Source: Candidatus Aenigmatarchaeota archaeon (GTDB lineage: Archaea > Aenigmatarchaeota > Aenigmatarchaeia > QMZP01 > JAFGSV01). From it: a stretch of DNA of 64,000 nucleotides. The notes beneath the pieces are model-generated. The model ran no database searches, was not told the DNA's origin, and saw nothing but the letters and a program-made list of their open reading frames with translations. This document shows positions 1 through 64,000 of this stretch, in pieces; position 1 is the stretch's first letter, and each line of letters starts with the position of its first letter. The stretch covers positions 30,961-94,960 of the forward strand of contig JAFGFG010000001.1 of assembly GCA_016931255.1 (NCBI GenBank), given 5' to 3'. Both the position numbers and the translations under genes were made by a program.

Positions 1-17
1 CATTTCTTCCCTGAGTC

Positions 18-545
18 CTAATCTCTTTTCCACCACCATGCCAGACCCCATCCGAATATGAGCACAACTGCGAATGCGGCGAATGGTATCCAGAACCCTT
101 CCACACCTGCAGAAGGCTCGGGACATGCCTGGTTTATGACAACAGGAGACTCGATTATCGTATTGCCCTGCCTCAGTTTGACAGTACCTTCAACCACGTC
201 TTCCATACTCTCGATTATTATGTCTGCCGATACCTGCGATTCAGGCTCGCACAGGACATTGTCGATATAGAAGAACGTTGATTTCCATTGTCCAGCGCCT
301 TCCCTTATCCTTCCCGGAACATCGACCTGGATGTCCCAGCACCCCGTGAGATTCGCTGCGTGCACTGTGACAGTGAAGTCCATGCAGGTTCCGGATGCCT
401 CGACAAGCGTTATCTCCGTGCTTTCCGCAGACACCGAGATGAATACCCCTAGAAAAAGGACAGCTGCCAGCGCGAGCGCCTTTGTATGAATCATCTTTTC
501 CTTATGGGTATGCTGCATGAAAGAGCGGTGCGCATACCTATACAT
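18..545 (-). CDS. secreted protein with C-terminal TM anchor (paralog of 10647..11132)
   Basis: 175-aa ORF. It has an N-terminal hydrophobic signal (ALALAAVLFLGVFISVSA). The core FTVTVHAANLTGCWD and the C-terminal CPEP...LIFGW...WWWKRD tail are shared with ORF 10647..11132. Confidence 0.6.
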   Translation of the reverse strand: MYRYAHRSFMQHTHKEKMIHTKALALAAVLFLGVFISVSAESTEITLVEASGTCMDFTVTVHAANLTGCWDIQVDVPGRIREGAGQWKSTFFYIDNVLCEPESQVSADIIIESMEDVVEGTVKLRQGNTIIESPVVINQACPEPSAGVEGFWIPFAAFAVVLIFGWGLAWWWKRD

Positions 546-587
546 TATAATTGCCGCGATTTTCTAATAAGCTTCTAAATTGTTTAT

Positions 588-1055
588 TTGTCACTAATTA
601 ATGGTCAAAATAGATATTTTTATAAAGCTAAAATCTATAATGCGTATATGATTAATCCTGTTGACATATCGGGAAACAAACTGAAAAGGCTGTGTATAGA
701 TAATACATTGTCGTCCCCTAGTCCATTGCCTTATTATGATGAAACTTCAGAAATACTGGAAAGGCTTTTTCCCAGTGACCCGGCAAAACAATGTGTAGAA
801 TATGCACTTGGCTGCAGAGAAAATATTCCCGATGCGATTGATGGTATATTCGCACACGATGGAAATCCCGTTCATGGAGATATTGTATTATATCGTGACA
901 GAAAGGAAAACAAGTTTACACATGCGGGTGTTTATCAGGCAAACGGAATGGTCGCATCAAAATTCACCATAGGACCGGTATTTCTGCACAATATCGGTGA
1001 TGTTCCATTATGCTACGGCAATGAAGTTTATTTTTCAAGACTCGGTGTGAAGTGA
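588..1055 (+). CDS. putative papain-fold (NlpC/P60- or CHAP-like) cysteine hydrolase
   Basis: 155-aa ORF with an ordered Cys...His signature (AKQCVEYALGC ... GDIVLYRD ... FTHAGVY). The neighbouring ORF has the same layout. The call is from the motif only and the start is uncertain. Confidence 0.4.
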   Translation: MSLINGQNRYFYKAKIYNAYMINPVDISGNKLKRLCIDNTLSSPSPLPYYDETSEILERLFPSDPAKQCVEYALGCRENIPDAIDGIFAHDGNPVHGDIVLYRDRKENKFTHAGVYQANGMVASKFTIGPVFLHNIGDVPLCYGNEVYFSRLGVK

Positions 1056-1059
1056 TTTA

Positions 1060-1653
1060 ATGAATAATATACTTTACGAGAAACTGGATATAGACCCAGC
1101 TGAGGTAAAGAAGATAACCGCGGTATGCAGCGTAGCCAGCAGCCTCCGTGAAAAGGGACTGCCGTGCCACATAACAGAGAGGGTCTACAGGAACCTTCCG
1201 GACAGCGTTGCTGCCATAGGGCCTTCGACTCCGGGATACCAGTGCAATGATTATGCGCTGGGATCACTTTCCATACTTGCTATCGATGAATACGCGCTGA
1301 AGGAAGGTGATACTCCGAAAGCCGGGGACATTGTAGTGTATGAATCATCGTTGCCACTTGAGAATTTCAGGCCAACGCATGTAGGCGTTCTGCAGGAAGA
1401 CGGGACTGTCATAAGCAAGTGGGGCTCGCTCCCGCTGATGAAGCATGAAAAGAGCGCGGTTGTGGAAGAATACATTGATACTGATTCTCCCATGATAAGC
1501 TTCGCAAGGATACCGTCCGGACTGCTCCGTGTATACAGGGAAATGTTCTCAATGGAGATGCTTTCAGGCTATCCGCTTCTCTATGATCCTGAAGAGATAT
1601 CATGGGTGAACAGGGATTTCATAAATCATGTATACGGAAAGCTTCCGGTTTAG
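1060..1653 (+). CDS. putative papain-fold (NlpC/P60- or CHAP-like) cysteine hydrolase, tandem paralog
   Basis: 197-aa ORF lying 4 nt after the previous gene. Motifs are YQCNDYALGS ... GDIVVYES ... PTHVGVL. Confidence 0.45.
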   Translation: MNNILYEKLDIDPAEVKKITAVCSVASSLREKGLPCHITERVYRNLPDSVAAIGPSTPGYQCNDYALGSLSILAIDEYALKEGDTPKAGDIVVYESSLPLENFRPTHVGVLQEDGTVISKWGSLPLMKHEKSAVVEEYIDTDSPMISFARIPSGLLRVYREMFSMEMLSGYPLLYDPEEISWVNRDFINHVYGKLPV

Positions 1654-1733
1654 TTCATTTTATGGCTGTCCGGCTTTCCATCATGTGTAATTCCGGACAT
1701 TAATTTTTTAACAATCAATATCAAGACAGTAAC

Positions 1734-2174
1734 ATGAATATAGCGAGCCCGGCTTTCCAGAACAACGGGGACATGCCTTCCAGATACACGTGCCATGGGG
1801 ATAACATAAATCCCGAGTTGAGAATCTCGAATGTTCCCTCCGGTACCAAGAGCCTTGTCCTCATATTGGATGACCCTGACGCTCCGATGGGAACGTGGGA
1901 CCACTGGATACTGTTCAACATACGCCCGTCAACTGCTGTCATACCCGAGAACAGCGTCCCTCCGGGAGCTGTACAGGGAAGGAACAGCTGGGGAAACAGT
2001 GAATACGGAGGGCCATGCCCGCCCTCGGGAAAGCACCGCTACGTCTTCAAGCTATATGCGCTCAGCAGGATTCTTGACATAGGCCACAGCACAGTCAAGA
2101 ACGATATCTATAAGGCCATGAGCGGGAGTGTCATATCGCAGGCTGAGTTCACAGGAACGTATCAGAAACCATGA
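1734..2174 (+). CDS. PEBP / YbhB-YbcL family (Raf-kinase-inhibitor-like) protein
   Basis: 146 aa with LILDDPDAP, WDHW and GGPCPPSGKHRYVFKLYAL, which are classic bacterial/archaeal PEBP motifs. Confidence 0.9.
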   Translation: MNIASPAFQNNGDMPSRYTCHGDNINPELRISNVPSGTKSLVLILDDPDAPMGTWDHWILFNIRPSTAVIPENSVPPGAVQGRNSWGNSEYGGPCPPSGKHRYVFKLYALSRILDIGHSTVKNDIYKAMSGSVISQAEFTGTYQKP

Positions 2175-2628
2175 GTTGTTGTGTCTTTCCTAAGATACCT
2201 CGCAAGTATCTTCGGAAGTATGGCTATTGCGTTCTCAGCCCTTTCGCCGAGCATGCCGAACTCATGCACAAGTCTGTCGAGCTCGGGGATAAGCTTCTCC
2301 TGAATATCCTCATTGAAGGTCTTCAGCGTTTCGTCATCCGGTATGTATATATTACTATTCCCAGTCCTGCCTGTCCTGTCAATGAATCTTGAGGCTGTCT
2401 CCGCGTATATACACTTGGAGTGACCCCCGATTTTGCTAAGTCAATGAATCTTGAGGCTGTCTCCGCGTATATACCTGACCCCGGACTTATGACCACAGTC
2501 GAGTATCCGTTCAGTTCGCTGTTTATCACATTAACCTTGCTGCGGAGCCTGCTCTGGCTGTATTCGTCCGTTGAAAGGTTTCCCTTCCAGTCCGAAGACC
2601 CCGGAAGCATGATTATAATCTTTTTCAT
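2162..2628 (-). pseudogene. hypothetical protein gene frameshifted by a 62-bp insertion/duplication
   Basis: The minus-strand ORF (MKKIIIMLPGSSDW...GSGIYAETASRFID) runs out of frame after the repeat copy at 2440..2474. Removing 62 bp joins it in frame to ...RTGRTGNSNIYIPDDETLKTFNEDIQEKLIPELDRLVHEFGMLGERAENAIAILPKILARYLRKDTTTHGF* with the stop at 2162..2164. The locus is 467 nt, and 467 minus 62 gives 405 nt, or 135 codons. Confidence 0.6.
2378..2474. repeat. 35-bp perfect direct repeat (2378..2412 and 2440..2474) around a 27-bp spacer
   Basis: GTCAATGAATCTTGAGGCTGTCTCCGCGTATATAC occurs twice at an offset of 62 bp, as read directly from the sequence. Confidence 0.95.
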
Positions 2629-2695
2629 AGAGTATAGACAGTGCAGAAAAACCTTTATAAAGGTTAAGAAGCAGCGGATGACTATCAGGCGCTCG

Positions 2696-3130
2696 TTAGT
2701 TTCCGCCATTAAGCTTGTTTATTCTGGCGTTCTTGTAGATGGTTCTTGCCTCTTCCCATGTGATTATCCCGTCTTTATTCTTATCAGCGTCCTTCGCAGC
2801 GAAAAAAAGGTCGTTCTGGTTTTTTGGCTTCCACACATTTGGATATTGTATTGTATCGCTTCTGTCGTTTTGATTCAGGAACACATCGACATCCCCTTTC
2901 TTCATGCCTGTGTATATTTCAAGCGCTTCCACGGTTTTTCCGTCATTCAGGATTCTGTATTCCTTCGTTCCCTTCTTATTGCTCACGGTCAGTGTGTCCT
3001 GCTGTGCAGCTGCAATCTGAGTGGCAGCCAGAAGTCCCAGCCCTGTGAGGATTATGTACCTGCCGGCTTTCGTGTCGAACAAATAGTCCATGCATTTTCC
3101 AGTCCAGCTGCCTGAGGTATAATCTGTCAT
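2696..3130 (-). CDS. membrane-anchored/secreted EF-hand calcium-binding protein
   Basis: 144 aa with an N-terminal hydrophobic segment (IILTGLGLLAATQIAAA). It has a canonical 12-residue EF-hand loop, DKNKDGIITWEE. Confidence 0.7.
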   Translation of the reverse strand: MTDYTSGSWTGKCMDYLFDTKAGRYIILTGLGLLAATQIAAAQQDTLTVSNKKGTKEYRILNDGKTVEALEIYTGMKKGDVDVFLNQNDRSDTIQYPNVWKPKNQNDLFFAAKDADKNKDGIITWEEARTIYKNARINKLNGGN

Positions 3131-3231
3131 ATCATTTTATTGTGGGCAAAATTTTTTAAGTGTAACCGGACATTTTCCGTCCTGAACACAATCTGTGCGT
3201 GATATTAATAGAATGATTACAATAAAGTGGT

Positions 3232-5952
3232 ATGAAGTTCTCCCAGATTGTCATTGTTGCGCTGCTGGCTGTAATGGTAGTATTCTCTGCTTCCATGGGT
3301 ATGCTCGGTGACTGGCTGTGGTTCACAGCCATTGGTTATGATTCGGTGTTCCTTACGATACTGTCAACAGCTATCACTATAGGTCTGATATCTTTTATAC
3401 TATTCTTCGCGTTTTCAGCTGTCAATGTGTCGCTTGCAAGGAAAGCCGCTGTCGGAAAGAAGAAGAAAAGCGAACCGGACGGTGCAAAAGCAGTGAACAT
3501 ACTCGCTGCCATAATGGCTCTTATAACAGCGATTTCCATGAGTAGCCAGTGGGAGACTGTACTCAAGTTCAATAACTTCACGCCGTTTGGCATCACCGAT
3601 CCGGTGTTCGGGATGGATATTGGCTTCTTTACGTTCACGTTGCCTTTCTATTCTCTGGTCATAGGCTTTTTGCTGTCAGTCTTCATTTCAACTGCCGTAC
3701 TTTCCGGAATATCATACATCATCTACTCGTCCGGACTGAAGGTCAGCGGCCGGGAAGAGAACGAGACAGTCAGCGGCCAGTGGGGATCCGGCGGCAATCC
3801 ATTCTCTCCTCAGATGGGAGGAGGTATCAACCTGAAATGGACAGGCTCATGGAAGAGGTTCATGCCCCAGATGAGTATACTCCTCATGCTTATATTCACT
3901 GTCATATCGGCTAACATATATCTCTCAAAGTACAGCCTCCTACTCACGCAGGGAGACGCAGTGTTCGGAGCAGGCTACACGGATATATTCGTGAACATAC
4001 CGCTGCTGACAGTTCTTTCCGGAATTACATTCATCATAGGACTGCTTTTCCTTGCTAACATCAGGATAAAGAAGCCGAGGTTCATAGTCTACGGCATCGC
4101 GGCTTTCTTTGCGATATCATTCATAGGCATCCTGATATCCGGCGCTGTTCAGGGACTCGTGGTCGGTCCCGATGAATTCAATCTTGAGAAGACATATCTC
4201 GAGAAGAACATCGAGTGGACGCTGGCCGCATACGGGCTTGACAATGCCCAGGAGGACATATTCCCTGTAACTTACAAGCTGACAGCGGATGACATAGCTG
4301 ACAACAGTGCTACTGTCAACAACATCAGGCTGTGGGACTGGAGACCACTGACGCAGACATACGATCAGCTTCAGCTTTTCAGGACATATTATGAGTTCAA
4401 TGACGTTGACGTGGACCGCTACCAGATAGACGGCACGTACAAGCAGGTGCTCGTCTCTGCGAGGGAGATGAACACGCAGGACCTTCCGGATCAGGCCAAG
4501 ACATGGGTCAACAGCCATCTGGTTTATACGCACGGATACGGTGTTGTGATGAATCCCGTGGACAAGGTGACTCCAGGGGGCCTGCCGGAGTTCTACCTGA
4601 AGGATATACCACCATCATCCGAATACATCCCTCTTGACGAGATGCGCATATACTACGGAGAAAAGACCGATGATTATGTGATAACAGGGGCAAGCACGAA
4701 GGAATTTGACTACCCGTCCGGAGAGGAGAACATCTACACGGTATACTCTGGTTCAGGGGGCGTTCCGCTCACGGAATTCCTGACCAAGCTCATATATGCG
4801 TTCAAGTTCAAGGCTGTAGAGCTTCTGGTTTCAGGTTCGCTGACAGCGGAAAGCAAATTACTCATGAACAGGAACATAGGCGAGAGGGCATCGGCCATAG
4901 CACCATTCTTCATCTACGATTACGATCCGTATGTTGTCATCTCAGAAGGCAGGCTGTTCTGGATAATGGACGCCTACACCACGACGGACATGTACCCCTA
5001 TTCACAGCCGCTTCGTCTTGGAGGAGACAGAATGAATTACATAAGGAACTCTGTAAAGGTGGTGATAGACGCTTACAGCGGTGAGGTGAGATATTTCATA
5101 GTCGATGAGGAAGACCCGCTGATACAGACTTACCGGAAGATGTTCCCGGATGTCTTCCTGAACTTCGATGAGATGCCGGCTGACCTCAAGTCACATCTGA
5201 GGTATCCTGAGGTCATGTTCAGCATACAGGCCAACATATACTCTACATACCACATGAAGGATCCCATGGTCTTCTACAACAAGGAGGATGTCTGGGTAAC
5301 GCCTGATGAGATATACAGAGGCTCCAGGGAGACGATGCAGCCGTATTACATCATAATGAAGTTGCCGGGAGAGGAGAAGGAAGAATTCATACTAATGATA
5401 CCGTTCACTCCCAAGGGCAAGGAGAACATGATAGGCTGGATGGCTGCAAGGTCTGATGTCCCGAACTATGGAAACGTGCTCGTATACAAATTCTCAAAAC
5501 AGGAGCTTACATACGGCCCGATGCAGATAGAGGCAAGGATTGACCAGGATACTGACATATCGCAGCTCATAACGCTTTGGTCTCAGTCCGGATCGTCGGT
5601 AGTCAGGGGTAACACGCTAGTCATACCCATAGAGGATTCAATACTGTACGTGGAGCCGCTTTATCTTGAGGCAACAGAAAAGGGAACGCTTCCGCAGCTC
5701 CAGAGGGTGATAGTGTCCTATGGAGACAAACTCACAATGCAGGACACATTTTCGAATGCGCTTGATGTCATATTCGGTTCAGGCACCGCGCCTGCCGGAG
5801 ACAGCGATGAGCCTCCAATCAGCCAGACCGACCTGCAGAAGCTCAGCAGAATATCGGACCTCTACGACCTCGCACAGCTGGCTCTCAATGACGGCGACCT
5901 CGGGCTCTATCAGGATTACGTGAACCAGATAGGCAATCTGGTCTCGGGCTGA
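3232..5952 (+). CDS. UPF0182 family large membrane protein
   Basis: 906 aa with multiple N-terminal TM helices. Family-typical blocks are present: RLWDWRPL, YTHGYGVVM, LYVEPLYLEA. Confidence 0.85.
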   Translation: MKFSQIVIVALLAVMVVFSASMGMLGDWLWFTAIGYDSVFLTILSTAITIGLISFILFFAFSAVNVSLARKAAVGKKKKSEPDGAKAVNILAAIMALITAISMSSQWETVLKFNNFTPFGITDPVFGMDIGFFTFTLPFYSLVIGFLLSVFISTAVLSGISYIIYSSGLKVSGREENETVSGQWGSGGNPFSPQMGGGINLKWTGSWKRFMPQMSILLMLIFTVISANIYLSKYSLLLTQGDAVFGAGYTDIFVNIPLLTVLSGITFIIGLLFLANIRIKKPRFIVYGIAAFFAISFIGILISGAVQGLVVGPDEFNLEKTYLEKNIEWTLAAYGLDNAQEDIFPVTYKLTADDIADNSATVNNIRLWDWRPLTQTYDQLQLFRTYYEFNDVDVDRYQIDGTYKQVLVSAREMNTQDLPDQAKTWVNSHLVYTHGYGVVMNPVDKVTPGGLPEFYLKDIPPSSEYIPLDEMRIYYGEKTDDYVITGASTKEFDYPSGEENIYTVYSGSGGVPLTEFLTKLIYAFKFKAVELLVSGSLTAESKLLMNRNIGERASAIAPFFIYDYDPYVVISEGRLFWIMDAYTTTDMYPYSQPLRLGGDRMNYIRNSVKVVIDAYSGEVRYFIVDEEDPLIQTYRKMFPDVFLNFDEMPADLKSHLRYPEVMFSIQANIYSTYHMKDPMVFYNKEDVWVTPDEIYRGSRETMQPYYIIMKLPGEEKEEFILMIPFTPKGKENMIGWMAARSDVPNYGNVLVYKFSKQELTYGPMQIEARIDQDTDISQLITLWSQSGSSVVRGNTLVIPIEDSILYVEPLYLEATEKGTLPQLQRVIVSYGDKLTMQDTFSNALDVIFGSGTAPAGDSDEPPISQTDLQKLSRISDLYDLAQLALNDGDLGLYQDYVNQIGNLVSG

Positions 5953-6061
5953 AATAAAAATTATGTTATCGTTAGTGCAGCGGTACACGAAGCAGCCCAT
6001 TGGTGTAGAATCGCTTGACATTTAAAACTTTCCTCCAAAACTAAAACAGGCAGGTTTTTCC

Positions 6062-6325
6062 ATGGACACGTTCGAATTTCTCCAGAAGAAAATGTACAGG
6101 TCAAAGCTGTACGAGAGGCCGGGCATACTTCTTGGTGTTTACAAGCAGCTTGTTGTCAGCAATAAAGGACATCAGAGCAATGGTGAATACAGGACATACT
6201 CGGAAGCCAGTAAAGACAACAGGAAGAAGATGGGCACATACGTATACGAGCAGCTGAAACATTACGGTGCTGAGAATTCCGCACAGAAACTCTACGACCA
6301 GGTTCTGAAAGACCTTGTGGAATGA
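6062..6325 (+). CDS. hypothetical protein
   Basis: 87-aa ORF whose stop overlaps the next start (ATGA at 6322). Confidence 0.45.
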   Translation: MDTFEFLQKKMYRSKLYERPGILLGVYKQLVVSNKGHQSNGEYRTYSEASKDNRKKMGTYVYEQLKHYGAENSAQKLYDQVLKDLVE

Positions 6326-7074
6326 GTCGAGTTATTTTTAATAAAGCGCATGAAATAATCTTTATGAGGGCGATTCTTGCTTTTTCAGTGGTCGCAGTAC
6401 TGGCTTTCTGCGCAGCCGGTGCAGCGGCGGATAGCAGCGGCGACTACTATGCAGACCTGGACATCGATGTCTCCAACACAGGGCATGTCACAATCTCAGG
6501 AATAACGAACCACCCGGAACTTGAGAGCGGAACCTATGACATATACACGTCCAAAAGCGGAGCCTACTGGATACTCAACATAACACATCCTGAGATTTTC
6601 GCGGATTACGTTTACACGCTGTACATGCCTTCTGAGAGCACCATAAACTATATACGGGCATCGGGGTCGATAGCCATAAAGAAGGGCGGGGACAGGATCA
6701 TGATTGAAGGCGTCGGAAACCACGAGGAGTTCTTCATAGTTGTGCAGTACAGCACGGACCCGCCTGACTATTCCGGCTATCTCTGGTCTTTGGCTATCCC
6801 GGCGCTTTTCGCTGTTCTTATTGCGGTGAGGTACAGGTTCAGGAAAAGGCATACTCCCAGAAGATACGATCCGATGATGCTGAGCAAGAGGCAGCTCGCG
6901 ATTGTCAGTGCACTAGAGAAGAATGGAAAGCCAATGACCCAGCATCAGCTTGAGGAAGCATTAAGCCTTCCCAAATCTTCTGTCTCAAGGAATGTGGCGA
7001 CGCTCGTGAAATCAGGAATACTCACGAAGCACAGCCAGGGCATGAGCAATTCCGTGTGGTTCTCCGAAAAATGA
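6322..7074 (+). CDS. membrane-tethered winged-helix (MarR/ArsR-like) regulator with extracytoplasmic domain
   Basis: 250 aa. It has a signal/TM, an approximately 140-aa outer domain and a TM (LWSLAIPALFAVLIAV). The C-terminal wHTH reads LSKRQLAIVSALEKNGKPMTQHQLEEALSLPKSSVSRNVATLVKSGIL. Confidence 0.6.
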   Translation: MSRVIFNKAHEIIFMRAILAFSVVAVLAFCAAGAAADSSGDYYADLDIDVSNTGHVTISGITNHPELESGTYDIYTSKSGAYWILNITHPEIFADYVYTLYMPSESTINYIRASGSIAIKKGGDRIMIEGVGNHEEFFIVVQYSTDPPDYSGYLWSLAIPALFAVLIAVRYRFRKRHTPRRYDPMMLSKRQLAIVSALEKNGKPMTQHQLEEALSLPKSSVSRNVATLVKSGILTKHSQGMSNSVWFSEK

Positions 7075-7175
7075 AAACCGGTATCATGTTCCACAACGTT
7101 CCGGGTTGTTCCGGTAAATTATATATACTGTTCCGGACAATGCTTCTAAAGAGACCTTTAAAGGAGGTAATTGAA

Positions 7176-8084
7176 ATGAAAGTAATCGCAATAGCAATGC
7201 TGGCTTTGCTGATGATTTCAGTGTCCGCGTATGCAGAAGATGCAGTTCCGACACTTATTTCAGCAGACGAGCCGGTTGATGAAACAACTGCTATGCAGCT
7301 GAAGGTCATGTCTACATCCACAGGCGCCGAAGTAAGGCTCCTGCAGCTTGAGAAGTCCATAGACAGGAACATCCTTTTCGGTGAAAAGGTACTGGACTAC
7401 CTTGCTGAGAACTATCCGGACTATGACACAGCAGAACTTGAGTCGCTTCTTTCAGAGCTTGAAATGCTGAAGGAAGATGTCGCAGCTCAGGACCCGTCAG
7501 CAACAGAGGATGCGGTCCAGGCATTCGTTGACCTCAAGAATGACGCAAGGGACATATCGAATGAATTCAGGACCCTTGTGCACGAGGCTGTAGACGCAGA
7601 CGAACTCGCAACCCTCAGGTCTAATATAGGCAATGAGATAAGCGAGCAGATGAACCAGTGGAAGAACCAGATAAGGGAAAGAATAAGGACGCACAATGAA
7701 GATGTCGTCCAGAAGAAGCTCCAGTCCATGAACAGGACAAACCATGAGCTTGTGGACAAGGTGAAGAACGGGATGGCAAATGCAACGGAGATCAAGAGCC
7801 AGATAAGGCAGATGCTCCAGCAGATGACACCCGGAGAGAAGAGCACTGCAGTCATGGCAATGAAGAGGGAGATGACCTCTCTTGCAGTGAGGACGCAGTC
7901 GGCTCTTCAGTCAGCTGAAGCAGGCTTCCAGCAGAGGCTTGAGACCAGGCTTCAGGAACGGCTTGAAAACATGTCAGAGGCTGACAGTACCATGCTCCAG
8001 GAGAGGATGGATACTCTTGGCATCCAGCCAAAAGCAGGCATTCCAGTGACAGGCCAGACAGTCAGGGGAGGTAATGGAAGATGA
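7176..8084 (+). CDS. secreted coiled-coil protein
   Basis: AAAGGAGG lies 8 nt upstream of the ATG at 7176. The signal peptide is MKVIAIAMLALLMISVSAYA, followed by long heptad-like Glu/Gln/Leu-rich sequence. The ORF-track start at 7056 overlaps the upstream gene. Confidence 0.6.
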   Translation: MKVIAIAMLALLMISVSAYAEDAVPTLISADEPVDETTAMQLKVMSTSTGAEVRLLQLEKSIDRNILFGEKVLDYLAENYPDYDTAELESLLSELEMLKEDVAAQDPSATEDAVQAFVDLKNDARDISNEFRTLVHEAVDADELATLRSNIGNEISEQMNQWKNQIRERIRTHNEDVVQKKLQSMNRTNHELVDKVKNGMANATEIKSQIRQMLQQMTPGEKSTAVMAMKREMTSLAVRTQSALQSAEAGFQQRLETRLQERLENMSEADSTMLQERMDTLGIQPKAGIPVTGQTVRGGNGR

Positions 8085-8287
8085 ACGCAAAGTTAATGGC
8101 ATTAACACTCCTGGCATTCGTTCTTGTGGTCGCTGTGAGCGGCTGCACAACAGCACCGGGCGGAACAACAGACACGGGCGGCGCTGACCAGCAGGTCACT
8201 GCAGCACAGGAGAATGAAGTCGTCAGTTCGCTTGACTCGGAGATTCTGGGAGAAGATGACGAAGTTGAAATAGGCGAGATGGTTTAA
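8081..8287 (+). CDS. small lipoprotein-like secreted protein
   Basis: 68 aa with an ATGA overlap with the upstream gene. It has a lipobox-like LVVAVSGC and then an acidic tail. Confidence 0.5.
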   Translation: MNAKLMALTLLAFVLVVAVSGCTTAPGGTTDTGGADQQVTAAQENEVVSSLDSEILGEDDEVEIGEMV

Positions 8288-8307
8288 GCCATCTCCCTTT
8301 TCTTTTT

Positions 8308-9441
8308 TTATGATACGCCTTCACACGCCAGAAGATATCTATTGAACAGGCCCGCCTTTGCAGCCCTGACGAATCTCGACGGGTCGTCACGGTATGCAGT
8401 TCCTATCGCATCCGCGGCACGGTACGCATTGTCCTTCAGCCTTTCCATTGCCATGGGAAACTCCATGTTCAGGAACCTGAACACATTGTCGCGGTTGAAA
8501 TCATCTGTCCTGTAGTGTGTGTTCCTGTTCATTATGTGAATGAGATCCTTCTCTGTTATGGATTCGCCATTAAGCGATTTTGCAAGGTCTGCCATGACAT
8601 CCCTTCCTGTACCCTTCCATATGTATCCCTTATCGTATATGCCGAGCACTTCCCTTGACACCCTGTCGAAATCCGTGCTCTTCCATTCGCCCGGATCAAC
8701 AACGCTGAAGAAGAGCGCCCGTATCTCGGACAGCGGGTCAAACTCCAGGAGCGAATTCAACAGTTTCCTCTGCGCATCCCTGTAAATGTCATCAGCAGGT
8801 TTTCCCTTCATGGCATAGTCCACCTCCGTCTCTTTCGCAGCGTCAATGGCCATTTTGTGCCTCTTTGCGATTGCGCTGTTCTGGGAGAGCTCAACATGGT
8901 CCAGCTCGTGGCGCATGGTCTTATGTCCTTTCCTCATGAACACATCCATCATCTCGGGCGTAATCCCCTTTACAATGTCCCTGACGTCAGCTGCTCTCGT
9001 GATTATCGTATTCCTGACTGTGTCGTAATCGTAAAGAAACTCTTCGCTTTCCCTGAACTTCTTCATCTTCAGGTATCCCATGTTTCTCTCGTAATCTTCC
9101 AGTGCTTTCTCCGGGTCGTCGAGCACCGCTGACACCTCCAGCTTCCTGTTGTTCATGCTGAGCTTTCCGAGATTCCTGATGAAAGTATCAATCACGTCGA
9201 CCTCATGGCAGTGTTCCCTGTATAAATCGTCCCTGGCTATGTTGAATGCATAAACAGTCATGTTATCTGTCTCGAGATGCCCCCTGCAGCCTTTGAGGGA
9301 GGCGAGCTCAAGGTTCACTTTCAGCCCGCTTGTATCAGGAATACCCAGTCCCATCTCTTCCCTTTCCAGAAGCGCGTTTTCAATCATTTCCGCAGCAGCC
9401 TCGTATGAGCCTTCGATGAGAGGATTCCCGTTTACCTTCAT
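8308..9441 (-). CDS. hypothetical protein with HExxH motif
   Basis: 377-aa ORF. A single HELDH (HExxH) motif is the only recognisable feature. Confidence 0.55.
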   Translation of the reverse strand: MKVNGNPLIEGSYEAAAEMIENALLEREEMGLGIPDTSGLKVNLELASLKGCRGHLETDNMTVYAFNIARDDLYREHCHEVDVIDTFIRNLGKLSMNNRKLEVSAVLDDPEKALEDYERNMGYLKMKKFRESEEFLYDYDTVRNTIITRAADVRDIVKGITPEMMDVFMRKGHKTMRHELDHVELSQNSAIAKRHKMAIDAAKETEVDYAMKGKPADDIYRDAQRKLLNSLLEFDPLSEIRALFFSVVDPGEWKSTDFDRVSREVLGIYDKGYIWKGTGRDVMADLAKSLNGESITEKDLIHIMNRNTHYRTDDFNRDNVFRFLNMEFPMAMERLKDNAYRAADAIGTAYRDDPSRFVRAAKAGLFNRYLLACEGVS

Positions 9442-9529
9442 TAGAAAGAAAGCGCATGAAAGCTTTATAAATCTTAATATTAACTACTTATTGGTGACTA
9501 ATATTCTCAATAAATTCATAAGTGTCTAT

Positions 9530-9847
9530 ATGTATGACGGCGTCCCGTGCTACATGAAAAACAGGGGAACTGATTATCGTGGCGGGGGAAAGGGAACCCT
9601 GGCGGAGATAGGGAGAGAAATAGCAGCAGAAATCCGTAACGGATACGAGCTTAGGATTCTTGGCGAATCCGATGTATATCCTTCCTTTGGAATGAGCCCT
9701 CTTGACGGAAACAACGTAGCAGAGCTTGCTATGCATCTTCACAGGAGCAAGTCAGTCAATGAAGGCGCAGTCACAGGAGATGCAGTCATGACAGGCACGG
9801 ATGCGGCTGTCAGGCATATCGGCAACTCCGGATATTCCCTTTCTTAA
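9530..9847 (+). CDS. hypothetical protein
   Basis: The ORF 9260..9847 overlaps the 8308..9441 gene upstream of Met-91, so the start is taken at 9530 (MYDGVPCY...). Confidence 0.35.
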   Translation: MYDGVPCYMKNRGTDYRGGGKGTLAEIGREIAAEIRNGYELRILGESDVYPSFGMSPLDGNNVAELAMHLHRSKSVNEGAVTGDAVMTGTDAAVRHIGNSGYSLS

Positions 9848-9869
9848 AACTTTTACATAAAATTTCATT

Positions 9870-10235
9870 ATGAGCAAGAATCTTACCATAGGCGAGAACA
9901 GCAGGGGGGACGTCGTCCTTATAATGGACATGCACGACGGCAACAGTATGAGGTCATGGAGGTCGTACATTCCTGGAGACTTTCCCGGAGACATGATAGA
10001 CGACGATGTGTCATATTCAATCGTGCATGATATGCTCGAGAAAGGGTATTATGACATCGAGATGCCTACCGGGCCATTTTCCGTCATCTCCCAGTTCAGG
10101 AAGTGCAGGAGGTCAGCTGAGCTCGGTCATCCGGACCTGCTGGACCCGAAGTTCTACACATACCTCCCCCTCAGCCATGACAGGATGGAGAACGCGCTGA
10201 TGACGGTCTATGACTATTTCTCGGTCCGTGTTTAG
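9870..10235 (+). CDS. hypothetical protein
   Basis: 121-aa ORF with no recognisable motif. Its last 20 nt lie inside the direct repeat at 10216..10258. Confidence 0.5.
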   Translation: MSKNLTIGENSRGDVVLIMDMHDGNSMRSWRSYIPGDFPGDMIDDDVSYSIVHDMLEKGYYDIEMPTGPFSVISQFRKCRRSAELGHPDLLDPKFYTYLPLSHDRMENALMTVYDYFSVRV

Positions 10236-10322
10236 CATGATTATGTTTAAACTCCTCTATTGCATTAAGTATCTTCTCAATTTCTCGGTCCGTGTTTAGC
10301 ATGATTATGTTTAAACCCCTCT
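10216..10322. repeat. 43-bp direct repeat (10216..10258 and 10280..10322, 1 mismatch) around a 21-bp spacer
   Basis: ATTTCTCGGTCCGTGTTTAGCATGATTATGTTTAAAC[T/C]CCTCT occurs twice at an offset of 64 bp. It includes the stop codon of 9870..10235. Confidence 0.95.
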
Positions 10323-10351
10323 TTATTAGAGGATTGTCCAAAAACTAAATT

Positions 10352-10633
10352 ATGGCAGAGATGCTTCTCTATATCTTTCTTGCCGGCTTTCTCGGAGGAA
10401 TAATAAGGGGACTCGTAGGAATAACCAAGTACATAACCGGAACCCCGACGAAGAAAAGAAAGGTCAGAAAGGACTGGATGATACTCTCCCTCCTGAGCTC
10501 GGGCGGCCTCGGCCTCATGGCGGGTGTCTTCATAGCAGAGGACATCAAGTTCGCACTGGTCGCAGGATACGCAGGAACGGACTTTCTGGAGAGCCTGTTC
10601 AAGATAAAGATGAAGAAGGTAAACTGGGACTAG
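10352..10633 (+). CDS. small integral membrane protein
   Basis: 93 aa with about 3 hydrophobic helices. The next gene follows 13 nt downstream. Confidence 0.55.
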   Translation: MAEMLLYIFLAGFLGGIIRGLVGITKYITGTPTKKRKVRKDWMILSLLSSGGLGLMAGVFIAEDIKFALVAGYAGTDFLESLFKIKMKKVNWD

Positions 10634-10646
10634 GAGGCGACAGACC

Positions 10647-11132
10647 ATGTCAAGGCTCCTCTGCGTCCCTCTCATGGCATTCTTAATGATAGCTCTTCCA
10701 ATGCAGGCCATGGGCCAGGAGATAATCGCAGTTGAAGCTGAAGGCAGTTGCCGGGATTTCGATGTAACTGTTACGGCAGCCAACCTCACCGAAGGCTGCT
10801 GGGACGTAAAGCTTGACATTCCCGGCCAGATAAACACCGGAAGCGAAAGTAACGAGGACTGGTCTTCAACATTCTACTACAAGGACAAGGCCATCTGCTA
10901 CCCGGAAACAGACGAGGTCACGCTCCAGCTGAAGCTCGACAGCCGCGACACTACAGTCATGGGCACAGCCAAGCTCCGCTTCGACTCCAGAATAATAGAA
11001 AAGGACTTTTCCATCCAGCAGTCATGCCCGCCTCCGGCAGAACCCCTTTCCGGTGAATGGTCAATCATAGTTTCAATCGTAGTCATCCTCATCTTCGGCT
11101 GGCTCATCACATGGTGGTGGAAGGGCAAGTGA
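10647..11132 (+). CDS. secreted protein with C-terminal TM anchor (paralog of 18..545)
   Basis: 161 aa with signal LLCVPLMAFLMIALPMQA. It shares FDVTVTAANLTEGCWD and the CPPP...ILIFGW...WWWKGK tail with 18..545. Confidence 0.7.
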   Translation: MSRLLCVPLMAFLMIALPMQAMGQEIIAVEAEGSCRDFDVTVTAANLTEGCWDVKLDIPGQINTGSESNEDWSSTFYYKDKAICYPETDEVTLQLKLDSRDTTVMGTAKLRFDSRIIEKDFSIQQSCPPPAEPLSGEWSIIVSIVVILIFGWLITWWWKGK

Positions 11133-11154
11133 GGCTTTTCAGGTCCTAATAATC

Positions 11155-11162
11155 TTTAAAAA
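11155..11162 (+). promoter_or_regulatory. TATA-box-like element upstream of the small ORF 11183..11353
   Basis: TTTAAAAA ends 20 nt before the ATG. That spacing fits an archaeal leaderless or short-leader transcript. Confidence 0.3.
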
Positions 11163-11182
11163 TCTTTATCATAATTAATCTT

Positions 11183-11353
11183 ATGAAAATTACGAGGAAT
11201 TCACTGAATTCTGTTGGTCCGGGAACCGCAGGCATAGTACAGAGGATTGAGTCCAGGTACGGGCTTGATGCTCCGGGCATGGAAACGACTCTCAGTTCCA
11301 CGTTCGTTCTGAGCAGGAACTACGTCATGTCGTGCGGCCATAACCAGTACTAG
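11183..11353 (+). CDS. 56-aa small ORF, candidate RiPP/cofactor precursor peptide
   Basis: MKITRNSLNSVGPGTAGIVQRIESRYGLDAPGMETTLSSTFVLSRNYVMSCGHNQY*. It is below the ORF-track cut-off and fills a 240-bp gap. It ends 20 nt before the radical-SAM/SPASM gene. Confidence 0.35.
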   Translation: MKITRNSLNSVGPGTAGIVQRIESRYGLDAPGMETTLSSTFVLSRNYVMSCGHNQY

Positions 11354-11373
11354 AAGCCAGGGGAACCTTCAGA

Positions 11374-12471
11374 ATGAAAGCGGACAGTAGTAAATACGTC
11401 GCACCTTATTCATGCTATTTGAATCTTACCAGCAAGTGTAATCTCAGATGCAGGCACTGCTTCGGAAGTTATTCGGCGGAACACGAAAATGAGTTGAGTC
11501 TCAGTGAATGGAAATCCGTCATAGACGACCTTATCATGTCAAATGTGTTCTATGTCAACATATCAGGAGGCGAAGCAACTCAGAGTCCATTCTTCAGGGA
11601 ATTCATTGAATATCTCGAAGAGTCAGGAATGCATTACATACTCACGACCAACGGCGTCTTCCCCAGAGGCATCAGGGATTTCATAGCATCCGGGAAGTAT
11701 CTCATTGGCGTCAAGATAAGCCTTGACGGGCCTGATGCGGAAAGCCACTGCTACATAAGGCTTGATTCAGCCGGCAGATACAATGAAAGCGTGTTCAGGA
11801 TAACCATTGACAACATAAAGTTCTTTTCGGAAATGGGGATACCGCTGACCATCTCTACTGTTTTGCACAAAAAGAACATAGAGAAGATGGAAGAGTTCAG
11901 GAAGCTGATAAAGCAGCTCAATCCCGTCTCGTGGTTCATATCACCCATAATACCCACCGGAAGGGGTGATGACAACCGGTTCATCAGGGAGTTTTATGAT
12001 TACTTTGACAATTCCTTCTGGGACAGAATATGCAGCGATGCCAGAGAAAGCCGTATAAACGTAAGGATGATCGACATGCCTGTCGGCATTCAGGGAAAGA
12101 GCCTTTCTGCATATATGTGCCCTGCTGCCATCAACTTCTGCGAAATACATTCAGACGGGACCGTATCGCCCTGCACGCTGAGCAGGGTGTGCATACCAGA
12201 GAAATTCATGAAATTCGAGAACATAAGGGAAAAAAGCATTCAGGAGATATGGGACGGGAAAGTCTTCAGCAGGTTCAGGAGCTACATGGACAAGGGATGC
12301 GATGGATGCAGGATGCTTCCCGAATGCGGTAAGTGCATACCCCAGAGTTTCAGATACTTCGGCAACGGAACCTCACCGACACCGTTCTGCGTCAGTAACG
12401 GGAAAAAACTCGGGCTGAAAAATCTCGGTTCCTACATAAAGAAGCTTGAAGACGAATTCGGAAAGAGATGA
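11374..12471 (+). CDS. radical SAM enzyme with C-terminal SPASM-like Cys-rich domain
   Basis: 365 aa with CNLRCRHC (CxxxCxxC) near the N-terminus and GGEAT. The C-terminus is Cys-rich: CPAAINFCEIHSDGTVSPC ... GCDGCRMLPECGKC. Confidence 0.85.
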   Translation: MKADSSKYVAPYSCYLNLTSKCNLRCRHCFGSYSAEHENELSLSEWKSVIDDLIMSNVFYVNISGGEATQSPFFREFIEYLEESGMHYILTTNGVFPRGIRDFIASGKYLIGVKISLDGPDAESHCYIRLDSAGRYNESVFRITIDNIKFFSEMGIPLTISTVLHKKNIEKMEEFRKLIKQLNPVSWFISPIIPTGRGDDNRFIREFYDYFDNSFWDRICSDARESRINVRMIDMPVGIQGKSLSAYMCPAAINFCEIHSDGTVSPCTLSRVCIPEKFMKFENIREKSIQEIWDGKVFSRFRSYMDKGCDGCRMLPECGKCIPQSFRYFGNGTSPTPFCVSNGKKLGLKNLGSYIKKLEDEFGKR

Positions 12472-12477
12472 TCTCAT

Positions 12478-13239
12478 ATGAAGACATTTAGCATTCATGT
12501 GAAATGGCGAAAGGACAACAACCACATATTCATATGCGACTGCAAAAGGCTTCTGGATCTCAAGATGCCGCTGGAGTATGGAAACTTCATGAAGAAGATT
12601 GACTTCGGAATCGCCGCCGGTGACCTGAAGGGCGAATATAAGAAAGCATTCTCGGACTTTGCGAAAACCGGGCTGCTTGCAGACCTTAGCGTGAGAAGCC
12701 TGACCAGAGAAGACATGCCTGCGGCAATGGACCTCATGAGCAGGGCTCTGTCCGGCAGAATGACCAGAACGCGCAGGTTCCTCTCAGACAGGCACAATAA
12801 TTTTCCTGAACTGTTCAAGGGCATATTCATCGGCAGCGAGCTGGCAGGGGCTGTCTTCGGCTTCCCCAGGAACGGCTATGTACTCATGAGCGAGATAGCT
12901 GTTGACAGAAGGTTCCGCGGACGGGGCTTCGGACGGCATCTTGCCACTGCATTCGAGAAGAATGCTTTCAGTATTCATCCCAGGATAAATGCAGGTTCAT
13001 TTGACGAGTCAGCGGGATTCTATAGCTCGCTTTCCTACAGGCCGTTCCTGCTTGCGCAGTTCCCGGGGGATGCATACACTTCCGCGGATTTCAGGGGGTA
13101 CAGTGTCTTACGCTCTTCGCGGACATTTGCTGAGATTGAGACAGAAAAAGCGGACATACGCTTCATCGGAAAGATGCGAAAGAAGTACCAAAATGCGTCA
13201 TTCCAGTATATTTTCACGAAAGTCCTTGATTCCAGCTGA
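12478..13239 (+). CDS. GNAT N-acetyltransferase with approximately 70-aa PqqD-like N-terminal extension
   Basis: 253 aa with GNAT motif A (VDRRFRGRGFGRHLATAFE). The N-terminus (HVKWRKDNNHIFICDCKRLLDLKMPLEYGNFMKKIDFG) resembles a PqqD/RRE fold pattern. The PqqD resemblance is an inference. Confidence 0.7.
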   Translation: MKTFSIHVKWRKDNNHIFICDCKRLLDLKMPLEYGNFMKKIDFGIAAGDLKGEYKKAFSDFAKTGLLADLSVRSLTREDMPAAMDLMSRALSGRMTRTRRFLSDRHNNFPELFKGIFIGSELAGAVFGFPRNGYVLMSEIAVDRRFRGRGFGRHLATAFEKNAFSIHPRINAGSFDESAGFYSSLSYRPFLLAQFPGDAYTSADFRGYSVLRSSRTFAEIETEKADIRFIGKMRKKYQNASFQYIFTKVLDSS

Positions 13240-13264
13240 CTTCCATCAGCCTCAACCAGCCTGA

Positions 13265-13474
13265 TTATCCAAATCCCCATGGCGGTCCTTGGCTGTCGCT
13301 GCTGTTATTCGTTTTCCTGCAGTCAGGACATATCTTTGCCGTGCTGCTCGTGAAAAACTCTGCTCCGCATTTCTTGCACGTGAATATCATATCAACATCT
13401 TGGTACAGGAAGTTAAAATATCCTGACATCTCACTTACATGGTGAGATATGGGGTCAGGCGTCAAATCTGGCAC
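13265..13474 (-). CDS. small zinc-ribbon protein
   Basis: 69-aa ORF with CKKC...CPDC. The start is uncertain. Confidence 0.4.
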   Translation of the reverse strand: MPDLTPDPISHHVSEMSGYFNFLYQDVDMIFTCKKCGAEFFTSSTAKICPDCRKTNNSSDSQGPPWGFG

Positions 13475-13516
13475 CTACGCCATCCAGTTTAAAAAATTTA
13501 CTATATAAAATAATAG

Positions 13517-15163
13517 ATGGATGAATCGTTGCCACCGCCTCCGCTTCCCGGGACTGGGCCGGCCGGCGATATAATCGAAAAGCTCAGCAGTGTGAATGTC
13601 ACCCAGAGCAAGCCCGGATCGAAACAAGTAAAGTACAGACCATTCTTCTCCAGCGTCATGATAAAGAGAGATGTGTCAGACGACCTCAACGTGGCCAACG
13701 GCGGAATCGTGAAGAAGAAATACGGTGATGTCAGCGTCAATGCGAGGGTCGAGGCGAGGATGGGCAGCTACACCAGGGGATGCGGCATGGGCTCCGACAA
13801 AAGCATATTTCCACTGGACTCGGATGATGCTGCCATGAGCATCCTCAGGGAGCTCTCCGACGAAGCCATCTGGGGCTGCATCGACGACTTCGAGGACAGG
13901 TATAATCAGAGCATAGGCATGAACTACAACCGTGACATATACCGATACTTCTCCAAGGAAGCGCCCGTGAAGTACAGGCAGCCCACTAGAAACCGGCAGA
14001 AAGTGGACCTTAAAGAGATAGAGGACATGCTCACCGAAGTGACCGCGAAGATGAAAGAGAAGAATGTGAACGGGTCCCGCGTATTCAATTCCATAGCGAC
14101 GTTCGGCCTGAGTGACCAGGACAGGTACCTGAAGAACTCCGAGGGAACGGACATATACACGAACTACAGGAGGTTTAACATGTTTCTCTCAGGCAGCATG
14201 AGGGACGAGAGCGCGCTCAAGAAGAACAACTCGCTCGTCTGGAACCAGTACACGATCGCAGGCATAGACATGTCCAAGATACCCAAGGCAGATGACCTGC
14301 TCGAGATCGGGGAAAGGCTCGTAGGGGAGCTTTACGACATAGCCCACGCCCCGCAGATAACAACCAACATCTATCCGGCCATAATGTGTCCCAAGAACCA
14401 CGGCGTTCTCTGGCACGAGATGGCCGGGCACTCGATGGAAGGCCACAGAATCCAGGAGAACGAGGATGGAGAGAACAATGCTAACCTCTTCAAGGGAAGA
14501 ATCGGCGAGAAGATAACCCCTGAGTTCCTTTCGCTCTGCGACGACCCGACGAGAGAGGATCTGGACGGTTTCTATCGCTTCGACGATGAAGGGATTCCTG
14601 CGCAAAGGGTCAACCTCGTTGAGAATGGCAAGCTGAAAGACTTCCTGCACTGCAGGGAGAGTGCCGGATACTTCAGGAGGCGCTCCAACGGCCACGGAAG
14701 GGCAGAAGGCGCCAACGACCCGGTAGCGAGGATGAGCAATCTCATAGTCAAATCGGACAACGAAGTAAGCTACGGGGAGCTCAAGGAGAACCTGGTCCGG
14801 GAGATAGTAAACCAGAAAAAGAGATACGGCATAATACTTGAAGGCACCATGGGCGGCCAGGTGGACACCGAGGAGGCTGTGTTCAACACATTCCCGGTAA
14901 ATCTTTACAAGGTGGACAGGAAAGGCCGCGAAAAGAGGGTCAAGGGCATCTACATAGTCGGGACCCCCAACCAGATACTGGAGAGCATAATCCAGACCAG
15001 CGACGATTACGGCTACTTCAACGGCAGCTGCGGGGCTGAATCCGGCAGAGTGCCGTCGACGGAGACGGCGCCTCATGCCCTCTTAAGGTCTCTCGAGGTC
15101 AACATGATACCGTCAGATTGCTACATAAGGGCCCCCCTGCCGATACTCAACGGCTACCGATAA
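13517..15163 (+). CDS. TldD/PmbA-family metallopeptidase
   Basis: 548 aa with the HEMAGHSMEGH (HExxGHxxE) metal site. It has the C-terminal GSCGAESGRVPSTETAPHALL block typical of TldD/PmbA. Confidence 0.8.
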   Translation: MDESLPPPPLPGTGPAGDIIEKLSSVNVTQSKPGSKQVKYRPFFSSVMIKRDVSDDLNVANGGIVKKKYGDVSVNARVEARMGSYTRGCGMGSDKSIFPLDSDDAAMSILRELSDEAIWGCIDDFEDRYNQSIGMNYNRDIYRYFSKEAPVKYRQPTRNRQKVDLKEIEDMLTEVTAKMKEKNVNGSRVFNSIATFGLSDQDRYLKNSEGTDIYTNYRRFNMFLSGSMRDESALKKNNSLVWNQYTIAGIDMSKIPKADDLLEIGERLVGELYDIAHAPQITTNIYPAIMCPKNHGVLWHEMAGHSMEGHRIQENEDGENNANLFKGRIGEKITPEFLSLCDDPTREDLDGFYRFDDEGIPAQRVNLVENGKLKDFLHCRESAGYFRRRSNGHGRAEGANDPVARMSNLIVKSDNEVSYGELKENLVREIVNQKKRYGIILEGTMGGQVDTEEAVFNTFPVNLYKVDRKGREKRVKGIYIVGTPNQILESIIQTSDDYGYFNGSCGAESGRVPSTETAPHALLRSLEVNMIPSDCYIRAPLPILNGYR

Positions 15164-15339
15164 GTAAAATGATGAAATGTTAAATCGCGAGTTTTCATTC
15201 ACTCTTTCATAATCGGTTGTTTCCCGGACACTCACGTTCTCTTCTTTCACTCGAAAAGATTCTTAAGCCAGCGATAGAATTTGCTTTCCTTCAAATGTAT
15301 TCGTTAATATTTATTAATCTCTATGACAAACCATTCAAA

Positions 15340-15513
15340 ATGGCGGAAAACTTAATTGAAAAACGAAGTGTAAGACTCATGCTGATAGGAATCATAATGG
15401 TCATCGTGGGGCTTACTGATTTATTTTACGGCCCGCTGATAGATGCAAGAGGATTCTCATTCATTGGTCTTGTATTAATCATACTTGGCCTTCTCATAAA
15501 GACCAAAAACTAA
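15340..15513 (+). CDS. small two-TM membrane protein
   Basis: The internal Met (MAENLIEKRSVRLMLIGIIMVIVGL...) of ORF 15217..15513 is taken as the start. It has two hydrophobic helices. Confidence 0.4.
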   Translation: MAENLIEKRSVRLMLIGIIMVIVGLTDLFYGPLIDARGFSFIGLVLIILGLLIKTKN

Positions 15514-15574
15514 CAGCCATACTTTATCCATTCTGGTACGTTACGCTTTTTAGGAAAATCTACAATAAAGCTAC

Positions 15575-16126
15575 ATGAAAGACAAGAATCGTGTCTGTCC
15601 TCTTGAGAGAGCCGGCAAACTTGATGGCAGAATGAGAAATCTTCTTCATAACCCCAAAAAGATGCTCGGAAAATACATTATGGAAGGCATGACAGTAATT
15701 GACTACGGCTGCGGCCCGGGCTTCTTCTCCGTGGCAATCGCTGAGATTGTCGGCGACAGGGGGAAGGTCCTGGCGGTTGACCTTCAGCAGGGCATGCTGG
15801 ACAGACTGAATGACAAGATACGGGGAACGCCTCTCGAAAAGAGGATAGAGCTGCACAGATGCGGCAAAGAGAGCATAGGGGTCCGCATCAGGGCAGACTT
15901 CCTGCTGGCGTTTTACCTTCTTCATGAGCTTCCGGACCAGAAAAAAGCATTGATGGAAATGAAATCCCTGCTCAGGTCTGAAGGACTGCTTTACATAGCT
16001 GAGCCCATTTTCAGGGTTTCAAAAAATGAGTTCAGGGAAACAATAGAACGCGCAGAAGGCGCAGGATTCAGAGTCATCGCAAGGCCATGGCTGTTCATGG
16101 GCAGGGCTGCAGTCCTGAAGAAGTGA
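15575..16126 (+). CDS. class I SAM-dependent methyltransferase
   Basis: 183 aa with motif I, VIDYGCGPGFFSV, followed by an acidic loop (AVDL). Confidence 0.8.
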   Translation: MKDKNRVCPLERAGKLDGRMRNLLHNPKKMLGKYIMEGMTVIDYGCGPGFFSVAIAEIVGDRGKVLAVDLQQGMLDRLNDKIRGTPLEKRIELHRCGKESIGVRIRADFLLAFYLLHELPDQKKALMEMKSLLRSEGLLYIAEPIFRVSKNEFRETIERAEGAGFRVIARPWLFMGRAAVLKK

Positions 16127-16331
16127 TTTCAAATATTATGTAACTTTTTCTGAAAACGTTCCCGCATCATACCGGTTATCAAACACAAAATCCGTACCTC
16201 CCTGAAATGTTGAAAAACACTGAGCGTAAATCCTGACACTTTCCACGTATATGCGGACATTATTTCATTTTCTTCGTGAAGAATGCCAAGGTATAATCAA
16301 TATATGACAGAAAGTATATTACTATTAATAT

Positions 16332-16475
16332 ATGGGAACAATCAAACTTTCTGGATACATTTGCGAACGTTGCGAACATAAATGGATACCTAGAAATATT
16401 GAGAGCCCGAAAGTGTGTCCAAAGTGTAAGAGTCCTTATTGGGACAAACCTAGAAAGAAGGTGAAAGTCAAATGA
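16332..16475 (+). CDS. 47-aa zinc-ribbon protein translationally coupled to the methyltransferase
   Basis: MGTIKLSGYICERCEHKWIPRNIESPKVCPKCKSPYWDKPRKKVKVK*. It has CxxC...CxxC, and its stop TGA overlaps the ATG at 16472 (ATGA). It is below the ORF-track cut-off. Confidence 0.5.
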   Translation: MGTIKLSGYICERCEHKWIPRNIESPKVCPKCKSPYWDKPRKKVKVK

Positions 16476-17641
16476 AACCTCTCATAAAGTGGGCTGGTGG
16501 GAAGTCAAACGAAATAAAAAACATAATTGAAATTATACCTAAATTCGATAGATACATCGAACCTTTTTTCGGAGGAGGTGCATTGTTCTTCTACCTGGAG
16601 CCGAAAAAAGCAATCGTAAACGATGTGTCGAATGAATTAATCATGTTCTATTGCTCATTAAAAAATGAAGAACAGAGAGCATCATTCCGAAGAGAAATTG
16701 AAAAATATGTCAAATTCTGGGACAGAATAAATGATTACATGAGTAAATTCGGAAACTCGTTCATAACACTTTACGAAAAATACCGTTATGATAAAATAAA
16801 CGATGCGAAATTTGAGAGTGAAATCAAAAATCTTTTCAGGGAAAAGATAGTTCCATTCAATGGTCTTTTCTCTGAGAAATTCTGTCTCAACCAGACAAGC
16901 CTACTGGAAAAAATAGAGAAGAACCTTATTACAAAACTGCGGAGGGTAAAACATAAGATTGATGTCAAGAACGGATTTTCCAGGGACATGATAATTAAGA
17001 ACATAGAAACTGCATTCAGGAGCGGTTTCTATATCCATTTCAGAGATATAATGAACAAGTCGAAGCGTGGCTATATTACAATTGATGATGCAAAGAAGAT
17101 CGCTAATTATTACTTTGTCAGGGAATTCTGTTATGGTTCAATGTTCAGATTCAACAGTGATGGAGATTTCAATATACCATACGGAGGAATAGCTTACAAC
17201 ACTAAGGATTTTAGGAGAAAGGTCGGGAATCTTTTATCTGATAAAGTCAGGAGACTGTTTGAAAATACTGTAATAGATAATATGGACTTTGAAAAGTTTC
17301 TGCGAAAACATAAGCCGAAACCAAATGATTTCATCTTCTTCGACCCCCCTTACGACACCGAATTCAGCGGATACGAAGAAAACCCCTTCAATAAGAAAGA
17401 CCAAGAGAGGCTCGCAGAATGTATTTTAGATATACCTTCAAAGTTCATCCTCATCATAAAGGAAACTGATTTCATCCGTAAACTGTATGATAATAAAAAT
17501 TTTCAAGACCGTGGCGTGAAGATCGTATCATTCGGGAAGAAATACGCATATAACGTAAAAGGAAGAAATGAAAGGGATGTCACACATCTGATAATACACA
17601 ATCTAAATCCAAACAATGTTAGCCTAAATAAGTTTTTTTAA
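16472..17641 (+). CDS. Dam-like (D12 class) N6-adenine DNA methyltransferase
   Basis: 389 aa with KWAGGK and FFGGGA (SAM binding). The catalytic DPPY is present (FFDPPYDTEF). Confidence 0.85.
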   Translation: MKPLIKWAGGKSNEIKNIIEIIPKFDRYIEPFFGGGALFFYLEPKKAIVNDVSNELIMFYCSLKNEEQRASFRREIEKYVKFWDRINDYMSKFGNSFITLYEKYRYDKINDAKFESEIKNLFREKIVPFNGLFSEKFCLNQTSLLEKIEKNLITKLRRVKHKIDVKNGFSRDMIIKNIETAFRSGFYIHFRDIMNKSKRGYITIDDAKKIANYYFVREFCYGSMFRFNSDGDFNIPYGGIAYNTKDFRRKVGNLLSDKVRRLFENTVIDNMDFEKFLRKHKPKPNDFIFFDPPYDTEFSGYEENPFNKKDQERLAECILDIPSKFILIIKETDFIRKLYDNKNFQDRGVKIVSFGKKYAYNVKGRNERDVTHLIIHNLNPNNVSLNKFF

Positions 17642-17729
17642 TAGAGTCTTCAAGAAGTCCTGCAATCAGTCTTTTTGTTCTGCATTTTTTCGAGGATGAT
17701 TAAACTTCCTTAAGCGAATTAAAAGTTCG

Positions 17730-18446
17730 TTAAGACATTAATATCGCTTTTAGCTTTTCAATTGAAAGCATTTCTCCTCTTTTGCGATGAATCATTTTGT
17801 GGCAGTTCGAGCATAATGGAGAGACCTTCTCCAAAGCCTCGTCCAGCGTTGTCTGGCTACCAGTTATCTCCATCTCGTGAACTGGTTCCTTGTGATGTAT
17901 TTCTATGAAGCCCTTCCCGTGTTCACCATATCTGTTCTCGAAGTCGAAACCACAAGCTTCGCACGGCAACCTGCCGCTGTTCCTATTTTTGAACTCCATC
18001 ACCGCAACGCTCCTGAGCTTCTGGGAACGCTCATGCTGGCTGGTCGTCCTTACCTCCATCGCACCTTCCTCTATGATGATGCCCGAGAAATCGGCATCTA
18101 TCACCTTTTCTATCTGGCGTTTCTTGAAGCCCTGAGACTTCATAGACTCAAAAACGGGCTTGTTTTCCTCCACATAACCCAATCTCCTGTCGGTGATTTT
18201 CCATATGCCGCCAGCGATATATTCGGCAAGCCCACTGATTGTCAGAGTGTCGTGAGATTTCAGGTTTCTGACTTTCTGGCTGAAATATGTATCATTCCTG
18301 TTGCTTATTGTCTCTGCGTCATGCCCTGTCGGTTGCAACCTCTTCCCAAGCTCACTTATCAATTGGGCAGTAGTCACGTTGTTCGGATAATGACTTTTCA
18401 TTATCTCAAGGGCAGGAATAATCAAGTCCTGCTCGGTGTAAACCAT
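17730..18446 (-). CDS. HNH endonuclease with N-terminal DNA-binding-like domain (putative restriction enzyme)
   Basis: 238 aa with a C-terminal HNH/zinc module, CEACGFDFENRYGEHGKGFIEIHHKEP...CSNCHKMIH. It is convergent with the methyltransferase. Confidence 0.8.
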   Translation of the reverse strand: MVYTEQDLIIPALEIMKSHYPNNVTTAQLISELGKRLQPTGHDAETISNRNDTYFSQKVRNLKSHDTLTISGLAEYIAGGIWKITDRRLGYVEENKPVFESMKSQGFKKRQIEKVIDADFSGIIIEEGAMEVRTTSQHERSQKLRSVAVMEFKNRNSGRLPCEACGFDFENRYGEHGKGFIEIHHKEPVHEMEITGSQTTLDEALEKVSPLCSNCHKMIHRKRGEMLSIEKLKAILMS

Positions 18447-18480
18447 AATTTTTATATGTGACGGATATTTAAAATCTAAT

Positions 18481-18819
18481 ATGGGAAGAGCCGCAAATTA
18501 CGGTGCAGACAGAGGGAAACTGAAAGCGTGGGCAGACCAAGAGAGGCGTGTCCTCAACAACGAGAATGTGATAATCAAGGACGGGAGTGGAAGATACCCA
18601 GAATGTTTTGAAATACTGCCTTACGGATGGTGCCCGAAGCTAGAGGAAATTCCAGAGGACCCAAAAGATGTGCCGAAGACCTGCAAGGCTTGTCAGGAGT
18701 TCCTCAAAAGCAAGTTCTACGAGAAGTACTTCATGTTAGATAATTACAGGAAGAAGTTGGAACGCATGAAGTCTCTGGGTTTACCAACGATGATAGTGAA
18801 CGAGAGAAAAAGAGATTAA
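18481..18819 (+). CDS. hypothetical protein
   Basis: 112-aa ORF in the AT-rich island with scattered Cys (CPKL...CKAC). Confidence 0.45.
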   Translation: MGRAANYGADRGKLKAWADQERRVLNNENVIIKDGSGRYPECFEILPYGWCPKLEEIPEDPKDVPKTCKACQEFLKSKFYEKYFMLDNYRKKLERMKSLGLPTMIVNERKRD

Positions 18820-19024
18820 ATGAGACCCAGTGTTATTGGAATCTTTTGTCAACAGCTTATGCGAAAATTTCTCAGTTTAACTATTCTCTGACAATTAACG
18901 TAATGCACAGGTTCGTAACGTTACATTCCTTTTCTTAAAACTTTCTTATGTGACTACAAGACGATATTTTGTAGTCACACACGATTACCAAAGGGGAACA
19001 GATGTTAATTGAGGAGAACCTTAA

Positions 19025-19732
19025 ATGAGACAGAGGAAAAGAGTGGTCACGAATTCTAAAAGTCAGATGAGATTGCAAGAAAGACTTGCCAAAAAATACT
19101 GTTCGCTGCACCATTTCATTGATGTAAGCGGCGGTCCCCCACAGAAGACCGCTTTCGGCCTCTTCAGTATTAACAGGAATTCCATGAACAGGGTCTACAA
19201 GGACTTCAGAAAAACATTTCCCAGATATGTCGGCAAAAGGGCCAAGGCATCCAGTCTCGATGAAGAGGAACTCATCAAAATAATAGACTTTTTCAATTCC
19301 AACGGGATTATGATGCGTGCATCTTGCGTAGAGAATGGTGACTGGTTGTTCTATAAAAGGACTTATGAACACAGAAAAAAATACTTCGAAGAAAGAATTT
19401 ATGGGATGATATACTGCACTATACTGAAAACCGTGTCTTATAGGGATTATCCATATCCGGTCATCATGTGTAAGGAGAGATATCTGAGAAGGCCAGAGAC
19501 TGCATTGGACATATGCAAAGAATTCTCGAATTATAGCGGGTATCATTTTAGTCTTTCTTTCGGTGACAGGAAAGTTACGGATGAACTGAGATTTGCGGAC
19601 TTTATAGCTGGTTCCGCATTCAAAATAAACAGAAAAAAACTAGAAAATTTTGAAAATTTTCACTTCATAGATATCAAACTGCCACGAATTTATTGTCTAA
19701 AAGCATTCAATTACCATAAAAGTGAAATATGA
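19025..19732 (+). CDS. DUF3800-like protein
   Basis: 235 aa with an N-terminal FIDVSG (resembles the DUF3800 iDESG motif). The C-terminal LRFADFIAGS resembles the ADxxAG motif. Confidence 0.5.
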   Translation: MRQRKRVVTNSKSQMRLQERLAKKYCSLHHFIDVSGGPPQKTAFGLFSINRNSMNRVYKDFRKTFPRYVGKRAKASSLDEEELIKIIDFFNSNGIMMRASCVENGDWLFYKRTYEHRKKYFEERIYGMIYCTILKTVSYRDYPYPVIMCKERYLRRPETALDICKEFSNYSGYHFSLSFGDRKVTDELRFADFIAGSAFKINRKKLENFENFHFIDIKLPRIYCLKAFNYHKSEI

Positions 19733-20383
19733 CGGATGTCATCCGAATATAAGAGCTCCAAGGAATTATGGAGTTCATCTTATACCGTTGATCCAAAGGA
19801 GGTGATAGAATGGCCTTATAACCATTAATCACCTAATCAATACTTATACGGGAGCATTTAAAAGGCTTTTGGTGACCCTAAAGTGTTTATTTCTACCATT
19901 TTACAGCGAAGTCGCGAGAAGTAAACAGAAAGAATAAGCAAAACTTATTAAGAAAACTTACAAGAAAGAAATATGACGTATGTTCTTATCGATGGAAAAA
20001 CCTTCCAGGAAACCAATTTTGAGAAGGAAGAGGAAGATAGCACCGATAAAGCTTGACAATGGTAAAAAGGGAATTGCGCCCCAGTCCCCAAGATATACAA
20101 CTTACGATAAGTTAACAAAGGCAAAGAGTATAAGTGAACTTTGGTAGTTTAGGGTATACCAGTGAAATGTGGGCTAAAACGACGCTTTACTCGTGACCAA
20201 TTAACCAATAGCGCCGATTAGTATCGGTTTCCGTCAATCTTTCTCTTGGTCTCCTGTAGATATCCGGACATTTCTACCCAAAACGTTACAAAATGGATAT
20301 TATGTCACCTCCAATGTTCCAATCCCCAGCCAAAAGTAACGTTTTAGTTACTATTATTTAAGAGGGTAACGTAAATATAGAAT

Positions 20384-20959
20384 ATGGGAACCACAGAAAA
20401 CGAATCGGCGTATTATCTGACTCAGGATGAAATCCGGAAAATTATTACAGTTGCCGGAAGTTTAAGGGACAGAGCAATATTCAAGATTCTTGCAAGGACT
20501 GGAATGAGACGGGGAGAATTAAGAGATCTGGAAGTGAGAGATATAGATTTTGAGAAAAGAAGATTATTCATAAGATCCGGAAAAGGTGATAAAAGCAGAA
20601 CAGTTCCAGTTGACCAGGATACGCTACAGGATGTCCGGTTTTATCTGGGTGAGCGAAAAGAAGGAAAATTGATACAAAGCAACAAGGCAGAATCGATATC
20701 CCTGAAGCAAATCAACGAGATATGTGCTAAGGCTGGTAAGGTAGCAGGAGTAAGACACCCGAATCCTGCAAAAGAAGATATAAACCCCCATCTTTTCAGG
20801 CATTCATTTGCTCGCATGATGCTGGAAAAGGGTATGAGAATGGAAGAGGTCCAGAAGGTTCTTGGACACTCCAGTATCAAGACAACAATGGATGTTTATG
20901 GTACTCCTGGTATGGAAAGTGTGCAGAGCAGCTACGATAGGATAATGGAAGACGTCTGA
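20384..20959 (+). CDS. short tyrosine recombinase/integrase (catalytic domain only)
   Basis: 191 aa with ARTGMRRGEL (Arg-I), HLFRHSFA (HxxR) and LGHSSIKTTMDVYG (His, Tyr). There is no core-binding domain. Confidence 0.85.
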   Translation: MGTTENESAYYLTQDEIRKIITVAGSLRDRAIFKILARTGMRRGELRDLEVRDIDFEKRRLFIRSGKGDKSRTVPVDQDTLQDVRFYLGERKEGKLIQSNKAESISLKQINEICAKAGKVAGVRHPNPAKEDINPHLFRHSFARMMLEKGMRMEEVQKVLGHSSIKTTMDVYGTPGMESVQSSYDRIMEDV

Positions 20960-21433
20960 CTAGCCGCTGATTTCTTCAAGCCTCTTGCGCCATTCGCCGA
21001 TTCTGCTGTTAGTCTTCCTGGAAGCGAAATCCATCAGCATGGAATTGAATCTTTCAGCCCGTCTGATAAGACTTTTCACTTCTTCCCTGGTAATTTCGAA
21101 ATCCACGTAATACTGCTTGTCAATCCGCTCGTTTTTGGCATATGAAATGTCTGAATTGTCAATACCGTAAACCTCTTTCAGTATTATTATGACTGCCGCA
21201 TGGTTCTCGCACTTTATGCCTGTCCCGAAAAGAATGGCGGATGCTGCATGATACATGCTGTAGTATGCCATGACTACCGACTCCTCGAGGTGTCCGCTTC
21301 TGAGGAGTATATTAGCTGATTCCGTGTTGCTTCCGGATTTTGCCAAGTACGACTTCATCACATTGTCGCTCGGCTCGACCATCTCGAGCTTCCCTTCCTT
21401 TTTCAGTTTACTTAAAAATCCGATTCTTCTCAT
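20960..21433 (-). CDS. HEPN-domain protein (toxin partner of MNT)
   Basis: 157 aa, helical and HEPN-like (LEESVVMAYYSMYHAASAILF...). It lies downstream of and overlapping the nucleotidyltransferase gene. Its stop abuts the integrase stop. Confidence 0.65.
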   Translation of the reverse strand: MRRIGFLSKLKKEGKLEMVEPSDNVMKSYLAKSGSNTESANILLRSGHLEESVVMAYYSMYHAASAILFGTGIKCENHAAVIIILKEVYGIDNSDISYAKNERIDKQYYVDFEITREEVKSLIRRAERFNSMLMDFASRKTNSRIGEWRKRLEEISG

Positions 21434-21980
21434 AGAATTCCTCTGTCCCCTTTATTATGACGTGGTTCTTTTCTATCTCCTGCATGAGCGGATTGCCTGG
21501 GTCATATCTTCCCATTTTGATGCTTACTCTGGAATCAGTCATTTCCAGGTCGCTCTTCAGTTTCCTGTCTGCCGATTCCATGTATATGTCTATATCGCTG
21601 TCTTTCTTGACAGTTCCTTTTGCATAGGAACCGAAAATGATGGACATCCCCGCTCTCTTGTCTTTCTGTATTGTTTCGACAATCTTCCTCAGATTGGGGT
21701 ATTTTTTCAGGGTCCGCATAAGTTTGTAGTTCTCAAGCATGAGAACGTAGGATCTGGTCTCGTTTGTCTCCTTGAGGAAATATACCTTGTTTTTTCCTTC
21801 TTCCCGGAAATCCACGACGTTCTCGTAAGAAAGCTCCTTCAGCTTTCTGGAAACAGTCATATGGTTTATGTTTGTCACTTTTGAAAGTCTCCTTACATGC
21901 ATCTCAGTCTTCGTAAGTTGTTCTATCAGTACCATCTTCTCGTTCTCATTAATGTAACTTTTTTGTTCCATGTGTAACAT
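21408..21980 (-). CDS. wHTH-fused minimal nucleotidyltransferase (MNT antitoxin-like)
   Basis: 190 aa with an N-terminal wHTH (RRLSKVTNINHMTVSRKLKEL). The NTase motif is GSYAKGTVKKDSDIDIY. Confidence 0.8.
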   Translation of the reverse strand: MLHMEQKSYINENEKMVLIEQLTKTEMHVRRLSKVTNINHMTVSRKLKELSYENVVDFREEGKNKVYFLKETNETRSYVLMLENYKLMRTLKKYPNLRKIVETIQKDKRAGMSIIFGSYAKGTVKKDSDIDIYMESADRKLKSDLEMTDSRVSIKMGRYDPGNPLMQEIEKNHVIIKGTEEFYEKNRIFK

Positions 21981-22008
21981 TTATGTTACAATGGTTTATA
22001 AATGTTTC

Positions 22009-22103
22009 GGCCACCTCAGCATCAAGACCACGATAGACGTCTACGGAATCCTTAGATGGAAAGCGTGCAGAACAGCTACGACAGGATAATGAACGACGTC
22101 TGA
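22009..22103 (+). pseudogene. relic 3-prime end of a diverged tyrosine recombinase gene
   Basis: The 95 nt align to 20864..20959 (the integrase C-terminus). By eye about four-fifths of positions match, with a 1-nt indel. It still reads ...SIKTTIDVYG / MESVQNSYDRIMNDV* in two frames. Confidence 0.75.
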
Positions 22104-22154
22104 TTCTTTACCTGAGGGAAAAGCATTTTATGACCTGAAGGCAAAAGCGTTATT

Positions 22155-23225
22155 ATGGCACTCGAAGACATCATAGCCTACAGCATGTTCGGCAACACCA
22201 TGGGAAGCTATTTCCATGCTGTCGTTGTTTTCGCAGCCGTATTCATATCCCTATACATCCTGAGATACGTGCTTCTGAAGAGCGCAAGGGGGATAGCCGG
22301 GAGGACCAGATTCGGGAAGGAGAACTTCTTCACGAGACTTGTGAGGAGCATAGGCTTGCCGCTCTACTTCCTGGTAGCGCTTTATCTTGCCGTTAAGCAG
22401 GTGGTCATACCAATCGAACTCGTCGATTTCGTCGACTATGCATTCTTTCTGGTGGCCGTCTTCTATGTGGTGAGGAGTTTCAATCGGCTCGTGGACTTCT
22501 CGACCAACAAGGTCGTGGAGATAAAGAAGAAGAAGGACGGGGACTCCGGAGTGGACACAGGCGTAGTCGATATATTCAGGAAGCTGGTCAAAATCGCCGC
22601 GTGGGTGGCAGCGCTCCTCTTCATAATCTATTATTTCGGCTACGACATAAGCGGCGCGATGCTCGGGCTCGGCGTCACGGGAATAGTTGTGGGATTCGCC
22701 CTCCAGAGCGTCCTAGCGGATCTCTTTGCGTCGTTCTCCATATACTTCGACAGGCCGTTCCAGATAGGTGACTTCATAGTCATAGGTGATGACCTCGGCA
22801 GCGTCACCAAGGTCGGGCTCCGCTCCACAAGGATAAAGCACCTCAAAGGGCAGGAGTTGATAGTTCCTAATAGCGAACTGTCGAAGATAAGGATAAACAA
22901 CTACGGGAAGATGGAGAAGAGGAGGATATCGTTCACGTTCGGCGTGACCTACGACACACCGTCGAAGAAGCTGGAAGCGATACCCGGCATAGTGAAGGAC
23001 ATAATAAACGGGGTGAAGTTCGCGGACGCCGACAGGGTGCACTTCAAGGAATACGGGGATTCGGCGCTCATATTCGAGGTGGTGTATTTCGTGGCCACGG
23101 GAGACTACAACAAGTACATGGACATCCAGGAGAAGATAAACCTCGGGCTCAAGAGAATGCTGGAGAAGATGAAGGTCGAGTTCGCCTATCCGACGCAGAC
23201 ACTCTATGTCAAGAAGTCGCGATAG
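22155..23225 (+). CDS. MscS-family mechanosensitive channel
   Basis: 356 aa with N-terminal TM helices. The pore and beta-domain block GLGVTGIVVGFALQSVLADLFASFSIYFDRPFQIGDFI is present. Confidence 0.9.
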   Translation: MALEDIIAYSMFGNTMGSYFHAVVVFAAVFISLYILRYVLLKSARGIAGRTRFGKENFFTRLVRSIGLPLYFLVALYLAVKQVVIPIELVDFVDYAFFLVAVFYVVRSFNRLVDFSTNKVVEIKKKKDGDSGVDTGVVDIFRKLVKIAAWVAALLFIIYYFGYDISGAMLGLGVTGIVVGFALQSVLADLFASFSIYFDRPFQIGDFIVIGDDLGSVTKVGLRSTRIKHLKGQELIVPNSELSKIRINNYGKMEKRRISFTFGVTYDTPSKKLEAIPGIVKDIINGVKFADADRVHFKEYGDSALIFEVVYFVATGDYNKYMDIQEKINLGLKRMLEKMKVEFAYPTQTLYVKKSR

Positions 23226-23327
23226 TCCTCAGTTCACAAGAATACAATTATTATTAGCATTCCGGCTTTTTAATGCTGGTGGTGAGGCATTTTTAAGCGT
23301 CCGGAATCTTACTATGCAAGGGTCTCA

Positions 23328-23558
23328 TTGAATACAGAAAATAACCGTTCTAAGGACGAGTCTAGGCTGACATATTGTGATTCATGCAACGAACATAAAC
23401 TGTGCACAAGGTACGATATAGAGTATACCGACATCCCAAGAATCGGCATATACGGAAATCCTATATCGGAATCGCCCGATCTCTGCGATTCGTGCATGGA
23501 TATTATTATTCTGGAGCCTTTCAGGAAGATGAGTCTGCAGGCGTCCGGAAAGGGTTAA
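23328..23558 (+). CDS. hypothetical Cys-containing protein
   Basis: 76-aa ORF with CDSC...C...CDSC. Confidence 0.4.
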   Translation: MNTENNRSKDESRLTYCDSCNEHKLCTRYDIEYTDIPRIGIYGNPISESPDLCDSCMDIIILEPFRKMSLQASGKG

Positions 23559-23568
23559 AAAACCTGCC
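23543..23568 (+). promoter_or_regulatory. conserved promoter-like element (copy 1)
   Basis: GTCCGGAAAGGGTTAAAAAACCTGCC ends 14 nt before the ATG at 23583. It matches 23975..24000 at 22 of 26 positions. Confidence 0.4.
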
Positions 23569-23582
23569 TGTACAGAATTATC

Positions 23583-23963
23583 ATGGCGTCCCTTTACAGG
23601 CAGCTGAAGGAGATATACAAGGACAAAAGGAATTTCCTGAAGGAATATGGCGGGGACTGTGATTCAATAGCCTGCGGGAATTTCATGGACGTGTGTGCCA
23701 CGAAGGAATCCCATGTGATAGCGGATTATTCAATGAAAAATTCAACTTTTTCAAGAATGCTCCACGAGGATGGCTTTGCTGAAAAGCTGCTTGAAGACTA
23801 CGGAAAAATTATCTTATGGCCTAATACGATGAAAAGGATAAAAACCTCCGGCGACCTTAGGGATATACTTGGAATAATGCCTTTCAGGAAAAAGGCTGCG
23901 TCAGAAAGGATGATATTCATCTCAAGTGTCATGGACCGCGTTTACAGGACAAGGTACGGCTGA
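23583..23963 (+). CDS. hypothetical protein (N-terminus MASLYR, related to next gene)
   Basis: 126-aa ORF. It shares its N-terminal residues and upstream element with 24015..24578. Confidence 0.45.
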   Translation: MASLYRQLKEIYKDKRNFLKEYGGDCDSIACGNFMDVCATKESHVIADYSMKNSTFSRMLHEDGFAEKLLEDYGKIILWPNTMKRIKTSGDLRDILGIMPFRKKAASERMIFISSVMDRVYRTRYG

Positions 23964-23974
23964 TTTGCGGCAGT

Positions 23975-24000
23975 GTCCGCAAAGGATTAAAAATCTTGCC
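23975..24000 (+). promoter_or_regulatory. conserved promoter-like element (copy 2)
   Basis: GTCCGCAAAGGATTAAAAATCTTGCC ends 14 nt before the ATG at 24015. Confidence 0.4.
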
Positions 24001-24014
24001 GACATCTCCTCAAT

Positions 24015-24578
24015 ATGGTATCTCTCTACAGAAGCATCATCAGGTACAGGAACAGGGAAAGTAAAATAGATAAGGTGTACGGCGATTCTTCTTGCTTCTT
24101 CCCGGGACATGATTCTGGAATGGATGATGCGAAGGCAGAGCTTGTCTCCAGATTCAGGAAGGCCTACAGAAGCAATCCGGTCATCAGGGACGCGGTCAAC
24201 GGAAGGCGCACCATATCGGAGACTGCATGCAATTACACCATGGGGGATGATGCGATATTCCCTGGCACTAAGAACCGCAAGATGAGGCAGGTGAACACGT
24301 ACCTGATGATGGCCACGGGAATCAATGATCCTCTCGAGCCGCCCGTGTTCATCAGCGGCAGCAGAAAGATGAGCCATCTGATGGCGCGGGCGAAGTTCGT
24401 TGATGATTACCTCAGCGCGTATTCCGGCAACATAGTCGCATCGCCTGAAGACATGCTGCCCGGCGGGCTTTCTGAATCGCTCAGCCGGAAGCCATGGATT
24501 ATCAGGATGCTCAATGAAGCTTTAGAATCCCTGCACAGCACGGACAGCACTAACATGACTAACAGCTACTGGCCCTGA
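24015..24578 (+). CDS. hypothetical protein (N-terminus MVSLYR)
   Basis: 187-aa ORF. Confidence 0.45.
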   Translation: MVSLYRSIIRYRNRESKIDKVYGDSSCFFPGHDSGMDDAKAELVSRFRKAYRSNPVIRDAVNGRRTISETACNYTMGDDAIFPGTKNRKMRQVNTYLMMATGINDPLEPPVFISGSRKMSHLMARAKFVDDYLSAYSGNIVASPEDMLPGGLSESLSRKPWIIRMLNEALESLHSTDSTNMTNSYWP

Positions 24579-24587
24579 GCAGACGGT

Positions 24588-25064
24588 TCATATCATGCCG
24601 AAAATGCCAGCGAACCACATGAGGAGGTTTATTATCGCGAACTTGATGGAGTTCACGAATCCCAGTCCGCTGTATCTTATGGAACCGTCCTTGAGCGCTT
24701 CCTGGAATGTCTTCTCACCACCGACTATCTTTTCAAGGGTCGCTGTGTCCGTGTCTATTCTCACCGTCGCCTCGTCCCTGGCGCCTATTCCCGCATCCAC
24801 GAGCTTCCCGTCTGACAGCGCTGCGTAAAGCGGCCTGTCTATGCCCTCTATGTAGATGTTGACCTTCTCGTTGCCTATGACGCCCTTTACTTCCTCCGGC
24901 ATGCCGTCGAGACCTACAATCGAGCTGAGCATGCTGACATCTATGTCATCTTCATTTATGCTGTTTATTATGCTATTGTAGTCTATCGCAAGAGCTTTGG
25001 CCTGGAAGACAGCGAGCAACAGAATAATCATGGTAAATGCCACTGCTTTGGAGAGGTTTTCCAT
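24588..25064 (-). CDS. membrane-anchored SCP2-like domain protein
   Basis: 158 aa with N- and C-terminal hydrophobic segments. The central ATVRIDTDTATLEKIVGGEKTFQEALKDGSIRYSG resembles an SCP2 sterol-carrier fold. Confidence 0.45.
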   Translation of the reverse strand: MENLSKAVAFTMIILLLAVFQAKALAIDYNSIINSINEDDIDVSMLSSIVGLDGMPEEVKGVIGNEKVNIYIEGIDRPLYAALSDGKLVDAGIGARDEATVRIDTDTATLEKIVGGEKTFQEALKDGSIRYSGLGFVNSIKFAIINLLMWFAGIFGMI

Positions 25065-25160
25065 GTAATAATTATGTGCGCCACCCAGTTAAAAATGCCA
25101 TCTGAATGCCATGAAAAACCGAACAGAATTTAAACCAGTGAATCATAACTTTTCATTAAT

Positions 25161-26453
25161 ATGGAAAAACGGAACTTTCTCTTTGTTTCTCTTGATGCCC
25201 TTATAGGCGACATTGCCTGGCAGATTGCCAAGGAAGGTCACAATGTCAAGTACTACATCGACAACCCTGTTGAAAGGGAGGTCGCGGACGGGTTCGTCAC
25301 CAAGACCGACAACTGGAAGAAGGAAGTCGACTGGGCCGATGTGATAGTATTCGATGATGTTCTCGGAGAAGGAAAGAAGGCCCAGAGGCTCAGGGACAAG
25401 GGCCATAATGTCATAGGCGGATCTGCTTATTCAGACAAGCTTGAGGACAACCGTTCATTCGGCCAGGAGGAACTCAAGAAGGCCAAGATACCCATAATAC
25501 CATATCAGGATTTTACGTCATTCGATGACGCGATTGCTTTTGTTCAGGAGAAGCCGGCAAAGTACGTCATCAAGCCGAGCGGCGAGGCGCAGAACAAGAA
25601 GATGTCCCTTTTTGTGGGGGAGGAGGACGACGGCAAGGACGTCATACAGGTTCTGGACGCATACCGCCAGGCATGGTCCAAAAAAATAAGGACATTCCAG
25701 CTCCAGAGGAAGATATCAGGCGTGGAGGTGGCTGTAGGTGCATTCTTCAACGGAAGCAAGTTCATAACACCCATAAACGTCAACTTTGAACACAAGAAAC
25801 TCTTTCCAGGCAACATCGGGCCGTCCACAGGCGAGATGGGAACCACGATGTTCTGGAGTGCACCCAACAAGCTTTTCAATTCCACGCTCAAGAAAATCGA
25901 GCCCAAGCTCAGGGATGAGGGATATGTCGGGTACATAGACCTCAACTGCATAGTCAACAACAACGGGATATTTCCCCTAGAGTTCACGTCAAGGTTCGGC
26001 TACCCGACAATAAGCATACAGCAGGAAGGCATGATAACCCCCATAGGTGAATTCTTCCATGACCTTGCGCAGGGAAACAACCCCAAGCTGAAGGTCAAGA
26101 GCGGCTTCCAGGCAGGCGTCAGGATAGTCGTGCCGCCATTCCCGTTCAGGGACAAGAAGACATTCGATGTCCTCTCGAAGGACTCTGTCATAATTTTCAG
26201 GAAGCCCAACTACGACGGCATCCACATAGAGGATGTCAAGCTCCTCAACGGCGAATGGGTGATAACAGGCACGTCCGGCGTGGTGCTGATAGTATGCGGT
26301 ACGGGCCAGACCATGCTGCAGGCACAGAAGCAGGTCTACAGCAGGATAAACAACGTGGTCATACCATACATGTACTACAGGAAGGATATAGGAGACAGGT
26401 GGGTTGAGGACAGCGACCGGCTACACAACTGGGGATATCTCAGGGAAGTCTGA
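25161..26453 (+). CDS. PurD-like ATP-grasp enzyme (phosphoribosylamine-glycine ligase family)
   Basis: 430 aa. NFEHKKLFPGNIGPSTGEMG, EFTSRFGYP and the C-terminal AQKQVYSRI...YYRKDIG parallel PurD blocks. The N-terminal domain is atypical. Confidence 0.65.
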   Translation: MEKRNFLFVSLDALIGDIAWQIAKEGHNVKYYIDNPVEREVADGFVTKTDNWKKEVDWADVIVFDDVLGEGKKAQRLRDKGHNVIGGSAYSDKLEDNRSFGQEELKKAKIPIIPYQDFTSFDDAIAFVQEKPAKYVIKPSGEAQNKKMSLFVGEEDDGKDVIQVLDAYRQAWSKKIRTFQLQRKISGVEVAVGAFFNGSKFITPINVNFEHKKLFPGNIGPSTGEMGTTMFWSAPNKLFNSTLKKIEPKLRDEGYVGYIDLNCIVNNNGIFPLEFTSRFGYPTISIQQEGMITPIGEFFHDLAQGNNPKLKVKSGFQAGVRIVVPPFPFRDKKTFDVLSKDSVIIFRKPNYDGIHIEDVKLLNGEWVITGTSGVVLIVCGTGQTMLQAQKQVYSRINNVVIPYMYYRKDIGDRWVEDSDRLHNWGYLREV

Positions 26454-26620
26454 AAATCTCATTTTATTTGTGATTTTTTACTGCTGTAACATTATAACAC
26501 TCAAATAATTCATGATGTGCAGATGTTTTGTTAAAGATGAAATGAACGGTTAAAAAAAGTACAATAAAAATGAAACATCCAAATCGATGAATAAAAGCGA
26601 CATGCGCGTCAATTCATATC

Positions 26621-27223
26621 ATGGAATCCCTTTTCATGAAGCTTGAAAAAATAGAGAGGAAGATGGAGAGATATGCCTCCATGGGACCTGAATACGACGC
26701 AGATGCAGGCAGGCTCGCTGAGGAGAGAGACCAGTACATATCGGATTTCATGAACAATAACCCTGAGCTGATGAACTATGCTGAAAGGGAAGGCGGGATT
26801 GTTCCCATGATAGAAAGATTTTCCAGGTTTCAGGGATACGGTGAGATAACCGGCAGGAACTATGAAAGCATAAGCGACGGCCTTGAGATTATGACAGGCG
26901 TGAAAAGGCCTCTTGAAAATGTGTCCTCATATATACCGGGGTTAGGAGTTCTTACAGGAGTGGTTACGGGCGGCCTTTTGGCAATCAATACAGATTACGA
27001 TAATGTCAAGGAGGCTGTGATTGTTTCAGCATGCATCGGAGAGCTTCTCTGGCACGGGCTTTCGCGTGCCATAGATTCAATTTCCGATTACAGGTTCAAT
27101 ACGAACAGCAGGAAGCACAGCAGGGTCATCAGGAGGGCTGAGGCCGTTGGCAAGCATCTCGGCAATTCCCCTTCTTCAGTCATCCTGGAAGAACCGCTTG
27201 CGGAAATGTCCGTAAACGGTTAA
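26621..27223 (+). CDS. hypothetical protein
   Basis: 200-aa ORF with one hydrophobic stretch (GLGVLTGVVTGGLLAI). Confidence 0.45.
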   Translation: MESLFMKLEKIERKMERYASMGPEYDADAGRLAEERDQYISDFMNNNPELMNYAEREGGIVPMIERFSRFQGYGEITGRNYESISDGLEIMTGVKRPLENVSSYIPGLGVLTGVVTGGLLAINTDYDNVKEAVIVSACIGELLWHGLSRAIDSISDYRFNTNSRKHSRVIRRAEAVGKHLGNSPSSVILEEPLAEMSVNG

Positions 27224-27248
27224 AAAGATGGTCCTCCAATAATATTCT

Positions 27249-28622
27249 ATGGATTTGAATATTGATGAATATAACAGGATTCTTGAGAAATACAGGACAA
27301 ACAAAGAGACCGCAGGAAAGGTCAGCCAGATTTTTTCCCAGGGCAATTCAGAACTTTCAGACTCCGAGTACGAGGCCATAGTGGCAGGGTTCATGCAGAA
27401 CAATGCTGTTGCAGGCATGTTCGAGCATGTTCCGGCTAACTCTCTCGGGCTTCCTGTGATGCCCAAGGACACGAAGTCACTGGCTGTGGCTATTCTGATT
27501 AAGAAGGGATTCGACATCGTCACGAAGGACAAGGACATAGCCGGGGAAGTTGCTGACTTCATAGCCAGGCATCCGCAGACAGGAGAGGTTATCGTATTCA
27601 AGTGCGGGCCTGCGATGGTCAGGAAGGTTCTCAGTTATCTTGAAAGACCGAATACATCGTTATGGATACTCGACCACAACAGCAGGCTTTTCACATTCAG
27701 AAGGGGACCGAACTGGGATTCATTCCTCGCGTTCCACAAAGGCGCTGAAAATCATGTTCCTAAACCGGCTGCAGGGCCTGAGGCAGTGTATGAAGAGGCT
27801 GCGGAAGTGACTGTGCAGGAAGATGCCAGGAACACGGAAATGCCACCGGAAGAAGAGATTTCCCCGAGGACGTATGATGAGCCTGCGCCTGAAAAAGTGC
27901 CGGAAGTCATCGTTTCAGACGCTGAAGACGAGCATGGCAACGAGCCGGAGAGCAGCGACGATGTGAAAGCTGAAGAGGGCACTGGTGAGGATGAAGTCGT
28001 GGATGATGCTAATGATGACAGCATAAGGGTGGAGAGTCCTGTGAATCCGGCTTTCATTGTCGGCAACAGGAAGCTTCCAAGGATACTGAAGGAAGACGAG
28101 GTTGCCGGGATGATAAGGATTTCAAGGACGCTGCCGAGGGACAACCTCCTTCTCCAGTGCATGTACTTCCTTGGAATGTCCAATGCGGAGATACAGAACC
28201 TCAAAGTAGAGGATATAGATTTTGTCAGCGGAAAGGTTAACATCTCGCAGGGAAAGAACAGGAGGGACAGGAAGCTACCCATACCTGAAGAGCTCATGCA
28301 GGATCTGAAGTCCTTCATAGGCGCAAGGCCTGACGGATTCCTGATACGCGGTCGCGACAAGAAGGGAAAGCGCATATCAGATCGTCACATAAGAAGGTTA
28401 GTCAAGGCATACGCCAAGGAAGCCGGGATAAAGGGATACGAAGAGATACATCCCCATACACTCAGGCACAGCTACGCATCGCACCTGCTTAATCAGGGCA
28501 CGCCCATAGAAACGGTTCAGGGCATACTGGGTCACGAGAGGCTTGAGACAACTGCAATCTACTCCCAGATAAGAAATACAGAGAAGCTCAGGGAACACGT
28601 TAACAGCGCTCTTGGAAACTAG
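27249..28622 (+). CDS. atypical tyrosine recombinase: novel N-terminal domain, acidic linker, catalytic domain
   Basis: 457 aa. The C-terminal HPHTLRHSYASHL and LGHERLETTAIYSQI are Xer/integrase motifs. Residues about 181-262 are Glu/Asp-rich. The GMSNAEI segment carries Ser where Arg-I is expected. Confidence 0.8.
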   Translation: MDLNIDEYNRILEKYRTNKETAGKVSQIFSQGNSELSDSEYEAIVAGFMQNNAVAGMFEHVPANSLGLPVMPKDTKSLAVAILIKKGFDIVTKDKDIAGEVADFIARHPQTGEVIVFKCGPAMVRKVLSYLERPNTSLWILDHNSRLFTFRRGPNWDSFLAFHKGAENHVPKPAAGPEAVYEEAAEVTVQEDARNTEMPPEEEISPRTYDEPAPEKVPEVIVSDAEDEHGNEPESSDDVKAEEGTGEDEVVDDANDDSIRVESPVNPAFIVGNRKLPRILKEDEVAGMIRISRTLPRDNLLLQCMYFLGMSNAEIQNLKVEDIDFVSGKVNISQGKNRRDRKLPIPEELMQDLKSFIGARPDGFLIRGRDKKGKRISDRHIRRLVKAYAKEAGIKGYEEIHPHTLRHSYASHLLNQGTPIETVQGILGHERLETTAIYSQIRNTEKLREHVNSALGN

Positions 28623-28975
28623 TCGCTTTTGCTGCGCAGGAGCTTCAGCGCATCCATGAATTCTTTCTTGAATTTTTCGCCAACAGGATATATCTTTCTT
28701 CCATCGCAGGCGGCTGAAAGGGGAGCATAAACGAATCTGTCATTTTTTATTGGGATTACGCATGCTTCTCCTTCCACAATATCCAGGTCATACCCTTCGG
28801 ATATATTTCTGTATACATGAGAGGCAATATCATACGGCATTCCGTCAGTCATGTCTGAGACATTATAATTGATATAGTTACTTCCGCCTGTGAAGCTGTC
28901 AGAAAATATGATTGGCCGTCCGTTCTCTTCCAGAGCCAGAGTTATCTTTCCGGTGTAAATCGAATTCTTCTCCAT
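28619..28975 (-). CDS. hypothetical protein
   Basis: 118-aa ORF. Its stop shares the palindromic CTAG with the recombinase stop. Confidence 0.45.
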   Translation of the reverse strand: MEKNSIYTGKITLALEENGRPIIFSDSFTGGSNYINYNVSDMTDGMPYDIASHVYRNISEGYDLDIVEGEACVIPIKNDRFVYAPLSAACDGRKIYPVGEKFKKEFMDALKLLRSKSD

Positions 28976-29095
28976 ATCAGTGTATGAAAGAAAATATTTT
29001 TATATGACATGTTTCGTACTGGCATTGCCTTCTTGATTGACAGTAAATTTTATAAAATGTATTATTAATTACCATTAAGTAATAAAGGTGTTATT

Positions 29096-29608
29096 ATGGA
29101 TAAAAATTACATAGAACTTGTAAATTTCATAGACCATACTTCAAGACTGAAAACATATCTTCATAACACGTACAGTGAGGAAGTCGCAGAAAAAATAATG
29201 AGCGAGGGCTTTAACTTCTGCGGCGACCTTCATAAGACAAGCGATGAGATTGGCTTTAATAATATCGATAATATCGGATGGTGGAACACCCAGAGACGGT
29301 CATATGGCGACTTCACCGTAGTTCTCCAGATTGAGAAGGACGTTCTGAGTAAGGCCAATGAAATCAATAAAATATACATGCCTCACGGGCAGCTGCTTTC
29401 AAAGGACCGCTTCTGGAATGAAAATGAAGCGGATTGGTCATTCGTGCTTCATCCTCAGTATGTGAAAGGTTATTTTGACAGAAAAAAGAACGAAGGGAAA
29501 CTAAACAGCTTGTTTGACCCATCTTTCTTTGATGAGGATCTTGCAAAGGAAAACATAAAAAAATGGAATAAGAAAGACGGCGGTATAAGAACACATGATT
29601 TCAGATGA
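29096..29608 (+). CDS. hypothetical protein
   Basis: 170-aa AT-rich ORF. Confidence 0.45.
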   Translation: MDKNYIELVNFIDHTSRLKTYLHNTYSEEVAEKIMSEGFNFCGDLHKTSDEIGFNNIDNIGWWNTQRRSYGDFTVVLQIEKDVLSKANEINKIYMPHGQLLSKDRFWNENEADWSFVLHPQYVKGYFDRKKNEGKLNSLFDPSFFDEDLAKENIKKWNKKDGGIRTHDFR

Positions 29609-29634
29609 TGTCCGCTTTTGATGTTTAGAAACTC

Positions 29635-29970
29635 TCACTTCTTTATCTTCTTCTTGGCCACTTTCTTGATAACCTTGTCCGTGACATTTTCAAGCCTCTT
29701 CGTGAGAGTCTCAAGGTTCTGGGCAACCTCCCACCCGTCCTGGGTGAGCTTCACGGTCTTTATCCTTCCGTGCTTCTCAAACTCTACCAGGCCCTGGTCC
29801 CTGAGCACATCAAGTATCTTTATGGTATGGGAATACGTGCAGTTTGTCTCCCTTGAAAGTATGGTTGCGTATATGCTTTCCTTGCTTGTTTTGAGTGATA
29901 TAAGTATCTTCGCAGGCTTGTCCCGGAGGAGCAAATCTTCAAGCGCATTTGGAGCATTTATGTTTTGCAT
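29635..29970 (-). CDS. winged-helix transcriptional regulator
   Basis: 111 aa with a wHTH pattern, IYATILSRETNCTYSHTIKILDVLRDQGLVEFEKHGRIKTVKLT. It is divergent from the large surface-protein gene. Confidence 0.6.
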   Translation of the reverse strand: MQNINAPNALEDLLLRDKPAKILISLKTSKESIYATILSRETNCTYSHTIKILDVLRDQGLVEFEKHGRIKTVKLTQDGWEVAQNLETLTKRLENVTDKVIKKVAKKKIKK

Positions 29971-30319
29971 GGTATCGTTTTTCCTTTACGAATCCACACC
30001 GCTTCCGCAGTGCTGATTATTTTTTGTATTAATTACTTAAATAAGTTTTCAAAGATAGCTTATAGTTTATATATAATGTTAAATATTATTTAGTATTTAT
30101 ATTTCATAAATTATATTTTACAACATATACTATTTTGTATCTTTTTAAAAATCCGTAAGTGAGAGTTCATGTACGCAAAACCGGCCATATTCCGGAGTTC
30201 AGGGCACTGAAAGCGACATGTTCATGAAAAATAATAGCGTCTATTGATATCGTTTTTAAATAAGTTGTCACTGCACAGTCACGAAACCTTTATAAAGCTT
30301 TATCACTTAAGAGTAGTAC

Positions 30320-32401
30320 ATGATAGGAGAAAACAATGCGAACGAGGCAATTGCGGCTTTTATAGTGGTTTTTCTGCTCCTGATAAGTAGCGCAAGCGCG
30401 CTTGATTATGATTCATGTGCCAGCAGCACACAGGTCGGAGACGGCTGGTGGGATGCTGCGAACTGCGAAGGCGGAATAAACGGCTACGGAACGCTTTACT
30501 TCAAGTGGGCGGATGCTCCTTTCTCCACTGATATTCAGGAAGTCACTGACTCCAAGCTTATTGTAAGCGGGATAAGTCCGGGAACTCCTTTCTATATGTA
30601 TATATGGAATGGGTACTCCTGGACAAGGATGAGCGGAGGTATTCTCGACTTCAGGGGCAATTATGTTTATGATATTTACAGGATACCAGGACCTTATACT
30701 GATGGTTCAATGAGAATAAAGATAATGAACGTTGGTCCGGAAACATTGTACATAGAGAACCTCAGGGCTGTGATAGAATATGAAAGCACAATAAAGGAGC
30801 TCACAGTTGAGGTGAGGGACTGCGAGACAAGAAAACTTCTTCAGGGCGTAGAGGTCGAGGCAGACGACAGCACAATGGAGACCGATGCTAAAGGAATAGC
30901 TGTATTCAGCCTTCCGAAATACAAATCTTTCATAGTCACTGCCGGCGACGATGATTTCCTTGAGACATCCAAGGGCGTTTACCTGACGGATGATTACACG
31001 CTTGAGATGTGTGTATACCATGATGACAGGTACTCTGTTGACGTAAGGAGCCTCAATATAGACGACGGATACATAACATTCGATATCAAGAATACAGGGA
31101 ACGTGGAGAGTGACATAAGATACAATGTTCTAATAGACGAGAAAGAAATATTCAGCGGTTACGTCAGCCTCAATGCGGGCAAAGACGAAGATGTGGCTGC
31201 TTACTATAACTTCCTTCCGGGAAAGTACCGTGTCAGGGCCAGAGCTGATTCCAATGGTTATATAGATTCGGAAACAAAAACATACTGCGTTGCCGGTCTG
31301 ACTGAGAATTACATGTGCAGCAACGGAAAGGTCATGAGAGAGAAGATGACTTCCACATGCGGAATCCTGTGGGTGATAGTGCAGGAGTGCAGCAGCTGCG
31401 AATCAGAAGCATGCGCAGGTTATGGGGTCGCATCACCAGACAGTTCAGTACCTGCAGTCAGTTCATGCAACGTTGAGATAACATCATTCAACTATATTGA
31501 CGGAATAGCTTCAAACATGTACCAGATAGTTGAGGTTGGTGTAAAGAACACAGGCGTCGGCACGTCCAGTGCAGAGGTCAGGATTTATGTTGACAATGTT
31601 TATGTGAAGAAGGGCACTGTGTCAGTGACTTCCGGAGAGACAGTAAAGAAAGAATTCAGATTCATGATGACCGAAGGAACCCACACGCTGAAGGCTGAAG
31701 TCATTGCATGCGGCTCAGTGAAAGACACTGCCAAGAGCGGTGTTGGCGCAGTCAGGGTCTTCAGCGCAGCTGTTTCTGCAGGAGTTCCGGAACCGGATCC
31801 TGTGGAGGAAGCTCCGTCTCAGAAGGCAGTTTCAAGGATTTTCATAGAAGTGGATACAGGCGAAACAGGAGCACTCTACAGCTATAATTGCGAGAGTGTT
31901 GTGTTCAAGGTATCGCCGTTCCCTCCCACAGAGGAATACAGGGTCTCAGTGACAGGTGTTCCGCAGGACTGGCTTGACTATCCGAAGACAGTCAATGCAC
32001 TGGAGAAAAGCGAGTTCTATGTTTACATATTCCCACAGGAACCAGGCAACTACACCCTCAATGTAAGGGTGTGGCTCAGTGACGACATAGAGGTATACGA
32101 TCAGGAAGAGATAGACCTTGTGATTACTTCAAGGGACGGTGCTGCCATAACAGGAAGCAACGGCATCACAGGAAATGTCTCAGCAGCAGGAAGCCCAATT
32201 TTCGGCGTGTTCATAGCGCTTGGCCTTATAGGGACAATATTCGTGCTGCTTTTCCTGAGGCATTCAATGACCGGTGTTCATGGACATCTCCCCGATATTA
32301 ATATGCCATCATATGAGAGCGGGATGAAGGCAGCTGCGCTTGAAGGCATAGATGGCATGGAATATGATAATTCAGAAACATGGAATTACAATAACTTTTA
32401 A
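30320..32401 (+). CDS. large surface/adhesin-like protein with CARDB-like repeats and C-terminal TM
   Basis: 693 aa with a signal (IAAFIVVFLLLISSASA). Repeated IKNTGN / VKNTGVG beta-sandwich signatures are present. The TM is IFGVFIALGLIGTIFVLLFL, followed by a cytoplasmic tail. Confidence 0.6.
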   Translation: MIGENNANEAIAAFIVVFLLLISSASALDYDSCASSTQVGDGWWDAANCEGGINGYGTLYFKWADAPFSTDIQEVTDSKLIVSGISPGTPFYMYIWNGYSWTRMSGGILDFRGNYVYDIYRIPGPYTDGSMRIKIMNVGPETLYIENLRAVIEYESTIKELTVEVRDCETRKLLQGVEVEADDSTMETDAKGIAVFSLPKYKSFIVTAGDDDFLETSKGVYLTDDYTLEMCVYHDDRYSVDVRSLNIDDGYITFDIKNTGNVESDIRYNVLIDEKEIFSGYVSLNAGKDEDVAAYYNFLPGKYRVRARADSNGYIDSETKTYCVAGLTENYMCSNGKVMREKMTSTCGILWVIVQECSSCESEACAGYGVASPDSSVPAVSSCNVEITSFNYIDGIASNMYQIVEVGVKNTGVGTSSAEVRIYVDNVYVKKGTVSVTSGETVKKEFRFMMTEGTHTLKAEVIACGSVKDTAKSGVGAVRVFSAAVSAGVPEPDPVEEAPSQKAVSRIFIEVDTGETGALYSYNCESVVFKVSPFPPTEEYRVSVTGVPQDWLDYPKTVNALEKSEFYVYIFPQEPGNYTLNVRVWLSDDIEVYDQEEIDLVITSRDGAAITGSNGITGNVSAAGSPIFGVFIALGLIGTIFVLLFLRHSMTGVHGHLPDINMPSYESGMKAAALEGIDGMEYDNSETWNYNNF

Positions 32402-32443
32402 TCCAGATGAAACCAAATATAATCTCGTTGAGGAATTGATGGA

Positions 32444-32986
32444 ATGTCTAAAATAATCACGTTTGACGATGTAAGAAAAATATACGACGATGTCGTAAAT
32501 CTCTACATCCAGAAAGGTCTCGGAGAGTACAATCCTGAAGGGAGGAGATGGTTCGATGAGTCCTTCATGAACGTCGAGATGATGATGAAAAATTACGGAG
32601 GTCAGCTTTCTTTCGAGAAAATAAAGCCCAATACCATAGCCACCCAGCCTGACATATCCCGCGAGAAGTATGATTTCCTTTCCGCAAGGCTGGATGAAGT
32701 GGATTTCGAGATGTTTCCCATAGTCTCCATAGAAGTCCCGGGTTACGGGAGAAGCGGTATGCATGAGGCTTCGATAGACGGCCACACGAGGTCAAGGCTC
32801 TGCGTTGACAAGAGACCATATTACATAGATTCATTCGTGTTCTCAGGCAAAGACCCTGCGATAATAGGGGAAATCATGATAAACACCAACATGAGCAGGA
32901 TGGGAGTCTACAGACCGGCAAGGATATCCCAGCTGCCAATAAAGGAATACTGGAACAATAATGGTATCATTTCCGAGCACTCATGA
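32444..32986 (+). CDS. ParB/sulfiredoxin-like nuclease-domain protein
   Basis: 180 aa with IATQP...SIDGHTRSRL (DGxxR motif). It is a paralog of the next gene. Confidence 0.45.
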   Translation: MSKIITFDDVRKIYDDVVNLYIQKGLGEYNPEGRRWFDESFMNVEMMMKNYGGQLSFEKIKPNTIATQPDISREKYDFLSARLDEVDFEMFPIVSIEVPGYGRSGMHEASIDGHTRSRLCVDKRPYYIDSFVFSGKDPAIIGEIMINTNMSRMGVYRPARISQLPIKEYWNNNGIISEHS

Positions 32987-33039
32987 TATAATTCCCCTTA
33001 AAAAACTTCATGACAATTTTTATTCAGGTGACTTTTCAT

Positions 33040-33459
33040 ATGTTATACGATAATGATTTCATAACAGCCGAAAAACAGGAAGAGATGGCTGTGGAAAGAC
33101 GTGACTTCTACCGTTCGAAAGGTATAATACTTGACATAAAACGTGGGATTGTTCCGATGAAGAACCTCATAGCGACACAGGCTTTCGTAGAGGGCGACAA
33201 GTTCAGGGAGATATACAGGAGGGCGCTCGAAGAGGGATATAATGTCCCTATACTGGTAGAAGACCATCCGGACCTTATGAATTATTATCTTATAGACGGT
33301 CACTGCAGGGGCAAGTCCACACTGATGTGCGGAAAAAATTATATAGACTCATTCATTCTTTTTTCAAAGAATAGCGGGGATTTCAACTCAGATTATGTAA
33401 AGGTCGCCTCACTGTTGGGAAATGTATACATAAGAAATCTTCCAATAATTGAAGTTTGA
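33040..33459 (+). CDS. ParB/sulfiredoxin-like nuclease-domain protein (tandem paralog)
   Basis: About 139 aa from MLYDNDF. It has LIATQAF...GYNVPILVEDH...YYLIDGHCRGKS...YIDSF. Confidence 0.5.
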   Translation: MLYDNDFITAEKQEEMAVERRDFYRSKGIILDIKRGIVPMKNLIATQAFVEGDKFREIYRRALEEGYNVPILVEDHPDLMNYYLIDGHCRGKSTLMCGKNYIDSFILFSKNSGDFNSDYVKVASLLGNVYIRNLPIIEV

Positions 33460-33463
33460 TTTT

Positions 33464-33516
33464 GGTGCAAAAATGATGCACCACATATCCGTTTCATATC
33501 GGTTTTGCACCGATAT
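33464..33516 (+). terminator. two tandem hairpins after the ParB-like gene
   Basis: The first hairpin is GGTGCA-aaaatga-TGCACC (33464..33482). The second is ATATCGG-ttttgca-CCGATAT (33496..33516), followed by CTTT. Confidence 0.3.
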
Positions 33517-33647
33517 CTTTATAAACTCCCAAAAGGAAAATTTAATTCTATGAAGCCCGCAGAAGCTTTAAGATTAGTAGATTTATTTAGCAAGGAAATC
33601 GAGGTAGAAGATACAAAATTTTCCCTTGTCAGACTTAGAACGTGTGT

Positions 33648-34646
33648 TTAATCACCAAGCAGATTTTTCACAAAAGATTCTGGTTTGAACTCCTCTATGC
33701 ACTTGTATTCCTGACCTGTACCTATATACAATATAGGCTTCTTCGATACATAGCATGCTGAGAGTATAGAGCCTCCCTTTTCATTGACATCCATCTTTGT
33801 CAGGACTATGCCGTCTATGCCTATCTCCTCGCTGTAGGTCCTTACCTGGCTTACCACATCATTTCCTGTGAGCGAGTCCACCACGAGCACCTTCATGTCG
33901 GGCTTGTTCACGCGGACAATCTTCTTGAGCTCGTCCATGAGGTTGACATTGGTATGCATGCGTCCTGCGCTGTCCGCCATGACAACATCCAGCTTCTTGC
34001 TTTCCGCGTGCTTCCTGGCGTCGAATATCACAGCAGCAGGGTCAGCGCCGTACTTGTGCTTCACCACTTTCAGCCCAAGCCTGTTTCCGTGAACCTCAAG
34101 CTGCTCTATGCTCGCTGCCCTGAATGTATCAGCAGCAGCCAGAACAGGCTTTATCCCATCCTTCATCAGAAGACTGCATATCTTCGCTATGGTCGTTGTC
34201 TTGCCCGAACCGTTATATCCGAGGAACAGTATGGTCGCCGGCCTTCCTTCCTTCCTGAACCTCTTTATTATTTCCGGGATTGATGCGCCCTTCTGGCTTA
34301 CTATCTCCAGAAGAATCTTTTCGAACGTGTCCCTTATCACTTTTTTGGCGTCGTTTCTCTTCACAGGCTTTCCTGCCAACTCTGACTTAAGTCCGTTTTT
34401 AAGATAATCAATGACTTCAAGAGCGAGATTTGCCTGCATGAGTTCTGTTTCAACTGAAGCGAAGAAATCGTCTATCTCTTTTCCTGAGAACTCCTTTTCC
34501 TTTATTTTCCGGAAGAACCCTTTCTTTTCCATGGGTTTATCTTCGGCCTGCCCATTCTCTTCTGAAGTCTCATGCTGCTCTTTTTCCGCCTTCTCAGCTA
34601 GCGCATCAACTGACTTCTTCAGCTTGTTCTTCAGGAATCCGAACAT
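33648..34646 (-). CDS. ftsY: signal recognition particle receptor FtsY
   Basis: 332 aa with an acidic N-terminus and an NG domain. Motifs are GYNGSGKTTTIAKI, DTFRAA, DSAGR and TKMD. Confidence 0.95.
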   Translation of the reverse strand: MFGFLKNKLKKSVDALAEKAEKEQHETSEENGQAEDKPMEKKGFFRKIKEKEFSGKEIDDFFASVETELMQANLALEVIDYLKNGLKSELAGKPVKRNDAKKVIRDTFEKILLEIVSQKGASIPEIIKRFRKEGRPATILFLGYNGSGKTTTIAKICSLLMKDGIKPVLAAADTFRAASIEQLEVHGNRLGLKVVKHKYGADPAAVIFDARKHAESKKLDVVMADSAGRMHTNVNLMDELKKIVRVNKPDMKVLVVDSLTGNDVVSQVRTYSEEIGIDGIVLTKMDVNEKGGSILSACYVSKKPILYIGTGQEYKCIEEFKPESFVKNLLGD

Positions 34647-34676
34647 AATAGAATAAAGTATCAGCGGCCTTTAAGT

Positions 34677-35711
34677 TTATTTCTTCTCCATGTAGACTGC
34701 GCCGAACAGGAGTATGAACCCTGCCACTATCGATGCGAGGAACCTGTACAAACTGGTGTCGGGTATGAGTATCATCTCCACGCCGCTGTGTATGACCAGG
34801 GCTGTTGCGAAGCTGAACATGGGCACTGATATGGCCCTTGTCGCCGACCTTTTGGTCATTCCGACCATCTTTCCTATCCATGTAAGAGCGCCTGCAGCCC
34901 AGTAGTAGTACACTGAAGCTGAAAGGAATGCTGCCACCATCTCGAACATTCCCACAACAATCCAGTTCTCCATCTCGGTGTAGCCCCTGAATGTGGCTAT
35001 GCCTGCCAGTATTATGGCTATCATGTATATGAAGAACGACATGCGTTTCCTGTTGAAAGAATCCCTGAGCTCCTCGGCTGCCTCGCCGAAGTAGCTCTCG
35101 AGTCTGAATGCCTTGATGACAAGGTATGCGCCGAATACTCCGAGTACAGCTCTCCATCCCTCAGCGCCGAACACTGATATGAGGAGGAAAGCAAGTGCCG
35201 GAAGCCCGAACACTATCCTTGCCATCTTCGGGTTTTCAAGCGATTCCTTGAGGAAGTCCTTTATCTTGAAGTATGATGATTCCAGTTGCTCTGACTGCTT
35301 CACTACGAGCCTCTTCACTGAAAGTATGGGTATCCTCGACTGTATGACAGGCATTATATGCTCATCTTCGCTGCCGTCCGAGACAATCACAACAAAGTTC
35401 GCCCTGAAATGGTTCAGCGCCTTCTCGAGCTGTTCCTTTATCTCAGAGTCCGATTTTATGCCGACGTTCCTGTCGCCCGTCAGTATGGCCACATCAGCTG
35501 CATATTGCTTCTTCACCTCATCGTAAACGCGTACAGCCTCGAAGAATGCATTGAAGTCGCTGTCCGAGGGGTCCTTTATGCCCAGTTCAGTTGCTGCCTC
35601 TATAACCTTCTCGCGTCCGAGAACCGGCCCTTTTATGCCTGTTTTTTCTCCAAGGTCATTGTCTCTGTCCACTGAAATGACAAGTATCCTGTCCTTTTTC
35701 CCCTCTTCCAT
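34677..35711 (-). CDS. DUF373-like archaeal membrane protein
   Basis: The start is taken at MEEGKKDRILVISVDRDNDLGEKTG. A soluble N-domain is followed by about 6 TM helices. The family call is from memory. Confidence 0.55.
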   Translation of the reverse strand: MEEGKKDRILVISVDRDNDLGEKTGIKGPVLGREKVIEAATELGIKDPSDSDFNAFFEAVRVYDEVKKQYAADVAILTGDRNVGIKSDSEIKEQLEKALNHFRANFVVIVSDGSEDEHIMPVIQSRIPILSVKRLVVKQSEQLESSYFKIKDFLKESLENPKMARIVFGLPALAFLLISVFGAEGWRAVLGVFGAYLVIKAFRLESYFGEAAEELRDSFNRKRMSFFIYMIAIILAGIATFRGYTEMENWIVVGMFEMVAAFLSASVYYYWAAGALTWIGKMVGMTKRSATRAISVPMFSFATALVIHSGVEMILIPDTSLYRFLASIVAGFILLFGAVYMEKK

Positions 35712-35772
35712 TATAGAAAATAAGCAATTCCAAATATAAAAATAGCGCAAATGTTACGCCAGTTGTCGAAAA

Positions 35773-36204
35773 TTATCTGTTCTTCCGTTCTTCCAGAATA
35801 CTGCGTATATTTTCCTTGTATTTTTCTTTGTCAGTAATCTTTGTCAGGGTCTCAGCCGGAAGATTGTACTGGTCTATGACGCTTCTCATCCGTATGTATT
35901 TTCCGAAGGGCTGTATCTCGTCGAATATCTGAGCTACATAGTCCATCTCGTTTCCCTTGTTCGCTATTTCCTCCGGAAGGACAATATCTCTGGCAAAGCC
36001 GTTCACCAGCTCCGGAAGGGGGTTTCCGCATAATGAGTTCACAACATCTATCTTTATTTTCTGGTACTCTATGAAGTATTCCATTGCCACGTCTTCCCTG
36101 ATTCCGGTAGAGTCAATTGTATTTCTCAGTTCATTTTCATCTATCTGGTGCACGTAGCTCAGGCCCAGCCTATTATCATCCCTCATCAGATATATCGGGC
36201 ACAT
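35773..36204 (-). CDS. hypothetical protein
   Basis: 143-aa ORF. Confidence 0.45.
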   Translation of the reverse strand: MCPIYLMRDDNRLGLSYVHQIDENELRNTIDSTGIREDVAMEYFIEYQKIKIDVVNSLCGNPLPELVNGFARDIVLPEEIANKGNEMDYVAQIFDEIQPFGKYIRMRSVIDQYNLPAETLTKITDKEKYKENIRSILEERKNR

Positions 36205-36237
36205 GATTCAGATTTGGAAGAAAGTTTTAAAACCGGA

Positions 36238-36708
36238 TTACAGTTCACTCTCCGGGAAGTAGTTCTCTATGAAACTGTCAGGGTCATTGAGCTGGGAAAG
36301 CTTTCCGCTGAGAATCTCATCCTCTTCGGGAAATTCCCCTTTTCTTGTGTTTATCATGTTCCACATGGACGCATACGTGCATATGACATTTTCATTGGTC
36401 ATGATTGACATGTAAGGCTCTGTGTCTGATGGGAGGAGAACATCATTGTTCTTCAAATATTCGAAATCGCGTCCGTTTCTCTTCATGAGCTTCGGCACAA
36501 CCTGCAGTCCGAGCTCTACGTAGTCGCTTACGCACTGGTCAGCGTCCTCTTTGCTCATCCGGTAGGTGCTCTGAAAGCTTTCCGACATCATGCCCCATAC
36601 AATTTTTATGGTTTCAGACGTACCGGGGTCGTTCAGCCTGTCAATGGGCGATTTGTATGATGCCATGAAAACGTATTTAAATGCTAACCTTTTTATAATA
36701 GAAAACAA
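36238..36708 (-). CDS. hypothetical protein
   Basis: 156-aa ORF. Confidence 0.45.
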   Translation of the reverse strand: MFSIIKRLAFKYVFMASYKSPIDRLNDPGTSETIKIVWGMMSESFQSTYRMSKEDADQCVSDYVELGLQVVPKLMKRNGRDFEYLKNNDVLLPSDTEPYMSIMTNENVICTYASMWNMINTRKGEFPEEDEILSGKLSQLNDPDSFIENYFPESEL

Positions 36709-36765
36709 TAATAATTATCCAAACGTGACAAAAATCATGATAAGATTAATATAGGAGGATTAGTT

Positions 36766-37467
36766 ATGCAACCGATACCTTCGGGAAACTACATGGCGTA
36801 CGACAGGGCGATAATAGTCTTCTCACCTGATGGACGTTTACTCCAGGTGGAATACGCCAGGGAAGCCGTAAAGAGAGGCAGCACATCTGTAGGCATCATA
36901 CTCAAGGATGCTGTTGTTTTAGGTTCAGTAAAGACCACAGCACCGCTGGGAGTCAGCGATTCTTACAAGAAAGTATATGAAATAGACACCCACGCAGGGA
37001 TTGTCTGTTCAGGGCTTCTGGGTGATGCAAGAGACCTTGTGGAAGCTAGCAGGGTCAAGGCCCAGATAAACAAGATAACATACGGCGAGCCCATATCAGT
37101 TTCATCCCTGACCAAGTATGTATCGGACAGGAAGCACATGGTTACACAGTACGGAGGCGTAAGGCCATATGGCGTCGGATTACTTATAGGCGGCGTCAAT
37201 GGAAAAGCTGAACTTTACGAAACAGACCCGTCAGGAACCATGATAGAATGGAAAGCGCAGGCAATAGGCCGTGGCGCTGATAAATCACGAAAGGTCCTTG
37301 AAACAGGATACAAGGACAACATGGACGTGGCTTCCGGTGTTAAGCTTCTTCTTAAGGCAATAAAGGCCGGAGAGAAGGAAATCAGTGATGAGAACCTCGA
37401 GATTGCGGTAATCAGGGCTGATAAGTTCGACAGGCTCAGTCCCGAAGACATCAAGAAATATGCATAA
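36766..37467 (+). CDS. psmA: proteasome subunit alpha
   Basis: 233 aa with YDRAIIVFSPDGRLLQVEYAREAVKRGST and GGVRPYGV. Confidence 0.95.
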   Translation: MQPIPSGNYMAYDRAIIVFSPDGRLLQVEYAREAVKRGSTSVGIILKDAVVLGSVKTTAPLGVSDSYKKVYEIDTHAGIVCSGLLGDARDLVEASRVKAQINKITYGEPISVSSLTKYVSDRKHMVTQYGGVRPYGVGLLIGGVNGKAELYETDPSGTMIEWKAQAIGRGADKSRKVLETGYKDNMDVASGVKLLLKAIKAGEKEISDENLEIAVIRADKFDRLSPEDIKKYA

Positions 37468-37479
37468 CTTCTAAATAAT

Positions 37480-38184
37480 ATGGTTTCAATTGAAGATGCT
37501 ACAGTTGCGAGAATTTCCAGGGACGGACTCCATTTTGAGGTTCTTGTAGATTCTGACACAGCACTCAGGTACAAGAAAGGGGAAAACATTTCCATAGAGA
37601 ATGTCCTTGCCTCGCAGTTCGTTTTCAGCGATGCCCGGAAAGGCGAGAAGATTTCTGACGAGGATCTCGATAAGGTCTTCAAAACGCGTGACATATTTGC
37701 AATATCCGCAAGCATAATCAGGCACGGCGAGCTTCAGCTCACTACAGAACAGAGAAGGAAGTTCGCCGATGAGAAGAAGAGGCAGATAGCAGACATGATT
37801 TCAAGGCAGGGGATAGACCCCAAGACAAAGGCACCGCACCCACATCAGAGAATAATGAACGCAATGGATGAGGCGAAGGTGCATGTAGACCCATTCAGGG
37901 ACGCCAGGGAGCAGCTTAAGGAAGTGCTCGATGAGATACAGAAGGTGATTCCCATATCAATGGAGAAGGTCGACGTGTCAATCAGGGTTCCAATGAGTTA
38001 CGCCGGCAAGGCCAGCGCAGCTGTCAGGAGCATGGCTCCTGTGAAGAGCGAGAGCTGGAGTGGAGACGCATGGACGGCGGTAATAGAGATTCCGGCAGGA
38101 CTGCAGTCAGAGATATATGACAAGCTGAACAGCCTGACCGGAGGAACAGTTGAAGCTAAAATAATTAAGGAATATAAGGTATAG
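37480..38184 (+). CDS. SBDS-family ribosome maturation protein
   Basis: 234 aa with FEVLVDSDTALRYKKG and the SBDS three-domain layout. It occupies the conserved position after psmA. Confidence 0.9.
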   Translation: MVSIEDATVARISRDGLHFEVLVDSDTALRYKKGENISIENVLASQFVFSDARKGEKISDEDLDKVFKTRDIFAISASIIRHGELQLTTEQRRKFADEKKRQIADMISRQGIDPKTKAPHPHQRIMNAMDEAKVHVDPFRDAREQLKEVLDEIQKVIPISMEKVDVSIRVPMSYAGKASAAVRSMAPVKSESWSGDAWTAVIEIPAGLQSEIYDKLNSLTGGTVEAKIIKEYKV

Positions 38185-38194
38185 GTGAATTGAT

Positions 38195-38932
38195 ATGAGT
38201 GATTTACTCAAGAAAGACAGAGACTTCGTTGTACCTGGCGAAAAGCTCGTGGAGAGCATGGAGTACCTTCCGGGAAGGAACTGCTTCAGGGACGGCGATA
38301 TAGTCTTTGCAAAAAAGATGGGCCTGGTTAACATATCAGGCCGCGTTTTATCAGTCATACCTCTTAACGGCATATACATGCCGGCCAGAGACGACATGAT
38401 AATCGGAGAAGTCACAGACGTGCAGAGTAACGGATGGGTTGTCGATGTGGGCGCCCCGTACCAGGCATACCTCCCGCTTTCGGGCATCAGGGGATATCTG
38501 GATTCTGCGAAGACAGACCTTTCAAAGGTCTACGGCGTCGGTGACATGATATACGGAAAAATAAAGATGGTATCATCCACGCAGTCCGTGCACATCTCTA
38601 TGTTTGACAGGATGTGCAGGAAGTTCAGTGGCGGAAGGATACTGAAGGTCAACCCGGCCAAGGTGCCGCGCATAATAGGAAAGAGCGGTTCCATGATAGA
38701 CATGATAAAAAGGAAAACCGGCTGCAGGGTTGTAGTGGGACAGAACGGAGTCGTTTGGCTTGAAGGAGATTGTCCGAAAACAGAGGAATTCGTCATGGAT
38801 GTCATAAAGCAGATACAGGACAATTCGCACGTTGAAGGTCTCACGAATAAAATTGAAAAGGTGCTTGACAGCGGGAATTTCCCTGCGAGAGACAGAGTAC
38901 CTGATGAGGGTGTTGAATATGAAAAGGATTGA
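38195..38932 (+). CDS. rrp4: exosome complex RNA-binding protein Rrp4
   Basis: 245 aa with an S1 domain (GDMIIGEVTDVQSNGWVVDVGAP). The KH domain is IGKSGSMIDMIKRKTGCRVVVGQNG. Confidence 0.9.
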   Translation: MSDLLKKDRDFVVPGEKLVESMEYLPGRNCFRDGDIVFAKKMGLVNISGRVLSVIPLNGIYMPARDDMIIGEVTDVQSNGWVVDVGAPYQAYLPLSGIRGYLDSAKTDLSKVYGVGDMIYGKIKMVSSTQSVHISMFDRMCRKFSGGRILKVNPAKVPRIIGKSGSMIDMIKRKTGCRVVVGQNGVVWLEGDCPKTEEFVMDVIKQIQDNSHVEGLTNKIEKVLDSGNFPARDRVPDEGVEYEKD

Positions 38933-39599
38933 CGGAAGAAAAGCTGATGAACTGAGGGAGCTTGAGATAGAAGCCGGTGTTCTCAGGAACGCCACCGGAT
39001 CCGCAAGGGTCAGGATGGGCAGGACAATTGCAGTGGCAGGAGTCTACGGCCCAAGGGAGATGTTCCCGAGAAGGCTTCAGAAGAATGAGAAAGCTACAGT
39101 TCAGGTGAGGTACACGATGGCTCCATTCTCCACAGACGAGAGGGTAAGGCCGGGACGTTCAAGGAGAAGCCAGGAGATATCCATGGTGGCTGCAAATGCA
39201 CTTGAGGCTGCAGTCTTTACCGAGGACTTCCCAAAGGCTTCAATAGACGTCTTCGTGGACATAATACAGGCAGATGCCGGTACAAGGACAGCGGCAATAA
39301 ATGCGGCTGCGGTTGCACTTGCTGATGCAGGCGTTCCGATGAGGGACATGATCTGCTCTGTTGCCATAGGCAAGATAGACGGCACATACGTTGTCGACCT
39401 TGCAGGTAAGGAAGAGGACGCAAGCGTATGCGACTTCCCTGTATCATACATGCCAAACCTAAAGAAGGTAACGCACATGCAGATGGACGGCAACATCACC
39501 AAGAAAGACATGGAAGAGATGATGAAGCTGGTAGTCAAGACATGCGAGAAGATACACAAGGCGCAGAAAGAAGCGCTTGAAAAGAGGTGGTTGAAATGA
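38919..39599 (+). CDS. rrp41: exosome complex exonuclease Rrp41 (RNase PH)
   Basis: The start is MKRIDGRKADELRELEIEAGVL, which overlaps the rrp4 end. RNase PH blocks are present. Confidence 0.9.
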   Translation: MKRIDGRKADELRELEIEAGVLRNATGSARVRMGRTIAVAGVYGPREMFPRRLQKNEKATVQVRYTMAPFSTDERVRPGRSRRSQEISMVAANALEAAVFTEDFPKASIDVFVDIIQADAGTRTAAINAAAVALADAGVPMRDMICSVAIGKIDGTYVVDLAGKEEDASVCDFPVSYMPNLKKVTHMQMDGNITKKDMEEMMKLVVKTCEKIHKAQKEALEKRWLK

Positions 39600-40372
39600 G
39601 AGTCCAGGACGATTTTGTCAGGAAGCTTGCCTCTGAAGGCAAGAGGATTGACGGACGGAAGATGGACGAGACCAGGCCCATAGAAATAATAAGCAGGCCG
39701 ATTGAGAAGGCCGAGGGCTCAGCGCTTGTCAGGATTGGCGACACGCAGGTAATAGCAGGGGTGAAGCTCAGCGTTGCAGAACCATATTCAGACAGGCCTG
39801 ACGAAGGCTCGCTTATGGCTGGCGCGGAATTCTCGCCCATTGCATCGCCTGACTTCGAGCCCGGTCCTCCAAACGCCGAGAGCATAGAGCTCGCCAGGGT
39901 CATAGACCGCGGCATCAGGGAGTCCGGCGCGATAGACGTGAAAAAGCTTTGCATAAAGAAAGGAGAAAAGGTCTGGATGGTGAGTGTTGACATAAACATA
40001 CTTGACAACCACGGGAATCTTCTTGACGCATCAGCCCTTGCTGCATCAGCAGCTCTGGCCAACACGGTTTTCCCTGCGCTTGACAAGGATGGCAAGGTCG
40101 ACTTCTACGCACCAAAGACCAAGACGAAGCTTCCGATAGCTTTCAAGCCTGTGGCATGCACCTTCTACAAGGTCGGCGACAAGATGCTTCTCGACCCCAC
40201 AAGGGACGAAGAGCACGCGGCCACTGCAAGGATAACCATAACCACAAGGGATGACGGCAATGTTGCTGCAATCCAGAAGGGTGGTATAGAAGGACTTACA
40301 GAAGAAGAAATCATGTATGCAGCTGAAACATCCATAAAGAAGGGGAAGGACATAAGAAAACTCATTAAATAG
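39596..40372 (+). CDS. rrp42: exosome complex subunit Rrp42
   Basis: ATGA overlap with the rrp41 stop. RIDGRKMDETRPIEI and an RNase PH-like fold are present. Confidence 0.9.
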   Translation: MRVQDDFVRKLASEGKRIDGRKMDETRPIEIISRPIEKAEGSALVRIGDTQVIAGVKLSVAEPYSDRPDEGSLMAGAEFSPIASPDFEPGPPNAESIELARVIDRGIRESGAIDVKKLCIKKGEKVWMVSVDINILDNHGNLLDASALAASAALANTVFPALDKDGKVDFYAPKTKTKLPIAFKPVACTFYKVGDKMLLDPTRDEEHAATARITITTRDDGNVAAIQKGGIEGLTEEEIMYAAETSIKKGKDIRKLIK

Positions 40373-40421
40373 GGTCCCCCCCCTATTAATTTATAAAAAT
40401 GGAATGCGAAAAGGTACTACT

Positions 40422-40634
40422 ATGAAAACCAAAAAAGTTGATGCAGCAGGAAAATTCGGCGCCAGATACGGTAAAAAGCTCAGGAAGAACTACATTATTG
40501 TTCATAAGAACAAGAAGATTGACTGGGAGTGTCCGAAATGCCTGAAGACTACTGTCAAAAGGGAGTCAGCAGGCGTATGGGTATGCACGAGCTGCGGAAA
40601 CAAGTTCGCCGGAAAAGCTTATAAGCCGGTCTAG
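40422..40634 (+). CDS. rpl37ae: 50S ribosomal protein L37Ae (eL43)
   Basis: GKFGARYGKKLRK plus the zinc ribbon CPKC...CTSCG. The alternative start is 40404. Confidence 0.9.
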   Translation: MKTKKVDAAGKFGARYGKKLRKNYIIVHKNKKIDWECPKCLKTTVKRESAGVWVCTSCGNKFAGKAYKPV

Positions 40635-40659
40635 TGTTAATGGTTTCAGGTGATATGAT

Positions 40660-40797
40660 ATGTACAAATGTCTTGGATGCGGAAGGAAGATAGAGGTGGA
40701 CATTGCGTCTGCCACAAAGATAATATGCCCGTCATGCGGATACAGGGTTCTTGAAAAGGAAAGGCCAAAAGTAGTGAAAATGGTCGAATCAGTGTGA
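40660..40797 (+). CDS. rpoP: DNA-directed RNA polymerase subunit P (Rpo12)
   Basis: 45 aa: MYKCLGCGRKIEVD...IICPSCGYRVLEKERPKVVK. It is below the ORF-track cut-off and sits in the conserved position. Confidence 0.8.
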   Translation: MYKCLGCGRKIEVDIASATKIICPSCGYRVLEKERPKVVKMVESV

Positions 40798-41132
40798 TTG
40801 ACATGGACCAGAACGACCTGCAGCAGACGATAATTCAGGCACAGTCAATCCAGCAGCAGCTTCATGTTCTTCATCAGCAGAAAGAAGCGCTGAACCTCCA
40901 GATGTTTGAAATAAACAAGGCCCTTGAGGAGCTCGGTAAGACAAAGGAAGAGGAAGTCTACAAGGTCACGGGACCCATTCTTGTGAAGATCAGCAGGGCT
41001 GATGCCAGAAGCGATCTCAATTCAAAGAGAGAGATGTCCATGCTCAGGATGAAAACAGTGGAGAAGAGCGAGGCTTCTGCAAAGAAGCAGATGGAAGACA
41101 TCAGGGAAAAGCTTTCAAAATCAGGAATGTGA
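40794..41132 (+). CDS. pfdB: prefoldin subunit beta
   Basis: 112 aa with two coiled-coil arms flanking VYKVTGPILVKIS. The GTG start overlaps the rpoP stop, and the alternative ATG is at 40803. Confidence 0.85.
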   Translation: MIDMDQNDLQQTIIQAQSIQQQLHVLHQQKEALNLQMFEINKALEELGKTKEEEVYKVTGPILVKISRADARSDLNSKREMSMLRMKTVEKSEASAKKQMEDIREKLSKSGM

Positions 41133-41136
41133 GAAT

Positions 41137-41376
41137 ATGAGCAGGACAGAAGTGGTAAGCCTTCTTGAGGCAGTTGTAAAGGACAGGGGCGTTCCGAAGA
41201 ACGTCAAGAACAGCATAGAGGAAAGCCTTGAGATACTCAGGAAGGATGACAAGAACAATGAAAAGATATCCGAAGCCGCTTCAATCCTGGATGAGATTTC
41301 AAACGATCCGAACCTGTCCGTTTATTCAAGGACCGTACTGTGGGACGCTATATCAAAACTGGAAGCTCTCAAGTAA
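41137..41376 (+). CDS. UPF0147-like small helical protein
   Basis: 79 aa, all-helical. GVPKNVKNSIEESLEIL...DPNLSVYSRTVLWDAISKLE matches my recollection of the UPF0147 family. Confidence 0.6.
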   Translation: MSRTEVVSLLEAVVKDRGVPKNVKNSIEESLEILRKDDKNNEKISEAASILDEISNDPNLSVYSRTVLWDAISKLEALK

Positions 41377-41417
41377 ATGAGATTAAGTTTTTAAATAAGG
41401 AATTCAAGGAAGATACT

Positions 41418-41801
41418 ATGGTGCTAAAAAAACTGAGAAATGTAAGGAAAAACCTAATGTCCGGTGAAAAAACAGTCGGCTCCGGAAAAGAAGAATACAT
41501 TGAGGTTGATGTGGGCGGATTCCCTGGTGAATTTGCTCCGTTATCAGCGCCGCACGGAAAGATGGATATAATAATCGAAAGCGTCAAGGAATTCGGCGAC
41601 ACTGAAAGGGTTCTCAAGCATGTCCGCGAGGGCAGGATAGTTCTTATGAAGGTCAAGGCACTGAAGGAAAAGGACCTCGGAGAGCTCAAGAGGGTCGTTG
41701 AGAGATTCAAGAGGACCATACTTGCGCAGAACGGCGATATTGTCGGCATTGAGCAGGACTGGCTTCTTTTGGTTCCTTCACACGTGACAGTACACAGGTA
41801 A
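41418..41801 (+). CDS. sepF: archaeal SepF-like cell-division protein
   Basis: The start is taken at MVLKKLRNV. The C-terminal domain IIIESVKEFGDTERVLKHVREGRIVLMKV...RTILAQNGDIVGIEQDWLLLVP fits the SepF pattern. Confidence 0.7.
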   Translation: MVLKKLRNVRKNLMSGEKTVGSGKEEYIEVDVGGFPGEFAPLSAPHGKMDIIIESVKEFGDTERVLKHVREGRIVLMKVKALKEKDLGELKRVVERFKRTILAQNGDIVGIEQDWLLLVPSHVTVHR

Positions 41802-41857
41802 AGGGATATCCGTCCGGATTTCTGAATTTATTTTTCTTTTTAGAAAGGGAAATGCAA

Positions 41858-42631
41858 TTAGAAGGATTTCATGGCTTCCTCGAAGACGTTTTCCTCGACA
41901 CCGACCTTCTTCTCAAAAGCTTTATTGAAAGCCTCGCTCAGCCTGTCATTATAATCGCAGAGACCGGTTTCCTTTATTGCAAGAAGTTCTTCACTGCTCA
42001 GTGTCTCAAATGAATCGAATATGTCCTTTGTTATGGCAATTCTGTCAACATTGTTTCCCTTCAGGTAGCTCATGAGCCTTATTTCGTTCAGCCTTATATT
42101 CCTTTCGTCCGGATCTTTTGTTTTGACCGCCATTCTCCACATTGCATCAAGGAACGTGTGTGCGCTTGAGCCCATCATGTAATCCCTGAAGGCGTCTTCT
42201 CCCTTGTTATCATATATTTCATCAGCTGTATTCATGTCGAACCTGTATGCAAGATTGATGCCGTCTCTTTCTGCTTTTTCGCGTTTCATTGTCTCTTCAC
42301 TGAACTGCTTATGTTGCTCCATTTCCATCAATTTAGAGGAGATTCTGTACATCTCTCTTGCCTTTCCGGCAATTCTTCTCCTGTCGGATGTATTTCCCTC
42401 ATTTACTCCAGTACCTGAATAACCGTCTGCTATTGCACGATATTCAGCAGGTAAGAGCAGTCCTGAATCCATGATTGGGCCTATCTCATTCTCCGGCACC
42501 CTGCCATCTCTGAGTGTAGTCATCACGTCCCAGAATTTTCTTCCCGAAGAAGAATTCGCATCACTATAGCTGAGAATAAAATCGTGGATATATCCCCTCT
42601 TTTCCGAAAATTCTCCGGATGACGTAAACAT
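41858..42631 (-). CDS. hypothetical protein
   Basis: 257-aa ORF. Confidence 0.5.
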   Translation of the reverse strand: MFTSSGEFSEKRGYIHDFILSYSDANSSSGRKFWDVMTTLRDGRVPENEIGPIMDSGLLLPAEYRAIADGYSGTGVNEGNTSDRRRIAGKAREMYRISSKLMEMEQHKQFSEETMKREKAERDGINLAYRFDMNTADEIYDNKGEDAFRDYMMGSSAHTFLDAMWRMAVKTKDPDERNIRLNEIRLMSYLKGNNVDRIAITKDIFDSFETLSSEELLAIKETGLCDYNDRLSEAFNKAFEKKVGVEENVFEEAMKSF

Positions 42632-42717
42632 AACATCACTTTGTTACTATTTAGTAGTTATTTATTTATAAACGTTTATTCTTCTGATTAAAAGAATAGG
42701 AGCATCAAATTTAAATT

Positions 42718-43911
42718 TCAGTCACAGTTCTTCTTCCGGAGGTATATCCTTTCGATGAGCTCTTTCCTTCCGAATTTCGCCACTGCCTTCTTTATCTCCT
42801 CGGGCCAGTCTGTGTCTTCCATCTTGTTCGACAGGAGGAACGTATCGAGCGCAGCGACATCCTTCATCAGGCCGGCCTTGTTCAGGAAATCCTCAAGGTC
42901 AGCCCGTCCCTCGTCATTCTTTCCGGGAAATTTGAATTTCTCCGCTGACCATATCCTTGCTGCGTATCCGGAGCCGCCGACTGTAGTGACATTGTTTTCC
43001 TTAGCAAATTCGGTTAGTTTCTCTTTGACAGTGTCCATCTCAGCATCTATTTCTTTCCTTTTCGCAGTGAGTTCAGCGTACCTGTTGACAAGGCTGACCC
43101 CGGGCTCTTTCAGGAAGTTCTTTAGTGAAAGCCCTTCGGTTCTGGCTATGTGCGCCCATTCCGGGCACATTGACCTGAACTCACACCATTCACACAGGTT
43201 TGACTTCTTCGTCGGAAAGTCTTTTGCAGATTCTATTCTCTCTATGTCCGATATTACGGAGAGTTTGAGCTTCTCCAGTTCCTCATCAGTCTTCTCCAGC
43301 ATCACGTCCTGGTTGAATGAGAGGAAGTGCCATATCAGTCTTATTTTTCTGGCATTGGGGTAGCTGTCCTTTACCGCAAGGGCGTAAAGTGCCAGCTGGC
43401 GGTCCTCTTCAATGTATTCCTTCAGCGGAAGCGATGAGTTGGTCTTGTAGTCGTGTATTTCATAGGTGCCGTCATCTGTGAGCGCGAGACGGTCTATGTA
43501 TCCCTGAAGCTTGTACTTTCCGTTCCTGTTGAGGTCTATCACTATCCTCTGCTCAAGCCCCACTGTCTTGGTCTGGTCGAATGGTTTATGGGTGTTGTAG
43601 TAATCAGTTATGAACTTCTCTCCCATCTTCATGTAATTCTCAGGCTTGTAGTCCTTTCTGACTATGAGTATCGACGGACTCCAGTTCTTCTCCCACTGAT
43701 CCCTGAAATATGAAATCAGCTCTTTGAGTGTGGCAATCTTCTGGAACTTCATGTCCCTGTACAGCTTCTCCATTGTCTCGTGCACAGTGGAACCCAGAAA
43801 GGCCTCGACACTCTGCTCTATCTCAGGCCGTATCTTCTCTATGTATTTCAGCTTAAACCTGTAAGGGCAGTTGAGGAATGTGGATATCCTTGAATGGGAA
43901 TAAAGTACCAT
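42718..43911 (-). CDS. PD-(D/E)xK nuclease with Cas4/AddB-type Fe-S cysteines and C-terminal extension
   Basis: 397 aa with an N-terminal Cys (FLNCPYRF), GYIDRL and IHDYKT (D...D/ExK). It also has CEWCEFRSMC. Confidence 0.8.
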   Translation of the reverse strand: MVLYSHSRISTFLNCPYRFKLKYIEKIRPEIEQSVEAFLGSTVHETMEKLYRDMKFQKIATLKELISYFRDQWEKNWSPSILIVRKDYKPENYMKMGEKFITDYYNTHKPFDQTKTVGLEQRIVIDLNRNGKYKLQGYIDRLALTDDGTYEIHDYKTNSSLPLKEYIEEDRQLALYALAVKDSYPNARKIRLIWHFLSFNQDVMLEKTDEELEKLKLSVISDIERIESAKDFPTKKSNLCEWCEFRSMCPEWAHIARTEGLSLKNFLKEPGVSLVNRYAELTAKRKEIDAEMDTVKEKLTEFAKENNVTTVGGSGYAARIWSAEKFKFPGKNDEGRADLEDFLNKAGLMKDVAALDTFLLSNKMEDTDWPEEIKKAVAKFGRKELIERIYLRKKNCD

Positions 43912-43974
43912 AGTAAGATTTGATTTTCCTGTATTATAATTGCTTCCCCTTCAATGTGAGTAAACTACTTAAAT

Positions 43975-44664
43975 ATGAGTAATAATATAATCCCTATGGA
44001 ACTCCTGAGGATTATAATATATCTCGCGAAGAAAGGTGCTCTTTCCAGACCTGTGGGTGTCACTACATCCAACATAGGCAATGAGCTCGGGCTATCCCAG
44101 CAGAGTGTCAGCAGGTGGCTTCTCTCACTTGAAAAGAAGGGTTACATGGAAAGGAGCCATGGCATACGGGGATATATGGTACAGCTGACAAACGATGGCA
44201 GGAAGTATATGATTGAACTCAGGAGAGGACTTGACGAGGCTCTCTCGGAATGCGGAAAGATGATAATAAAGGGGCGTGTTGTCTCCGGAATGGGTGAAGG
44301 GCAGTATTACATAGGGCTTGAGGGATACGCAAAAGGCATAAAGGAGATGCTGGGATTCTCACCGTTTTCGGGGACGCTAAACCTGAAGCTCAAGACACTG
44401 AGGGAATTCCAGTTCAAGGAAAAGCTTTCCGCATGCAAAGGCATAATGATACCAAGTTTCAGTGATGATGAAAGAACATTCGGCTCACTGAAGTGCTTCC
44501 ATGCATCCATAAAGGAAAGGGTATGCGCAATCATAATACCCGAGAGGAGCCATTACGGGAACGACATGCTGGAAATAATCGCTCCTGTCAATCTAAGGAA
44601 TGTATTGGGACTCGCTGACGGTGACGATGTAAGCGTTGAGGTGAATGTTGGTGAAAACTTATGA
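43975..44664 (+). CDS. ribK: RbkR-type wHTH-fused CTP-dependent riboflavin kinase
   Basis: 229 aa with an N-terminal wHTH (SNIGNELGLSQQSVSRWLLSLEKKGYM). The archaeal riboflavin kinase block is GRVVSGMGEGQYYIGLEGYAKGIKEMLGFSPFSGTLNLKL. Confidence 0.85.
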   Translation: MSNNIIPMELLRIIIYLAKKGALSRPVGVTTSNIGNELGLSQQSVSRWLLSLEKKGYMERSHGIRGYMVQLTNDGRKYMIELRRGLDEALSECGKMIIKGRVVSGMGEGQYYIGLEGYAKGIKEMLGFSPFSGTLNLKLKTLREFQFKEKLSACKGIMIPSFSDDERTFGSLKCFHASIKERVCAIIIPERSHYGNDMLEIIAPVNLRNVLGLADGDDVSVEVNVGENL

Positions 44665-45205
44665 AATAACAGCTGCAGCTGCCCTTGCTTCAATATCAGC
44701 TGTATTACAGATACTGCATATAGGATGGGCATCTCCTTGGGGAATATGGATTGACCTTGTCGCAGTCTCATGGATAGTTGCGTACTTCCTTTACGGGGGA
44801 AGGACAGCGCTAGTAGTCTCACTGGTTGGTGCCATAATAATAACATTCTCCGCTCCGAGCACATGGCTTGGCGCCCTGATGAAGTGGGTTTCCACAGTGC
44901 CTCTCATATTCATCATGATATTATTCGAAAAGCTGATGAGAATAAAGGTCAGGGAGTACTCGAAGCTTAAGCACGGAATTGCAGCAGTTGCAGTTGCAGT
45001 TGTGCTGAGAGGACTGATAACGATACCATTCAACTACTACTTCGCGATTCCCATATGGACCGGATGGAGTCCGGCAGAAGCCATCGAAATGATACCATGG
45101 TGGGCGATATTCGCGATAAACGCAGTACAGACAGCGATTGAATTTTCTGTTGCGTGGCTTATTGTCTTCAGATTCAGGTTAAACAGGTTTTCAGCGTGGG
45201 AATAG
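44645..45205 (+). CDS. ECF-transporter substrate-capture (S) component-like membrane protein
   Basis: 186 aa with about 6 TM helices. It sits between ribK and the EcfA/EcfT genes. Confidence 0.55.
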   Translation: MLVKTYEITAAAALASISAVLQILHIGWASPWGIWIDLVAVSWIVAYFLYGGRTALVVSLVGAIIITFSAPSTWLGALMKWVSTVPLIFIMILFEKLMRIKVREYSKLKHGIAAVAVAVVLRGLITIPFNYYFAIPIWTGWSPAEAIEMIPWWAIFAINAVQTAIEFSVAWLIVFRFRLNRFSAWE

Positions 45206-45933
45206 CAATAAGGAATGTTTCTTTCAGCTATCCAGGAAAGGATATACTGAAAGGCATTGACATGGACATAGAAGACGGTGATTTCGCAGGCATAACAGGT
45301 TCAACCGGCTCCGGAAAGACAACCCTTGCTTATTGCCTTAACGGGCTCATACCGCACTCCATTCGTGGAAAATTTTCAGGAAAGGTGCATGTAAACGGCT
45401 TTGACACGACCAAAGAAAAGATTTCACGTCTTTCCAGAAAAGTGGGCTTTGTGTTTCAGGATCCGGACTGGCAGATATTCAGCCTCACAGTAAAAGATGA
45501 AGTCGCATTCGGTCTCAAAAACATCGGTGCCCGTGACATAGATTCAAAGGTCATGAACGCATTGATAATGGTGGAACTTGACGGAATGGAGGAGATGATG
45601 CCCCAGAACCTTTCGCATGGCCAGAAGCAGAAGCTGTGCATAGCATCCGTCCTTGCCATGGACCCTGACATCATAGTCATGGACGAGCCAACCTCGCAAC
45701 TGGATTACAGGAGCACGATGAACGTGTACGGCATACTGAAGAAGCTCAATGAAAGTGGAAAGACAATTATAGTCATAGAGCACAACACAGACCTTATTTC
45801 TGAATATGCGAACAGGGTGTTTATCCTTGACAACGGAACTATTATAAAAGAAGGAAGTCCGAAAAAAGTGCTGTCAGACAGGAAGCTTATGGAAAAGCTC
45901 GGTATAAAAATCCCATGGGTGTACAGGAAATGA
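45196..45933 (+). CDS. ECF/ABC transporter ATPase (EcfA/CbiO-like)
   Basis: Walker A is GSTGSGKTT, the signature is LSHGQKQK and Walker B is IIVMDEPT. A GTG start at 45196 is assumed; the ORF-track start is 45154. Confidence 0.85.
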   Translation: MGIAIRNVSFSYPGKDILKGIDMDIEDGDFAGITGSTGSGKTTLAYCLNGLIPHSIRGKFSGKVHVNGFDTTKEKISRLSRKVGFVFQDPDWQIFSLTVKDEVAFGLKNIGARDIDSKVMNALIMVELDGMEEMMPQNLSHGQKQKLCIASVLAMDPDIIVMDEPTSQLDYRSTMNVYGILKKLNESGKTIIVIEHNTDLISEYANRVFILDNGTIIKEGSPKKVLSDRKLMEKLGIKIPWVYRK

Positions 45934-46499
45934 ACCCGAAGATAAAGCTCTTCTCGCTGGTTGCACTGTCGAGCATGATGATAATATTTCCGGAGCCTTT
46001 ATTCATAGCTGCTGCAGCTGTGCTGTCAGTTGCCTTTATTTTCATAAGGCGCGTTCATATGAGGTTCATGCCATGGCTGAAGCCCATTTTCATTGTTTTT
46101 CTGATGATAATAGCATTCCAGTCCATTGCTGTTTCAGGACTGATTTTCAGCCTGGAAGGTGCATATTTCGGCCTGCTGTTCTCCCTGAGGATTCTTGCTC
46201 TCATAAGCCTTGTTTTCCTTTTCGTGGAAACAACACCGGCCAGCGAGCTTTCCGGTGCATTCAGTTTCCTTCCCAGGGATATCTCCCAGATACTCATGCT
46301 TTCACTTTCAATGGTTCCGGGAGTGGCTGTTCTCGGAGAAAACATAATAAATTCCCAGAAAGCGAGGGGCATGAATTTCATGAATCCCAATATATTCAGG
46401 ACGTACTTTCCGGTGCTCGTTCCGTTGTTTGCTAAGACACTTTACAGGTCAGAGAAGATGTCACTGGCCATGCAGGCGCGCGGATATGGCAGCAGTTGA
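45930..46499 (+). CDS. ECF transporter transmembrane (T) component (EcfT/CbiQ-like)
   Basis: ATGA overlap with the ATPase stop. It is polytopic and has the C-terminal ARG...SLAMQARGY motif. Confidence 0.75.
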   Translation: MNPKIKLFSLVALSSMMIIFPEPLFIAAAAVLSVAFIFIRRVHMRFMPWLKPIFIVFLMIIAFQSIAVSGLIFSLEGAYFGLLFSLRILALISLVFLFVETTPASELSGAFSFLPRDISQILMLSLSMVPGVAVLGENIINSQKARGMNFMNPNIFRTYFPVLVPLFAKTLYRSEKMSLAMQARGYGSS

Positions 46500-46556
46500 T
46501 GACCGGAGGACGCGAACCGGAACAACTTCATTTTAATGCTGAAACCCAATATCAAC

Positions 46557-46859
46557 ATGGAAGAAAAATTCTGCTACAAGGAACACCGGTCAGGAGTTGA
46601 AGTGACACTCGCTGTCTGCGACAGTGAGATTTCAGGCAGTGTCCTGAAATTCGGCGATGTTGATTTCGAAGTAAGCAAAGACTTCTACGGGAATGATGCT
46701 ACAGACGCCGGCCATATACTTGAGCTCGTCGAGAGGGCGAAGATAGTCAATGCTGTTGGAAAAAATATCATAAAGCTGCTCGAAAGCAACGGGCTCGTGC
46801 ACAGTAACTCGGTACTAATGATAGACGGCGTCCCGCATGTCCAGATAATAAACAGCTAG
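46557..46859 (+). CDS. DUF424-like protein
   Basis: VTLAVCDSEISG...FYGND...IVNAVGKNII...IDGVPHVQI matches my recollection of the archaeal DUF424 pattern. Confidence 0.5.
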   Translation: MEEKFCYKEHRSGVEVTLAVCDSEISGSVLKFGDVDFEVSKDFYGNDATDAGHILELVERAKIVNAVGKNIIKLLESNGLVHSNSVLMIDGVPHVQIINS

Positions 46860-47080
46860 AATCCTGTGTAGTATTTCTTAAGATTTCCCTGATCGTCCGA
46901 TATGACACCGGACCGTGCTCCTGATGCGGATGATCTTGGGTGGTCATTGACAATCCCTATACGGGAAGGATAAGCATGGTCGCTCCTGTCACCGTGAGAG
47001 AACTCGTCTTCAGGAATGTATATCGTCATGAACGGGTTGTTTCCGGGTATGATTACTCTTCTGGAATTCTCAGGTTCCAT
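46856..47080 (-). CDS. hypothetical protein
   Basis: 74-aa ORF directly downstream of rad50. Confidence 0.35.
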   Translation of the reverse strand: MEPENSRRVIIPGNNPFMTIYIPEDEFSHGDRSDHAYPSRIGIVNDHPRSSASGARSGVISDDQGNLKKYYTGF

Positions 47081-47103
47081 GATAATACTTGACAGCGAAA
47101 GAA

Positions 47104-49089
47104 TTAATATGAAGCCTCTGCAGATGAGACGCCTTTAGATTTTTTTACTGTTGTTATGCTGTCTGCCGCATCCTCCATTGCAGTGTCATGCGTCACCACT
47201 ATCATCTGCGGGAGGACGCTGGTCTTTCTGAGAACTTCTATCAGGTCCTGCCTCCTCTGCTCGTCCAGGAATATAGTCGGTTCGTCAAGCATGACTGTCT
47301 CTGCACTTGTCCCTGCAAGCGTCCTTGCTATACCGAGCCTCAGCGCGAGTGCTGCTGCAACACGCTCTCCCCCGCTTATCATATCGGATGTCGTCTTCCC
47401 TCCGGGTCCGTAAAGCGTTATGTCGTAATCATCTGACAGTGAAATATCCGAATATTCGAAGTTGAACTCCCTGAAGAATTCCTGTATGTGCTTCTCTATC
47501 ACAGGCACCGAGCGTTTCCTGAGCTCCAGCTGAAGTCCTGACTTATCGAACAGCGACCTTATCTCATTCAGTATCCCTATGAACTCCACAAGACTGCTGT
47601 GCTCTTCCTTCCTTCTCGTGAGCAGTTCCATGTCCTTCTTAAGGCTGTTTTCAGTGTTCTCAAGCCCCTGAAGATTTCCTTCCTGCTTTCCGTATGCCTC
47701 CCTGAGCGCTGATACCTCTGACCTGAGTTCTTCCGAAGATTTCCTGATGGCAGCTGCGTCTTTTCCCGCGTTCTCAAGCCCTGATATCTTCTTTTCCAGC
47801 AACGCAAGCCCTGCTTTCAGTTCATTGATTTTCCCGGTGGATTCTTTCAATGAACCAAGGAACACATCTTTCCGGGAGAGTGTTATCCTCAGCTCATTAA
47901 GCCTCTTCTCCCTCGCCTCGTTCTTCAGCGCATCCGCTTTCAGTTTATCCATCTTCCCTGTCAGAGATGACCTCTCACAGGAATTCACATCAAGCTGCTT
48001 CTTTATGGCAGATGACTTCTCACGCTTTTCAGCGGACATCTTCCTCAGGTGTTCTTCATCGAGTGCGGAGCCGCACATGGGACATGTCTTCTTCTCAGCG
48101 AGGTCTTCTGCGCTGAACTCTTCCAGTTCTTCAAGCCTGCTCCTAAGTGAGCCTTCTGACACGTCGAGCCTGCTGAGCGATTTAGATATCTCAGCTGCTT
48201 TTCTTTCATGATCATTCTTCCAGCTTTCAGGGAAATTCTTCGAGATGGATGATTCCTCCTTCTCAGCTGCTGCAATGGAATCCAGATGCATCCTGCTGTC
48301 TGACATGCGCTGGCTCTCTGCATTAAGCCTTGACGCAATGTCCTCCTTTCTCACCATGAGGCCGTGGTAGGTCGTCTCATCAGCGGAAAGCCTAAGCAAG
48401 CCTGCCTCGGCCTTCTTCAGCTTCTCCCCGGTTGCTGAGATGCTTTTCTGTGTCTTCTTCATTCGTTCCCTGACTTCTTCAATGCCTGATTTTGCTTCCT
48501 CAAGCCGTTTCTCTGTCTCGCCTGACCTCATTATCTCTCCCTCTGCGAGTGTTTTCCTTTCCCTGTATATTTCTGTCAGTGAACGCATGCCTTCCCATAC
48601 CTTCTCAACAGACTCTATACCAAGAAGCCTTCCTATGATCTGCTTCTTTCTTGACGGTGTTTCCGTGAGCAGTTTCTCTATTTCCCCCTGCCTGACATAT
48701 ATGGCATTCATGAAGATGTGCCTGTCTATGCCCAGTATGGATGATATCTCTTCATCCACCCCGCTGTCGCCTGACCTCATCTCCTTCTCTGTGCCGTCAA
48801 TGATAAACAGATTCGAGTCCGTTGCGTTCTTAGTTCTCTTCCTGATGACCCTGTATGCCTTCCCGTGGCTCGTGAACACAACGCTGACTGACATCTCCTT
48901 CTGCCCCCTCCTGACAAGGTCTTCAAGGTTTCCGGAATACTCCTTGAAAAGCGCGAATGATATGGCTTCGAATATGCTGGTCTTTCCTGCGCCGTTCTGC
49001 CCGAGTATGACATTTATTCCCGGCCCGAATTTCACTTCCGTATCTGCGTGCGATTTGAAATTCCGGAGCCTCACCGAATTTATTATCAT
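47104..49089 (-). CDS. rad50: DNA double-strand break repair ATPase Rad50 (short form)
   Basis: 661 aa with Walker A GQNGAGKTS and a coiled coil carrying the zinc hook CPMCGS. It also has the signature SGGERVAAALALRLG and Walker B VMLDEPT. Confidence 0.9.
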   Translation of the reverse strand: MIINSVRLRNFKSHADTEVKFGPGINVILGQNGAGKTSIFEAISFALFKEYSGNLEDLVRRGQKEMSVSVVFTSHGKAYRVIRKRTKNATDSNLFIIDGTEKEMRSGDSGVDEEISSILGIDRHIFMNAIYVRQGEIEKLLTETPSRKKQIIGRLLGIESVEKVWEGMRSLTEIYRERKTLAEGEIMRSGETEKRLEEAKSGIEEVRERMKKTQKSISATGEKLKKAEAGLLRLSADETTYHGLMVRKEDIASRLNAESQRMSDSRMHLDSIAAAEKEESSISKNFPESWKNDHERKAAEISKSLSRLDVSEGSLRSRLEELEEFSAEDLAEKKTCPMCGSALDEEHLRKMSAEKREKSSAIKKQLDVNSCERSSLTGKMDKLKADALKNEAREKRLNELRITLSRKDVFLGSLKESTGKINELKAGLALLEKKISGLENAGKDAAAIRKSSEELRSEVSALREAYGKQEGNLQGLENTENSLKKDMELLTRRKEEHSSLVEFIGILNEIRSLFDKSGLQLELRKRSVPVIEKHIQEFFREFNFEYSDISLSDDYDITLYGPGGKTTSDMISGGERVAAALALRLGIARTLAGTSAETVMLDEPTIFLDEQRRQDLIEVLRKTSVLPQMIVVTHDTAMEDAADSITTVKKSKGVSSAEASY

Positions 49090-50225
49090 TTATTGCCTCC
49101 AAGCCTGCTGAGGAACTTCTCGGATTCCTCTATTGCAGCTTCTGTATTCCCTTCGGAGAGCATCCTGAAAATCGCTGATGCCAGCCTTGATTTTTCGTTC
49201 TTCCCCAGTATCTCGTCTATTATATCATCTATCTGGTTCGGACTGAATGAACGCTCTACTTTAAGGCCTTTGACAGTCTCTGCTGAATAGTTCATCCTTA
49301 ATGTGAGAACAGCGCCTGAAAGTTTCTCCTGGAGGATGTCATGGACTGCAGATTTCTCCAATGATCCTTCCTTCACATCGAGATACAGCATGGGCTTCCT
49401 GCTGAGCTGGCTGAGCCTTCCGAGAAGCTCTTCCGTAAACTTTTCAAGCGATCCTGAATCAGCCTTCTCCCTTAATATCTCCCTTTCAAGCGGTATGTCA
49501 ACATTCTGGACCGACGGTTCGTCCCCGTGCATGTCAACCAGCGTGAATCCCTTGCCTCTCCTCTTGTAATCGTCTATCTCATTCGCGCTCCATAGGTCTG
49601 CTGAGCCGGGATATACCAGCTTCCCCAGGCCGAAGTTCTCGGTTATGCGCGCGTGGATATGCCCCATCGCGTAGTAGCTGAAATTATTCGGGATGTCATC
49701 CATGCTTATCTCGTAGCCGTTCTTGAGATGCCTGTCTGTTCCCTGGTGCATCATCAGGATGGATTTCTTTTTGCCTGCTTTCTGCGAAACTATCTTCAGT
49801 TGCTCCTTCAGCATGGAATCCTGATGCTTCGGATAGTAAGGCACACCTCCGATGAAAAGGTCACTGTGCATGACGAACGGGTCTTCCTCAGTCAGGAGGC
49901 GAACGCCCATGTCCCTGAAAAGTACCTGAGGGGGCAGCGAGCCGCGCCTGAAGAGCATGTCATGGTTTCCTGTTATTGCATAAACCGGTATTCCCTTTTC
50001 CCTGAGCTTCGCGAAGCATCTCTGCGCCACCCAGAGCGCCCTTGGCGGAGGCTTGGGGACATCGAAGAGGTCTCCTGTATGCAGGACAAAGTCCGGTCGC
50101 TCCTCTATTATCTTCCTTACGGCGTTCTCGAATGCCCTGTAGAAATCCGTCTCCCTTTCATATATTCCGTACTGCCTGAAGCCGAGATGCGTGTCCGAAA
50201 AATGTACGAATTTCATGGTAAACAC
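49086..50225 (-). CDS. mre11: DNA double-strand break repair nuclease Mre11
   Basis: 379 aa with phosphoesterase motifs HFSDTHLG, HTGDLFD, GNHD and GHIH. It overlaps the rad50 start. Confidence 0.9.
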   Translation of the reverse strand: MFTMKFVHFSDTHLGFRQYGIYERETDFYRAFENAVRKIIEERPDFVLHTGDLFDVPKPPPRALWVAQRCFAKLREKGIPVYAITGNHDMLFRRGSLPPQVLFRDMGVRLLTEEDPFVMHSDLFIGGVPYYPKHQDSMLKEQLKIVSQKAGKKKSILMMHQGTDRHLKNGYEISMDDIPNNFSYYAMGHIHARITENFGLGKLVYPGSADLWSANEIDDYKRRGKGFTLVDMHGDEPSVQNVDIPLEREILREKADSGSLEKFTEELLGRLSQLSRKPMLYLDVKEGSLEKSAVHDILQEKLSGAVLTLRMNYSAETVKGLKVERSFSPNQIDDIIDEILGKNEKSRLASAIFRMLSEGNTEAAIEESEKFLSRLGGNK

Positions 50226-50282
50226 CGGAGTGTATTCATTTTGGATGCTGGATTTAATAATGACTGGGGGATAATTATTGTT

Positions 50283-50675
50283 ATGAAATTCGACCTCACC
50301 GTCATTATCGTGATCGTGCTGGCAGCTGTGGTATTCGCTGTCCCCGCCGGACTTTACGCGATGGAACAGCTTAAGGACAAGACACCTGTGATAACAGACT
50401 ACTGCAACGCCAGGGGATTCCTTGAGGTATACCCGTGCATAGACGGCTCGTTTCAGGCAATAAGGGAATCCTATTCAGAGGGGTTCAGAATAGTAAATCC
50501 GGATGGCACGGGATTCGACTGCCCGTTCACTCTTCCGCAGTATCAGGTTGGCGAATGCGCAGAATACACCACAGTGGGCATGTGCGGCTACATGGGAGAC
50601 ATATGCGCGAATGACAATGCATGCGTGTCAGACCTTGACTGCGCAGGAGAATGCATGAACTGGACGTGCGGTTAG
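50283..50675 (+). CDS. membrane-anchored Cys-rich extracytoplasmic protein
   Basis: The start is MKFDLTVIIVIVLAAVVFAV and the mature part has 12 Cys. The upstream part of ORF 49653..50675 is antisense to mre11. Confidence 0.5.
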   Translation: MKFDLTVIIVIVLAAVVFAVPAGLYAMEQLKDKTPVITDYCNARGFLEVYPCIDGSFQAIRESYSEGFRIVNPDGTGFDCPFTLPQYQVGECAEYTTVGMCGYMGDICANDNACVSDLDCAGECMNWTCG

Positions 50676-51211
50676 TTTAGCTTGGACTCGCCTCTGTCAA
50701 GTGCTGATGCCATTTCCGGATTGGTATTGCCGTTTTCAGAATCCCGTATTTTTTTCCTGTATTCGTTTGGGTCGAATCCCCTCATTTTCTGGATGCCGGC
50801 GCAGACAGTCTCGAAAAGCTTTGCCCCGATTGAATGGTCGGCATTCGCTGAAGCGTCTTTTTCTTTGCATTCGACACCGAGATCGAATGCTTTTTTTTCG
50901 AAATCACCGATGTAAATACTCACCTTGCTTTCAAGTATCATGTTTTCATCATCAGTGCCGTTGAAATATGACTTGTCTTCTCCGTTCGTAAACGGTATCT
51001 GGAAGCGCCCGAAACCGAAATTCCTGATGAGCGTGTTGTCAAGCCCCTTTTTACCCAGCTCACGCATCCTGTCGTCACCGTTGAATTCCATGTCAATCGC
51101 GTTGTATGCGCGGAAGAATGACTCGACATATGAATTGATGTCAACATCTGAAAAAGTTGTGCTTCTGGGCATGCTGTATTTTCCCATAACAATTATATGT
51201 CCGAAAAACAT
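50672..51211 (-). CDS. hypothetical protein
   Basis: 179-aa ORF. Confidence 0.45.
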   Translation of the reverse strand: MFFGHIIVMGKYSMPRSTTFSDVDINSYVESFFRAYNAIDMEFNGDDRMRELGKKGLDNTLIRNFGFGRFQIPFTNGEDKSYFNGTDDENMILESKVSIYIGDFEKKAFDLGVECKEKDASANADHSIGAKLFETVCAGIQKMRGFDPNEYRKKIRDSENGNTNPEMASALDRGESKLN

Positions 51212-51274
51212 TTAAGGAGATATAAAGATGATTCTTGCGCTCAATGTTAAATTACTTTCTGTTAAAAAGATATC

Positions 51275-51781
51275 ATGAAGGCAAACATTGTCAACATGCA
51301 ATTCTATGCGCTCCTTTTCGCGGTGCCGCTCGTCATAGGCAACAGCATAAGCTCTGATATCAGGCAGAGGGACGCCGAGGAAACGGGAATACCTGATGCG
51401 CATGAGATTGCCTACCCGAAGCTCGATTCACATGCGGTGTCTCCTGAAGACATACCGAAACGATTCCACGGATATATTGAGCTGATGGATGTCGATTCAG
51501 ATGGTGACTTCGAAAGCTTCTACGTCTGGAAGAACCCAGACGGCCGCAATGTCAGGCTCCCTCTCATCAAGAACGGGAACAGCATGGCCTTTCCGACGGT
51601 TTCAAAGCGCTCGCTCACGCCAATCGAGATACCCAGAGGATTAGAGAAAAGCACGTATTTCATGGACATCGACATGGACGGGGACAATGACGCTGTCCTC
51701 ATTGAATACGGAAGCAACGGAGCTGTTGTATTTCCCCTTACAAAGAAGGGCGATGAGCCTCCTAGAACCTACATGATATGA
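51275..51781 (+). CDS. secreted protein with two DxDxDG calcium-binding-like motifs
   Basis: 168 aa with a signal-like N-terminus. It has DVDSDGDFE and DIDMDGDNDAV. Confidence 0.5.
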   Translation: MKANIVNMQFYALLFAVPLVIGNSISSDIRQRDAEETGIPDAHEIAYPKLDSHAVSPEDIPKRFHGYIELMDVDSDGDFESFYVWKNPDGRNVRLPLIKNGNSMAFPTVSKRSLTPIEIPRGLEKSTYFMDIDMDGDNDAVLIEYGSNGAVVFPLTKKGDEPPRTYMI

Positions 51782-51816
51782 TTTCTCAGTCCGCAATGCC
51801 TGAAAGCTTTTAAGGA

Positions 51817-51838
51817 ATAATGAACATATGTCCATTAT
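51817..51838. promoter_or_regulatory. 22-bp palindrome (1 mismatch) abutting the DUF134 start codon, candidate operator
   Basis: ATAATGAACAT|ATGTCCATTAT. It is near-identical to the site at 53542..53563. Confidence 0.5.
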
Positions 51839-52288
51839 ATGGCAAGACCCAAAAAAACGAGGATGATTCACAGCGAACCCGAGATAACATACTTCAAGCC
51901 GGCAAGGGTAGCCCTCAGGGACCTTCGCGAGAATTCCCTCACACTGGAAGAAATCGAGGCAGTCAGGCTGAAGGACCTCGACGGTCTCGACCAGGAGGAA
52001 TGCGCGAAAAGGATGAATGTCTCCAGAACAACGTTTCACAGGGTTCTCGGATTGTCAAGAAAGAAGATCGCTGATGCCCTTCTGAACGGAAAGGCTCTCA
52101 GGATAGGCGGAGGCGACTACATGCTCGGAAGGGGAGAGAAGGGCGGCAGGGGATTCGGTCCCGGAGGCGAATGCGTCTGCCCCGAATGCGGTCGGAAGGT
52201 TCCCCATGACAGGGGCATTCCTTGTTTCGAGTACAAATGTCCTGACTGCGGCACACAGATGACGAGGACTTCTCCGGATAAAGGATGA
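51839..52288 (+). CDS. DUF134 (UPF0251) DNA-binding protein with C-terminal zinc ribbon
   Basis: 149 aa with MARPKKTRMI...YFKP and LTLEEIEAVRLKDLDGLDQEECAKRMNVSRTTFHRVL (sigma-70 r4-like HTH). The zinc ribbon is CPECG...CPDCG. Confidence 0.8.
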   Translation: MARPKKTRMIHSEPEITYFKPARVALRDLRENSLTLEEIEAVRLKDLDGLDQEECAKRMNVSRTTFHRVLGLSRKKIADALLNGKALRIGGGDYMLGRGEKGGRGFGPGGECVCPECGRKVPHDRGIPCFEYKCPDCGTQMTRTSPDKG

Positions 52289-52716
52289 CAGCCATGAACA
52301 ATGAAGTGACTGATGCTTTCGGGAAGTCCGGAAAATCACTCTGCAACAGCCTTCCTGTACTTGCAGGGGCTGTGCTTCTCGTAGGACTCGCCAGCTCACT
52401 TGTGCCCCATACATTCTACAGCAGCATCTTCAGCCATAATCCGCTGATAGACTCCCTTATAGGAAGCACTGCAGGAAGTTTCCTTGCGGGAAATCCTCTG
52501 ACCAGCTATGTTCTCGGGGGCGAGATGCTCAGCCAGGGCGTAAGCCTTCTTGCAGTCACGTCTTTCCTTGTCGCGTGGGTTACGGTTGGGATGGTGCAGC
52601 TTCCTGCTGAATCCATACTTCTTGGACGGAGGTTTGCTGTCCTGAGGAACATTCTGAGCTTTGTGTTCTCCATCCTTGTTGCATTCACGACTGTTTACAT
52701 AACGGGGTTGTTATGA
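52285..52716 (+). CDS. predicted permease, first half
   Basis: 143 aa, polytopic, with an ATGA overlap upstream. It overlaps the next half-permease gene by 4 nt. Confidence 0.5.
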   Translation: MTAMNNEVTDAFGKSGKSLCNSLPVLAGAVLLVGLASSLVPHTFYSSIFSHNPLIDSLIGSTAGSFLAGNPLTSYVLGGEMLSQGVSLLAVTSFLVAWVTVGMVQLPAESILLGRRFAVLRNILSFVFSILVAFTTVYITGLL

Positions 52717-53219
52717 TGGGCGAAAACAGCCACAAAAGCGTGTATTTCCTTATTTCTGTTGTTGCACTTTATTTTCTGACAGCTGTATTCAGGTGGGATG
52801 CGGTTGTGCAATCTCTCGTCTTCTCCTATAACATCGCGCTCAATGTGATTCCTGTATTCGCAGCCATCTTCCTTATAATGGCCGGGTTCAATTACTTCAT
52901 ATCGCCGCAGAGCGTGAAGAAGCACATAGGGCGTTCATCAGGCATCAGGAGATGGGTTTTCGCTGTTGCCGGAGGCATAATATCCACAGGCCCGATTTAC
53001 ATGTGGTATCCAATGCTCAAGGACCTGAAGAAGCACGGGGTCAGCTACGGTTTCATCGCAGCATTCCTGTACAACAGGGCAGTCAAGATACCCCTCCTGC
53101 CTCTTATAATAGTCTATTTTGGCCTGAAATACACGATTGTGCTCACAGCCGTGATGATTGCAGCTTCCCTTGCGCAGGGCATCATTTTTGAAGCACTTGA
53201 AGGAGGTGAATTCATATGA
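52713..53219 (+). CDS. predicted permease, second half
   Basis: 168 aa, polytopic, and translationally coupled on both sides. Confidence 0.5.
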   Translation: MMGENSHKSVYFLISVVALYFLTAVFRWDAVVQSLVFSYNIALNVIPVFAAIFLIMAGFNYFISPQSVKKHIGRSSGIRRWVFAVAGGIISTGPIYMWYPMLKDLKKHGVSYGFIAAFLYNRAVKIPLLPLIIVYFGLKYTIVLTAVMIAASLAQGIIFEALEGGEFI

Positions 53220-53524
53220 TAAAAGCTGTCTGCTCAAAAGGAAAGGACATAACATCGGAAGTCAGCGAAGTCGGCGCAAGGGCTGCTTATTTCCTGATAT
53301 TCGACGACAAAAAGCTCGTCAATGCCATAAAGAACCCGTTCAGCTCAGGAGGTGGAGGTGCTGGTTACAGCGCTGCTGAGATGCTTTCTGACGAAGGGGT
53401 GAAGATGGTCATCAGCGGAAAAGTCGGACCGAATATGGTCACTGCGCTGAAGGACAAAGGCATGACGTACAGAGAGGTCCATGGAGTCAGTGCTGAAAAA
53501 GCTGCAGAAATACTATTAGACTGA
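53216..53524 (+). CDS. NifX/NifB-C-terminal-domain-like (dinitrogenase FeMo-cofactor-binding family) protein 1
   Basis: 102 aa with YFLIFDDKK...GGGGAGYSAAEMLSDEGVKMVISGKVGPNMVTALKDKG. Confidence 0.7.
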   Translation: MIKAVCSKGKDITSEVSEVGARAAYFLIFDDKKLVNAIKNPFSSGGGGAGYSAAEMLSDEGVKMVISGKVGPNMVTALKDKGMTYREVHGVSAEKAAEILLD

Positions 53525-53541
53525 TGGAAGTTTTATAAACT

Positions 53542-53563
53542 ATTATGAACATATGTTCATTAT
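53542..53563. promoter_or_regulatory. 22-bp palindrome (perfect 16-bp core), candidate operator copy 2
   Basis: ATTATGAACAT|ATGTTCATTAT lies 25 nt upstream of the DUF5320 ATG. It sits exactly at the G+C break. Confidence 0.5.
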
Positions 53564-53588
53564 GTTTAATGTAAAGGGGGTGTAAATT

Positions 53589-53912
53589 ATGCCAGGAGGA
53601 AATGGAACAGGTCCAGCAGGAATGGGCCGAATGACAGGAAGAGGAATGGGTTACTGCAATGGTTTTCAGGCTCCGGGATTCGCTAGTGCGGGTTTTGGAA
53701 GAGGCCGGGGAAACAGATTTTGGGCAAGAAACACAGGACTTCCGGGATGGCAAAGAGCCAATGATTACCAAGCATATCCCGTAGTACAGCCAACAAAAGA
53801 ACAGGAAATTCAGTACCTTGAAGAAGAAAAAGAAATGCTAAAACAGGAACTTGAGTCAATCAAGCAGAGTATAAAATCAATAGAAAGCAAAATGATGGAA
53901 ATCAAAAAATAA
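53589..53912 (+). CDS. DUF5320-like protein (Gly/Arg/Met-rich N-terminus plus coiled coil)
   Basis: 107 aa with MPGGNGTGPAGMGRMTGRGMGYCNG, then the coiled coil EQEIQYLEEEKEMLKQELESIKQSIKSIESK. Confidence 0.7.
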   Translation: MPGGNGTGPAGMGRMTGRGMGYCNGFQAPGFASAGFGRGRGNRFWARNTGLPGWQRANDYQAYPVVQPTKEQEIQYLEEEKEMLKQELESIKQSIKSIESKMMEIKK

Positions 53913-53929
53913 GAGAAAGGGGTAGTAAC

Positions 53930-54388
53930 ATGAAGATAGCAGTAAGTTCGACAGGTCAGGGACTAAAAAGCCAGTCAAGTCAGGTTTTCGGAAGATGTCC
54001 TTGGTTTGTCATAGTAGAAACCGACGGAAAGAAGATAATAGCTCATAAGGATGTTCAGAATAATGCAGCGATACAGGCTGCCGGTGCAGGAATAGCATCA
54101 GCGCAGTTAGTAGGAAATGAAGGTGCTACAGTCGTCATATCAGGCGCTGTTGGTCCCAGAGCATTCAGCGTTTTTCAGCAAGTCGGAATAGAAGCCTATC
54201 TGGGAACCGGAGGAACCGTTGAAGAGAATGTAATGCTTTTCATTAGCGGAAAACTTTCCAAAATAAACACTCCGGGAGTGATGGGCACAGGAATGGGAGG
54301 AGGCTTTAATTCTGGTACAGGCCGAGGCATGGGATTAGGCCGAGGCGGAGGATTTGGAGCAGGAAGAGGAATGGGGAGACGGCAATAA
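53930..54388 (+). CDS. NifX-like protein 2 with Gly/Arg/Met-rich C-terminal tail
   Basis: 152 aa with MKIAVSSTG...VFGRCPWFVIVE...GATVVISGAVGPRAFSVFQQVGIEAY. The tail is GTGMGGGFNSGTGRGMGLGRGGGFGAGRGMGRRQ. Confidence 0.8.
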   Translation: MKIAVSSTGQGLKSQSSQVFGRCPWFVIVETDGKKIIAHKDVQNNAAIQAAGAGIASAQLVGNEGATVVISGAVGPRAFSVFQQVGIEAYLGTGGTVEENVMLFISGKLSKINTPGVMGTGMGGGFNSGTGRGMGLGRGGGFGAGRGMGRRQ

Positions 54389-54413
54389 TCTGCATCCATA
54401 AGGATTGATATGA

Positions 54414-54743
54414 ATGAAAATTGCAATACCACTAGTAGAAAATAATGGAATAGAATCAAGGATACATCCGCATTTCGGTCACATCCAGTTCATAGGTGTT
54501 TACAATTCATCGGACAAAAAATTTGAGATAGTTGATGTAAAACCCACTGATGGATGTTCTCCTGTAGCAGCAATTGAAAATCTCAAGGTAGATGCCATAT
54601 ACACATTCGGTATGGGCAGCAGGGCTATCGAACTTTGCAAAAGAATGAAAATAAAACTCAAAACAGGCACATTCACAACAGTTAAAGAAGTCTCTGAAAA
54701 TCTCGATAAACTGAACGACCTTGAAGAAAGTTGCGGACACTGA
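54414..54743 (+). CDS. NifX-like protein 3
   Basis: 109 aa with MKIAIPLVEN...HFGHIQFIGVY...VDAIYTFGMGSRAIELCKRMKI. Confidence 0.65.
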   Translation: MKIAIPLVENNGIESRIHPHFGHIQFIGVYNSSDKKFEIVDVKPTDGCSPVAAIENLKVDAIYTFGMGSRAIELCKRMKIKLKTGTFTTVKEVSENLDKLNDLEESCGH

Positions 54744-54777
54744 AATTATCCATATACGGAAATGCAGTAAAATGTGT

Positions 54778-55611
54778 ATGAAGATAGTTGTAACAGGAGG
54801 TAAAGGTGGGACTGGAAAGTCAACTGTAGCCACTGCATTATCATCAGAGCTTTCAAGTAAAGGAAAGGTACTGCTCTTTGATGCGGATGTAGACTGCCCG
54901 AATGACCATCTCATACTTTCTACAAAAATAAAGAAAATAAAGACAGTGACTCAGGTCATTCCAAAATGGGATTTCAGCAAATGTGTGAAATGCGGTAGAT
55001 GTTCCGAAGTCTGCAAGACCAGTTCAATTGTTCAGATAAAGGAAAAGTATCCCATATTTGTTCCAGAACAGTGCAGCGGCTGTAAAGCTTGTATGATAGC
55101 GTGTCCGACCGGTGCCATAGGAAAAACACATAAAGACATAGGTGTAGTATACGAAGGCAAGAACGGTAATGTTGACATGATAAGCGGGGAACTCAAACCA
55201 GGTGAACCGGTCTCAGAATTTGTCGTCACTGCAGCAAAGGACATTGTAAATGAAAAAAGCAAAGATTATGACTTCATATTAACTGATACAGCCGCTGGTA
55301 CACATTGTGATGTCATAACAGCACTTCTTGATAACGACATTGCACTTGCAGTTACTGAGCCCACTCCACTAGGTGCCCATGATCTGGAACTAATACTGAA
55401 ACTCTCAAAAATACTTGAAGTACCTGTAAAGATAGTGCTCAACCGATCTGATATAGGTGACGCATCTCTTATTGAAGAAATAGCCGAGAAGTACGAGACT
55501 GAGATAATATCAAGAATACCTTACAGTAAAGCCATACTTGAGAGTTATTCGAATGGTGATGCCATAAAAAATATTCATATAGAAAAACTAGCCAGAGATG
55601 TGATGAGATGA
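54778..55611 (+). CDS. MinD/ParA-superfamily P-loop ATPase with inserted 2x[4Fe-4S] ferredoxin domain (1)
   Basis: It has MKIVVTGGKGGTGKST and DADVDCPN. The ferredoxin cysteines are CVKCGRCSEVC and CSGCKACMIACP. The ORF-track start is 54721. Confidence 0.85.
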   Translation: MKIVVTGGKGGTGKSTVATALSSELSSKGKVLLFDADVDCPNDHLILSTKIKKIKTVTQVIPKWDFSKCVKCGRCSEVCKTSSIVQIKEKYPIFVPEQCSGCKACMIACPTGAIGKTHKDIGVVYEGKNGNVDMISGELKPGEPVSEFVVTAAKDIVNEKSKDYDFILTDTAAGTHCDVITALLDNDIALAVTEPTPLGAHDLELILKLSKILEVPVKIVLNRSDIGDASLIEEIAEKYETEIISRIPYSKAILESYSNGDAIKNIHIEKLARDVMR

Positions 55612-56267
55612 AGATTACAGTAATTTATGATAACAATGCAAAAGACGGTCTTAAGTCCGGATGGGGATTTTCATGTCTGATAGAGAGTGACAAAAACATA
55701 CTTTTCGATTGTGGAGACAATGAGAAATCACTTCTTTATAACATTAAAAAGCTGGCGATTGACCTGAAAACAATTGACATGATTATATTATCCCATGAAC
55801 ACTGGGATCATACAGGAGGGCTGGCTGATATACTAAAATCAGCAGAAAATGTAACAGTGGTCCTTCCAAAATCATTTTCAGATGAAATGAAAGTTGCAAT
55901 AAGTAAACATGCAAAAATCATAGAAATTACTGAATGCCGGGAATTATCTGAAGATGTTTTCAGTATAGGTGAATTGAATGGTCACGGGCAGCCAAATGAA
56001 CAGGCACTGGCACTAAAAACTTCTAAAGGTGTTATGGTCATAACAGGGTGTGCTCATCCAGGGATTTCTGAAATACTCAAAGAGGCTGAAAAGCATGGAA
56101 AAATATACGGAATATTGGGTGGTTTTCACGACTTCTCTGATTTTGATGTGCTTGAAGGAATTGAACTTCTGGCACCATGCCACTGTACGAAACATCTCAA
56201 GGAAATACAGGATACTTATCCGGAAAATTACAGAAAAATCAATGCGGGGAGTGTGATTGAATTATGA
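55608..56267 (+). CDS. MBL-fold metallo-hydrolase
   Basis: 219 aa with SHEHWDHTGG (HxHxDH). There is a 4-nt overlap on both sides. Confidence 0.8.
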   Translation: MKITVIYDNNAKDGLKSGWGFSCLIESDKNILFDCGDNEKSLLYNIKKLAIDLKTIDMIILSHEHWDHTGGLADILKSAENVTVVLPKSFSDEMKVAISKHAKIIEITECRELSEDVFSIGELNGHGQPNEQALALKTSKGVMVITGCAHPGISEILKEAEKHGKIYGILGGFHDFSDFDVLEGIELLAPCHCTKHLKEIQDTYPENYRKINAGSVIEL

Positions 56268-57046
56268 AGACTGTTTATGGCCCCGTGCCTTCAAGAAGGC
56301 TTGGTATTTCACTTGGAATTGACCCAGTGTGTGCTACAAAAGGCAATCGTATTTGCAGCTTCGATTGCACATACTGCCAATTACATACAATGGGACCAGT
56401 CAGCCATACCACAATCAGAAAAGTATTCGTAAAAACAGAAGATGTGGAAAATGATTTGAAAGAAGCACTTAAACACACATCGCCGGATATCATAACAATA
56501 TCAGGAAGTTCTGAACCTACGCTTGCACTCAATCTGGGAGAAATCATAAAATCAGTAAAAATAATTACTGAGCTTCCTGTAGCGATTCTGACAAACTCTT
56601 CATTACTTTCGAAAGAGAATGTCCGGAAAGATTTGTACAAACTGGACCATGTAATTGCAAAACTCGACGCGTCTGAGTTCGATATTTTCAAAAAAATTAA
56701 CCGCCCTGCTGATGGAATAAGACTTGGGGAAATCATAAACTCGCTCAGATTATTCAGAAGTGAATATCAAGGTAAGATGTCGCTTCAGATGATGTTCATA
56801 GAAGATAATATTAGTCAGGCAAAGTCCCTGGCAGATCTTGCAGTAAGCATAAAACCAGACGAAGTGCAGATTGATACTCCACTGAGATATTCACCTGTTG
56901 CTCCTCTTCCAAAAGATACGCTCGATGAAATAAGACAAATTTTCACGAAAAGCGGTCTTAACGCAATTTCAATATATGATATGAAAAAGCCTGATACAAA
57001 GCCTGTAAACATGAAGGAAACATTATTGAGGAGACCGGAACTATGA
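56264..57046 (+). CDS. radical SAM protein (subfamily unknown)
   Basis: 260 aa with YGPVPSRRLGISLGI and CSFDCTYCQ (CxxxCxxC). Confidence 0.8.
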   Translation: MKTVYGPVPSRRLGISLGIDPVCATKGNRICSFDCTYCQLHTMGPVSHTTIRKVFVKTEDVENDLKEALKHTSPDIITISGSSEPTLALNLGEIIKSVKIITELPVAILTNSSLLSKENVRKDLYKLDHVIAKLDASEFDIFKKINRPADGIRLGEIINSLRLFRSEYQGKMSLQMMFIEDNISQAKSLADLAVSIKPDEVQIDTPLRYSPVAPLPKDTLDEIRQIFTKSGLNAISIYDMKKPDTKPVNMKETLLRRPEL

Positions 57047-57939
57047 AAAACATAACAATTGTTTCAGGTAAGGGCGGTGTTGGGAAATCGATGATTGCGT
57101 CTTCAATCTCAGTCATGCTTTCAAGAGAGATGAAGGTGGTAGTTGCAGATTGTGATGTCGATGCACCAGACCTTGGATTGAGTCTGGGGCTTAATGATAA
57201 TGATTATGAGTCATGGAATGAAATAACAACAAACGAGAAGGCTGTACTGGTCGATAAGAAATGCACCGGATGCAGAAAATGCGTGGATGTTTGTACGTTT
57301 GGTGCAATTAAATGGGATGAAAAAAGAAAGAAACCCGTATTCAATAGCTTGTTTTGTGAAGGATGCGGTTCATGTGAACTCGTTTGCCCGGAAAATGCAA
57401 TAGAATTAAAAGAAGTAAATAACGCTGTGATAGGCATCGGTAAGACAGCATACGGCTTTCCGATAATCACCGGCCAGCTGAAGATGGGTGAATCCGGTTC
57501 AGGAAAAGTAATATTCATCGTCAAGGAAACGGCAATGAAAATGGCTGAAAGAGAAAGAGCCGAGATAATGCTTACAGATGCAGCAGCCGGTATAGGATGT
57601 CCTGTAATAGCGTCAGTGAGGGGTTCTGATTATGTGATAGCTGTTACAGAGCCTACACCATCGGCACTAAGTGATGTTATCAGAATGCTTGACATAGTGA
57701 AGCATTTCGATATAGAGCATGGTCTTGTAATAAATAAATTTGACTTAAATCCGGAATTCAGTGAAAAAATAGAGAAATTTGCAAAAAGTATGGGTATTTC
57801 TGTATTAGGAAAGATTCCTTATGACAGGAAATTCGTGGATGCAATTGTCAACAGGAAGCCGGCAGTGATTTATGACAAGCAGTTTGAGAATGTATTCAAT
57901 GAAATAATTGACAATATGAAGAATGCAATCGGAATCTGA
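57043..57939 (+). CDS. MinD/ParA-superfamily P-loop ATPase with inserted 2x[4Fe-4S] ferredoxin domain (2)
   Basis: 298 aa with VSGKGGVGKS and DCDVDAPD. The ferredoxin cysteines are CTGCRKCVDVC and CEGCGSCELVCP. Confidence 0.85.
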   Translation: MKNITIVSGKGGVGKSMIASSISVMLSREMKVVVADCDVDAPDLGLSLGLNDNDYESWNEITTNEKAVLVDKKCTGCRKCVDVCTFGAIKWDEKRKKPVFNSLFCEGCGSCELVCPENAIELKEVNNAVIGIGKTAYGFPIITGQLKMGESGSGKVIFIVKETAMKMAERERAEIMLTDAAAGIGCPVIASVRGSDYVIAVTEPTPSALSDVIRMLDIVKHFDIEHGLVINKFDLNPEFSEKIEKFAKSMGISVLGKIPYDRKFVDAIVNRKPAVIYDKQFENVFNEIIDNMKNAIGI

Positions 57940-57960
57940 TGAAATGAATGCGGTGCAATC

Positions 57961-58467
57961 ATGGGAAATATTAAAATCAAGTGTAAAATATGTGGAAAAA
58001 TAATGTGCACAGATGATATCTACGTCGTGGACGGTGAAAACGTATGCAAGATGTGCATGCATGAAAACAAAAAACCTTTTATGATTTATCCAATAGGATA
58101 TGTTAAGAATGACTTGAAAAGGAAATCCGGTTCATTCGGAAACATCGGAAAAGAAAAAGTCTCACGAATAGAACTTTTTTCCTCGCAAATGCCTTTTATG
58201 TACATGATTAATGATGAAAAACATCTCACAATAGTATATTATTTGAACAAGAGAAATCCCATAAGATCGGTATTCAAAAGAGGGCTGGACGGAAAAGAAG
58301 TCGGCATCTTTGCCTCAAGAACCCCGGACAGGCCATCCGGAATTGCAATTCAGGAAGTCACGCTTTTGAAAGTCGACGGAACAACACTGTATGTTGAAGG
58401 GCTTGATGCAATCAACGACAGCCCGGTACTAGACATAAAGCTGGGACGCAAAAGCATAGACGGATAA
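57961..58467 (+). CDS. TrmO/YaeB(TsaA)-like domain protein with N-terminal zinc ribbon
   Basis: 168 aa with CKICG...CKMC, then IYPIGYVKN, ASRTPDRPSGIAI and SPVLDIK. Confidence 0.7.
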   Translation: MGNIKIKCKICGKIMCTDDIYVVDGENVCKMCMHENKKPFMIYPIGYVKNDLKRKSGSFGNIGKEKVSRIELFSSQMPFMYMINDEKHLTIVYYLNKRNPIRSVFKRGLDGKEVGIFASRTPDRPSGIAIQEVTLLKVDGTTLYVEGLDAINDSPVLDIKLGRKSIDG

Positions 58468-58926
58468 TTATCTGAAACATTTCATCATTTTCTTGTTTAC
58501 GGTAACATTGTTAGTCTTTCCTAAAGACTCCTTGGAAACCACATCTTTTCTTGAGAGTTTTTCAAGTATTCTGAAAACTTTAACTTTGGAAAGATTTGTC
58601 TCTCTTACTATCCGGGCTTGAGAAGCTTTACCTCCACTATTTATCAACATCTTCATAACCTTCATCTCGTCTGATTCAAATAAGGAGAGAAATACATTTC
58701 CATCTATATTCTCTTCATGGAATGGATTGAAAAAGTAGTATACCAGAGTTCCTATCAAAAGCCCGACCGAACCAAGGAATGGTATAAAAAGTGTTATGGG
58801 TATTAAACAACCGCATACATTTCCTGAATCTATCTGCATCTGGACATAAAATGAACTTATACCTATTATAAGAACGAACCCGGCTATCAGTATCATACCA
58901 ATAATGAATTTTTTCTGGTATTCCAT
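58468..58926 (-). CDS. membrane-tethered winged-helix regulator
   Basis: 152 aa with two N-terminal TM helices. The wHTH is MKVMKMLINSGGKASQARIVRETNLSKVKVFRILEKLSRKDVV. Confidence 0.6.
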   Translation of the reverse strand: MEYQKKFIIGMILIAGFVLIIGISSFYVQMQIDSGNVCGCLIPITLFIPFLGSVGLLIGTLVYYFFNPFHEENIDGNVFLSLFESDEMKVMKMLINSGGKASQARIVRETNLSKVKVFRILEKLSRKDVVSKESLGKTNNVTVNKKMMKCFR

Positions 58927-58930
58927 GATA

Positions 58931-58971
58931 ATGGTTTCATATTTTGAAACTTAAATTTATATATGGTTTCA
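58931..58971. promoter_or_regulatory. repeated ATGGTTTCA / TGAAAC half-sites in divergent intergenic region
   Basis: ATGGTTTCA occurs at 58931 and 58963, which is 32-bp spacing. An inverted TGAAAC lies at 58945..58950. The region separates the wHTH regulator from the thioredoxin-like lipoprotein gene. Confidence 0.3.
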
Positions 58972-58992
58972 ATCAACTATAATCTGATTTGA

Positions 58993-59379
58993 ATGAAAAA
59001 TCATGTCATCCTTGGAATTGGGATTATTATGCTCATAGTCAGTGGATGCACCACAAGCAATGGCGGAACTGAAGGCAATGTCATAGTGATTTCGGACGGC
59101 GGAACCGTGGACACTGCTATATGCCAGCAGAAGGGGATTGCAGACAAGATAGTTGTGTTCCATTCACCTACATGCCCTGCATGCAGGCAGACCCTGCCCG
59201 TGCTTGAGGAAATAGAAGCAGAATACGATTATGACTTCATGTTCATAGACCTTTCAACTGAAAGGGACGCGGCTGAGGAGCTGGGAATAATGCCCACGCA
59301 CATACCGACAATACTGATAAAGTGCAAGGCATACACGGGTTTCAGGGAAAAATCCGAATTCCTCAGCCTCATGGGGTGA
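58993..59379 (+). CDS. thioredoxin-fold lipoprotein (extracytoplasmic thiol-disulfide oxidoreductase)
   Basis: 128 aa with a lipobox-like LIVSGC. The CxxC active site is HSPTCPACRQ. Confidence 0.7.
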   Translation: MKNHVILGIGIIMLIVSGCTTSNGGTEGNVIVISDGGTVDTAICQQKGIADKIVVFHSPTCPACRQTLPVLEEIEAEYDYDFMFIDLSTERDAAEELGIMPTHIPTILIKCKAYTGFREKSEFLSLMG

Positions 59380-59383
59380 ATAT

Positions 59384-60085
59384 ATGATGTACGGCCTATC
59401 ACTGACAGCAATACTTTCGCTTGCCGCACTGGATGCCATAAACCCGTGCGCAATTGCAGTGCTGACACTCATGCTTATATCCATACTCACGTACAACCCA
59501 AAAAAAAGGAGAAACATCCTGCTTGCCGGAATGGCTTTCACCATGTCCGTATTCGTCATGTATATGTTCTACGGGCTTGTAATAATACGCTTCCTGCAGG
59601 TCATGAGCACAATAGCATACATAAGGGAAATGCTTTACGGCGTCCTCGGTGCATGTGCGGTTGTGCTGGGCATTCTGAACATCAAGGATTTCTTCTGGTA
59701 TAAGCCAGGAGGTTTGCTTACGGAGATGCCGATGAGGATGAGACCAACTGCGAAAAAAATAATAAACGGCATAACAACACCACGGGGAGCTTTTCTTGTG
59801 GGCGCGTTCGTGACTGTTTTTCTCCTTCCGTGCACCATAGGTCCGTACATAATAGCCGGTGGCATACTTTCCGCGCTTGAGCTCATGGCCGCTGTTCCAT
59901 GGCTTCTTCTGTACAACATCATATTTGTTCTGCCCATGATTGGGATAACGCTGGCTGTTTACGTAGGCGTCAGAAAGGTCGATGATGTCTCAGGATGGAA
60001 GGACAGGAACATCCGTCATCTCCACCTGATCTCAGGAATAATAATAATGCTGCTGGGCATCGGAATGCTTATGGGTTGGCTGTAA
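59384..60085 (+). CDS. CcdA/DsbD-family transmembrane thiol-disulfide electron transporter
   Basis: 233 aa, polytopic. Conserved membrane cysteines are LDAINPCAIAVL and LLPCTIGPY. Confidence 0.7.
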   Translation: MMYGLSLTAILSLAALDAINPCAIAVLTLMLISILTYNPKKRRNILLAGMAFTMSVFVMYMFYGLVIIRFLQVMSTIAYIREMLYGVLGACAVVLGILNIKDFFWYKPGGLLTEMPMRMRPTAKKIINGITTPRGAFLVGAFVTVFLLPCTIGPYIIAGGILSALELMAAVPWLLLYNIIFVLPMIGITLAVYVGVRKVDDVSGWKDRNIRHLHLISGIIIMLLGIGMLMGWL

Positions 60086-60118
60086 ACCAATTTAAGCACA
60101 TAAAATGCTATAATAGGT

Positions 60119-60859
60119 ATGTTTGAACTTATATACATATTAGCCGCAACCATGATAAACGGCCTTGTTGCCTTTGTGGGTGCATTCTCGCTTTTCGTGA
60201 AAGAGAAGTACCTCAAAAAAATACTGCTTCTGCTTGTGGCATTCTCAGCAGGGGCACTGCTTTCCGGAGGTCTGCTTCATCTTCTTGCGGAATCGCTGGA
60301 GTTTCTGGAAGCAGATACAGCGTTCCTGATAGCAATTTTCGGGTTCTCGATGTTCTTCGTGATTGAGAGGTTCCTTCACTGGCATCACTGCCATGAAGGC
60401 GTTTGCGACGTCCATTCATTCACATACATGATACTCATCGGAGACGGTGTGCATAATTTCATAGACGGGCTTGTCATAGCGGCAAGCTTCTTTGTGAGCA
60501 TTCCATTCGGCATTATGACGACAATACTCATAATAGGCCACGAAATTCCACAGGAACTTGGTGACTTCGGAGCGCTTGTTCACGGAGGCTTCGATAAGAG
60601 GAAGGCACTCCTCTTCAACTTCGGCTCGCAGCTGACAGCTGTTGCCGGCGGCATATTAGGATTCTTCCTTGGCGGGGAAGCGTGGTTCACGCCGTTGCTT
60701 CTTCCATTCGCAGCAGGCGGTTTCCTGTACATAGCCGCATCCGACCTCATACCTGAGTTGCACAAGGAAGCTGACATAAGGAAATCCATTGTATATTTCA
60801 TATTTTTCAGCATTGGAATAGCATTCATGGTTTCCATAAAGCTTCTGCTGGGCGGATGA
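60119..60859 (+). CDS. ZIP-family divalent metal (zinc) transporter
   Basis: 246 aa with HEIPQELGDF and a His-rich HWHHCHEGVCDVH loop. Confidence 0.8.
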   Translation: MFELIYILAATMINGLVAFVGAFSLFVKEKYLKKILLLLVAFSAGALLSGGLLHLLAESLEFLEADTAFLIAIFGFSMFFVIERFLHWHHCHEGVCDVHSFTYMILIGDGVHNFIDGLVIAASFFVSIPFGIMTTILIIGHEIPQELGDFGALVHGGFDKRKALLFNFGSQLTAVAGGILGFFLGGEAWFTPLLLPFAAGGFLYIAASDLIPELHKEADIRKSIVYFIFFSIGIAFMVSIKLLLGG

Positions 60860-60860
60860 G

Positions 60861-61037
60861 ATGGGAAAGGCCAGATGCCCGTTAATAGAATGCTGCCTGC
60901 TCAAGATACGATATGAGACCATGCCTAAAGGCGATGATGCCGTAAAAGCCCACTGCAACGGCAATTACAGAAAATGCGGCCGGTACCTGATGGAGAAAAT
61001 ATACGGAAGGATACCTGCAGAAAAGCCGAAAAAATAA
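60861..61037 (+). CDS. 58-aa Cys-rich small ORF
   Basis: MGKARCPLIECCLLKIRYETMPKGDDAVKAHCNGNYRKCGRYLMEKIYGRIPAEKPKK*. It starts 2 nt after the ZIP stop and has 5 Cys. It is below the ORF-track cut-off. Confidence 0.3.
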   Translation: MGKARCPLIECCLLKIRYETMPKGDDAVKAHCNGNYRKCGRYLMEKIYGRIPAEKPKK

Positions 61038-61078
61038 TATTAATAACCTGGTCACATATTGAACAGGTTGGTGATTTT

Positions 61079-61405
61079 ATGACTAAGATGGATGTAACAG
61101 ACAATGACTTTGACGAGAAGGTTGTTGAGCAGTCCAGGAAGATACCGGTGCTTGTTGATTTCTGGGCTTCATGGTGCGGACCATGCATGATGCTCGGGCC
61201 TGTTCTCGATAAAGTCGCCGATGACATGAACGGAAAGGTGATCCTTGCCAAGATGAATGTCGATGAAGGGCAGGAGAAGGCTGTCTTCTACAACATCAGC
61301 TCAATACCTGCTGTTAAGCTCTTCAAGGATGGCAGGGTTGTAGCTGAGTTCATTGGCGCAAGGCCGGAGTCTGCTGTGAAAGAATGGCTGGAAAGCAATA
61401 TCTGA
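61079..61405 (+). CDS. trxA: thioredoxin
   Basis: The start is taken at MTKMDVTDNDFDEKV. VLVDFWASWCGPC is present. Confidence 0.9.
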   Translation: MTKMDVTDNDFDEKVVEQSRKIPVLVDFWASWCGPCMMLGPVLDKVADDMNGKVILAKMNVDEGQEKAVFYNISSIPAVKLFKDGRVVAEFIGARPESAVKEWLESNI

Positions 61406-61466
61406 GTATCAATTGTATATTTCAGAAATACATTATTTTTTTGGTACTCATGATTTATACATTTAA

Positions 61467-62877
<1,411 letters not shown>

Positions 62878-62878
<1 letters not shown>

Positions 62879-63780
62879 TGCTCCCGACTGAATTCCTTGG
62901 GATAAAGCTCAAAAATCCGCTCGTTCTTGCATCAGGTATACTCGGCACAAGTCCGGAAATACTCATAAGGATGGCAGAATCCGGAGCAGGTGCGGTCACA
63001 ATGAAATCCATAGGTCCTGTTGAGAGGGAAGGCAACATCAATCCCAACATAGTGGAATTCGACTGCGGACTCCTGAATGCAATGGGACTGCCGGGTCCCG
63101 GATACAAGAATATGGCTGGAAAGATGGAAGAACTGAAGAACTGTCCGGTACCGCTTTTCGCAAGCATATACGGAAGCACAGTTCAGGACTTCGTTGACAT
63201 AGTTAAATTTCTGAGGGAATACAGGCCGGCTGCAATAGAGCTCGACATAAGCTGTCCCAACAAGGATGACGGCCTTTCATTCTCAGCTGACCCGGAAACG
63301 ACCCGCCAACTGGTCTCTGAGGTCAGGAAGCATTCAGGAAGCATACCTGTCATACCGAAGCTCACTCCCAACACGAGCAGCATACCATTGCTTGCCGAGG
63401 CCTGCAGGAAGGGCGGCGCGGATGCGCTCAATGCCATAAACACTGCTTCGGGAATGGTGATAAACATCGAAGCGAGGAAGCCTGTCCTGAAATACAAAAA
63501 GGGCGGCGTGTCCGGCCCTGCGCTGAAGCCTATTGCAGTGAGATGCGTATACGAATCATACGAGGCTACCGGTCTCCCAATCATAGGAACAGGCGGCGTC
63601 ACAACAGGAAGGGATGCAATAGAGATGATAATGGCAGGCGCCAGCCTTGTTGGCATAGGCTCTGCCCTTTACTACCGCGGGCTTGATGCTTTCAGGCTTA
63701 TAGCGGGTGAAATGGAAGAATGGATGAAAAATAATAATATTGATTCACTACAGGACATAACAGGTGCTGCACATGGCTAA
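62878..63780 (+). CDS. pyrD: dihydroorotate dehydrogenase catalytic subunit (class 1B type)
   Basis: TAATG overlap with pyrI. It has GIKLKNPLVLASG, TMKS, GGVSGPALKPIAVR and IIGTGGV. Confidence 0.9.
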
Positions 63781-64000
63781 GGCAAAACCCGAGATGACAA
63801 GGATACTCCGGATAAAGAAGGAGAATCCGTATGTCAAGACCATTACGCTTGACATGAAGATGAAGGCCGAACCTGGCCAGTTCGTGATGATATGGCTTCC
63901 CGGAGTGGATGAAAAGCCCATGTCAATAAGAAGCTCGAATGAAAACCTGATGATAACAGTTGAGGCCCGCGGCAAATGTTCCGAAGCATTTACATGCCTG
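63773..64000 (+). CDS. pyrK: dihydroorotate dehydrogenase electron-transfer subunit, 5-prime partial (runs off window)
   Basis: MAKAKPEMTRILRIKKENPYVKTITLDM...EPGQFVMIWLPGVDEKPMSI. It overlaps the pyrD stop and has no stop before 64000. Confidence 0.75.
   Translation, partial: MAKAKPEMTRILRIKKENPYVKTITLDMKMKAEPGQFVMIWLPGVDEKPMSIRSSNENLMITVEARGKCSEAFTCL

Follow-up and report, generated by a model that had tools for sequence, protein, structure and literature searches.

Organization of the locus

In the 64-kb stretch of DNA analysed here (the window), the genes for a 56-residue peptide, a radical SAM/SPASM enzyme (rSAM) and a GNAT protein with a recognition-element-like (RRE-like) N-terminal domain follow one another at positions 11183–13239, separated by spacers of 20 nt and then 6 nt; we refer to them as the triad, and coordinates are on the forward strand unless stated. 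Beyond them lie a Zn-ribbon ORF, a TldD/PmbA-family metalloprotease, a small transmembrane (TM) protein and a class I SAM methyltransferase. Each ORF and motif listed by the original prediction, which had taken the whole set for a six-gene maturation system, was found where it had been placed.

The peptide gene (11183–11353; product MKITRNSLNSVGPGTAGIVQRIESRYGLDAPGMETTLSSTFVLSRNYVMSCGHNQY) ends 20 nt before the rSAM start, and NCBI-derived collections list the exact peptide among their called proteins. By sequence and positional conservation, a TATA-like box, TTTAAAAA, was recognized 21–28 nt upstream of the peptide ATG (11155–11162); in nearly all homologous loci of archaea a TTTAWAWA box is found at this position too (−29 to −21), and GGAGG Shine-Dalgarno sites stand in its place in bacterial loci. 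The TATA box lies ~25 nt upstream of the ATG, which implies that the transcript starts at the peptide gene and is leaderless or nearly so. Relative to the homologous locus L029, the ORF carries 22 synonymous and 9 non-synonymous codon differences and is, judging from this pattern, under purifying selection. Taken together, the 43 distinct homologs encoded next to rSAM homologs, the 22:9 codon differences and the fixed-distance TATA box of the archaeal loci indicate that the small ORF is a genuine gene, as opposed to a reading frame that arose by chance. Its proposed role as the precursor is supported by its retention beside homologous rSAM genes, the 5′ side of which it adjoins in all 31 family loci with room upstream of the rSAM.

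The peptide is bipartite in layout: a variable linker connects an N-terminal leader box to a near-invariant core at the C-terminus. The leader box, PGTAGIVQRI (residues 13–22; 11219–11248), is conserved in archaeal and CPR-type peptides, with the family consensus [GST]-P-G-T-x-G-[ILV]-x-Q-[RK]-I, and is a putative RRE-binding site. The core, C-G-H-N-Q-Y followed by the stop codon (residues 51–56; 11333–11353), conforms to C-x-[HQ]-N-[QE]-[YF]-stop and constitutes the putative site of rSAM modification. Among the 43 distinct peptides, Cys(−6) is present in 41, while Asn(−3), Q/E(−2) and Y/F(−1) are each present in 42, as is a stop codon that directly ends the motif. An invariant Cys combined with a strictly C-terminal Tyr/Phe points to a crosslink or to a mycofactocin-like C-terminal modification; the terminal residue is Phe in 5/43 peptides, which argues against chemistry dependent on a Tyr hydroxyl.

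The radical SAM enzyme and the RRE-GNAT fusion

The 365-residue rSAM enzyme (11374–12471) matches the Pfam Radical_SAM (1.3e-17) and SPASM (1e-10) models, and a GGGG Shine-Dalgarno-like run lies inside the 20-nt spacer that precedes its gene. The enzyme is compact and lacks an N-terminal RRE. Its CX3CX2C motif reads CNLRCRHC (residues 22–29), and the SPASM cysteines are C249, C267, C309, C312, C318, C321 and C339, plus C256; the seven-Cys SPASM pattern and all cluster cysteines are invariant across 23 homologs. Sequence identity is 60–69% across divergent DPANN lineages. The best NCBIfam partial matches, all far below cutoff, are MftC (the top match, 112 bits against a cutoff of 265), AhbD, NirJ2 and PqqE; the PqqE model scores 89–126 against a cutoff of 381 and is the top NCBIfam match of the bacterial orthologs (105–126 bits). 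Among solved structures, PqqE also gives the best full-length match (59 bits) and SkfB ties for the best sequence match; the PapB, SCIFF and sactisynthase models all fall far below cutoff. On these comparisons, the nearest named relatives appear to be the RRE-dependent peptide enzymes MftC and PqqE together with the sactisynthase SkfB; the roughly equal similarity to the non-peptide enzymes AhbD and NirJ2 counts against our preferred explanation.

The GNAT gene (12478–13239) begins 6 nt past the rSAM stop codon. The first ~78 residues of its product (residues 1–78, 12478–12711; motif HVKWRKD…IFICDCKRLLDLK) are predicted to fold as an RRE. In an AF2 domain model (pLDDT 89.8), three to four β-strands are followed by helices, and the top Foldseek PDB matches are TbiB1 with leader, LynD, ThcOx, PbtF-RRE, SuiB, lasso B1, McbB and CteB. 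An RRE or leader-binding domain is present in 14 of the 15 top matches, two of them RREs solved with bound leader peptide; the matches are modest, with E-values of 0.014–1 and TM scores of about 0.55–0.62. Searches with Pfam PqqD, NCBIfam and PDB sequences gave no sequence-profile support for an RRE. The model and the Foldseek matches thus bear out the expectation of a recognition element at this N-terminus, and only the label ‘PqqD-type’ has to be dropped, as PF05402 gave no match even at E ≤ 10 or via distant family members. With the peptide conserved, the RRE fold predicted and the rSAM placed outside partner-less clades such as anSME, the RiPP-like core of the original prediction stands.

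The remainder of the protein (residues 79–253, 12712–13239) is a GNAT acyltransferase domain with the acyl-CoA motif R-G-R-G-F-G, matched by PF00583 over residues 104–165 (25.7 bits, cutoff 20.7). The full-length model has a pLDDT of 91.5, and the structures closest to the GNAT domain are Ard1/Naa-type N-alpha-acetyltransferases. In the literature searched, we met no account of a GNAT fused to an N-terminal RRE.

Homologous loci in archaea and bacteria

Across archaeal homologous loci, the RRE-GNAT gene lies directly downstream of the rSAM gene in 26/26 cases, and the genes flanking the triad are unrelated from one locus to another. Peptide, RRE and GNAT partners are all missing beside five outgroup SPASM enzymes (~30% identity). 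The system had been proposed as an archaeal one; it is found in archaea but is not restricted to them, as a variant occurs in CPR-type bacteria, where the same peptide family (…C-x-H-N-E-Y stop) sits beside rSAM orthologs. There, the RRE-type domain either stands alone (70–110 aa), encoded immediately downstream of the rSAM, or is joined to a second peptide-maturase rSAM. The bacterial variants add genes for a glycosyltransferase, a PIG-L deacetylase, a methyltransferase and a carbamoyltransferase. GNAT is a separate gene in variants B2, B3 and C, which suggests that an acyl-transfer step recurs in the pathway; no GNAT was found within the sampled flanks of variant B1. In variant B2, a signal-peptidase-I-like gene adjoins the peptide gene. 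No dedicated protease or exporter is conserved with the archaeal triad.

Relationship to known systems

The closest parallels are with mycofactocin (MftA/MftB/MftC). Its short precursor likewise carries the functional residues at the extreme C-terminus, with a terminal Tyr and a Cys a few positions before it, its compact rSAM/SPASM enzyme lacks an RRE of its own and is paired with a separate one, and the glycosyltransferase and methyltransferase of the bacterial variants recall MftF and the sugar methylation of mycofactocin; MftC is also the top partial match noted above. In contrast, the mycofactocin core is G-V-Y, the rSAM studied here scores well under the MftC cutoff, its RRE is fused to GNAT and has no sequence similarity to MftB/PqqD, the archaeal operon lacks MftD, MftE and MftF, and the distribution is DPANN/CPR-type as opposed to actinobacterial. 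The PQQ system (PqqA/PqqD/PqqE) shares the combination of a peptide, a trans-acting RRE and an rSAM/SPASM enzyme, and PqqE is the relative singled out in both the structural and the bacterial comparisons; the present family, however, has no conserved E-x3-Y motif, PqqB or PqqC, its PqqE scores are far from the cutoff, and its GNAT has no counterpart in PQQ.

SkfB, PapB, QhpD and NxxcB are likewise rSAM/SPASM enzymes with RRE-dependent recognition that act on Cys cores with Asn, Gln/Glu or aromatic acceptors within 3–5 residues. They usually carry their own N-terminal RRE and act on multi-Cys cores, whereas the present family has a single Cys in a strictly C-terminal motif, an RRE that resides on another enzyme, and an rSAM that falls far below the cutoffs of all curated sacti/ranthipeptide maturase models. 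GNATs also occur in the operons of microviridin, goadsporin and lasso peptides, with presumed peptide acylation; those known RiPP GNATs are stand-alone and act on the mature or leaderless peptide, while the one here is fused to an RRE.

A model for peptide maturation

In the model that we favor, the TATA promoter would drive a transcript from at or near the peptide ATG through the rSAM and RRE-GNAT genes. The RRE of the GNAT protein would bind the leader box and pass the core to the rSAM; in MftB-MftC and PqqD-PqqE, an RRE in trans likewise presents the core to the rSAM. The rSAM would abstract a hydrogen atom within the C-terminal hexapeptide and install a crosslink, for which the likeliest options are a sacti/ranthipeptide-like thioether linking the invariant Cys with a residue 3–5 positions downstream, and an oxidative decarboxylation/cyclisation, in the manner of MftC, of the Tyr/Phe that obligatorily ends the peptide. 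The GNAT domain, which the RRE would tether to this leader, may acylate a peptide amine, as its resemblance to protein N-alpha-acetyltransferases suggests. As the operon conserves neither a protease nor an exporter of its own, the product would be freed by a general protease or kept as a modified small protein.

Two product types can be envisaged. The product may be a modified peptide that serves as a secreted signal or antimicrobial or stays in the cell as a protein of ~50 aa, with a single thioether or carbon-carbon macrocycle at the C-terminus as well as an acetyl group; we place this option somewhat short of even odds. A lone invariant Cys is followed by Asn, Gln/Glu and Tyr/Phe at +3, +4 and +5, the typical acceptors for ranthipeptide and QhpD-type thioethers; the relation to SkfB, the signal-peptidase-I-like gene of variant B2 and an archaeal operon free of cofactor-type downstream enzymes agree with this option. 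Against it stand the lack of a conserved transporter, a core without the diversification usual for bioactive RiPPs, and the low PapB, SCIFF and sactisynthase scores.

The other product type, which we consider rather unlikely, is a small molecule such as a redox cofactor or similar metabolite, cut from the C-terminal hexapeptide with the leader discarded, as an analogue of mycofactocin or PQQ. A core almost invariant across archaea and bacteria and an rSAM of such unusual conservation form a pattern expected of a cofactor precursor and not of an antimicrobial RiPP. An obligatorily C-terminal aromatic residue, as in MftA, the partial matches to MftC and PqqE, and bacterial tailoring genes of small-molecule type, reminiscent of MftF glycosylation, point the same way. 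However, the archaeal triad is not accompanied by a conserved protease, oxidase (MftD/PqqC-like) or client enzyme, the MftC and PqqE scores are all far below family cutoffs, and Phe replaces Tyr in some of the peptides.

Extent of the operon

If the leader is removed, the archaeal triad, which has no dedicated protease, needs an unlinked one. The solitary TldD-family protein (548 aa; 13517–15163; PF19289, 4.7e-38) is an adjacent candidate with an intact HExxxGH motif (HEMAGHSMEGH). TldD/E matures microcin B17. A part in PQQ formation has also been suggested for TldD in Gluconobacter (PMC8602642), which offers a precedent for a protease not linked to the pathway genes. The original prediction can be extended to a pathway in which leader removal falls to the TldD-like protease and tailoring of the product to the methyltransferase, with accessory roles for the Zn-ribbon and TM proteins. 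The triad and TldD do remain together in the 91%-identical sister contig L010. We nevertheless regard this six-gene pathway as improbable. In about 40 family loci other than L010, flanks of up to 10 kb around the triad contained no homolog of TldD or of the methyltransferase. In three other archaeal genomes, homologs from this TldD clade (39–43% identity) stand alone in unrelated housekeeping surroundings of ribosomal, SRP and kinase genes, and the 64-kb window contains no TldE/PmbA partner. The Zn-ribbon ORF (69 aa; 13265–13474, reverse strand) breaks co-directional transcription between GNAT and TldD; it occurs in no family locus besides the window and L010, where it is 51% identical while its neighbours there are 94–97% identical. 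The two-TM protein (98 aa; 15217–15513), found outside the window only in L010, has its 5′ region there disrupted or duplicated by a 1-kb insertion. The methyltransferase (183 aa; 15575–16126; Methyltransf_31, 9e-14) is missing from every related locus, and even L010 has a different gene at that position. The methyltransferase gene borders a low-GC mobile island. The TldD could process the peptide in this lineage, a role without genomic support. We thus conclude, with a probability of roughly 0.8, that 11183–13239 is a three-gene peptide-maturation operon and that the TldD, Zn-ribbon, TM and methyltransferase genes are neighbours and not components.

That the N-domain is instead a DNA-binding winged helix regulating the operon, with an unrelated small ORF and an rSAM acting on a non-peptide substrate like AhbD or NirJ, is highly improbable: RREs do have winged-helix-like folds and the AhbD and NirJ2 scores approach that of MftC, but the top Foldseek matches are RREs and not DNA-binding wHTH proteins, the domain switches between GNAT-fused, free-standing and rSAM-fused forms yet always lies beside the rSAM and the peptide, the peptide co-occurs strictly and conserves its leader and core, and haem-pathway genes were not found nearby.

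The family has no Pfam or NCBIfam model, and we found no description of it in the literature. We rate the peptide/rSAM/RRE-GNAT triad as a new RiPP-like family, common to tiny DPANN archaea and CPR-type bacteria.

Conservation of a three-gene unit

The open reading frames (ORFs) and motifs listed in the original prediction, which described a six-gene ribosomal peptide maturation system, were all found at their coordinates. On the forward strand, a 56-codon precursor peptide ORF (11183..11353) is followed after 20 nt by the gene for a 365 aa radical SAM/SPASM protein (rSAM, 11374..12471; assigned by Pfam, with CNLRCRHC at residues 22–29) and, 6 nt past the end of the rSAM gene, by that for a 253 aa GNAT protein (12478..13239; Acetyltransf_1 above cutoff at residues 104–165). 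Downstream lie a 69 aa Zn-ribbon ORF on the reverse strand (13265..13474), convergent between the GNAT and TldD genes, and three forward-strand genes: a 548 aa TldD/PmbA-family protein (13517..15163; HEMAGHSMEGH), a 98 aa transmembrane (TM) protein (15217..15513) and a 183 aa class I methyltransferase matched by several Pfam methyltransferase models (15575..16126).

A word-indexed search returned 201 rSAM family proteins at E≤0.001, with homologs 50–69% identical in metagenome-assembled genomes labelled Nanoarchaeota, Woesearchaeota or Pacearchaeota, and ~47% identical in bacteria of CPR type, among them candidate division WS6. Across several evolutionary distances, the neighborhoods of these homologs preserved the order of a 47–59 aa ORF, the rSAM and a 250–266 aa GNAT, while the genes flanking this triad differed and were unrelated between loci. 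We took a census of all fetched loci, counting as family members those with an rSAM at least 50% identical and retaining non-redundant loci with room for the neighboring gene. The peptide gene lay immediately 5′ of the rSAM in 31 of 31 such loci, and an RRE-type (RiPP recognition element) domain with a GNAT lay immediately 3′ in 26 of 26. The negative control consisted of five unrelated SPASM enzymes (~30% identity), fetched by accident; peptide, RRE and GNAT were absent from all five. The triad is thus a genuine, conserved and uncharacterized RiPP-like system, in which a short precursor gene adjoins a modifying enzyme and leader and core are conserved separately.

The system proper spans 11183–13239 and comprises three genes, the remaining four ORFs being mere neighbors. 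This boundary was drawn because the TldD, Zn-ribbon and TM genes adjoin the triad only in L010, a near-identical sister contig, among the loci examined, because TldD homologs elsewhere are unlinked to it, and because a convergent gene sits between GNAT and TldD in the window. The proposal of a peptide, rSAM and RRE-GNAT maturation system is therefore borne out by the conserved unit, whereas its extension to TldD, the methyltransferase and other neighbors found no conserved association with the triad across related loci. In about 40 loci other than L010, TldD was not associated with the peptide and rSAM genes. The L010 DNA is 91% identical to window positions 10280–15291, and a 72 aa ORF rather than the methyltransferase follows its TM protein. 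The TldD protein is itself a genuine family member (PmbA_TldD_3rd, PF19289, 4.7e-38; HExxxGH), with closest homologs at 39–43% identity, some labelled Woesearchaeota; in three genomes these homologs are solitary amid ribosomal-protein, SRP54/FtsY and kinase genes. No TldE/PmbA partner was found within the 64-kb window. Two paralogs of the TldD-like clade, P0137 and P0140, share one 6,481-bp contig, which points to a TldD/TldE-like pair being retained in some relatives, while the window and three other genomes carry a single copy.

Two further differences from L010 concern the small downstream ORFs. An insertion of ~1 kb bearing a 238 aa minus-strand ORF splits the TM region (L010 5200–6182 against window 15237–15291) and is bordered by a duplicated ~55-bp stretch of the small TM gene's 5′ end. 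The Zn-ribbon ORF (13265–13474, reverse strand) is only 51% identical to its counterpart at L010 3143–3298, against 94–97% for the flanking proteins; either this small protein evolves fast or the ORF is no real gene.

The window is otherwise an ordinary archaeal chromosome segment, with genes for UPF0182, DUF373, FtsY, Rad50/Mre11, PurD and PyrB. With a GC content of 48% against 46% for the window, and 28–36% at DPANN loci, the triad matches its surroundings and is therefore not a recent import. Gene content, namely UPF0182, DUF373, PurD and PyrB, also sets the window apart from the low-GC DPANN loci. Directly 3′ of the methyltransferase, positions 16127–21000 form a 39%-GC island in the 46%-GC window, encoding a 47 aa Zn-ribbon ORF (16332–16475), a D12-class N6-adenine DNA methyltransferase (16472–17641), an HNH/Mrr_N nuclease (17730–18446, reverse strand) and a phage-type integrase (20384–20959); a second integrase lies at 27249–28622. 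The island looks like an integrated mobile element with a restriction-modification system. Just 5′ of the operon, positions 10647–11132 encode a 161 aa signal-peptide/TM protein with a 44%-identical paralog at 27–446 (reverse strand). It is probably a rapidly diverging surface protein, since its 59% identity to the L010 counterpart is far below that of neighboring genes. Scans of the window for tRNA and Rfam families found nothing, and a sigma-70 promoter and intrinsic-terminator scan, generic and uninformative for an archaeon, gave counts at background.

Bipartite conservation of the precursor peptide

We recovered 43 distinct peptides from 57 loci. The family shares a box near the N-terminus, [GST]-P-G-T-x-G-[ILV]-x-Q-[RK]-I (GPGTAGIVQRI at residues 12–22 of the window peptide), followed by a linker variable in length and sequence and by a C-terminal [MILV]-x-C-x-[HQ]-N-[QE]-[YF] with the stop codon directly after it. 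Counted from the C-terminus, 41 of the 43 peptides have Cys(-6) and 42 have Asn(-3); the final residue is Tyr in 37 and Phe in five. Between the window and L029, a locus whose rSAM is 83% identical, the peptide gene differs at 22 synonymous and 9 non-synonymous codons. Bacterial members include MKINPGTSGLAQNV…SSCAHNEY and MNYNAGTVGLAQRI…CTCCHNEY; on a divergent branch with rSAMs 31–33% identical, the leader has diverged, yet the ECSHNQY end is kept. A core motif that is nearly invariant and strictly C-terminal is an unusual property of the family.

Archaeal loci carry a TTTAWAWA box at −29 to −21 of the peptide ATG, matched in the window by TTTAAAAA (11155–11162, forward strand). This position implies that the archaeal transcripts would be leaderless, with the gene for the peptide at their very start. 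In bacterial loci, GGAGG ribosome-binding sites take the place of the box.

The GNAT N-terminus as a putative RRE

The rSAM matches PF04055 (Radical_SAM, 1.3e-17) and PF13186 (SPASM, 1e-10), both above cutoff, and carries a CX3CX2C motif and a seven-cysteine SPASM set, with the cysteines invariant in 23 homologs. Its best sequence relatives among solved structures are SkfB and PqqE, at ~59 bits each. Only ~20 residues precede the first cluster motif, so the enzyme lacks an RRE of its own and in this resembles PqqE and MftC, which need RREs supplied as separate proteins, PqqD and MftB. The triad would work in the manner of the MftB/MftC and PqqD/PqqE pairs.

The original prediction described the first ~70 residues of the GNAT as PqqD-like, which held for the fold and not for the sequence. 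AlphaFold2, run on a six-sequence alignment, modelled the full-length RRE-GNAT at a mean pLDDT of 91.5 and residues 1–80 alone at 89.8; this N-domain was modelled separately because GNAT matches swamped the full-length fold search. The model has strands at residues 2–4, 8–13, 16–21 and 26–31, helices at 32–43, 47–49 and 53–64, and then a further strand; RREs adopt a winged helix-turn-helix fold of a three-stranded sheet and three helices. When the N-domain was searched with Foldseek against 350,542 PDB chains, the top matches were almost all RRE-containing proteins, led by leader-bound TbiB1 (E 0.014, TM 0.61/0.56) and including LynD, ThcOx, the peptide-bound PbtF RRE, SuiB, a lasso-peptide B1 protein, McbB, CteB and MccB. 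The individual E-values are modest; the weight lies in the uniformity of the list.

The domain also occurs apart from the GNAT. In bacteria, residues 7–77 of the window GNAT align with a free-standing 92 aa ORF directly 3′ of the rSAM, at 51% identity across the first 33 residues. They also match a second rSAM at bacterial loci, a Clo7bot-like peptide maturase, over its C-terminal ~75 residues. An exhaustive phmmer search of 1.84 billion representatives with the N-domain found only 30 proteins at E≤0.001, mostly ~250–305 aa fusions or ~70–110 aa stand-alone proteins. PF05402 (PqqD) gave no match at E≤10 to the window domain, the free-standing CPR form or ten distant stand-alone members. Pfam and NCBIfam scans of these sequences and of the peptide returned no PqqD/RRE or precursor model, and no model of any kind for GNAT residues 1–80 or for the small ORF. 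A profile built from 23 N-domains matched PDB sequences by chance only and found no RRE among them. By fold and behavior, not by sequence, the GNAT N-terminus is thus probably an RRE, with peptide binding putative. At the sequence level it would form an undescribed RRE family, because neither curated models nor PDB sequences are detectably similar to it. It is a second unusual feature that the recognition element is joined to an acetyltransferase rather than to the rSAM, and that current RRE and PqqD models miss its sequence family.

The domain family shares the motif K-x-[VI]-[KR]-[WYF]-R-x-[DE]…[ILV]-C-D-C-K-x-L-x-D. Its C-D-C element (window 12535–12543, GNAT residues 20–22) falls on the second long β-strand and is near-invariant in the family alignment (A6), Cys20 at ≥90% and Cys22 throughout; the most divergent branch has I-T-H in its place. 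We know of no RRE feature that accounts for two conserved cysteines at this position; conceivably, they are linked to a metal or to the peptide's invariant Cys.

The catalytic half of the protein matches PF00583 at 25.7 bits (cutoff 20.7) and carries the acyl-CoA motif RGRGFG, kept in homologs (family motif R/Q-x-x-G-x-G/A). Its closest structures are protein N-α-acetyltransferases, archaeal Ard1 and Naa50 (both with fold matches at E about 1e-7) and NatC. A word-indexed search for GNAT homologs gave six proteins, and further sequences were drawn from the fetched loci.

Variant gene arrangements

The archaeal arrangement (variant A), which includes the window, consists of peptide, rSAM and RRE-GNAT. 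Bacterial variant B1 comprises rSAM, free RRE, a GT1-family glycosyltransferase, a PIG-L deacetylase, an FtsJ-like methyltransferase, peptide and a carbamoyltransferase. Variant B2 comprises an FtsJ-like methyltransferase, an amidohydrolase, peptide, a signal-peptidase-I-like protein, GNAT, a second rSAM-RRE fusion, a glycosyltransferase, rSAM and PIG-L, and B3 mixes B1 and B2 content, including a GNAT and an RRE in its free form. On the divergent branch (variant C), peptide and rSAM precede a diverged 83 aa RRE-like ORF and a convergent GNAT. Outside the archaeal arrangement, a separate GNAT gene is present in three of the four variants, which suggests that acyl transfer is a recurrent component of the pathway.

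No dedicated leader peptidase or exporter is conserved beside the archaeal triad, and the signal-peptidase-I-like gene occurs in variant B2 only. About 3.5 kb 3′ of variant B2, L008 (10605–12963) and L009 (10475–12833) encode a C39-peptidase ABC transporter, with 44 aa and 54 aa ORFs after it. The arrangement resembles a separate export module of the double-glycine bacteriocin type, which may or may not act on the rSAM-modified peptide. In one variant C locus (L064, on a 976-kb contig), a single TAA at 8313–8315 replaces the invariant Ser of the rSAM K-I-S-L-D-G motif. Recoded stops or an alternative genetic code were rejected for this branch, the sister loci L062 and L063 being intact, and the TAA reflects either a nonsense mutation or an error of assembly.

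Relation to known pathways

The rSAM falls in no named NCBIfam family, scoring best against MftC (TIGR03962, 112.3 bits against a cutoff of 265), AhbD (110) and NirJ2 (105), and far below every cutoff of the PapB, SkfB, AlbA and SCIFF maturase models. Mycofactocin is further distinguished by its peptide, as MftA ends in G-V-Y and the window peptide in H-N-Q-Y, and Pfam searches of the window neighbors and three archaeal loci found no creatininase-type peptidase, FMN oxidase or GT2 corresponding to MftE, MftD and MftF. For PQQ, the PqqE model (TIGR02109) gave 89.3 bits against a cutoff of 381, the peptide alignment holds no conserved Glu-x3-Tyr such as that of PqqA, and PqqB and PqqC were found at none of the loci examined. 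By every membership test run, the triad would thus stand outside mycofactocin, PQQ and the named sacti- and ranthipeptide maturases.

Two reports give archaeal ‘rSAM-modified RiPP’ clusters as generic counts only (PMC12144867, PMC13635244), and both GNAT fusions and archaea go unmentioned in a structure-based RRE survey (PMC12710340). For DPANN and CPR radical-SAM RiPPs, the literature searched likewise offered generic cluster counts only. We found no description of the peptide family, the RRE-GNAT fusion or the DPANN/CPR distribution in the literature searched, although large rSAM-RiPP atlases may list the cluster unnamed. The peptide-maturation family is previously uncurated.

A proposed model for peptide maturation and its product

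Taken together, the analysis establishes the operon structure, the two-part conservation of the peptide, an RRE fold and intact catalytic motifs. In the model that we propose, the RRE domain would bind the leader box and offer the C-terminal hexapeptide to the rSAM, the rSAM would install a radical modification within that hexapeptide, and the tethered GNAT would acylate an amine of the same peptide. Two chemistries would fit the invariant residues by analogy. The single Cys could form a thioether to Asn(+3), Gln/Glu(+4) or Tyr/Phe(+5); Cys thioethers to such acceptors are made in ranthipeptides and by QhpD. Alternatively, an MftC-like oxidative decarboxylation and cyclization would account for the aromatic residue having to be last. 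The C-terminal Phe of five of the 43 peptides counts against phenol-requiring chemistry.

As to the product, we give a modified peptide a probability of roughly 0.4. A small molecule is rated somewhat less likely, with protease, oxidase and client enzyme all unlinked to the archaeal operon; against their absence stands the near-invariant core, and both product types are therefore retained. A cofactor-like product would fit better than a diversifying antimicrobial, because the core is near-invariant across two domains of life and the rSAM strongly conserved.

With three genes in about 2 kb and a testable substrate, the triad is compact enough to be reconstituted directly in a heterologous host, where what the GNAT does and which new radical chemistry takes place could be worked out quickly, and the new RRE family could extend genome-mining tools. 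The third unusual property of the family is its distribution, centered on DPANN archaea and CPR-type bacteria, in whose minimal genomes the accessory genes retained tend to matter for lifestyle. More speculatively, and improbable as it stands, these archaea and bacteria, two radiations of very small prokaryotes that depend on hosts, may share an old small molecule derived from the invariant C-x-[HQ]-N-[QE]-Y hexapeptide by an MftC/PqqE-like rSAM under the guidance of a new RRE family, acylated by the fused GNAT in archaea and further glycosylated, deacetylated, methylated and carbamoylated in bacteria. Such a compound might serve as a cofactor or signal, or be a thiol or a metal binder. If true, the pathway would be a third ribosomal-peptide-derived, cofactor-like pathway beside PQQ and mycofactocin, present in both prokaryotic domains.

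Follow-up and report, generated by a model that had tools for sequence, protein, structure and literature searches.

A conserved twelve-gene archaeal operon with a predicted core resembling the Desulfovibrio ORP complex and the IssA thioferrate store

To our knowledge, the ORP complex of Desulfovibrio has no settled function despite having been characterized, and a role in cell division has been proposed for it. The Desulfovibrio ORP protein binds a Mo/Cu-sulfide cluster, [S2MoS2CuS2MoS2]3-, and not an Fe-S cluster. Within the complex, Orp3 and Orp4 are MinD-ferredoxins and Orp8 is NifX-like, and both Orp4 and Orp8 systematically co-purify with Orp3 (PMC6345978). Mutants in orp genes have morphological defects, and MrpORP localizes to the cell pole (PMC6345978, PMC8359166). 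In the thioferrate store IssA, a cationic tail rich in glycine is joined to a NifX domain, and the paper describing this store placed MTH1175 in the IssA clade (PMC5524996). In M. voltae on pyrite, IssA-clade proteins and nearby radical SAM proteins rise together (PMC9431491).

The locus analyzed here lies in a 64-kb window (the whole stretch of DNA that was analyzed). An earlier note had described twelve same-strand genes, most of them joined by 4-nt start/stop overlaps, as a module of unknown function. The genes and their domains were borne out by profile annotation, and ATGA overlaps were found at 6 of the 11 junctions, with gaps of 17–64 nt at the remainder. The designation as unknown did not hold, as judged from its predicted proteins the operon core is a match to two partly studied Fe-S systems, the Desulfovibrio ORP complex and the IssA store. 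The features are as follows (for g8, the start is that of the gene caller, ATG at 54772, not TTG at 54721).

51820-51835, no strand: operator-like palindrome O1, ATGAACATATGTCCAT, 3 nt ahead of the g1 start codon
51839-58467, + strand: whole module of 12 ORFs, with the domains named below
51839-52288, + strand: g1, DUF134 HTH protein (Pfam DUF134 E 1.2e-24; Sigma70_r4_2 27.1 bits)
52285-52716, + strand: g2, N-terminal half of a split ArsP_1-type permease (PF03773 positions 13-134 of 294)
52713-53219, + strand: g3, C-terminal half of the split permease (PF03773 positions 186-293 of 294)
53216-53524, + strand: g4, NifX-like protein 1, MTH1175/ORP type (Nitro_FeMo-Co E 8.2e-14)
53545-53560, no strand: operator-like palindrome O2, ATGAACATATGTTCAT, perfect, 28 nt ahead of the g5 start codon
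53589-53912, + strand: g5, DUF5320 protein (PF17253 E 1.4e-28)
53930-54388, + strand: g6, NifX-like protein 2, IssA/IssX-like architecture (Nitro_FeMo-Co E 3.3e-20)
54414-54743, + strand: g7, NifX-like protein 3, PH0822/TM1816 type (Nitro_FeMo-Co E 1.1e-10)
54772-55611, + strand: g8, MinD-type P-loop ATPase carrying a 2x[4Fe-4S] ferredoxin insert (CbiA, ParA, Fer4)
55608-56267, + strand: g9, MBL-fold metallohydrolase, TM1679/COG1237 type (Lactamase_B E 3.9e-11)
56264-57046, + strand: g10, small radical SAM enzyme with a single cluster, family unnamed (Radical_SAM; CX3CX2C)
57043-57939, + strand: g11, second MinD-ferredoxin ATPase (CbiA/ParA P-loop, two Fer4 motifs)
57961-58467, + strand: g12, zinc ribbon (CxxC...CxxC) fused to a SAM-binding TrmO_N domain (TrmO_N E 6.2e-19)
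58468-61405, flank: membrane-anchored DUF7343 HTH protein (- strand), thioredoxin-like protein, SfLAP/DsbD-like membrane protein, ZIP transporter and thioredoxin

The twelve-gene operon is real and is conserved across anaerobic archaea and bacteria. Co-conservation of the genes is strong: across both domains, homologues of the radical SAM gene had the same families beside them in 64 of the 80 species-level genomes. In the 25 species-level genomes where the radical SAM gene had flanks of 6 kb or more on both sides, the co-occurring genes were nearly all on the same strand, and the counts were MinD-ferredoxin 21, NifX 20, DUF134 19, DUF5320 14, MBL 14, thioredoxin 13, TrmO 8, SfLAP 5 and ZIP 2. 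The commonest immediate neighbor of the radical SAM gene in these loci was a MinD-ferredoxin gene. The gene set also recurred in an independent metagenome sample anchored on DUF134, where 27 contigs of at least 6 kb contained NifX in 22, MinD-ferredoxin in 15, DUF5320 in 14 and radical SAM in 6. This arrangement of genes is not due to chance.

The module may be controlled through two palindromes with the core TGAAYATATRTTCA, located just 3' of TATA boxes ahead of the DUF134 and DUF5320 genes. O1 is just 3' of the TATA-like TTTTAAGG (51806-51813) and O2 is 3' of the TATA box TTTTATAAA (53531-53539); these were the sole matches in the 64 kb, allowing up to 3 mismatches. In 1.6 Mb of related loci there were 38 exact matches (17 in a first set plus 21), compared to about 0.16 expected by base composition and 0–1 in block shuffles. 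Measured from the start of a module gene, all 17 matches of the first set fell between -20 and +150 nt, and this zone makes up only 9.6% of the sequence. The palindrome was present in 12 of 44 loci with DUF134 and in none of 39 loci without it (Fisher p 2.6e-4), the strict pattern being limited to about a quarter of DUF134-containing loci. These counts establish that the sites exist and that they go together with DUF134, and the palindrome represents a new, previously undescribed putative regulator site. The C-terminus of g1 has a Cys-rich motif, CxCPxCG...H...PC...CPxCG, which L001, L009, L015 and L070 share and which L063 encodes as a separate ORF. We consider g1 a candidate autoregulator: it would bind TTA-TGAAYATATRTTCA-TAA, which would overlap the start sites of two promoters (g1–g4 and g5–g12), likely repressing both, and may let go upon a signal sensed by its Cys-rich C-terminus.

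The three NifX-like proteins differ in their closest relatives. The best PDB match of g4 was MTH1175 (E 8e-14), which g6 also matched (E 1.5e-26, ~50% identity), compared to E 6e-12 for g6 against D. gigas ORP (2wfb). In g7, which has an HFGH motif and a C-terminal CGH, the best PDB match was PH0822 (E 4.7e-7), with a partial match to the MrpORP Di-Nase domain. The tail of g6 is cationic, with 40 residues rich in G/R/M (pI 12, 45% Gly, aromatic residues 5%), and 34 of 95 loci have a NifX paralogue that bears a cationic tail of the (GMGR)n type. The DUF5320 protein has a cationic, Gly/Arg/aromatic-rich N-terminal half and a coiled-coil-like C-terminal half, and in other genomes this domain is fused to the NifX C-terminus (7 of the 8 long NifX proteins tested). 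Based on this architecture and on the NifX-DUF5320 fusions, we infer a storage step in which the three NifX-like proteins would hold anionic Fe-S species non-covalently, while the g6 tail and DUF5320 would neutralize and organize these species, as proposed for IssA and thioferrate.

The two ATPases, g8 and g11, are 30% identical. In g8 the Walker A motif is deviant (GKGGTGKS), the ferredoxin insert has eight Cys, and a Cys that follows switch II is invariant. By analogy with the co-purification of Orp3, Orp4 and Orp8, the two ATPases would dock onto the NifX proteins; these paralogues may form an ATP-dependent dimer with 2x[4Fe-4S] per subunit, and could couple ATP and low-potential electrons to cluster loading or to reductive release to apo-proteins. 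Partial matches to MrpORP were found for g6, g7, g8 and g11. No Mrp/NBP35-type carrier (MrpORP) was detected in the 64-kb window, and neither IscU nor SufBC within the module. A deltaproteobacterial locus, L082, encodes a full MrpORP equivalog (515.8 bits, cut-off 450) that adjoins two MinD-ferredoxin genes, a NifX gene and DUF134, with a radical SAM gene of the g10 family about 4 kb away.

The ArsP_1 permease profile PF03773 is matched in two complementary halves by g2 and g3, which score 30.3 and 16.4 bits, respectively, both under the Pfam cut-off of 32.3. The same split was present in L009, L010, L095 and L101, and in the loci examined the C-terminal half was always followed by a NifX-like gene; here the g3/g4 junction is an ATGA overlap and g4 is translationally coupled to the permease halves. 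In many relatives the transporter role falls to a CDF protein with a fused NifX domain (best partial matches MamB, MamM and FieF), and the pairing of a transporter with NifX is directly observed. The membrane transporter, here the split ArsP-type permease coupled to g4, would supply or remove metal. This is probably Fe(II), based on the MamB/FieF-like CDF and on neighbors that include Fur, FeoAB and IscU. The metal and thiol genes in the 80 radical SAM-anchored loci were thioredoxin, ZIP, CDF-NifX fusions, FeoAB, Fur, IscU-like NifU_N and EncFtn, with NifU_N in 27, Fur in 11, FeoB in 7 and EncFtn in 4. On L007, a separate JGI contig, a radical SAM homologue has VIT1 as its neighbor. Of the ZIP, CcdA and thioredoxin context that had been noted earlier, the ZIP gene (E 1.6e-40) and two thioredoxin-fold genes are present in the flank, one with a hydrophobic/lipobox-like leader at the N-terminus of its thioredoxin-like product, and the context recurs; "CcdA" is valid at the superfamily level only, as DsbD_2 was matched at E 0.0016, under the cut-off.

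The core (DUF134, NifX, DUF5320 and the two MinD-ferredoxin genes) can be separated from an accessory set of radical SAM, MBL and TrmO-like genes. The radical SAM gene is considered accessory because it was in only 6 of the 27 DUF134-anchored loci. Genes of the accessory set also occur without the core (e.g., L005, L031, L038, L171), and their role may for that reason be separate. The radical SAM enzyme has the N-terminal motif YGPVPSRRLGxSLGIDP; its best NCBIfam matches were weak and generic, the top one being a tungsten-cofactor oxidoreductase maturase (35 bits, cut-off 380), and its identification as TYW1 was rejected (22.7 bits, cut-off 318). The motif of g9 is HxHxDH, with matches to PDB 7dck (E 3.4e-34) and TM1679 (E 9e-20). 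In the PDB, g12 matched AF_0241 (E 2.3e-13), and its zinc ribbon-TrmO_N architecture is kept in many bacteria; identification as TsaA/TrmO was rejected (TIGR00104 64.4 bits, cut-off 93.25), and g12 is without the TrmO C-terminal domain. The set could carry out some SAM-dependent step on NifX-bound species or carrier proteins.

Overall, we favor, with moderate confidence, an archaeal form of an anaerobe-specific system of the ORP/IssA type, repressed by DUF134, in what is probably an Aenigmatarchaeota (DPANN) archaeon. The system would bind inorganic iron-sulfur or other metal-sulfide material, keep it in store and pass it on. The accessory genes might instead have a separate function, forming a SAM-dependent modification pathway (of RNA, a small molecule or Arg/Gly-rich tails) tied to the Fe-S core solely by shared regulation. 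There are stand-alone radical SAM-TrmO pairs in L005 (Petrotogales), L031 and L038 (Thermoplasmatota) and L040, TrmO-like homologues in unrelated contexts, and an MBL-radical SAM cassette exchanged independently of the remaining operon. JGI labels the radical SAM family COG0731 ("wyosine synthetase"), TrmO is a tRNA methyltransferase family, and relatives add a methyltransferase and an ARMT1-like phosphatase. Such a pathway is unlikely, however, as the TYW1 and TsaA scores are far from or under their cut-offs, the radical SAM gene adjoins MinD-type ATPases far above chance in the well-flanked loci, and the family contains a direct NifX-radical SAM fusion (NifX-rSAM-wHTH, P0425). That fusion and a radical SAM-methyltransferase fusion (P0368; a third joins radical SAM to ferredoxin, P0395) support a functional link to the NifX system. 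They are also consistent with the earlier suggestion of NifB split into separate genes, in which the radical SAM enzyme and a SAM-binding methyltransferase-fold partner (TrmO-like, or class I in relatives) would modify or fuse NifX-held Fe-S clusters, for example by insertion of a carbide-type or other ligand, giving a complex cofactor whose client gene would lie elsewhere. Class I methyltransferase and TrmO genes were in 29 and 19 of the 80 loci, the radical SAM gene lies between the two MinD-ferredoxin genes with ATGA overlaps, the joint rise on pyrite in M. voltae fits, and NifB structures were among the fold matches of g10 (TM about 0.64). Viperin, PFL-AE, TYW1 and DesII matched equally well or better, though, and the NifB model had no match to g10 at E <= 1e-3. 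Just the three canonical Cys are invariant in the family, so g10 is without ligands for auxiliary K1/K2-type clusters. The radical SAM gene's scarcity in the DUF134-anchored loci also argues against this pathway, as does the finding, in agreement with the earlier note, of no nitrogenase or other client in the 64-kb window, and of nothing NifDK/NifEN-like there or among recurrent neighbors. We rate this pathway slightly lower again.

It is quite improbable that the module buffers or detoxifies thiometallates, with NifX-like proteins binding heterometallic (Mo/W/Cu) sulfide clusters and transporters moving the metals. The homology of g4 and g6 to ORP, the ZIP, CDF and ArsP-type transporters in or near the module, and the weak tungsten-related match of g10 are in its favor, but the recurrent neighbors Fur, FeoAB, IscU-like, EncFtn and MamB/FieF-like CDF are iron-specific, with VIT1 beside one further homologue, g6 is much nearer to MTH1175 than to ORP, and no molybdate/tungstate transporter or molybdopterin genes were among the recurrent families. 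A MinD/ParA-like system that positions a structure such as the division apparatus, and in which the Fe-S domains sense redox state, is very improbable. Positioning was the original suggestion for ORP, to which the orp mutant morphology and polar MrpORP are relevant, and of the solved structures those of archaeal and bacterial MinD/FlhG are the nearest in sequence to the P-loop domains. MinD models, however, gave 68 bits, far under the cut-off of 201.75, no division genes were in the module or among recurrent neighbors, and what is conserved alongside the ATPases is a set of metal carriers and transporters.

The ORP/IssA-type system that we favor agrees with the earlier proposal of dedicated metallocluster handling in that domains for such handling are co-conserved; the closest systems, ORP and IssA, had not been named there. 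As in the Desulfovibrio ORP complex, two MinD-ferredoxin ATPases accompany NifX-like proteins (PMC6345978). As in IssA, the NifX domain of g6 has a cationic tail, here of G/R/M type, but compared to that of P. furiosus IssA the tail is shorter, with few aromatics and without a proline-rich segment or cysteine. Relative to both systems, the candidate regulator site and the extra radical SAM accessory genes are new.

All twelve open reading frames of the module proposed in the earlier note were found on the + strand of the window, at 51839-58467, and every domain that had been named there was upheld by profile searches. The frequent 4-nt overlaps remarked on at that time took the form of ATGA overlaps at six of the 11 junctions, and the gaps at the five non-overlapping junctions were 17-64 nt.

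Features of the module (window positions; genes are numbered g1 to g12 in their order along the + strand)
51820-51835, operator-like palindrome before g1
53545-53560, operator-like palindrome before g5
51839-58467, + strand, the twelve genes:
g1, + strand, DUF134 protein
g2 and g3, + strand, complementary halves of the ArsP_1 profile, jointly covering positions 13-293 of 294
g4, g6 and g7, + strand, three Nitro_FeMo-Co (NifX-like) proteins
g5, + strand, DUF5320 protein
g8 and g11, + strand, MinD/ParA-type P-loop ATPases, each with an inserted 2x[4Fe-4S] ferredoxin domain (MinD-Fd)
g9, + strand, MBL-fold hydrolase with HxHxDH
g10, + strand, radical SAM protein of 260 residues with CX3CX2C
g12, + strand, zinc ribbon fused to TrmO_N

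The two ArsP_1 (PF03773) halves scored 30.3 and 16.4 bits, each below the Pfam gathering score of 32.3. The rest of the window was annotated with other functions, that is, archaeal housekeeping genes (proteasome, exosome, SBDS, SepF, SRP54, Rad50/Mre11, PyrBI and PurD) and an integrase/HEPN island. Neither a nitrogenase nor another obvious client was present in the window, as the earlier note had claimed. An Rfam scan of the whole window matched nothing, and scans of the window for sigma-70 promoters and intrinsic terminators were uninformative for archaeal DNA. The proteasome alpha subunit had its best named matches in Candidatus Aenigmatarchaeota, so a DPANN archaeon is the probable host.

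Several other features of the window were noted. At 11374-15163, a second radical SAM gene (Radical_SAM plus SPASM, 365 aa) was preceded by three small ORFs and followed by genes for an acetyltransferase and a PmbA/TldD-type protein, a set that looks like a peptide-maturation cassette. The integrase/HEPN island, at ~16000-22000, had a low GC content (0.37-0.42) and carried a MethyltransfD12 DNA methyltransferase, a phage-type integrase and a HEPN/nucleotidyltransferase pair; it is probably an integrated mobile element. A second integrase was located at 27249-28622. At 50672-51781, genes for a 179-aa protein without a family (- strand) and a 168-aa protein with a weak FG-GAP-like match (+ strand) had counterparts in the sister genome alone (72-76% identity) and were far more diverged than the adjoining module. 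On its 3' side, g12 was followed by an oppositely oriented gene for a membrane-anchored HTH protein and by genes for a thioredoxin-like protein, an SfLAP/DsbD-like membrane protein, a ZIP transporter and a thioredoxin. Of the ZIP, CcdA and thioredoxin genes previously placed there, the first and last therefore stand, and the gene at the CcdA position encodes the SfLAP/DsbD-like protein. The HTH protein is a DUF7343 winged-HTH on the - strand with two N-terminal transmembrane helices, and its gene abuts the g12 stop codon. Within the same stretch (58468-60085), the thioredoxin-like protein has an N-terminus like a lipoprotein leader (..LIVSGC..) and is followed by the SfLAP/DsbD-like protein; with the cytoplasmic thioredoxin (60974-61405) added, the set resembles a CcdA-type export of reducing power. 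DUF7343 and SfLAP were also found together in the related loci L010, L011 and L101.

Twenty homologues of the g10 radical SAM protein were aligned, and 80 loci from a one-genome-per-species collection were annotated with profiles made from the window's proteins. The families of the module were kept beside the radical SAM gene, nearly all on the same strand, in archaea (Aenigmat-, Micr- and Iain-archaeota, Thermoplasmatota, Halobacteriota and Methanophagales) and in bacteria (Dehalococcoidia, Omnitrophota, Planctomycetia, Deltaproteobacteria and others), which bears out the proposal of a co-inherited set. Where the radical SAM gene was flanked by at least 6 kb in each direction (25 loci), we found MinD-Fd (21 loci), NifX (20), DUF134 (19), DUF5320 (14), MBL (14), thioredoxin (13) and TrmO (8) genes, and a second resource of Pfam-annotated neighbourhoods gave the same picture. 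Metagenome contigs anchored independently on DUF134 (at least 6 kb, n=27) had NifX in 22, MinD-Fd in 15 and DUF5320 in 14, whereas the radical SAM, MBL and TrmO-like genes occurred in only 6, 5 and 2. Based on these two sets of counts, the core consists of DUF134, one or more NifX-like proteins, DUF5320 and two MinD-Fd ATPases, with the radical SAM, MBL and TrmO-like genes as a frequent accessory set. The operon arrangement is not due to chance. Other recurrent neighbours of the radical SAM gene in the 80 loci give an iron and thiol context: a class I methyltransferase (29), a flavoprotein like CoA-disulfide/persulfide reductases (27), an IscU-like NifU_N protein (27), an ARMT1-like phosphatase (19), a J-domain protein (15), Fur (11), FeoB (7) and EncFtn (4).

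Transporters also recurred with NifX. The split permease was observed in five loci in the order N-terminal half, C-terminal half, NifX, and in many other related loci, both archaeal and bacterial, a CDF transporter was fused to a NifX domain. The top partial equivalog matches of this fusion were the iron CDFs MamB, MamM and FieF. Examples are found at L001:9923-11185, L004:2867-4150 and L033:12638-13915, among others. The pairing of transporter and NifX is a testable lead provided by this locus and its ~100 relatives.

The palindrome ATGAACATATGTYCAT occurs exactly twice in the window, each time directly 3' of a TATA-like box. One copy ends 3 nt before the start codon of g1 (DUF134) and the other 28 nt before g5 (DUF5320). 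Searching with the pattern TG[AG]A[CT]ATAT[GA]T[TC]CA, we found 17 copies in 1.11 Mb of non-redundant radical SAM-anchored loci, and all 17 lay between -20 and +150 nt from the start of a module gene, a zone that makes up 9.6% of the sequence. The genes that followed them were DUF134 (9), DUF5320 (5), MinD-type (2) and NifX (1). A further 21 copies were present in 0.53 Mb of DUF134-anchored contigs. Overall, ~0.16 copies would be expected from base composition, and 30 block shuffles gave 0-1. The sites span archaea, Dehalococcoidia, Deltaproteobacteria and Omnitrophota, and loci that lack DUF134 had none (0 of 39, vs 12 of the 44 with the gene; p 2.6e-4). In L091, L099, L101, L107, L139, L143 and L155, a second, weaker palindrome was noted ~9 nt on, upstream of DUF5320, for example TGAATATATATTCA-atataagat-ATGAATAAATATTCA, which points to tandem operators ahead of DUF5320 in many relatives.

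The DUF134 protein has an HTH like sigma-70 region 4, to which this lineage adds a C-terminus of the form CxCPxCG...H...PC...CPxCG that could bind a metal or cluster. A role as repressor fits because the palindrome sits after the TATA box, and we infer that DUF134 would autoregulate the module from two promoters, one serving g1-g4 and the other g5-g12. The Cys-rich domain at the C-terminus of long DUF134 proteins (GPGGxCxCPxCG...H..G.PC....CPxCG) was noted as a separate ORF in one Chloroflexia genome (L063:3388-3732), and it is therefore an independent module. A PDB sequence search with DUF134 matched nothing, and no paper on the function of DUF134, DUF5320 or COG1149 was found in the literature searched. 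DUF134 thereby gains a defined candidate operator of 14-20 bp, which is cheap to test directly.

Among the carriers, g6 has a globular Nitro_FeMo-Co domain (PF02579/IPR003731, E 3.3e-20) and its closest solved relative is MTH1175 (~50% identity, E 1.5e-26). This domain is followed by a tail of 40 residues (113-152) with a pI of 12.0, 45% Gly, 12.5% Arg+Lys and no acidic residues; it contains 5% aromatics and has neither a Pro-rich part nor Cys. The g4 protein is also MTH1175-like, and g7, which has an HFGH motif, belongs to the PH0822/TM1816 type. Of the 95 related loci with a NifX gene, 34 encode a (GMGR)n-type tail on one of their NifX paralogues. DUF5320 proteins begin with MPGGDGTGPxGxGPMTGRGxGxC, continue with a low-complexity stretch of Gly, Arg and aromatics and end in a coiled-coil-like segment. 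In seven of the eight NifX proteins tested with Pfam (190-209 residues, from bacteria and archaea), Nitro_FeMo-Co and then DUF5320 were present in one polypeptide, and six of these fusions score above the gathering cut-off. As judged from these sequences, DUF5320 appears to be a detachable NifX tail, and part of the tail function may be provided in trans by DUF5320, which has 12% aromatics and one Cys.

The two MinD-Fd ATPases, g8 and g11, each have a CbiA/ParA domain with a deviant Walker A and two Fer4 motifs, and are 30% identical to each other. Their family conserves GKGGxGK, the eight ferredoxin cysteines and a Cys placed three residues beyond the glycine of switch II (D179..G183..C186 in g11), a position that recalls the dimer cluster ligand of NifH-type proteins. 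A frequent DCDV motif after Walker A' was also noted in their alignment; this motif and the post-switch-II Cys could form an inter-subunit metal or cluster site beside the ferredoxin clusters. Membership in MinD itself was rejected (TIGR01969, 57-68 bits vs a cut-off of 201.75). In NCBIfam, the sole informative matches of the module were partial ones to MrpORP, which serves the Orange Protein (ORP) complex of Desulfovibrio as its Fe-S carrier (PMC6345978, PMC8359166). In a radical SAM-anchored locus of a deltaproteobacterial MAG (L082), a full MrpORP equivalog (515.8 bits vs a cut-off of 450) lies directly after two MinD-Fd genes, NifX and a short DUF134 gene, ~4 kb from the radical SAM gene. 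The window module and true orp clusters are therefore one family of neighbourhoods.

The radical SAM protein proved difficult to assign. None of the NCBIfam models came near its cut-off for g10, and a PDB sequence search with it matched nothing. The model of g10 (pLDDT 94) matched only generic radical SAM cores, viperin, PFL-AE, TYW1, NifB and DesII (TM 0.6-0.67, 13-20% identity), so no specific family can be assigned. The cysteines of CX3CX2C (C31, C35 and C38) are the only ones invariant across the 20 homologues. The earlier note would have been refuted had g10 proved to be a known tRNA- or cofactor-modifying enzyme unrelated to its neighbours; the TYW1 equivalog, whose name JGI gives to the protein via COG0731, was not matched (TIGR03972, 22.7 bits vs 317.95). 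Likewise, an anti-phage defence reading was rejected, as pVip (34 bits, PADLOC) and viperin_w_prok (31 bits vs 180) are generic superfamily matches only. The family is unnamed, and a search of 1.84 billion representative proteins returned 354 matches at E <= 1e-30. Natural fusions among the matches joined NifX, radical SAM and wHTH (P0425), radical SAM and class I methyltransferase (P0368), radical SAM and a 2x[4Fe-4S] ferredoxin (P0395), and radical SAM and wHTH (P0416). The fusions to NifX and to methyltransferase indicate that the radical SAM protein is functionally tied to the NifX carriers and to methyl transfer.

TrmO_N (PF01980) was clearly detected in g12 (68.8 bits vs 26.8), whereas the TsaA/TrmO equivalog was rejected (TIGR00104, 64.4 bits vs 93.25). 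The protein thus shares the SAM-binding barrel of TrmO/TsaA, a tRNA m6t6A methyltransferase, and its top PDB match is the single-domain archaeal AF_0241 (2nv4, E 2.3e-13). Unlike TrmO/TsaA, g12 has an N-terminal zinc ribbon and no C-terminal domain, and it shares its locus with genes for a radical SAM enzyme and for Fe-S ATPases.

Comparison of the window with the collinear sister genome L009 revealed variation within the module. DNA identity was 91-98% over g1-g7 and ~95% over g12. Across 55400-57300, from the 3' end of g8 through the MBL and radical SAM genes to the 5' end of g11, it was only 58-73%. The g8, MBL, radical SAM and g11 proteins were 84, 59, 67 and 79% identical, and those of flanking genes 95-100%. 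GC content falls from ~0.48 to 0.35-0.42 over 54400-59200. The drops in identity and GC suggest that the MBL-radical SAM cassette was exchanged by recombination.

We hypothesize that DUF134 controls a module in which inorganic Fe-S material would be kept on the NifX-like carriers, with the cationic tails of g6 and DUF5320 neutralising anionic species. A dedicated membrane transporter would supply the Fe-S or metal material, and the MinD-Fd pair, as a heterodimeric, ATP-driven, ferredoxin-bearing unit, would load or mobilise what the carriers hold. A SAM-dependent step would come from the accessory radical SAM, MBL and TrmO-like proteins. The gene content, co-conservation, fusions and homologies, and the palindrome with its tie to DUF134, are observed here, whereas we infer what the ligand is, which way transport runs, what ATP and electrons do and what the radical SAM protein acts on. 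The thiometallate handling of ORP itself would make use of the same carriers, and MinD-like positioning would use the same ATPases, but both are less well supported.

The module may also be a NifB-like pathway acting in trans. The NifX-type carrier fold, the genomic linkage of radical SAM to NifX (physical in one relative) and the presence of SIMIBI-class Fe-S ATPases recall NifB, NifX and NafY, and the NifX-radical SAM and radical SAM-methyltransferase fusions speak for such a pathway. However, no further invariant Cys that could hold the auxiliary K1/K2 clusters was present in g10 across the 20 homologues, NifB was not among its NCBIfam matches at E <= 1e-3, and its fold match to NifB was no better than those to viperin, PFL-AE and TYW1. 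In addition, the radical SAM gene is only accessory and a NifEN/NifDK-type scaffold or client is absent. The ATPases differ as well, being MinD-like rather than NifH-like and carrying an inserted ferredoxin domain. It seems improbable to us that the full form of this pathway applies, in which the accessory radical SAM protein, a SAM-binding partner of methyltransferase fold and the ferredoxin-ATPases would remodel Fe-S material on stand-alone NifX carriers, outside nitrogen fixation, to serve a client, switched by DUF134 as a metal- or redox-sensing repressor and distributed widely among anaerobic archaea and bacteria, reduced DPANN genomes among them. It is also possible that the radical SAM, TrmO-like and MBL genes are a separate pathway of RNA, small-molecule or tail modification, given that stand-alone radical SAM-TrmO pairs exist in some genomes and TrmO-like homologues are found in other contexts; on the other side are the fusions that tie the radical SAM protein to NifX.

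The storage and distribution of iron and sulfide in strict anaerobes are little understood, the function of the ORP complex has been unsettled since 2011, and IssA is known from one organism. The locus and its ~100 relatives unite pieces of ORP, IssA, DUF134 and DUF5320 into one conserved module; the extended module, its operator and the relationship of DUF5320 to NifX were undescribed in the literature searched. They also offer cheap, direct tests of DUF5320 as a NifX tail and of a radical SAM family that some genomes encode as fusions with NifX or with a methyltransferase. That the module is kept in a probably genome-reduced DPANN archaeon suggests importance rather than ornament.

IssA of Pyrococcus furiosus is a thioferrate iron-sulfur storage protein, and its authors placed MTH1175 in the IssA clade, beside a mesophilic "IssX" clade with glycine-rich tails (PMC5524996). 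In IssA, a NifX-type domain (IPR003731) precedes a disordered, cationic, glycine-rich tail, a layout that g6 resembles, and g6 is ~50% identical to MTH1175. The chemistry of DUF5320 (Gly, Arg, aromatics and one Cys) is that of the IssA tail, and DUF5320 is fused to NifX elsewhere. In contrast, the g6 tail has 40 residues vs 70, is aromatic-poor and is without the Pro-rich segment or Cys, and IssA is described as a single SurR/sulfur-responsive gene whereas g6 lies within a 12-gene operon.

The nearest system is the ORP complex of Desulfovibrio vulgaris Hildenborough (orp3-4-5 and orp7-8-9). In this complex, each of the MinD-like paralogues Orp3 and Orp4 has two ferredoxin motifs, Orp8 is NifX-like and homologous to the Mo/Cu-sulfide-binding orange protein, and Orp9 (MrpORP) is a fusion of Mrp/NBP35 and NifX domains; Orp4 and Orp8 systematically co-purify with Orp3, the orp operons are expressed only at low redox potential, and a role in cell division has been suggested (PMC6345978, PMC8359166). 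By domain content, Orp3/Orp4 correspond to g8/g11, as paralogous ATPases with two [4Fe-4S] motifs, and Orp8 to the single-domain g4 and g6, which resemble D. gigas ORP (2wfb) by sequence (E 8.6e-5 and 6.2e-12, respectively). Both systems occur in anaerobes only. The differences are that the top score for MrpORP (NF041136; Mrp/NBP35 P-loop with CXXC plus NifX) in the window was 62.5 bits vs 450, and that no enhancer-binding protein of the OrpR type (Fe-S PAS, sigma-54 activator) was found in or near the module, which has DUF134 and palindromic operators after TATA boxes instead. There are also three NifX paralogues vs one, and DUF5320, the split permease and the radical SAM/MBL/TrmO set are undescribed for ORP. 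Overall, the locus would work in the manner of ORP and IssA and is outside the Desulfovibrio orp cluster as defined: compared with that cluster, it does without MrpORP and OrpR, has two more NifX paralogues, and also encodes DUF134, DUF5320, a split permease and the radical SAM, MBL and TrmO-like proteins.

Follow-up and report, generated by a model that had tools for sequence, protein, structure and literature searches.

A palindrome of about 22 bp that occurs twice in the window, the whole 64-kb stretch of DNA analysed here, is probably the operator to which the DUF134 protein (51839-52288) binds, as a putative dimer that would repress both its own operon and an ORP/IssA-like operon. The preliminary description had recognised in the two copies the pattern of an autoregulated repressor and its regulon. 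This proposal is supported by the conservation of the motif in other genomes, by DUF5320 genes as its second target, by its position on promoters, and by the covariation of recognition helix and operator. Autoregulated helix-turn-helix (HTH) repressors are a known kind of regulator, but DUF134 as one of them is new: in the literature on DUF134/UPF0251/PF02001/COG1342 and on DUF5320/PF17253, we found no description of a binding site or function, only incidental mentions (a mutation table and a list of RG-rich proteins).

The two sites and their predicted operons

The arms of the first site, O1, differ by one mismatch, and the base that follows, 51839, opens the ATG of the DUF134 ORF. The second site, O2, contains a 16-bp core, ATGAACATATGTTCAT (53545-53560), which is a perfect palindrome, and is separated from the ATG of the DUF5320 gene by a spacer of 25 nt (53564-53588). 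The two 22-mers are identical at 20 of 22 positions and differ at 2. In a search of both strands of the 64 kb, the 16-mer core is found once without mismatch, once with one mismatch, and never with two or three. With a weight matrix derived from other genomes, which gives O1 and O2 the scores listed in Table 1, the next 22-mer of the window reaches 11.3 bits; it lies at 58848-58869, inside an ORF, and this candidate third site was judged to be due to chance. The preliminary description had reported the two sites with these coordinates, the arm mismatch, the perfect core, the 20/22 agreement, the contact of the first site with the DUF134 start codon and the 25 nt between the second and the next unit. 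Every detail proved correct on re-reading, and the mismatch search and the weight matrix agree with its claim that the window holds no further copy. A tandem second operator, which accompanies 20 of 112 strong sites elsewhere, is absent beside both O1 and O2.

Table 1. Predicted elements and genes of the two operons, in window coordinates. Bits given for O1 and O2 refer to the weight matrix derived from other genomes.
Feature	Coordinates	Strand	Basis or remark
Promoter 1: BRE-like TGAAAG, then TATA-like CTTTTAAGGA	51801-51816	+	Direct reading; layout as at strong archaeal sites elsewhere
Putative operator O1, ATAATGAACATATGTCCATTAT	51817-51838	.	Fills the entire TATA box-ATG interval of the DUF134 gene; 29.7 bits
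DUF134/UPF0251 regulator (predicted), 149 aa	51839-52288	+	PF02001, alignments, AlphaFold model, Foldseek
Split predicted permease, two ORFs (52285-52716 and 52713-53219)	52285-53219	+	N and C halves of PF03773 ArsP_1
NifX/NifB-type small protein, PF02579, last gene of operon 1	53216-53524	+	52 bits
Promoter 2: GGAAG, then TATA box TTTTATAAA	53526-53539	+	Direct reading
Putative operator O2, ATTATGAACATATGTTCATTAT	53542-53563	.	Between TATA box and predicted transcription start of the DUF5320 operon; 32.3 bits
Shine-Dalgarno-like GGGGGTG	53576-53582	+	6 nt before ATG 53589; direct reading
DUF5320 protein, PF17253, first gene of operon 2	53589-53912	+	100 bits
Two PF02579 proteins (53930-54388 and 54414-54743)	53930-54743	+	Profile and PDB matches
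MinD/ParA-type P-loop ATPase with two 4Fe-4S ferredoxin motifs, Orp3/Orp4-like domain make-up	54772-55611	+	Profile matches
Metallo-beta-lactamase-fold protein (55608-56267) and radical SAM protein (56264-57046)	55608-57046	+	Profile matches
Second MinD/Fer4 ATPase	57043-57939	+	Profile matches
TrmO/TsaA-fold protein with N-terminal Cys motif, end of operon 2	57961-58467	+	Profile matches

With regard to transcription, promoter 1 stands about 28 nt from the DUF134 ATG, which implies a leaderless mRNA, as far as can be judged from the sequence. The TATA box of promoter 2 ends 2 nt ahead of O2, which is within the commonest archaeal spacing range, and elements similar to the Shine-Dalgarno-like sequence of the DUF5320 gene (GGAGGTG) are also present ahead of DUF5320 genes in other archaeal loci. 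Predicted operon 1 (51839-53524) comprises four genes joined by overlaps of start and stop codons. In operon 2 (53589-58467), the genes overlap or are at most 31 nt apart, and the eight genes are predicted to form one operon. A sigma-70 promoter/terminator scan, which is uninformative for an archaeal locus, found no terminator at O1 or O2, and the one metatranscriptome from the same study contains no reads from this locus. GC content falls from about 0.48-0.51 to 0.36-0.42 exactly past O2, at the start of a low-GC block (53.5-59 kb). Operon 2 may thus be horizontally acquired, and acquisition together with its own operator would be compatible with the main explanation.

Concerning the gene products, the two permease ORFs score 30.3 and 16.4 bits against PF03773, under the curated cut-off of 32.3, and cover complementary halves of the profile. 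The DUF5320 protein has a Gly/Arg-rich N-terminus with one cysteine and a coiled-coil-like C-terminus. The 53930-54388 protein matches PF02579 (72.6 bits) and the structures 1eo1 (E 1.5e-26) and 2wfb, an ORP (E 6e-12), and is thus MTH1175/ORP-like. Its tail, PGVMGTGMGGGFNSGTGRGMGLGRGGGFGAGRGMGRRQ, has 18 glycines, 5 arginines, and no acidic residue in the last 38 positions. With an IPR003731 domain followed by a cationic, Gly-rich and probably disordered tail, its sequence has the features of an IssA-like protein. For the first ATPase, the start codon is ambiguous, with an ORF that is open from 54721 and ATG codons at 54772 and 54778. Taken together, a PF02579 orange-protein homolog and two CbiA/ParA ATPases with two Fer4 motifs each provide the content of an ORP gene cluster, as defined in PMC6345978. 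The window also encodes a Mre11-Rad50 pair, which, together with the BRE/TATA form of the promoters and the archaeal nature of the closest DUF134 loci, points to an archaeal origin of the window.

Conservation of the motif and position on predicted core promoters

The comparison set comprises 160 DUF134-encoding loci (1.2 Mb) from other genomes and metagenomes, in which 158 homolog genes were examined; block-shuffled DNA, also 1.2 Mb, was used as a control. At a threshold of at least 12 bits, the motif aTTATGrrCATATGyyCATAAt gives 141 sites in the 160 loci, 56 of which seeded the weight matrix, against 3 in the shuffled DNA. The ATG and CAT triplets of the motif, at operator positions 4-6 and 17-19, are invariant. 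As O1 and O2 score about 30 bits each, lie within 1.7 kb and are both on promoters, they are not chance matches. According to the preliminary description, the proposal would be refuted if the motif were frequent genome-wide irrespective of context. Applied to the 1.2 Mb, this test did not refute it: 128 of the 141 sites are located at most 200 nt upstream of DUF134 (88), DUF5320 (33), MinD/Fer4 (6), and NifX-like (1) genes, which are the families present in the window. Since the loci were picked for encoding DUF134, the association of the motif with DUF134 is partly built in, but those with DUF5320, MinD/Fer4, and promoter position are not.

A site is present upstream of 120 of the 158 DUF134 genes, within 150 nt for 85 of them and within 2.5 kb, at the operon head, for 35 more. 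By this matrix, 37 homolog genes have no site (some with variant palindromes and some with none, mostly Firmicutes paralogs). A site is carried by 23 of the 30 genome loci from archaea and by 35 of the 50 from bacteria; the DUF134 loci nearest to that of the window are archaeal. DUF5320 is the second most frequent target, with 33 sites for the 41 DUF5320 ORFs of these loci, which mirrors the two-site layout of the window. The contact of O1 with a start codon also has parallels, as 14 of the 88 DUF134-proximal sites abut or overlap the start codon (e.g. in loci L001, L026, L090, and L009). The exact 22-mer of O2 occurs twice in locus L081, before a MinD/Fer4-rSAM-MinD/Fer4 operon and before DUF134-DUF5320. 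The permease-permease-NifX module of operon 1 and the metallo-beta-lactamase-fold and radical SAM families of operon 2 recur in site-controlled operons elsewhere, and further families found downstream of sites are DUF364/DUF4213, NifU, EncFtn-like, ZIP, Fur, thioredoxin, rubrerythrin, and HypA. Comparative genomics thus strongly supports the palindrome as the DNA target of the DUF134 family and the reading of its target genes as a regulon.

The position of the sites on predicted core promoters indicates a repressor. Of the 18 strong archaeal sites, 16 are preceded by a TTWAWAWA box that ends 1-3 nt ahead of them. The archaeal element usually takes the form cGAAA-nn-TTTAWATA, as at promoter 1, and both window sites obey this spacing. 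A TTGACN box accompanies 28 of the 31 strong bacterial sites and, in 18 of them, it ends 24-25 nt before the site. This distance leaves room for a 17-bp spacer and a -10 hexamer, and so places the site 1-2 nt past the -10 box, across the predicted +1. Proteins bound at such positions of bacterial and archaeal promoters obstruct RNA polymerase. MerR-type regulation, in which the palindrome lies in a 19-20 bp spacer between the -35 and -10 boxes, was rejected, as the bacterial sites follow the -10 box and the spacer has the normal 17 bp. That DUF134 binds the palindrome but activates, or acts both ways, rather than simply repressing, is unlikely, although an activator, OrpR, controls the orp operons of Desulfovibrio, which are functionally analogous, and some Firmicutes have the left half-site on the -35 hexamer TTGACA, where some activators act. 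Most bacterial sites and the archaeal ones, which span the interval from TATA box to predicted start, are in obstructive positions, and negative autoregulation typically involves a site on the promoter of the regulator itself.

The DUF134 protein and its match to the putative operator

The DUF134 protein scores 87.1 bits against PF02001 (cut-off 27), its residues 2-95 covering profile positions 5-96 of 98, and PF02001 is present in all 703 homologs found at an E-value of 1e-5 or better. With 65.8 bits against the NCBIfam equivalog PRK04217 (cut-off 115), it is a family member without equivalog status. The family is labelled 'unknown function' in Pfam and 'hypothetical protein' in NCBIfam, the latter being the only name borne by the PRK04217 model itself. 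The protein consists of an N-terminal sigma-70-region-4-like HTH, a Gly/Arg linker (residues 97-111), and a C-terminal zinc-ribbon-like domain with six cysteines (C112, C114, C117, C129, C134, and C137). As this C-terminal domain varies between lineages and is missing in some, it is not a universal sensor.

In the AlphaFold model (pLDDT 80.5 overall, above 90 for residues 31-90), the N-terminus is a three-helix HTH (helices 36-47, 52-59, and 63-83) that can be superposed on sigma-70 region 4. Foldseek matches it to region 4 of the sigma factors E, H, and R and to the DNA-bound DNA-binding domain of Bacillus subtilis DeoR with an rmsd of 0.6-1.0 Å and a TM-score of 0.6-0.7 relative to the target. 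The E-values of these matches are weak (0.05-0.3) because merely 40-50 residues are aligned. When the PDB was searched by sequence with DUF134 as the query, no solved relative was found; the best match (E 0.048) was a zinc finger.

Residues 63 and 67 are located at the start of the third helix, the predicted recognition helix, of which residue 63 is the first, and covary with the operator. Arg at position 63 is associated with C at half-site position 9 in 173 of 174 half-sites and Gln with T in 104 of 104, counts that include sites before other operons of the same locus and that shared ancestry inflates. Residue 63 switches at least six times on a helix-masked tree, which is noisy for proteins of roughly 90 residues, and the operator base agrees with it in 125 of 126 proteins. 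Residue 67 obeys a looser rule, with His associated with A and Gln with G at operator position 8. A third helix type, I-H-Q-S-T-F-Q-R, pairs with TTATGCATTATAATGCATAA, which brings the number of specificity classes to three in all. The recognition motif of the window protein, S-R63-T-T-F-H67-R, fits the AAC-type operator, i.e. its own sites. The rule can be tested by single mutations: R63Q is predicted to change the preferred half-site from TTATGAACAT to TTATGAATAT, and H67Q to favour G at position 8.

This covariation is indirect support for binding of the palindrome by DUF134 itself. From co-occurrence alone, a regulator is indistinguishable from a regulated gene, and another protein, such as the DUF7343/TrmB-like HTH protein encoded at 58468-58926 or a global metal regulator, could bind the sites with DUF134 merely as its target; Fur-family genes are indeed present in two site-controlled operons elsewhere. 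We consider this quite improbable, as the DUF134 helix residues track the operator bases over the three classes, no further DNA-binding family is common to the 160 loci, and the promoter of the HTH gene at 58468-58926 carries an inverted repeat of its own that differs from the palindrome.

That the palindrome acts as an RNA or DNA hairpin (terminator of operon 1, processing site or translational element) instead of a protein-binding site is very improbable. O2 lies 17 nt past the stop codon of the NifX-type gene that closes operon 1 and could form a 6-bp hairpin (-6.6 kcal/mol, z -2.6), but the fold of O1 is no more stable than expected from shuffled sequence (-3.9 kcal/mol, z -0.6), neither site is followed by a T-run, and the greater part of each site is upstream of the predicted transcription start. 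Moreover, the specific bases TTATG...CATAA are conserved beyond what pairing requires, many sites are asymmetric (e.g. TTATGGACATAGGTTCATAA), and no Rfam family matched anywhere in the window. That the sequence was repeated by chance, or that its two copies mark the ends of a mobile insertion, as the GC drop exactly past O2 and the possible horizontal acquisition of operon 2 might suggest, is hardly credible and is largely refuted, since O1 and O2 flank operon 1 rather than the low-GC block, the far end of which has no copy, and since the same sequence is found on promoters in more than 100 unrelated loci.

Proposed mechanism and comparison with known systems

Based on these observations, we infer that DUF134 binds as a dimer, with one sigma-70-region-4-like HTH per half-site, TTATGAACAT. 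O1 and O2 each occupy the roughly 22 bp from the archaeal TATA box to the predicted transcription start. Since this interval is filled, the bound dimer would leave TBP and TFB free to occupy the promoter but would block the recruitment of RNA polymerase or DNA opening. At O1, the regulator would repress its own four-gene operon (DUF134, the split permease, and the NifX-like protein). At O2, it would repress the eight-gene operon encoding DUF5320, the IssA/ORP-like PF02579 proteins, the two MinD/ferredoxin ATPases, and the metallo-beta-lactamase-fold, radical SAM, and TrmO-like proteins. The regulon probably serves to handle iron-sulfur or other metal-sulfur species in an anaerobe. The repressor would leave the DNA in response to some signal, which may be sensed by the Cys-rich zinc-ribbon, by the Gly/Arg segment, or by way of a partner protein.

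A broader reading, which is possible but doubtful, is that DUF134 is an ancient master repressor, common to Archaea and Bacteria, of an anaerobe-specific machinery by which iron-sulfur (thioferrate-like) or thiometallate species are stored and distributed. It would sense the anionic metal-sulfur load directly through its cationic Gly/Arg segment and Cys-rich ribbon, and DUF5320, as a paralogous 'sensor tail without HTH', would buffer the signal or counteract the repressor. Between the domains, the operator would have stayed near-constant and been re-fitted from a place downstream of the TATA box to one downstream of the -10 box. This reading includes the observation that the same kind of Gly/Arg segment is found after the HTH of DUF134, in IssA-like tails, and at the N-terminus of DUF5320.

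DUF134/UPF0251 is widespread in anaerobic archaea, Chloroflexota, Firmicutes, and candidate phyla. The family now gains a precise predicted binding motif, a simple recognition rule, a conserved regulon, and a proposed mechanism, and annotation pipelines could use the motif to delimit the regulon in thousands of metagenome-assembled genomes.

A close functional parallel is OrpR of Desulfovibrio vulgaris, which controls orp operons encoding PF02579 proteins of the orange-protein type and MinD-like ATPases with two 4Fe-4S motifs (PMC8359166, PMC6345978). Both systems have a dedicated regulator beside the genes, palindromes before two operons, conserved cysteines in the regulator, and an anaerobe-specific PF02579 and MinD/4Fe-4S cluster. 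The window ATPases are like Orp3/Orp4 in domain make-up (PMC6345978). OrpR activates transcription as a sigma-54 enhancer-binding protein, carries a 4Fe-4S cluster in its PAS domain, binds far upstream, and is reported to be restricted to deltaproteobacteria (PMC8359166, PMC6345978). In contrast, the DUF134 protein has 149 aa, its site is on the predicted core promoter, and it is present in archaea and non-proteobacterial anaerobes. No enhancer-binding protein is encoded in the 47-60 kb region, and the promoters are of the archaeal BRE/TATA form, not sigma-54. DUF134 may be the missing regulator of ORP/IssA-type metal-sulfur clusters outside deltaproteobacteria, where only OrpR is known.

On the side of the target genes, IssA of Pyrococcus furiosus is a thioferrate iron-sulfur storage protein with an IPR003731 domain and a cationic, Gly-rich, disordered tail (PMC5524996). 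The 53930-54388 protein resembles it in sequence features, with an IPR003731/PF02579 MTH1175-like domain followed by a cationic Gly-rich tail; this tail is shorter and of another sequence. This likeness concerns the target gene, not the palindrome.

As a protein, DUF134 resembles sigma-70 region 4, the -35-binding domains of ECF sigma factors, and B. subtilis DeoR (PDB 2h27 and 7bhy), all of which have a compact three-helix HTH like that of the model, and Pfam Sigma70_r4_2 matches it with 27.1, just over the cut-off of 25.7. Unlike sigma factors, it is small and free-standing, has no sigma regions 2 or 3, is present in archaea, which have none, and has a 2-fold symmetric putative target of 20-22 bp instead of a single -35 element. 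Tfx of Methanothermobacter is also a small archaeal DNA-binding regulator with a sigma-region-4/LuxR-like HTH, linked to the molybdenum formylmethanofuran dehydrogenase operon. It is similar to DUF134 in size, HTH type, and link to a metal-dependent operon, but belongs to a different family, not PF02001, and we know of no relation between its binding site and this palindrome.

With regard to the placement of the operator, the archaeal repressors MDR1, Phr, NrpR, and some members of the TrmB family occupy the stretch that separates the TATA box from the transcription start. The DUF134 sites share with theirs a palindromic putative operator directly downstream of the TATA box and over the predicted start, where it would be expected to block polymerase recruitment. 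DUF134 differs in belonging to another protein family and in having an operator that is near-constant between archaea and bacteria and is re-used after the -10 box. It thus offers a clean case of one putative operator-regulator pair on both archaeal and bacterial promoter architectures.

Putative operators, promoters and operons of the window

The window carries two copies of a 22-bp palindrome, the putative operator of a DUF134 (UPF0251/PF02001) protein. The preliminary description had given both sites, their positions relative to the DUF134 start codon and the next transcription unit, and their agreement at 20 of 22 positions, and reading the window and comparing the two 22-mers bore out all of these details. 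Its statement that the window holds no other copy also stands: a search of both strands of the 64 kb for the 16-bp core turned up one exact copy, one with a single mismatch and no others at up to three mismatches. The third-best match to the operator matrix described below, which lies within the 5' part of a minus-strand ORF, is probably due to chance.

Features of the DUF134 locus (positions within the window; operon boundaries inferred from spacing)
Feature	Position	Sequence	Remarks
Rad50-like ATPase	47104-49089 (-)		upstream of locus; named from translation
Mre11-like nuclease	49086-50225 (-)		upstream of locus; named from translation
Promoter elements, site 1	51801-51816	TGAAAG-CTTTTAAGGA	archaeal type; directly upstream of site 1
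Site 1	51817-51838	ATAATGAACATATGTCCATTAT	DUF134 ATG begins at next base
Operon 1	51839-53524		four genes, overlapping stops/starts
DUF134 ORF (operon 1)	51839-52288		149 aa; Pfam DUF134, 87 bits
Two ORFs (operon 1)			match N half and C half of PF03773 permease model
PF02579 (NifX/NifB-type) protein (operon 1)
Promoter elements, site 2	53526-53539	GGAAG-TTTTATAAA	archaeal type; 2 nt from TATA box to site 2
Site 2	53542-53563	ATTATGAACATATGTTCATTAT	DUF5320 ATG 25 nt downstream
Operon 2	53589-58467		eight closely packed genes
DUF5320 ORF (operon 2)	ATG 53589		Pfam, 100 bits
Two PF02579 proteins (operon 2)	one at 53930-54388
MinD/ParA ATPase (operon 2)			two 4Fe-4S motifs
Metallo-beta-lactamase-fold protein (operon 2)
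Radical SAM protein (operon 2)
Second MinD/ferredoxin ATPase (operon 2)
TrmO-fold protein (operon 2)
HTH protein gene	58926-58468 (-)		membrane-anchored; PF24034 DUF7343/TrmB-like
Third-best matrix match	58848-58869	AAAATGAACTTATACCTATTAT	11.3 bits
Other inverted repeat	58934-58950 (-)	GTTTCAaaataTGAAAC	between TATA-like ATATATAAATTT and ATG of HTH protein gene
Thioredoxin-like ORF, then PF11139 (SfLAP) membrane protein	58993-60085		CPAC motif in the former

The centre of a TATA box lies about 26-28 nt upstream of the transcription start, which would place the start at the 3' end of either palindrome. With these predicted starts, the DUF134 mRNA would be leaderless and the DUF5320 mRNA would have a 25-nt leader, in which GGGGGTG lies 6 nt upstream of the ATG. 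The GC content is 0.36-0.42 over operon 2 (53500-59000) and 0.47-0.51 on either side, with the boundary at site 2; the window has a second low-GC block at 16-21 kb (16000-21000). Operon 2 and the operator in front of it may have been gained jointly by horizontal transfer. The other inverted repeat, in front of the membrane-anchored HTH protein gene, resembles a further operator for autoregulation, unrelated to that of DUF134. The Mre11-like and Rad50-like genes just upstream of the locus are in keeping with an archaeal genome, the probable origin of the window.

Recurrence and predicted recognition of the putative operator

The preliminary description had proposed an autoregulated DUF134 repressor whose palindrome also controls the DUF5320 unit, and had suggested searching related genomes for sites upstream of DUF134-linked genes. 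A protein search returned 703 DUF134 homologs, and we examined 160 loci encoding them (80 from genomes and 80 from metagenomes, 1.2 Mb), fetched via alignment of the closest homologs. Inspection of the upstream DNA of each revealed the palindrome in archaea (DPANN lineages, Methanosarcinales, Thermoplasmatales and Bathyarchaeia) and bacteria (Dehalococcoidia and other Chloroflexota, Firmicutes and Patescibacteria) alike. In a blind search, the best 10+10 inverted repeat had at least 8 matching pairs in 79 of 157 upstream regions, versus about 8% of shuffled regions, and nearly all of these repeats were the same motif. A symmetric matrix of 22 columns, seeded by 56 sites, has the consensus aTTATGrrCATATGyyCATAAt, in which TTATG and CATAA are almost invariant.

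Scanned with this matrix, the loci gave 141 sites scoring 12 bits or more, 56 of them the seeds of the matrix, versus 3 in block-shuffled DNA. The proposed pairing of DUF134 and DUF5320 sites recurs among them: 88 precede a DUF134 gene by at most 200 nt and 33 a DUF5320 gene. The loci had been chosen for encoding DUF134, a choice that does not bear on the sites at DUF5320 and MinD genes or on the position relative to promoters. Six sites precede a MinD/ferredoxin ATPase gene, one a NifX-like gene, and 13 ORFs without a class in the reference set, several of which encode divergent DUF5320 proteins according to Pfam. A site lies within 150 nt of 85 of 158 homolog genes; a further 35 have one at most 2.5 kb upstream, typically before a DUF5320 gene heading the operon, and 37 have none under this matrix. 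The window layout, in which DUF134 and DUF5320 each have a site, is thus the general pattern. Site 2 occurs twice, identically, in the closest metagenomic relative (L081). Several Firmicutes DUF134 genes (L079, L074, L027, L039 and L045), including that of Thermoanaerobacterium saccharolyticum, exhibit neither a recognisable palindrome nor ORP-type neighbours, and the family appears to include members with other targets as well.

At 20 of 112 strong sites elsewhere, mostly before DUF5320 genes, a second, weaker site lies 23-24 or 28 bp away (for example in L033, L103, L139, L094, L051 and L067), which points to two dimers binding cooperatively; no such partner accompanies either window site. 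Palindrome-only matches (19-22 nt, flanks not matching) on contigs 3 and 4 of sediment metagenome run X1 indicate that other organisms in that sample carry the operator.

Mutual information between protein alignment columns and operator positions ranked residues 63 and 67 (numbering of the window protein) highest. Arg63 is associated with C at half-site position 9 (173/174 half-sites) and Gln63 with T (104/104), counts that take in sites before other operons of the same locus, while His67 is associated with A at position 8 (89/96) and Gln67 with G (49/56). These associations follow the textbook pattern, in which Arg reads a G:C pair and Gln an A:T pair. A third core, TTATGCATTATAATGCATAA, goes with a third type of helix, I-H-Q-S-T-F-Q-R. 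Residue 63 switches at least six times on a helix-masked neighbour-joining tree, which is noisy and makes this a rough count, and 125 of 126 proteins have the matching operator. The helix of the window protein, S-R-T-T-F-H-R, predicts TTATGAAC, which both window sites show. Binding of the palindrome by another regulator is disfavoured by this covariation and by the lack of any further DNA-binding family common to the loci.

Probable direction of regulation and DUF134 architecture

In loci of known archaeal origin, a TTWAWAWA box, usually with cGAAA upstream, ends 1-3 nt before the 22-mer at 16 of 18 strong sites. Among 31 strong bacterial sites, 28 have a TTGACN box, which ends 24-25 nt before the site in 18 of them; the order is TTGACN, a 17-nt spacer, the -10 hexamer, 1-2 nt and the site, which therefore covers +1. 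In a Firmicutes variant operator, TTATTGACATATGTCAATAA, the left half-site is itself the -35 hexamer TTGACA (L056:5918-5939, L072:5930, L030:187 and L070:5984). A protein bound at such positions obstructs RNA polymerase in archaeal and bacterial systems alike, hence our designation of the DUF134 protein as a putative repressor. Activation is a less likely alternative, which fits this geometry poorly. A role of the palindrome as an RNA hairpin is unlikely: the folding energies are -3.9 and -6.6 kcal/mol, no T-run follows the sites, base identity rather than pairing is conserved, with many sites asymmetric, and the larger part of each site precedes the predicted transcription start. A chance repeat or mobile-element ends are excluded by the excess over shuffled DNA and by the gene contexts.

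The AlphaFold model of the DUF134 protein (mean pLDDT 80.5; above 90 for residues 31-90) exhibits helices at 36-47, 52-59 and 63-83, so that residues 63 and 67 would open the third, recognition helix. Foldseek matched it, with weak E-values and an rmsd of 0.6-1.0 A over 40-50 residues, to domains of the sigma-70 region 4 type and to the DeoR domain of B. subtilis bound to DNA; for none of its relatives is there a solved structure. The HTH is followed by a strand region of the conserved pattern GKA-hydrophobic-R-hydrophobic-GGG, then by a Gly/Arg linker and a Cys ribbon comprising two CPxCG knuckles and two further cysteines; the 32 closest homologs all share these six cysteines. Other lineages have another zinc ribbon, followed by an RG-rich tail, as their C-terminus or lack this part, which therefore cannot be a sensor common to the family.

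Low-complexity stretches rich in Gly and Arg are present in the DUF134 linker (52127-52171), the DUF5320 N-terminus (53589-53760) and the tail of a PF02579 protein (54275-54388). One homolog, P0044, has the N-terminal motif of DUF5320 (Pfam E 2.4e-5) as a fusion between its DUF134 HTH and its Cys ribbon. A paper on G-quadruplex-binding motifs in archaea flagged the same RG motif in Methanosarcina mazei DUF134 and DUF5320 proteins.

Putative regulon and the ORP system

Site-controlled operons elsewhere encode DUF364/DUF4213 (16 ORFs), NifU, EncFtn-like ferritin, ZIP, Fur, thioredoxin, rubrerythrin, HypA and NUBPL/Mrp ATPase. DUF364/DUF4213 is labelled 'heavy-metal chelation' and has been tied to molybdate uptake in Methanococcus. 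The shared theme of the putative regulon is metal and metal-sulfur handling in anaerobes. That the signal relieving repression is redox, iron-sulfur or thiometallate is a reasonable guess but no more than that. Thioredoxin-like and PF11139 families also occur in site-controlled operons of other loci; the window genes of these families have no DUF134-type site upstream.

As a kind, autoregulated HTH repressors whose palindromic operator overlies the core promoter are ordinary. What appears to be new is DUF134 as a family in such regulation, the operator motif, the recognition rule relating residue 63 to operator position 9, and a conserved putative regulon whose operator is near-identical across both prokaryotic domains. 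In the open literature searched, neither a binding site nor a regulon or function is described for DUF134, and Pfam and NCBIfam of 2025-2026 still give the family no function.

The operon 2 PF02579 protein at 53930-54388 is similar to MTH1175 (E 1.5e-26) and to ORP, the orange protein of Desulfovibrio (E 6e-12); its 38-residue tail comprises 18 Gly, 5 Arg and no acidic residues. In Desulfovibrio, the activator of the orp operons is OrpR, an enhancer-binding protein of the sigma-54 type that senses redox by a 4Fe-4S cluster; OrpR is said to be restricted to deltaproteobacteria, and the ORP system may derive from archaea (PMC8359166). The two MinD/ferredoxin ATPases of the window have the same domain make-up as Orp3 and Orp4 (PMC6345978).
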